Part shown: positions 1 through 16,481 of the stretch, in pieces
Layout: each line of letters opens with the position of its first letter
Numbering within the stretch: the first letter of the stretch is position 1
Assembly (NCBI GenBank): GCA_048884965.1
Contig: JBHLQH010000055.1
Location: forward strand, 1 to 16,481
Source: Candidatus Thorarchaeota archaeon
GTDB lineage: Archaea > Asgardarchaeota > Thorarchaeia > Thorarchaeales > Thorarchaeaceae
Length of the DNA: 16,481 nucleotides
Reading direction: 5' to 3'
Notes under the pieces: model-generated
Database searches by the model: none
Told to the model about the DNA's origin: nothing
The model's input: the letters and a program-made list of their open reading frames with translations, nothing else
Position numbers and translations under genes: made by a program

Positions 1-786
1 ACAATGCATGGAATTGCAAACTATGGCGGTATGATGGGCACACTCCAGCGCATATATGAAGGAGGGGTCCTTCGCACCAAGCCGCAGATAACACATTATG
101 TTGCTTTGACCAATGCTGATGTTGAATTTCTATCAAGATATGGTGTGGAGAGGGAGAGAATATCTATAATTCCAAATGCTGTTGATTCGAGCTATTGGAA
201 ACCCGATTCGAATCTACCTGAAAGACAGAAGGATATCCTTTTCGTTGGTTCATTAATCAAAAGGAAACGACCAGATCTTCTAATCGAGGCTTTCAGAGAT
301 TATTCAACAATTGTGAAGGATAGTCATCTACACATTGTAGGGGATGGACCAGAGCTAGAGAACATAAGGCGGCAAATAAACGATTACAACTTAGCGCAAT
401 CAGTTTCACTTCTGGGTCGCATTCCATTGACAAACCTGTTACAATTATACCAACATAGCGATTTGCTAGTTCTTCCTTCGATTGCAGAAGGTCTACCAAC
501 TGTGTTGCTTGAAGCGATGGCATGCGGTACGATTCCAATAGCTACAGATTTACCTGGTAACAGAGATGTAATTCAAAATGAGCGCAATGGTTTGTTGTTT
601 CAACTTGATGATAAAGAATCATTACTCCGATCATTACTCTACACAAATTCTCTTTCAAATGAAAACAGACAAAGAATTCGTGAATCAGCAATCGAAACAG
701 TTCGAACACAATTTAGTTGGAATTCAGTAAGCAACAAGATGGTTTCTCTTTATGAGATGATTCTGGAGAATCATCTAAAGCAGTGA
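1..786 (+). CDS. GT4-family (GT-B) glycosyltransferase, 5'-truncated by window edge
   Basis: Motifs IIPNAVD, ILFVGSLIKRKRPDLLIEAF, IVGDGP, the canonical E-X7-E signature PSIAEGLPTVLLEAMACG, and FSW near the C-terminus. The frame is open from base 1 (ACA-ATG-CAT-GGA = T-M-H-G, the internal TxHG motif of the GT4 N-domain), so the true start lies upstream of the window. Confidence 0.93.
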   Translation, partial: TMHGIANYGGMMGTLQRIYEGGVLRTKPQITHYVALTNADVEFLSRYGVERERISIIPNAVDSSYWKPDSNLPERQKDILFVGSLIKRKRPDLLIEAFRDYSTIVKDSHLHIVGDGPELENIRRQINDYNLAQSVSLLGRIPLTNLLQLYQHSDLLVLPSIAEGLPTVLLEAMACGTIPIATDLPGNRDVIQNERNGLLFQLDDKESLLRSLLYTNSLSNENRQRIRESAIETVRTQFSWNSVSNKMVSLYEMILENHLKQ

Positions 787-822
787 TGTCTTTACCACTC
801 GGAAAATATCTATTCAATCATA

Positions 823-1983
823 TTAAGAATGATTCAGAATGATCTCATGATATAATTGGACAATCTTTTCTACTGCTTCGTCCAATGAATATTTTCTAGC
901 TGCCTTTCTGGCTCTATCACCATATCGCAACCTCAGTTCTTCATCTTTCGCCAATTGGAGAATTTCCAGAGCAAGCTGACTCGAATTCCCAATCTTAAAG
1001 TATCTAAAGCAATCGAAGTTTCCTAGTTCTCTCAATGAACGGAGATTACTTACAATGCATGGTTTCCCGGATGCCATAGCTTCAAGAAGTGAAATGGGAC
1101 TCCCCTCACTTTCGGAAGGAAGGACAAAGATATCAAACTCTGAAAGTTGTTTGCTAACGTTTCTAGTCCATCCTAGAAATTTGACATTCTTCTCTAATCC
1201 AAGACTCCTGCTTTGCTTCTCTAGTGATTCTCTAGAAACCCCATCTCCAACAATCCTAACCTCGAACTGAATCTTCTTTTCGGTCAGTATCTTCGCGGCT
1301 TCTATAAGAGTTTCAAGTCTTTTAACCGTCACTAATCTGCCAATATAGCCAATTACAATTTTTTCTTCTACATTCTGTTTTCTCTCAAGGCTGAAGAATT
1401 GATCCTTCAAGAAAGCAGCTTGAATTGTGCATCTTAGAGGGTCTGCGCCATCCTCAACAAGTAACCTAGAAGTTGTGGAATCCGTTGTAACTAGTCTTTT
1501 CGTATTTCTTATCGTCCATAGATAGAGCAATCGCTCGACTGCCCACGATATTGTATGATCCTTGTTTTTGTGAGGTTGAGGATAGGCTCCATGAGAATGT
1601 ACCACAGAGGGAATTCCTCTAATCTTGTATATAATCGATGCTGCAAAACCCGAATAGACTGGATCCTGTGCATGAATTATGTGAATATGTTCTTGCTTCG
1701 TCAATCTTAATAGAGACAAGACGAGAACAAATGACATCAGAAGCATGCTTAGAAAATATAGTATCTGCAAGCCTAGTGTACTCTTTTTTGGCGGTGCAAT
1801 AACCGGTGACGATTCACCGCAATCTCTTGTGATTTCCACTAATCTAATCAGACCGACCCTTCTGTATAATACGATAGGTGTTATAGCTTTATTGCGTAAA
1901 GATTTGCACAATGTTCTGGTATACTCCTCCACGCCTCCAACAGCTTCAAAGACACGATGAGATGACACTAATGCTACTTTCAT
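823..1983 (-). CDS. GT4-family glycosyltransferase
   Basis: N-terminal GGVEEY, IIHAQD, VVHSHG, GYIGRLVTVKR, IVGDG and canonical PSESEGSPISLLEAMASGKP. GGGAGG lies 5 nt before the ATG at 1983; the ORF track uses TTG at 1986. Confidence 0.93.
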   Translation of the reverse strand: MKVALVSSHRVFEAVGGVEEYTRTLCKSLRNKAITPIVLYRRVGLIRLVEITRDCGESSPVIAPPKKSTLGLQILYFLSMLLMSFVLVLSLLRLTKQEHIHIIHAQDPVYSGFAASIIYKIRGIPSVVHSHGAYPQPHKNKDHTISWAVERLLYLWTIRNTKRLVTTDSTTSRLLVEDGADPLRCTIQAAFLKDQFFSLERKQNVEEKIVIGYIGRLVTVKRLETLIEAAKILTEKKIQFEVRIVGDGVSRESLEKQSRSLGLEKNVKFLGWTRNVSKQLSEFDIFVLPSESEGSPISLLEAMASGKPCIVSNLRSLRELGNFDCFRYFKIGNSSQLALEILQLAKDEELRLRYGDRARKAARKYSLDEAVEKIVQLYHEIILNHS

Positions 1984-1994
1984 CAATGCCTCCC

Positions 1995-3047
1995 TCAGTT
2001 CTCGTCGCTTGAAACAGATTTGATTTCTTTATTCTCTCTCATTGATTCATACATGGTTGCTACATCGCGTAAAGCAAGATACCCATCTTGTCCAGTAACT
2101 AAGGGAGTTCTTCCTTCTTTAAGACACAAGAGGAAATTGCCAATCAGCATTTTATGAGTATTCTCTAGATTGTTGAAGCCAAATGAAGCTGCAAATCTTG
2201 TTACCGTTCGTGTGAAGTTTAGCCATCGCTTAGCTGGATTCCTAGGTTCATGTACTTCTTCATAATATCCAAGCATTGGTTCAATGTAAATCACACCTGC
2301 TGATCCTCTAAGTGTTATTGGACATGCTGTATAATCTGAAATCCAACTCAATTCCATTGAAACTCTTGTTGTAGCACAGGTTACGATGGACAATGATGAA
2401 GTATCTGTATTGTTGGTTGACTTGAAAATTGTCGTATCAATTGAATAGATTGATGTGATTTCCCCAAGAATCCATCTAATTAGATCTAGAGTATGTATGC
2501 CTTGGTCCATAGAAACACCTCCCCCAGACACTTCCGGATTGAAATGCCAATCAGTCGCGGGGTATCCAATAGAGGGTCCTGTTACGAATGAATTGAAATC
2601 TGCATGATAGATATCACCAAGACGCCCATCCCCTATTGTCTTCTTTGCTCTTTGAATTGTACTATAGAACCGTCTATTATGAACTACTCCACAGATCACA
2701 CTCTTTCTTGCCGCGGTAGTTAGAATCTCTTTTGCGTCACTCTCTTTTGTGGCAATTGGTTTCTCTATCAGAACTGGAATTCCTGCCTTAAGGAAATCTA
2801 CAGCTATTTCTTTGTGATAAAACGGAGGTGTAGTGATACAGACAAAATCCAGATTCTTCTCGAGAATTGCTTTGTAGTCTGATTCTGCATTCTTCACTTT
2901 GAACTTACGCGCTATGCTCTTAGCACGTTTGAGATTAGTATCAACGACATAATCTATCTCAACTCCCTTCAAAGATGCTAGAGCTGGAAGGTGAGATAGC
3001 TTTGCAATAGTGCCACCACCTATCACGGCTCCTCTCATTGGATTCAT
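1995..3047 (-). CDS. Gfo/Idh/MocA-family NAD(P)-dependent oxidoreductase, probably a sugar or nucleotide-sugar dehydrogenase
   Basis: Rossmann motif GAVIGGGTIA, ITTPPFYH, EKP motif, HNRRF and catalytic GGGVSMDQGIHTLD (D-x3-H). RBS GAGGTG lies inside the 3' end of the upstream gene. Confidence 0.92.
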   Translation of the reverse strand: MNPMRGAVIGGGTIAKLSHLPALASLKGVEIDYVVDTNLKRAKSIARKFKVKNAESDYKAILEKNLDFVCITTPPFYHKEIAVDFLKAGIPVLIEKPIATKESDAKEILTTAARKSVICGVVHNRRFYSTIQRAKKTIGDGRLGDIYHADFNSFVTGPSIGYPATDWHFNPEVSGGGVSMDQGIHTLDLIRWILGEITSIYSIDTTIFKSTNNTDTSSLSIVTCATTRVSMELSWISDYTACPITLRGSAGVIYIEPMLGYYEEVHEPRNPAKRWLNFTRTVTRFAASFGFNNLENTHKMLIGNFLLCLKEGRTPLVTGQDGYLALRDVATMYESMRENKEIKSVSSDEN

Positions 3048-3049
3048 TT

Positions 3050-3997
3050 CTAGGCACCTCGTGATGAAATTGAAAGAAACAGTGAAGTCATCTGGTCGAT
3101 AAGAGATCTCCTACCATCCATTATTTGTACAAAAGCTGAAGTATCCCCACGTAATTCGTAGTTGGCTGAACCTAAACCAATCTTTGCAGCTAGTCTGAGA
3201 TGTCTGATTTTCTTGGGATTCTTTCCCACAAGATACGCACATGCCGCATCAAAGGCTACAGGGTCGAATGATGCCATAATCAGATTAGTCCTAACCGGCG
3301 TGCCAGTAACAACACCACCTTTCAAAGATATAATCGCATCAAGAATCGATAGATCGGGTGGGCACATTCTCACTGCATCAACTATAACCTGAGATATCTG
3401 CTTGTGATACTTTGACTTATTCCTTTCAGGTAAACATCCAAACTGATTCTTCAGAGTCCCAGTTATTCCAGTCATCTCGTGTGCTTTCAGTTTGGGAACA
3501 GAAATGAGATAATCACAAGTCTGAAGTATCTTTGGTATCTTATGATCCCTCAACACATAGCCCTCCATCTTGATACTTACGCGAGGTTCGTTCGTGAGGT
3601 TAATGAGATCGACATCGAATTCATCAGCAATCTCAGTCCATCCTAGTGCTTGATATGCTAGATCTAGATTATTGATCGTCGCATCCGATTCTATGATGCT
3701 AATCTTTGCATCAGTTTTTTTCTGGATAAATCGGATAATAGATTTAACGAGTTTGGGATCAGTTGTAACTCCTGTATTAGATTTCTTCAATAAACAAATG
3801 TTGGGTTTGATACAGATATGTTTCTTTTCGGATAACTCCATGCTTCCCTCAAGATCGTCAAGAAGTCTATCGACACTCATTTCAAGGTCATTTGAAACTC
3901 GTGATATATAGACTCCTGATTTGCTAACCAATTGTAGACTCACCTTAGTTCTGATACTTTTTCTCTCTTCTTCTATTAGCAGCTCGGTTGTTGTCAT
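3050..3997 (-). CDS. DUF362-family protein (putative Fe-S or metal-dependent enzyme)
   Basis: Family motifs IKPNIC...TTDP, IIESDA, SVPKLKAH, TGTLKNQFGC, LSILDAI and DPVAFDA. There is no C-terminal ferredoxin extension. Confidence 0.85.
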   Translation of the reverse strand: MTTTELLIEEERKSIRTKVSLQLVSKSGVYISRVSNDLEMSVDRLLDDLEGSMELSEKKHICIKPNICLLKKSNTGVTTDPKLVKSIIRFIQKKTDAKISIIESDATINNLDLAYQALGWTEIADEFDVDLINLTNEPRVSIKMEGYVLRDHKIPKILQTCDYLISVPKLKAHEMTGITGTLKNQFGCLPERNKSKYHKQISQVIVDAVRMCPPDLSILDAIISLKGGVVTGTPVRTNLIMASFDPVAFDAACAYLVGKNPKKIRHLRLAAKIGLGSANYELRGDTSAFVQIMDGRRSLIDQMTSLFLSISSRGA

Positions 3998-4024
3998 ATA
4001 GTTATTGTGCAGGCAGGAGATGTT

Positions 4025-5566
4025 TTAATCACCAAAGAGAATTCCTGAAATCCATTTGAGATAAGGATGAAAACGCTGTCGCGTATCCTCTGATGTGAAC
4101 ACCTCAAGAATTTCTACACCATCTGCTTTCAAAATAACTCCGAATTTCGTGTAGATTATGAATGATATGACTAAGATTAGAGGGATTCCAATGAACCATT
4201 GAATGTCAAATAGAATACATCCGATGGCAAAAGCCGAAGGAGTTAGTATTGCTTTCATGTAGAGAACCCAAGCTGGTCTATAGGAGATAATGTATGAACT
4301 ACAGGCCATCCCCATCAAACCAAGAACGATCCCCAAAAAATAACCCCAAGCCACTCCCATAACCCCAAACATGCCTGCAAGTAAGAAATAGAACACCAAC
4401 CTACTTCCATTGATGGCGAGTCCAAGAGATACAACGTGGTAGTATCTCTTTATTGCATAGACATAGCCATAATATCCTGCATAGATCGCATAGAAAGGTG
4501 CACCAATTACAAGAATCGAAAGAAGTGGAGCAGAGCCTGCATATTGTGGTCCAAGCATCATTAATGGGATTGCAGAGTATAAGGTGACTGAAATGGAAAT
4601 TGGGGCTGTGATAGCTACAGCTATTTTTGTCATTCGTGTAATTGCTGTTTTCCGACCACTACTCATTCCACTCATAACTGGATACATTAGTCCCAAGATA
4701 CTAGTAGGAATTGCATAAACAACTGCTGCTATTGCGTATGCTAGATAGTACAATCCCGTTTCTGTTTGTCCTATAAGTGCATATGTGGATAGAATGGCAA
4801 ACGACTGTCCTGAAATCGTCAAAATGTTCGGAATCCATGCTGGTAGTCCAGCTATCACTGATTCTTTCCAAAATTCTTTCTCTGGTTTCAGAGACACCTT
4901 TTGCCTTTTGAAGAATGAATATGCTGCATATGACAAAACCATATCTGCAAGAAGGCTGGATATCGCAAATGTTGTCATAATCGCGATGAAACCCAGTCCC
5001 ATGACAAATAAGAATAGACCGATTGTGATTTTCGCGATTGCGGATAGTATTTGAGATATTGCTGTAATTCTTGTCCTCAACAATGAATCGAAGAGCGACA
5101 TGAGTAGAGGAGTAAACACGTTTAGCAGAGTAAGAAGCACAACAAACAGAATATCAGAAGAAGAAATGCCCAGAGCTCCTTGATACAGATTTGCGAACAG
5201 CGTGAGTACTATGACCGCAGAAAAACTGAGAGTTGTCATGATCAATAGATTTGTACTAAAGTAGCCACTCATTCTGGAGTAGTCTTCATCGTCCATCGTT
5301 TTTCCAATGAATCTCTTCATTCCTGTAGGAAGTCCTAGTGATACAACTACGACCAACAAACCCTGAAGAGCGATTATCGCAGATGCAATTCCAACAATAT
5401 CAGGCGGAACAAAGCGTGAGGCAAGTATCCAATAGACATACCCAATGATATTTGTCGAAAGCCCTCCAATATAGATCCATAAGCCGCTTTTTACAATCCT
5501 TCCTGTGCTCATTGTTTTCTGGCACATCTCCAGCATGGATCTATCTTTATCATTATGAAATCTCAC
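4025..5566 (-). CDS. Wzx/MOP-superfamily oligosaccharide flippase
   Basis: About 14 hydrophobic segments. N-terminal pattern KSGLWIYIGG...NIIGYVYWILASRF, SLGLPTGMKRFI, mid-protein ETGLYYLAYAIA and LMYPVMS, and LGPQY. The GTG start overlaps the upstream stop (GTGA); an alternative ATG start is at 5512 (MSTGRIVKSG). Confidence 0.88.
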   Translation of the reverse strand: MRFHNDKDRSMLEMCQKTMSTGRIVKSGLWIYIGGLSTNIIGYVYWILASRFVPPDIVGIASAIIALQGLLVVVVSLGLPTGMKRFIGKTMDDEDYSRMSGYFSTNLLIMTTLSFSAVIVLTLFANLYQGALGISSSDILFVVLLTLLNVFTPLLMSLFDSLLRTRITAISQILSAIAKITIGLFLFVMGLGFIAIMTTFAISSLLADMVLSYAAYSFFKRQKVSLKPEKEFWKESVIAGLPAWIPNILTISGQSFAILSTYALIGQTETGLYYLAYAIAAVVYAIPTSILGLMYPVMSGMSSGRKTAITRMTKIAVAITAPISISVTLYSAIPLMMLGPQYAGSAPLLSILVIGAPFYAIYAGYYGYVYAIKRYYHVVSLGLAINGSRLVFYFLLAGMFGVMGVAWGYFLGIVLGLMGMACSSYIISYRPAWVLYMKAILTPSAFAIGCILFDIQWFIGIPLILVISFIIYTKFGVILKADGVEILEVFTSEDTRQRFHPYLKWISGILFGD

Positions 5567-6840
5567 CTTTTAGTAGCAAATTCCCGAATCCTTTGCGTCA
5601 TATTGAAGAATGTATCAAGCACAACACTGTACATCCTAAGTAGAAACCACAATCTTGGTACTCTGGCAAGGTAACGGCCGATTTTCATAAATAGAACTTC
5701 TAATATGTCATTTGAGGACATACTTGCCTTGTGAATTATGTCAGTCCTCTTGTAGGGATGATTCTTTCTCATGAGCTCCATTATTGTCAATCTTGTTCCT
5801 AGTTTCATATGTTTTGACTCTATCATCATTCTCTGGGACTTCTTTACCGATTGCCAAGTAATTGGTGATGAATGAATGTATCCACGCTCCGTTGCTTTCT
5901 GAATAATGCTTTCCCCAATTATTGTATATGTATCAAATACCGAAGTTCCAGAGTTGTCGCTTTCAACAACTTCATCGATCCAAAAGTCTCCGCAGGAGAT
6001 GTCGGCTTTAAGTCCGAATCCAGCTATGCATATCAGGCAACGGTTCAAGTAGAACCATCTGGCCACCTCCGGCCAGTAATCAGTATAACGTCTTCGTATC
6101 AACTTGTTAGAGGTCTGTACTTTGAGCAATCCTGGCCATCCATCACCCCTGTATTGAATACGAGTGACATCCTCTCTATCTATAGATTGCCTATGTAGTA
6201 CATAATCAGTTCCATGTATGCTTAGTGTCCCTCCACAGAAAAGACTGACGAAATACTTGATTGATGATGGGATGATTTTACGTTCTTGTAGGACCTTCAA
6301 AGAATATATGTGACAAGGAAGTCCTACAAATGCATATGTTTTGTCTTCTTCGAGTTGCTTTAGTGTTGGTCCCACTAAGGATGGAGTGTATTTCGAGCCC
6401 ATAGCTCTCCTGATTTCGTTGTTATTACTTGCTAGGAAGGGCAATGCTGAATGACACAACCTTGGATTGAAATCCGTCACAATCGCAGCATCGATTTCAT
6501 TATTATCTAGCAGATAGCTCAAAATGGAAGTGACAACACCTCCAGATGCTGATTTATACCTAATAACACCATCCTTTGCAAAACCAATATATGATTTCAA
6601 AGGGCTCCGCAATGAAGTTTCAATTAGGTTGGTATTTGAATCGATACCGGTATTAGCCCCAAAACAGGGTTCAATGCATAAACCACACTCATTACATTTC
6701 TCGTTCACTTCAGGTCGATATAGACCAAGAGATTGATCGAATACAATACTTATGGCTTCTCTAGGGCAGACTAAATCACAAACTCCGCAGCCGATACAGA
6801 GTCCAGATTGAACTACATCTTTCACACTTCTAATGCTCAA
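5563..6840 (-). CDS. Coenzyme F420 hydrogenase/dehydrogenase beta-subunit (FrhB/FdhB)-family FAD/Fe-S oxidoreductase with N-terminal 2x[4Fe-4S] domain
   Basis: Ferredoxin motifs CIGCGVCDLVCP and CNECGLCIEPC. FrhB signatures SASGGVVT, GSKY, VGLPCH, LFCGG, YRGDGWPG, RCLIC and ADISCGDFW. The TTG start overlaps the murA stop region. Confidence 0.9.
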   Translation of the reverse strand: MSIRSVKDVVQSGLCIGCGVCDLVCPREAISIVFDQSLGLYRPEVNEKCNECGLCIEPCFGANTGIDSNTNLIETSLRSPLKSYIGFAKDGVIRYKSASGGVVTSILSYLLDNNEIDAAIVTDFNPRLCHSALPFLASNNNEIRRAMGSKYTPSLVGPTLKQLEEDKTYAFVGLPCHIYSLKVLQERKIIPSSIKYFVSLFCGGTLSIHGTDYVLHRQSIDREDVTRIQYRGDGWPGLLKVQTSNKLIRRRYTDYWPEVARWFYLNRCLICIAGFGLKADISCGDFWIDEVVESDNSGTSVFDTYTIIGESIIQKATERGYIHSSPITWQSVKKSQRMMIESKHMKLGTRLTIMELMRKNHPYKRTDIIHKASMSSNDILEVLFMKIGRYLARVPRLWFLLRMYSVVLDTFFNMTQRIREFATKR

Positions 6841-8098
6841 TCACCTCTATACTAGCTCCAATATTAAGCAGCTTCTGGGGAAGACATTCATAGCCTCTTT
6901 CTATGTGTTCAAAACCTTGGACAATCGTCGTACCTGATGCAACGAGGCCTGCGATGACTAAGGACATGCCACCTCTGAGTTCACTAGCCTTCACACTTAC
7001 ACCCTTTAGCTGTTTCCTCCCCTCAATCACTAGCGTATCTCCATGCATCTCAATAGAAGCCCCCATTTTATTCAATTGTGTTACATGCTTGAATCGATCC
7101 TCAAAGATTGATTCTCGTATTTTGGAGGTTCCGTTACACTGAGTTAGCAATGTAGTTGTTTGTGCTTGTAGGTCTGTTGGAAATCCTGGGTAGGGCGCTG
7201 TAGAAACCATCGTATTCCTAAGCGTATTGCCATCGGATACGATTCGAGCAGTATTACTGTCGAGATACTCAATTTCCACTCCTATCTGCTCGAGCATTCC
7301 AAATAGAGATTCAAGATGTGTAGCCACAATATCATGTAAGGTAAGTTCTCCCTTTGCTATGGCACCGATAATCGCGTACGTACCTGCTTCAATCCTGTCA
7401 GGAATGATTTTGTGTTTAACCCCAGAGGTTGACAATCCCCCATGAATGATGACCTCTCGATATGTGGAATTCAAGGATACATCCATGCCCATTTGCCTGA
7501 GTAGGGTGATCATATTTGAAACCTCGGGTTCAATGGCTGCATTCTTGATCAATGTAGTACCTTCTGCTCCACAAGCAGCTAAAATTGTATTTTCGGTGGC
7601 TCCTACACTGGGAACGGGGAATGTGATTTTTGTGCCTTTAAGCTGGTCCGCCCTCACTATTGTTTTCTCAGGAGTTTCAATAACATTTGCACCAAGAGCC
7701 TTGAATGCATTCAGGTGTAGGTCAATAGGCCTAGAACCAATAGCACATCCTCCGTAGCCATGTATGATCACCTCACCATATTTTGCCAATAATGCTCCCA
7801 TCAGGATTGTCGAACCTCTAATTCTCTGGGAGATTAATGGCAATTCTCTACTTTCAATGCTTGCGTTTGTAATTGTCAATACCTTATCATTATACTTCAA
7901 AGAAACCCCTAATTCCTGCAATATCTGATTCATCGTCAAGATATCAGAAACATCTGGCACATTGGAAAGTGTAACAATCTCGTCAGATAGCAGCGAAGCA
8001 GCGCAGCAAGGAAGAGTCGCATTCTTGCTACCCCCTATACTGACATCCCCCTCAATTTCATCCTGAGCATGGATTATTAATTCCTTATTTCTGCTCAC
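6830..8098 (-). CDS. murA: UDP-N-acetylglucosamine 1-carboxyvinyltransferase (enolpyruvyl transferase)
   Basis: The MurA landmarks are present: GSKNA (K22/N23, E. coli numbering), R91, GGCAIGSRPIDLH (C115/R120), SVGATEN, NAAIEPE, PDRIEAGT, TAPYPGFPTDLQ (D305), IFEDRF (R331), LRGG (R371) and HIERGYE (R397). The likely start is GTG at 8098, 1 nt after the upstream TAG. The ORF-track start at 8131 would overlap the GT4 gene by 32 nt. Confidence 0.95.
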   Translation of the reverse strand: MSRNKELIIHAQDEIEGDVSIGGSKNATLPCCAASLLSDEIVTLSNVPDVSDILTMNQILQELGVSLKYNDKVLTITNASIESRELPLISQRIRGSTILMGALLAKYGEVIIHGYGGCAIGSRPIDLHLNAFKALGANVIETPEKTIVRADQLKGTKITFPVPSVGATENTILAACGAEGTTLIKNAAIEPEVSNMITLLRQMGMDVSLNSTYREVIIHGGLSTSGVKHKIIPDRIEAGTYAIIGAIAKGELTLHDIVATHLESLFGMLEQIGVEIEYLDSNTARIVSDGNTLRNTMVSTAPYPGFPTDLQAQTTTLLTQCNGTSKIRESIFEDRFKHVTQLNKMGASIEMHGDTLVIEGRKQLKGVSVKASELRGGMSLVIAGLVASGTTIVQGFEHIERGYECLPQKLLNIGASIEVIEH

Positions 8099-8099
8099 T

Positions 8100-9245
8100 C
8101 TAAATGACTTCCATCTTTTTGTATATTTCAACTAGCTCGCTAGTGTATTTATCAATTCTGAAGGATTGCGCTCTCTCAGCAGCGTTATTCTTCAATCGAT
8201 TACGAATCTCGTTATTCTCTAGCATTCTTCTTAGTCCGCTACTGATAGATTCTGGCGATGGACTCGCAAGAATTCCTGAGACCTCGTTCTCAACAACCTC
8301 AGAGGTTTCTTCTACATTTGTTGCCAAGACTGCTAGACCCGCAGCCATTGCTTCTCTAAGTGATAGGCTCGGAGAGTTGGCGATTGGCGATGTTGCTAGG
8401 AAAATGTCTGATTTCCATAGATATGGTCTGATATCCATAATCTTTCCTAGGAATTTGACTTTCTGGCCAAGTTCATTTTTCTTTACGAAATCACTAAGTT
8501 GCGAAAGCATATCGCCTTCTCCAATAATCAGAAGATTGGCGTTTGGAAATTCCTTATGTATTCTTGAAAATGCCTGGAGTGCGAGAAAGGGTCCTCTACG
8601 ATAACTTAGTCTTCCCACAAACAGTAGTGTAATCTCGTCATCATTTATTCGATCTTTCGTTCTACTTTCGGCATTTCGATACCGATCTACTGGAATCGGA
8701 TTTCTAAGCAAAGCAATGTTCCTTGCTCCTTTTTCAGAAAGATATTCGAGAGATTCCTTTCTGTTTACAATGATATAATGGCTTTGCAAAAGCGATTCTA
8801 CGATTTCCGGAGGAATGTCCTCCGATTCCCTACCAAAACGTCCGTGCACTGTGACAATATGCTTTTTCTTGGTCTTCAGAGATAATTTGATTCCGAAATT
8901 TAGGTCATGCAGTGTTCCAAGCTGTGAATGAATTACATTAGCATCCTTTGAAATAGCTATTGCAGCACCAATCCCCGATTCTATATATGTAATGGGTGAA
9001 AGCAATTGTGAGATGTATCTGAGTTGTCTGAATCTAGATTGCGGAATTGGATTCAAACCTACCCTGAAGACCTCAAAGGATTCTTGTCTTTCATATCTTG
9101 GTAAGTGGAAGTAATGTCGAGTAATGATGGAAGAGTCTATACCTTCCTTCTGAAGACTTTCCGATATGTTTAGGATATATCGTTCGACACCTCCAATTGA
9201 AACCGGTGGAAAGTAACTTGTTATGAAGCAAACCTTTCCGATCAC
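8100..9245 (-). CDS. GT4-family glycosyltransferase with atypical N-X7-E donor-binding motif
   Basis: FITSYFPPVSIGGVERY, VIHSQ, VTVHG, LRNPIP, LFVGRLSYRRG, IIGEG and ANSPSLSLREAMAAGL. The GTG start overlaps the upstream TAG (TAGTG), with GGAGTGA upstream. Confidence 0.9.
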   Translation of the reverse strand: MIGKVCFITSYFPPVSIGGVERYILNISESLQKEGIDSSIITRHYFHLPRYERQESFEVFRVGLNPIPQSRFRQLRYISQLLSPITYIESGIGAAIAISKDANVIHSQLGTLHDLNFGIKLSLKTKKKHIVTVHGRFGRESEDIPPEIVESLLQSHYIIVNRKESLEYLSEKGARNIALLRNPIPVDRYRNAESRTKDRINDDEITLLFVGRLSYRRGPFLALQAFSRIHKEFPNANLLIIGEGDMLSQLSDFVKKNELGQKVKFLGKIMDIRPYLWKSDIFLATSPIANSPSLSLREAMAAGLAVLATNVEETSEVVENEVSGILASPSPESISSGLRRMLENNEIRNRLKNNAAERAQSFRIDKYTSELVEIYKKMEVI

Positions 9246-12200
9246 TATAGATTCACTCCAACTCCATGTAGGAAAACCGGGGCAATCAGTATAATACTTG
9301 GGGATATCATTACCGTTCTCAACTGAAATGCATCTTGTGAAACAAATCTCTCACCGTTCAGCGTAATATTATACGGTACACCAGACCATAATGAATTGAA
9401 AGCAAGAAATCCGGATCCTTCCAACTCTGTAATTCTTATCAGAAAGGGCTCATCGAAGTCCAAGTCTTGATGTACTATGGAATTGCTGTCGTGGACTATC
9501 ATGAAGCCATTTACTTTTACAAGAGAGTACCCAAATAAGATGGATGAGATACTGATTTCTCCATGGAATTCGAGAATTCCGTCATCAATGCCGTCTACTA
9601 ATCCTGCGCCATCTTCACTGTATTGTATTCGAAGGATTCCATCAAGATGTATCTCTCCCCTGTTCTTCAGATAAAATCCTCTTTCGAACTCAGATTTCTC
9701 TTGGAGGTCTAGGATATTCTGGAAGAGGTATTGAAGGACGCTAGATATTCGAATGGAATCTTGATGGATATCAGAACCCTGCAATGAACTGATCAGGGGC
9801 CCTACATTGAGGTATGTCATGGACGACTCATTGGTCAACAGAATCTCTATTACAAATGGGATGGATTGGTTCTCAGATTGATATACTCCTTGGCTTGTTT
9901 GACCGCTGACATTGACATACTGAGCTTGAACCCGTGGGATGGGAAATGTGGAAGATCCAATTCTAATACTTTCAATGTCCAATGACACTTCTGAGAATGA
10001 GATATTGCAGAAATCGGTGATAATACTACTATTGGTCAGGTTCCCAACGATGATTATATTGTGTCCATCTTGGACAAGTTGACTTATCTCTGATATCTTC
10101 TTCATATTATTCTGTGAGTCCGTATAGATGATCGTTCTCTCATGTGATGTATTGAAATGGAACGAAGAGATTGTGGTATAGCTGATCCCTGACATTGATA
10201 GTATCATCTGTATATCATTGAAGAACTCACTCTCGACTCCAAATGCAACCTTTGAGATATCCGCTGCTATCTCACTGACACTCTCATGAAACTTATTTGT
10301 CAATCCTAACAATAATCCAACGACATGAGATTTCTCCTCATTTAGAGGTGTGACTGCATAAGTCCAATCCTCACTTGTCATATAGGGTGTTCCACTCAGG
10401 AGAGCATTCTCTCTAGTTCCATCTTGATATATCATTGTGAGGATTAGTTTGGAATACTCCTGCGTTCTGAATTTTATGTATATATTCATGTCACTCTGTA
10501 TTTGAATGGGTTGCTCCAGGTAGGATTCATAAAATACCACGATTTTATGATTACTTAGCCCAGTAGCTGACAAGTGAGCATATGATGTATCAGAGCTTAC
10601 GAATGAGTAATCTGTAACATTAGCCAAAGCACTGTAGACAGGACTCCACTTTGAGATATCTGTAATATTCTGATCCCAAATTAAATCTGAAGACACTCCA
10701 GTTTCTATGCATGTTTCAACAGGTAGATGATCTTGGATGAACAAAGTATCTGCATCCAATGATGAATGGGTAAGATTGGAGACTGCGTATACTGTGAAGA
10801 AATCGTCATGATATGAAATATGTGCGAATTCAAAGATCTTGTCCAGATGGAGATCATAAGCATGGTTATCGATGATATGGCTGACATTTAGATATTCCAA
10901 TACATAGAGCTGACTGCCCAAGTCCGAATGACGAGAACATATCTCTCCAAAAATATCGGTCTGCTGAGTGTATACAGGTATCCCCAGTAATGCTGAAGCG
11001 AAGGAATAGATGGATGAGTGAGACAAAAAGGATTCTCCATCAGAACTCTCATAGCTTCTGAGATAATCGCCAAGTCCTGCCAGATTGCTTTGATCAGCTG
11101 TGGTTGCAGAAGTATACTCCACTTTCAGAAGATGTGAAAACGAAGCAGTTGAAATAAGCAATCCCACAAGCAATACTGTCACGATTATGTTCTTTGATAT
11201 AAAAGCTGATTTCCTCAAATCGCGCGAGATTAGAATCTTGCCAACTCCTAATCCTGCTGCAACCGAAACAATAGCCCAAGTAACATCCCTAAAATATCTG
11301 AACTCATCTAAGTTCAATCTAAATGGGATGATTGAATTCAAGGGAAGATGATAGAGAATTGCTTCAAACGCAAACACACCAGTAAAAATCATCAGCAATG
11401 CAAGTGTATCTTTAACATTCTTTGAATCGATTTTCCATATCCAAAAGAGAAAGAATATCCCCACAAATCCTAGTTTAATAGGGATGTAGAAAACCGGAAA
11501 GACTGAACAGTGTTGAAGTGGCATTGCATTGTTAATTATTCCCAGCATCGATACTAGGAAATAACCTATCGTCGCAATGAGAATCAACTTCCTGATATGA
11601 ATTTCAAGAAATTCCTGAATTCCCCCGAATCCTTTTACCTTATTCAAATTTAGTACTGAAAGGATAAGGATTCCCCCTCCACACACTAATAGTACAACAA
11701 GCACTGTTCCATAAACCGGAATATAGAGCTTCATCACTGCCAATGTATCAATTACAAAAACAAAACTCACGCTAATCATAATCGAAATCCCCAATTCCTT
11801 TGTGCGAATAGGTTTCTCATGTAGTATCACCTGAACTAATGAAATGAGGATTACCACAATTGCAAGTATAACTCCCTTTTCAATATGAGCAAGTAACATC
11901 AATGTAAAAAGCAGCGTCTGGATACCAACCAATCTCTTTGAAGTAATCTCAGTATTTACAAGGGTTCCAATGAGAATGAAGAATGCTGTGATATCAACTA
12001 GATATGGTGCTACTATGATTGGAAACCATGTTGAAAATATGATATCACATGCTCCAATTGCTGCTTGATAAATCGCAAGAATCTCAGTTTGAAATGGTAG
12101 GAGAAATAGGCTAACAATCCAGCCAAAGCCAGAAAAGACCTGAAAAAGCAAAGTTGAGAGGACTCCTAAATCATTGCTATTCAAGAGTCTTCTACTCATA

Positions 12201-13153
12201 GCATAGAATGAGAGGGTTGGCAGGGGCAATAGTATTATCGAGCTAAGAAGATATAGTGAAACAATTGGGACTCCGGTTAGTCCGATAATCACCGCCAGAA
12301 ACATGTGAAACAAATACGGATAGGAAAGCATTGAGATGCGACCAAGCTCAACCTCTTGCCAGGAGTAGTAATCGTTGAGGAACTTCGTTATATTTGAAAC
12401 ATGTCCATACTCATCACCAATAAGCGGGAGCACTCCTGTAAGATCATGAATTGTGAAATAAGAGAAAAGTAGGAAGGCTATACTCAGAATCAAAATACTA
12501 GCTGAAACAAGCTGAACTTGAAATCCTGTGTTTGAGTTCGAAGACTCTACTACCCTCTTCTTGTAGAAATATCCCACTAGTAAAAATGTATTCAGTATTA
12601 GAAATAGTGGATTTATCGCAAATGTAAATGGACCAACTATCCAAGATCCAAAACCTATCAAGCCAGTAAGAAGAAAGCTAGTAAGAATCGAAATCAAGCC
12701 TGTTTCAATAGTTGTCAAGTTCTTTCCTAATCCAAGTATGCTTAGCAGCGAGTATCCGGAAAGACAGGTTGATAGGATAACAACCGAAACCAATCCAATA
12801 CCTTCTGCGAGTACTAGACTCTTAATCGAAGTAGGTAACACACTGTAAACAGTATATACTGCTAGGAGCATCAAGTAGATTAGGAAGACGTCTTTCCAAC
12901 TTTGAGATCTATGAATGGTGATTTCCCTGTCATGTTTGAAAATATACTTCATGGAACATAGATAGCTTATAATTCCCAGAATTAGGCTGAACACTATTTT
13001 GTTTGGTATTGAAAAGGGGAACAACAATGTGACAATCAAAGAAATTATGGCAGAAAGTGATGAAAAAGCATGAGAGCGCTTGGAATCTGTTTGAGTCTGA
13101 AATGTCGCCGAGTCTTCGGTTCCTACAGACTGCATTGCAAAATCCGACTCCAA
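9245..13153 (-). CDS. Large polytopic membrane protein, putative GT-C-fold glycosyltransferase with ~620-aa extracytoplasmic C-terminal domain
   Basis: The N-terminal ~680 aa contain many hydrophobic segments. A loop motif IGDEYGH is followed by YPYLFH, resembling the acidic first-loop motif and YPP-like motif of GT-C enzymes; DEFRYF follows later. The soluble C-terminal domain carries 12 N-X-S/T sequons. A strong RBS (GAGGTGA) lies 5 nt before the TTG start. The ORF is secure but the function is inferred. Confidence 0.6.
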   Translation of the reverse strand: MESDFAMQSVGTEDSATFQTQTDSKRSHAFSSLSAIISLIVTLLFPFSIPNKIVFSLILGIISYLCSMKYIFKHDREITIHRSQSWKDVFLIYLMLLAVYTVYSVLPTSIKSLVLAEGIGLVSVVILSTCLSGYSLLSILGLGKNLTTIETGLISILTSFLLTGLIGFGSWIVGPFTFAINPLFLILNTFLLVGYFYKKRVVESSNSNTGFQVQLVSASILILSIAFLLFSYFTIHDLTGVLPLIGDEYGHVSNITKFLNDYYSWQEVELGRISMLSYPYLFHMFLAVIIGLTGVPIVSLYLLSSIILLPLPTLSFYAMSRRLLNSNDLGVLSTLLFQVFSGFGWIVSLFLLPFQTEILAIYQAAIGACDIIFSTWFPIIVAPYLVDITAFFILIGTLVNTEITSKRLVGIQTLLFTLMLLAHIEKGVILAIVVILISLVQVILHEKPIRTKELGISIMISVSFVFVIDTLAVMKLYIPVYGTVLVVLLVCGGGILILSVLNLNKVKGFGGIQEFLEIHIRKLILIATIGYFLVSMLGIINNAMPLQHCSVFPVFYIPIKLGFVGIFFLFWIWKIDSKNVKDTLALLMIFTGVFAFEAILYHLPLNSIIPFRLNLDEFRYFRDVTWAIVSVAAGLGVGKILISRDLRKSAFISKNIIVTVLLVGLLISTASFSHLLKVEYTSATTADQSNLAGLGDYLRSYESSDGESFLSHSSIYSFASALLGIPVYTQQTDIFGEICSRHSDLGSQLYVLEYLNVSHIIDNHAYDLHLDKIFEFAHISYHDDFFTVYAVSNLTHSSLDADTLFIQDHLPVETCIETGVSSDLIWDQNITDISKWSPVYSALANVTDYSFVSSDTSYAHLSATGLSNHKIVVFYESYLEQPIQIQSDMNIYIKFRTQEYSKLILTMIYQDGTRENALLSGTPYMTSEDWTYAVTPLNEEKSHVVGLLLGLTNKFHESVSEIAADISKVAFGVESEFFNDIQMILSMSGISYTTISSFHFNTSHERTIIYTDSQNNMKKISEISQLVQDGHNIIIVGNLTNSSIITDFCNISFSEVSLDIESIRIGSSTFPIPRVQAQYVNVSGQTSQGVYQSENQSIPFVIEILLTNESSMTYLNVGPLISSLQGSDIHQDSIRISSVLQYLFQNILDLQEKSEFERGFYLKNRGEIHLDGILRIQYSEDGAGLVDGIDDGILEFHGEISISSILFGYSLVKVNGFMIVHDSNSIVHQDLDFDEPFLIRITELEGSGFLAFNSLWSGVPYNITLNGERFVSQDAFQLRTVMISPSIILIAPVFLHGVGVNL

Positions 13154-13158
13154 TTATC

Positions 13159-13165
13159 TCACCTC
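13159..13165 (-). promoter_or_regulatory. Shine-Dalgarno site (GAGGTGA) of the 1302-aa membrane protein gene
   Basis: The minus strand reads GAAGAGAGGTGAGATAA-TTG, which is complementary to the conserved 16S rRNA 3' end (UCACCUC). Confidence 0.7.
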
Positions 13166-13232
13166 TCTTCGAAGAACTTCAAAAGGTTTCTGCTTTTGAT
13201 ATCAAGGATTCGATTTCTAAAGTTATCTTGAT

Positions 13233-14132
13233 TTACTTCTTTATACCCAGTACTCCGATATTCGATGTTCGCAGATCATCTTCATTCTTGTACTTTATCG
13301 AGGCATCAATTTTGTCAGGTATATTTGCATCCTCACGAATGAATGTATAGATTATCTTAAATTCCATATTCGGGATTGCTTCAAAAATCTCCACCCATTC
13401 ACTCTGTCTTATCCTATTTCCTCTCCAACTTTGGATTTCAGAATTATATCTTGATTCTGTTTCTGAAAGAAAAGCAAATGGTTCTTTGATACTATCCTTA
13501 TGATCTTCTAAATGGATATTGTGGAGCATAATCCCTTCAGATTTTAAATCACATGCAAGATTCGAAAGTACTGTTACAACATCGGTTTTTGGGACATGCT
13601 CCAACACAGCATTCGAATAGATGAAATCAACTGCCTTACCTAGTGTATCTGTTGCGAAATCTATTGGCGTGATATATGATATTCCAATATCCCTCAATGT
13701 CTTAAAGGTGAAATTTCGTATGTTAGACAGTTGATTAAGTCTGGATCGAATTCTCCCGTGTTCTTCGAAGGATGCTAAACCATCTCTTATGACATAGCAA
13801 GTAGAATTACTAATTGAGGTTTTCAGAGCTGAGGGTATCGCATTGTTAACGATATCAGTACAAACGACCTGTTTCGCTCCAAGCAAATGAAAAATAAGAG
13901 AATGAGAGAGAACCCACCCAGCTCCAATCTCTAGGCAAACCTTGCTTCTGATAGGATATGTACCAGCTAGACCCGCTAAATGAAGACTATTGGATAATTC
14001 AAATGCACAAATATCCAATCGTTTTGATGATTTTGCTAGAGATTCAGCGTAATATTTCCGAGCAAAAGAGGTTTGTAACAATTGGCTCCTTAACTTCAAT
14101 GGAAGCAGAGATTTTATCTTTGATAGCATCAA
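13233..14132 (-). CDS. Class I SAM-dependent methyltransferase, probable glycan O-methyltransferase
   Basis: Motif I CLEIGAG, acidic end of beta-2 (VVCTDI), DFIYSNAVLEHV and LKSEGIMLH. Start is TTG 14132 or ATG 14129, after AAGGGGGA. Confidence 0.82.
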   Translation of the reverse strand: MMLSKIKSLLPLKLRSQLLQTSFARKYYAESLAKSSKRLDICAFELSNSLHLAGLAGTYPIRSKVCLEIGAGWVLSHSLIFHLLGAKQVVCTDIVNNAIPSALKTSISNSTCYVIRDGLASFEEHGRIRSRLNQLSNIRNFTFKTLRDIGISYITPIDFATDTLGKAVDFIYSNAVLEHVPKTDVVTVLSNLACDLKSEGIMLHNIHLEDHKDSIKEPFAFLSETESRYNSEIQSWRGNRIRQSEWVEIFEAIPNMEFKIIYTFIREDANIPDKIDASIKYKNEDDLRTSNIGVLGIKK

Positions 14133-14242
14133 GACTCATTCCCCCTTTACAGAAATATCTACGGATTGCATTAGATTCTACCATAAAAACGATGTCACAA
14201 TCATGAATGGATCCTTACCATAGTAGAATTCATGAATAATCG

Positions 14243-14250
14243 CTTATATA
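14243..14250 (-). promoter_or_regulatory. Possible archaeal TATA box upstream of the methyltransferase gene and downstream operon
   Basis: TATATAAG on the minus strand in the largest intergenic gap (14133-14273), about 110 nt upstream of the start. The BRE match is poor. Confidence 0.3.
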
Positions 14251-14273
14251 GCATTGATTGAATACAATCGTTT

Positions 14274-15668
14274 TCAACTCTTAATGATATATGTATCCTG
14301 TCTTCTTTCTTCAATCTGTTGGAACTTGCTAGTTATATCAACAAGGAATTTGCTTGATAATAGAAATAGAAGAGGTTGAATTGGCACTCTATGTCTAGGT
14401 AGTGCAAAACCAACAAAATAGGGTATTGAGAAGAACACAAAGGCAACACTCAGGAAAACAGCAAATGGATCTTTTCGATTCATCATTATGTGCATCAGTG
14501 CCGACAACAATAATGGAACATAGATTAGTTGACGTATCAAAGGATTCTGTTCCGGTACTGATGAGGTATACCACCAGTAATCAGAGATTTTTCTGAATAC
14601 GTTATTTACGGTTTCAGACACATGAGTGAACATATAATTCCAAGCAATCTCCCCAAAAGCAGTATCAATCTCTATCTCATTAGTGCTATTGATTTGATTC
14701 AGTAAATTGACATCATACCATGTCGGCACTCCTGTTTCAGTGTATTCTGGATTATTTCCTCTCCACAGGTTGAATCCTGTATCTTTCAGAAAAATAGGTG
14801 ATCCTTCTGATAGGCTAATGCAGCGAGATTCCCATGGTAGTATAATCATCGAACATAGAATAGCTGCTATGAAGACATATCTCAAATGTCTGGGGTTGGG
14901 GGAAGAGATGGTCAATCTTCTTGCCTGCATGGTGTAACCTAATTCCCAAATAAAGAAGGGAAGTATCACGACGATGAATATTGGCTCGATATGGAGAGCG
15001 ATTCCGTAGGCCAATCCAGCATATGTGGCACTCTTTTTGGAGGGTTCCGAGTGAAGTGCCCAAGAGTATTTCACGATTAGAACAAAGAATAGTGTGGAGA
15101 ACACTAGATGATGTATAACTACAACTGAATAGATGAAATCTGGATGAAATGCTACAACTAATGATGCAATCATTGTAGTCTTTCCATCATATACCTGATT
15201 GGCAATCGAATAGATCACATATACTGTTAAGGAACCAATCAAAGCTTGAGAAAATAGAAGAAATTGAAGAGCCAATGCATTAGTGCCAAAAAGAACGAAA
15301 AAGAAAGCGATGAAGAAAGGATAGAATGGGGCAATGAAACATGTTTCTTGAATACCTGTCTTGGGAGGGAACGCATCGTAGGAAAATCCATTCCCATTGA
15401 CTAGGTTCATGGCAATCTCAACACTCTCATAGCTGGTACCATCTGTACCAACCATGTGAATCAGAAGAATTCTTACAAAGAACGCAGCCACCATTATGAC
15501 TAGAAAAGCAATCCGATTTCGTTGGGACTCGTTATCAGAAGATGTGCTATGATTTGTCTGCGTTTCCATATTCACCTTGTCCTGACATTCTATTCCTATA
15601 TTGATTGGTTGATTTCTTAGAACTTTTCCAGCAACAAGCATAATCTTGGATATCAAATCCATTTTCAT
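14274..15668 (-). CDS. ArnT/PMT-like (GT39/GT83-type, GT-C) membrane glycosyltransferase
   Basis: TM1 ends in RILL, followed by D..SYE..IAMNLVNGNGFS, APFYPFFIA, GFNLWRGNNP and C-terminal PRHRVPIQPLL, over about 11 TM segments. The real start may be ATG 15569 (METQTN..., preceded by AAGGTGA). Confidence 0.8.
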   Translation of the reverse strand: MKMDLISKIMLVAGKVLRNQPINIGIECQDKVNMETQTNHSTSSDNESQRNRIAFLVIMVAAFFVRILLIHMVGTDGTSYESVEIAMNLVNGNGFSYDAFPPKTGIQETCFIAPFYPFFIAFFFVLFGTNALALQFLLFSQALIGSLTVYVIYSIANQVYDGKTTMIASLVVAFHPDFIYSVVVIHHLVFSTLFFVLIVKYSWALHSEPSKKSATYAGLAYGIALHIEPIFIVVILPFFIWELGYTMQARRLTISSPNPRHLRYVFIAAILCSMIILPWESRCISLSEGSPIFLKDTGFNLWRGNNPEYTETGVPTWYDVNLLNQINSTNEIEIDTAFGEIAWNYMFTHVSETVNNVFRKISDYWWYTSSVPEQNPLIRQLIYVPLLLSALMHIMMNRKDPFAVFLSVAFVFFSIPYFVGFALPRHRVPIQPLLFLLSSKFLVDITSKFQQIEERRQDTYIIKS

Positions 15669-15683
15669 TCAGTGATTCTCTTT

Positions 15684-16481
15684 TCAATTAATTAAATCCT
15701 TCACATGAAATATACCCATGATGTTTGTACGTCCTTTGATATGGCGAGTCCCGGATGTGAAAACCACATCTTTGTCCTCATGAAGAAATCCCTTTTTGTA
15801 GACCGCCCTAACCGATTCCTTGACAAGATCGTCTACATTATCAACGTTCTCAGTATAGTAGACTGAATGTACTCCCCATAATAATCGAAGTCTTCTCATA
15901 AGAGTTGCATCACTTGTCACTGCATAGATGTCCGCTGGTGGTCTGAACTTGGAAATCCATCGTGCTGTGAATCCACTTCGTGTTGCTGTGATAATGCCAT
16001 TTACATTATCCGGAAGAAGCGCCACCGCATTATAGACAAGGTTCCCGATAACCTCCACAATCAGTTTCTTTGGAGATGTAAGGTCAATCGGATTTACTGG
16101 TGTAATACGCTTCTCAGCTTTTCTGGCGATCCGCTCCATCATCCGAACCGCCTCTACTGGGTCGTGCCCCATCGCAGTTTCTCCGCTCAGCATGACCGCA
16201 TCTGCTCTGTCAAAGACTGCATGAGCGACATCACTTACTTCTGCCCGTGTAGGTATCCGTTCAGTAGTCATGGATTCCAGCATATGGGTCGCGACAATTG
16301 CAGGTCGTGCCCAAACATTCGCCTTCCGAATCAAATCTCTTTGGAGGACCGGAACATCCTCAATTGGGACTTCAATTCCTAAGTCTCCCCTTGCTACCAT
16401 AACACCATGAGACTCCTCCAGAATCGCATCATAGTTCTGTATCGCCAGGAGATGCTCTATCTTGACTATCACATCGACATT
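15684..16481 (-). CDS. pyk: Pyruvate kinase, C-terminal part (5'-truncated by window edge)
   Basis: VKIE, GVMVARGDLGIEVP, ATHMLESM, PTRAEVSDVA, DAVMLSGETAMG, TRSGFTARWISKFRP and LLWGV. The frame is open to base 16481. Confidence 0.97.
   Translation of the reverse strand, partial: NVDVIVKIEHLLAIQNYDAILEESHGVMVARGDLGIEVPIEDVPVLQRDLIRKANVWARPAIVATHMLESMTTERIPTRAEVSDVAHAVFDRADAVMLSGETAMGHDPVEAVRMMERIARKAEKRITPVNPIDLTSPKKLIVEVIGNLVYNAVALLPDNVNGIITATRSGFTARWISKFRPPADIYAVTSDATLMRRLRLLWGVHSVYYTENVDNVDDLVKESVRAVYKKGFLHEDKDVVFTSGTRHIKGRTNIMGIFHVKDLIN

Follow-up and report, generated by a model that had tools for sequence, protein, structure and literature searches.

The window (the whole 16,481-nt stretch of DNA analysed here) carries the following genes and open reading frames, all on the minus strand.

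823–1986, minus strand: second GT4 glycosyltransferase (Pfam), downstream
1995–3047, minus strand: GFO/IDH/MocA sugar oxidoreductase (Pfam), downstream
3050–3997, minus strand: DUF362 protein (Pfam), downstream of the flippase
4025–5566, minus strand: Wzx-type flippase (Polysacc_synt, PF01943, 64.6 bits)
5563–6840, minus strand: FrhB-like Fe-S flavoprotein (Fer4; FrhB_FdhB_N, 61.6 bits; FrhB_FdhB_C, 93.2 bits)
6830–8098, minus strand: MurA, UDP-N-acetylglucosamine 1-carboxyvinyltransferase (TIGR01072)
8100–9245, minus strand: GT4 glycosyltransferase (Glycos_transf_1, PF00534, 121 bits; Glyco_transf_4, 42 bits)
9245–13153, minus strand: 1302-aa membrane protein with a predicted GT-C fold (AlphaFold and structural alignment), first gene of the cassette
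13233–14132, minus strand: weak methyltransferase-like ORF (Methyltransf_23, 23 bits, below cut-off), upstream
14274–15668, minus strand: PMT_2-type GT-C protein (Pfam PMT_2, 33 bits), upstream
15684–16481, minus strand: C-terminal part of pyruvate kinase (Pfam PK and PK_C), truncated by the contig end

The cassette reads, in order of transcription, 1302-aa GT-C gene, GT4, MurA, FrhB-like protein and Wzx-type flippase, and its GT4, MurA and FrhB-like genes overlap or lie 1 nt apart. The GT4 start overlaps the stop of the 1302-aa gene (TAGTG is common to both), the GT4 stop is separated by 1 nt from the GTG of murA at 8098, murA and the FrhB-like gene overlap by 11 nt, and the flippase start overlaps the FrhB-like stop (GTGA is common to both). 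The murA open frame (6830–8131) extends to a TTG at 8131, and the start is likely the GTG at 8098, giving a protein of 422 aa, the same length as that of the gene caller. These junctions, read directly, confirm the three coupled genes (GT4, murA, FrhB-like) followed by a flippase that an earlier note on this DNA had described. The 1302-aa gene upstream of GT4 was overlooked in that first reading and is part of the cassette. The DUF362, GFO/IDH/MocA and second GT4 genes (823–3997) probably belong to the same glycan locus, outside the conserved core. The methyltransferase-like ORF and the PMT_2-type protein (13233–15668) make up the upstream part of the island.

The order GT-C, GT4, MurA, FrhB-like is kept in seven diverged cassettes (proteins 31–58% identical), with the GT-C gene upstream of GT4 in 7/7. 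The adjacency of MurA and FrhB-like genes is thus conserved elsewhere, and the neighbourhood survey suggested in the earlier note finds FrhB-like and GT4 genes syntenic with murA in all seven. Flippases (47–55% identical) lie 3' of the cassettes in G375, a relative of the same family, and in L043. The DUF362/GFO/second GT4 order is repeated in L043 and is absent from G375, L044, L070 and L073. The cassette is rare, with 2 occurrences among 400 genomes of the phylum, in which a single further, unrelated MurA was found. A sister cassette, L086, carries GT4, GT-C, MurA and MurB genes; its GT-C protein is homologous to the 1302-aa protein (profile E 5.6e-98), and its MurA and MurB each score above their own equivalog cut-off. 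Since MurB lies there in the FrhB-like position, the two proteins occupy the same slot. A sister relation of the L086 MurA to the cassette MurA clade is unsupported in the tree, and the two kinds of cassette may have been assembled independently.

The contig is archaeal (Thorarchaeia). It ends in the only pyruvate kinase gene of the genome (PK and PK_C domains), the product of which is 79–83% identical to those of same-genus Thorarchaeia, 65–78% within the family, 67% within the order and 46% to one match from the same phylum, so that identity drops with kinship as expected of a vertically inherited gene. In G375 (NCBI name Candidatus Thorarchaeota), the cassette lies inside a 471-kb contig, within a variable glycan island between core genes, and the island flanks are 60–80% identical and syntenic to contigs of the present genome. 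That the contig is instead a misbinned bacterial fragment, and its murA a housekeeping cell-wall gene, is very improbable. The 4.09-Mb genome (95.7% complete, 91 contigs) has an estimated contamination of 7.2%, the contig is atypical in composition (GC 0.399 versus 0.441) and ranks second among the 91 for tetranucleotide deviation, and the closest MurA relatives outside the cassette are bacterial. Against this stand the pyruvate kinase on the same contig, with no second copy in the bin, the core genes flanking the cassette in G375, and the lack of bacterial mur genes in the bin-wide search. Because it also carries an archaeal gene inherited vertically, a bacterial origin of the contig is rejected, unless it is chimeric.

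The earlier note had seen no murB, Mur ligase, mraY or murG in the window, which holds there and across the 4.09-Mb genome. MurB and Mur_ligase_M gave 0 matches each, MurG was not found genome-wide (best score 22 bits), and neither was MraY (best MraY-type score 71 bits, cut-off 192). The full mur pathway envisaged in that note as a possible refutation was therefore not detected in the genome search, in which MurA occurs as a single copy. Neither MurB nor a Mur ligase was found in the genome search of G375.

MurA scores 452 bits on TIGR01072 (cut-off 392.7), is 43–47% identical to housekeeping MurAs, and has MurA 6q03 as its closest solved relative (E 8e-99). The equivalents of E. coli MurA K22, N23, R91, C115, R120, S162-V-G164, D305, R331, R371 and R397, which we take from the E. 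coli structures to contact UDP-GlcNAc or to act in catalysis, are invariant in six cassette MurAs. The protein is accordingly a bacterial-type MurA with all catalytic residues intact, and is predicted to perform enolpyruvyl transfer. The cassette MurAs form one clade (SH-aLRT 99–100) on long branches (0.5–1.1 substitutions per site). Such branch lengths would fit a pathway that runs as proposed but on a shifted acceptor (UDP-GalNAc, UDP-Glc or a lipid-linked sugar), giving another lactyl-ether sugar that is not muramic-acid-like, and E. coli O antigens are known to bear lactyl ethers on Glc, on Rha and at O4 of GlcNAc (PMC7685785). We regard this as quite unlikely, given the invariance of the UDP-GlcNAc-contacting residues, the equivalog score and the identity to housekeeping enzymes.

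The description of the GT4 as atypical in the earlier note is borne out: in every cassette GT4 the usual E-x7-E is replaced by N-[SF]-P-S-L-S-L-R-E-A-M-A-A-G (N-S-P-S-L-S-L-R-E in the present protein), a variant specific to the cassette and invariant among six GT4s that are only 40–58% identical overall. The 1302-aa protein matches no Pfam family, even at E ≤ 1; its own family, so far without a name, has 354 representatives at E ≤ 1e-3. It comprises about six extra N-terminal transmembrane helices, a GT-C core (approximately residues 207–730), an external domain of about 570 aa containing 12 N-X-S/T sequons, and a transmembrane helix at the C-terminus. An AlphaFold model of residues 1–730 (pTM 0.77) aligned by VIA-align with Z-scores of 14–17.4 over 370–415 residues, and the top 27 rows were all GT-C enzymes (DPY19, STT3, AglB, ALG12, AftA, PglB, Pmt4 and EmbB among the matches; unrelated rows Z ≤ 7). 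In this model the core is shown to have the fold of a GT-C glycosyltransferase. Six homologues share an invariant GDE[YF]xH motif, located immediately ahead of the helix beginning near residue 247; the WWDYG motif was not found in the protein.

At the N-terminus of the FrhB-like protein is a 2x[4Fe-4S] ferredoxin domain, followed by an FAD/[4Fe-4S] core of the FrhB type; at the C-terminus lie two amphipathic helices (hydrophobic moment 0.4–0.66). Homologues preserve twelve cysteines and an S-G-G motif with little or no variation, and in Foldseek searches with the structure model (pLDDT 87.7) the best 20 matches were all FrhB, Fsr, FdhB or HCAR (E 1e-23 to 1e-12). In 13–14 of 15 contexts, the gene next to a homologue, or fused with it, encodes a PEP-dependent sugar transferase, either MurA or a pyruvyl transferase; the 13 are seven MurA cassettes and six PF04230 contexts, and the 14th is a possible fusion. 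In the six PF04230 loci, more distant homologues overlap or abut the pyruvyl transferase gene; these are a locus of bacterial type from a metagenome, a further Wzx/Wzy locus, and loci of Stutzerimonas, Methanolobus, Oribacterium and a Sinorhizobium megaplasmid. MurA is unrelated to the PF04230 enzymes and has only PEP-derived enolpyruvyl chemistry in common with them; the pairing with both points to this shared enolpyruvyl group. This neighbourhood pattern shows a tie to enolpyruvyl chemistry, not to reduction itself. From the PEP-transferase neighbourhood and the canonical MurB in the same slot of the sister cassette, we propose that the FrhB-like protein acts as an enolpyruvyl-ether reductase, equivalent to MurB in function but unrelated in fold. 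The usual substrates of the PF04230 partners are lipid-linked sugars, whereas MurA acts on a nucleotide sugar, so the substrate of the reductase would differ by context.

Another, unlikely, course of events is that enolpyruvyl-UDP-GlcNAc is made and left unreduced, as an enol ether or pyruvate ketal, while the FrhB-like protein does a different redox job, such as supplying electrons to another enzyme or reducing a different group. We have only inferred the reductase step, DUF362 and GFO/IDH/MocA oxidoreductase genes share the operon in two cassettes, and a PEP transferase is missing within 6 kb of one FrhB-like homologue. However, most cassettes lack DUF362 and GFO, whereas MurA and the FrhB-like protein are always adjacent, and the latter pairs with two unrelated transferases that share the enolpyruvyl group. 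A ketal would leave a flavin reductase nothing to reduce, and the MurB of the sister cassette has, to our knowledge, no reaction other than enolpyruvyl reduction. As to the electron donor of the proposed reductase, F420H2, a candidate in the earlier note, is unlikely because CofH of F420 synthesis was not found in the genome search; ferredoxin or some other carrier of low potential is the more probable donor.

Taken together, we favour, at a probability of about 0.7, a peptidoglycan-independent cassette, horizontally acquired and since kept for a long time, for the synthesis and export of a glycan containing 3-O-(1-carboxyethyl)-GlcNAc (N-acetylmuramic acid or its lactyl epimer). MurA would transfer enolpyruvate from PEP to O3 of UDP-GlcNAc. 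Electrons would pass via the two-cluster ferredoxin domain and the third cluster to the FAD of the FrhB-like protein, which would reduce the double bond of the enol ether, giving a lactyl ether. The variant GT4 would add the modified sugar to a lipid-linked glycan (reduction might also follow this transfer), the Wzx-type flippase would move it outward, and the 1302-aa GT-C enzyme would transfer or polymerise it on the outer face. In this scheme the product with its stereochemistry, the donor of electrons and the acceptor are predictions. The muramic-acid-like pathway put forward in the earlier note is supported by the archaeal nature of the contig, the conserved adjacency, the lack of a mur pathway, the PEP-transferase pairing and the MurB in the sister-cassette slot. 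Its view of GT4, MurA and FrhB-like protein as a complete module is supported as regards the proposed make/reduce/transfer roles, but the module has at least four or five genes, the GT-C gene among them. The operon is predicted to place, and probably places, a muramic-acid-like sugar on an archaeal cell surface. A literature search found no description of such a cassette and no report of muramic acid or a lactyl ether from an Asgard archaeon; if the prediction is true, a textbook bacterial marker would be present on the surface of an archaeal cell.

The cassette shares with the bacterial MurA/MurB route (EC 2.5.1.7, EC 1.3.1.98) a true MurA with complete catalytic residues, and the predicted flavoprotein reduction of an enolpyruvyl ether to a lactyl ether is the MurB reaction. 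The reductase, however, is not a MurB homologue, having neither FAD_binding_4 nor MurB_C, and carries three [4Fe-4S] clusters, with probably a low-potential donor where MurB uses NADPH. The host is an archaeon without Mur ligases, MraY or MurG, and the predicted product would enter a Wzx and GT-C glycan pathway rather than peptidoglycan. The FrhB-like/PF04230 pairs of bacterial polysaccharide loci have a reductase of the same subfamily (identical Cys and S-G-G motifs, 22–32% identity), coupled equally tightly to a PEP-dependent sugar transferase, but this is PF04230, whereas the cassette partner is MurA, with an EPSP-synthase fold and a nucleotide-sugar acceptor. The capsules of Klebsiella K66, K22 and K37 presumably bear lactyl ethers. 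Besides a pyruvyltransferase gene, the cps locus of K66 contains a unique 'coenzyme F420 hydrogenase' gene, with no pyruvyl group tabulated for the capsule, while in K22 and K37 a pyruvyl transferase is paired with a 'nitroreductase' (PMC4616057 supplement). HG203/wcqF of K66 is counted here among the FrhB-like/pyruvyl transferase pairs. Titles in the literature hint that the 'glycolactilic acid' genes described for Shigella boydii 17 and for E. coli O69/O146 may belong to the FrhB-like/PF04230 group as well.

The 1302-aa protein has the membrane-core fold of the STT3, AglB and PglB oligosaccharyltransferases and of the DPY19 C-mannosyltransferase (Z 14–17.4), together with an invariant acidic G-D-E-[YF]-x-H motif and a large external C-terminal domain. 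It differs from them in its lack of detectable sequence similarity, Pfam match or WWDYG, in its approximately six additional N-terminal helices and in its length of about 1300 aa. The accessory MurA/MurB pairs of surface-glycan loci use enolpyruvyl transfer and reduction for a non-peptidoglycan glycan, as predicted here; O antigens can contain MurNAc or isomuramic acid, with MurNAc occurring in those of Yersinia ruckeri and Proteus. MurB is retained in those pairs, which have mainly been described in bacteria that also make peptidoglycan; L086 is a MurA/MurB pair of this accessory kind, adjoining the same GT-C family.

Every gene between 823 and 16481 lies on the minus strand, and five of them form one unit.

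Genes of the cassette in the window, in order of transcription
9245-13153, minus strand: 1302-aa ORF, fifth gene of the unit, joined to the GT4 gene by a TAGTG overlap
8100-9245, minus strand: GT4 glycosyltransferase (Pfam/NCBIfam)
6830-8131, minus strand: ORF of full-length MurA, likely start GTG at 8098 (Pfam/NCBIfam)
5563-6840, minus strand: FrhB-like protein (Pfam/NCBIfam)
4025-5566, minus strand: Polysacc_synt flippase (Pfam/NCBIfam)

The junctions bear out the tight coupling that the earlier note had claimed for GT4, murA and the FrhB-like gene, with the flippase directly after them. The GT4 stop codon is followed by 1 base and then by the GTG at 8098, the likely start of MurA (422 aa from there, a length also returned by the gene caller); MurA and the FrhB-like gene overlap by 11 nt, and the end of the latter shares GTGA with the start of the flippase. 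The same note had read the GT4, MurA and FrhB-like trio as a complete module. The coupling of the three genes stands, while their completeness does not, as the 1302-aa ORF also belongs to the unit: it ends in TAGTG, the GTG of which is the GT4 start. The flippase matches PF01943 at 64.6 bits (Pfam cut-off 28.2; positions 2-272 of 274), by which it is assigned to the Wzx-type (Polysacc_synt) family. Two cassettes (window 1995-3997, and 10923-12845 of the copy L043) carry a DUF362 gene and a GFO/IDH/MocA oxidoreductase after the flippase, the oxidoreductase being weakly similar to UDP-GlcNAc 3-dehydrogenase (133 bits against a cut-off of 450).

The window makes up all of contig C55 in an archaeal genome bin (4.09-Mb, 95.7% complete, 7.2% contaminated). 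The bin contains ribosomal protein L21e; a 16S search found no SSU rRNA in it, and its taxon is accordingly based on L21e, on degrees of kinship and on the NCBI name of a protein of the relative G375 (see below). McrA is absent from the bin, so a methanogen or pseudomurein context was rejected. The contig is a compositional outlier (GC 0.399 against 0.441; tetranucleotide distance rank 89 of 91), and its membership of the bin was therefore put to the test. If it were a bacterial contaminant, as this composition could indicate, the gene might simply be the housekeeping murA of a full mur pathway. The right end of the contig, however, carries the C-terminal 262 residues of a pyruvate kinase, the sole copy in the bin, and its identity falls with taxonomic distance: 79-83% to three genomes of the same genus, 65-78% within the family, 67% to a genome of the same order and 46% to the single match in the phylum. 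A second genome of the family, G375, has a MurA 47% identical to that of the window at 290 kb on a 471-kb contig, surrounded by a 1308-aa protein, GT4, FrhB-like protein and flippase. This cassette lies in a variable sugar island between blocks of core genes; over the surrounding 180 kb the core genes are 50-85% identical to those of the window's bin and collinear with eight of its contigs (C2, C23, C79, C28, C58, C46, C43 and C16). The 1308-aa protein carries the NCBI name 'Candidatus Thorarchaeota archaeon'. Contamination and a housekeeping murA were thus rejected on the pyruvate kinase, the collinear flanks in G375 and the lack of mur genes found in the bin. Given the kinship of the pyruvate kinase, the G375 cassette and its core flanks, the contig truly belongs to a Thorarchaeia chromosome, of which it is a variable glycan island with low GC.

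In two other relatives the pyruvate kinase neighbourhood is also a glycan locus, but without the cassette. The region downstream of the kinase differs in gene content in each of the three Thorarchaeia genomes (window 14274-16481; L081 on G004:C48; L082 on G014:C5), and resembles a hypervariable island of surface-glycan genes that keeps one position in the chromosome. The next most deviant contig of similar length in the window's bin (C47, 19.4 kb, GC 0.402) may be another low-GC island.

The cassette MurA scores 452.2 bits on TIGR01072 (cut-off 392.7), a match that spans model positions 3-415 of 416. Among solved structures 6q03 is the closest to it (E 8e-99), and it is 43-47% identical to many housekeeping MurAs. 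An alignment of six cassette and two bacterial MurAs shows K25, N26, R94, C118, R123, S164-V-G166, D309, R335, R375 and R401 to be invariant. Mapped by motif, these presumably correspond to K22, N23, R91, C115, R120, S162-V-G164, D305, R331, R371 and R397 of the E. coli enzyme. In that numbering we take Cys115 to be the catalytic loop cysteine, acting with Lys22, Arg120, Asp305 and Arg397, and Asn23, Arg91, Ser162-Val-Gly164, Arg331 and Arg371 to be the UDP-GlcNAc contacts. From the family match and the invariant residues, it is a well-founded inference that the protein would form enolpyruvyl-UDP-GlcNAc.

The orphan status claimed for this MurA held across the genome. MurA is present there in single copy, and searches of the 95.7%-complete bin found no MurB, no Mur_ligase_M domain and no MurG-like match above 22 bits; the sole MraY-type match was an AglH/GPT-like protein (71 bits against a cut-off of 192). 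MurB and Mur ligases were likewise not found in G375 (only 74% complete). Forty relatives gave AroA-level matches only and no true MurA; among 400 genomes of the phylum, MurA was found only in G375 and in a third Asgard genome, G188. The G188 gene (L061, G188:C176:10163-11359, minus strand) is also an orphan MurA, with no MurB or Mur ligase found in its genome. It is 37% identical, sits on a long branch outside the cassette clade, to which it is unrelated, and has different neighbours: an 8xMP membrane protein, a NUDIX hydrolase, an OMP-decarboxylase-like gene, an SPFH protein and a 948-aa DUF285 repeat protein. Either its contig is a contaminant or this genome puts MurA to a separate use.

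Without exception, the homologues nearest to the FrhB-like protein (36-45% identity) occur in the arrangement ~1300-aa protein, GT4, MurA, FrhB-like protein. Copies of the cassette were found at L043 (463-kb scaffold), L044/L045, L070 (107-kb contig), L073, the P0017 contig and in G375. Pairwise identities among six copies are low (large protein 31-43%, GT4 40-58%, MurA 46-56%, FrhB-like protein 37-52%) and the order is the same, and therefore gene order has outlasted deep divergence. The pairing of MurA with the FrhB-like gene is kept in seven diverged cassettes, so it is no peculiarity of this contig. A tree that includes about 70 bacterial MurAs unites the cassette proteins in one clade (SH-aLRT 99-100), nested within bacterial diversity on long branches, a placement that would fit a single ancient acquisition of MurA from bacteria. 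A DDE transposase gene lies directly upstream of the cassette on the 463-kb scaffold (L043, 589-1104), consistent with a mobile island.

Pfam returned nothing for the 1302-aa protein even at a threshold of E<=1, and Atlas features gave only weak leads to the GT-C clan (<0.9). An AlphaFold model of residues 1-730 is of moderate quality (mean pLDDT 67.7, pTM 0.77), and Foldseek returned matches at E 0.01-0.1 only. Comparison by VIA gave Z 14-17.4 (rmsd 4.5-5.2 A over 370-415 aligned residues) against DPY19, STT3 and AglB, with ALG12, AftA, PglB, Pmt4 and EmbB in the same Z range; the top 27 rows are all GT-C enzymes, followed by unrelated helical proteins at Z<=7. Because of these scores and the drop that follows them, residues 207-730 are assigned, on the model, a GT-C fold. 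An invariant G-D-E-[YF]-x-H motif stands just before helix 247-260 of the model, in a stretch of pLDDT <50 that may be the first external loop, where GT-C enzymes carry conserved acidic residues. The fold is shared with STT3, AglB and PglB but the WWDYG motif of their external domain is missing; neither WWDxG nor W[WYF]D[YWF]G was found in any of six homologues, and the protein was not filed as AglB or STT3. The GT-C core is followed by a domain of ~570 aa that contains 12 sequons, and the protein ends in a TM helix.

The GT4 protein shows the two-domain GT-B architecture (Pfam Glyco_transf_4, 42.5 bits; Glycos_transf_1, 121.1 bits). Its description as atypical proved apt: the canonical E-x7-E does not occur in the cassette GT4s, as the first Glu is Asn in all six while the second is kept, within the invariant motif N-[SF]-P-S-L-S-L-R-E-A-M-A-A-G. 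We speculate that the Asn variant makes room for a donor that is negatively charged and carries a 3-O-substituent. Enzymes of the GT-C type draw on lipid-linked donors at the outer face of the membrane; a nucleotide-sugar GT4, a Wzx flippase and a GT-C enzyme together would complete a scheme in which a sugar is made, modified, loaded, flipped and transferred.

In the FrhB-like protein a 4Fe-4S dicluster domain at the N-terminus precedes FrhB_FdhB_N (61.6 bits, cut-off 22) and FrhB_FdhB_C (93.2 bits, cut-off 23.3), and the sequence matches 8rja_E, Fsr, FdhB and FrhB. The AlphaFold model is confident (pLDDT 87.7, pTM 0.88), and each of its 20 best Foldseek matches belongs to the family (E 1e-23 to 1e-12). 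C176, C202, C268, C271 and S99-G-G are invariant in 12 homologues, and the eight cysteines of the two-cluster ferredoxin domain, the four core cysteines and S-G-G are all invariant or nearly so. The protein genuinely belongs to the FrhB/FdhB/HCAR superfamily, in which, by analogy, the core cysteines would bind a [4Fe-4S] cluster and S-G-G would form part of the flavin site; residues 376-424 add two C-terminal amphipathic helices to the family core. Only Fer4 and FrhB_FdhB_N/C matched the protein, and neither FAD_binding_4 nor MurB_C (TIGR00179) was found in it; it is therefore no member of the MurB family, though it may act like MurB.

As to the electron donor, CofH, the one F420-pathway gene sought, was not found in the 95.7%-complete bin. 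HCAR is an F420-independent member of the family, and Stutzerimonas, Oribacterium and Sinorhizobium, which are not known to make F420, have homologues of the FrhB-like protein. On the strength of the CofH result and these bacterial relatives, F420 is improbable as substrate; the ferredoxin domain points to a donor of low potential. The bin holds a second FrhB-family gene (L089, G000:C13:67787-68860; 357 aa, 27% identical) beside a CLC channel and an NTPase; this non-glycan context and the lack of the C-terminal helices led to its rejection as part of the cassette system.

Two independent comparative arguments bear on what the FrhB-like protein does. Distant homologues (22-33% identity) with the same motifs overlap or abut a PF04230 pyruvyl transferase gene in Stutzerimonas stutzeri, Methanolobus and Oribacterium, on a Sinorhizobium medicae megaplasmid, and in two Wzx/Wzy loci of bacterial type from metagenomes. 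A PEP-dependent sugar transferase partner, MurA or PF04230, was present in 13 of 15 contexts (seven of them MurA cassettes), or 14 if a possible fusion is counted, and one homologue had no such neighbour. The candidate fusion is a 1018-aa protein of Marinibacterium anthonyi plasmid pLA6_007 (L088, 2423-5479), annotated 'coenzyme F420-reducing hydrogenase subunit beta', of which the C-terminal 420 residues match the subfamily at 45% identity and the N-terminal half might be a pyruvyl transferase joined to it. The folds of MurA and PF04230 are unrelated; common to both is an enolpyruvyl ether as product or intermediate, the one feature there on which a flavin reductase can act; pairing with both is what leads us to read the protein as an enolpyruvyl reductase. 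The Klebsiella K22 and K37 capsules probably carry a 4-O-(1-carboxyethyl)-glucuronic acid. In the table supplementing one survey, K66 has a unique 'coenzyme F420 hydrogenase' gene with a pyruvyltransferase gene, K22 and K37 have in common a pyruvyl transferase and a 'nitroreductase', and no pyruvyl group is tabulated for any of the three capsules (PMC4616057 supplement). So far as that table goes, it points the same way as the neighbourhood rule.

The second argument comes from a more distant cassette. With its membrane domain as query, the 1302-aa protein yielded 354 representatives in an exhaustive profile search, against 3 matches in a word-indexed search with the protein. One of them, P0227 (1418 aa), is 28% identical to it over 1220 residues (E 5.6e-98), and its locus (L086, two contigs) has the order GT4, small ORF, GT-C, MurA, MurB. 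The MurA scores 514 bits on TIGR01072 and the MurB 246 bits on TIGR00179 and 341 bits on NF010480, and each score exceeds its cut-off; the GT4 is most similar to that of the window cassette. By gene order, a canonical MurB thus holds the slot that the FrhB-like gene holds in Thor-type cassettes. A sister relation of this MurA to the cassette clade is without support in the tree. From these two lines of comparison we think that the FrhB-like protein is probably an enolpyruvyl reductase. A further arrangement is seen in P0106 (594 aa, on an ENA contig of 2.4 kb), where a MurA domain (PF00275) is joined to a zinc-type alcohol dehydrogenase / enoyl-reductase domain (PF00107); such a MurA fusion might represent a third type of enolpyruvyl reductase.

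The gene association reported in the earlier note is confirmed, and its make, reduce and transfer interpretation is supported by the FrhB-like neighbourhood rule and the MurB slot of L086. We give a probability of about 0.7 to the view that the cassette supplies a surface glycan with a GlcNAc that bears a lactyl ether; the identity and stereochemistry of the product, the donor, the acceptor and the sequence of steps are proposed. A bolder statement, on which we are evenly divided, is that some Asgard (Thor) archaea display true muramic acid or a lactyl epimer on a surface glycan or glycoprotein, made by a ferredoxin-driven Fe-S flavoprotein that evolved independently of MurB and installed by a previously unrecognised GT-C family of ~1300 residues.

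Muramic acid is a bacterial biomarker and a ligand of lysozymes and of innate-immune and lectin receptors. If the bolder statement is true, 'muramic acid means bacteria' fails as a biomarker rule, and the FrhB-like subfamily is the long-missing general enolpyruvyl-ether reductase for lactyl-ether sugars of bacterial and archaeal polysaccharides. Muramic acid or a close isomer on the archaeal lineage nearest eukaryotes would alter the reading of sediment signals and bear on Asgard-bacteria interactions. The system would also be a clean non-orthologous displacement of MurB, an antibiotic-target enzyme, would give a function to the genes that are widely annotated 'coenzyme F420 hydrogenase beta subunit' in the polysaccharide loci of F420-free organisms, and would provide the first functional handle on a large unnamed GT-C family.

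Neither an archaeal MurA cassette nor a partnership between FrhB-like proteins and PEP transferases was described in the literature searched; FrhB/F420 with pyruvyl transferase led only to the Klebsiella cps survey, and 'lactyl ether biosynthesis' only to peptidoglycan papers. New are the archaeal nature shown for the contig, the assignment of the fifth gene to GT-C, the motif of the GT4 and the sister cassette that carries MurB. A 2006 paper, cited in PMC5643014, reportedly confirmed, to go by its title, two genes for glucolactilic acid in Shigella boydii 17. The O antigens of E. coli are known to include lactyl ethers of Rha, Glc and GlcNAc (PMC7685785). Set beside these systems, the proposed chemistry is known, and the novelty would lie in the non-homologous reductase, the host domain and the transferase family.
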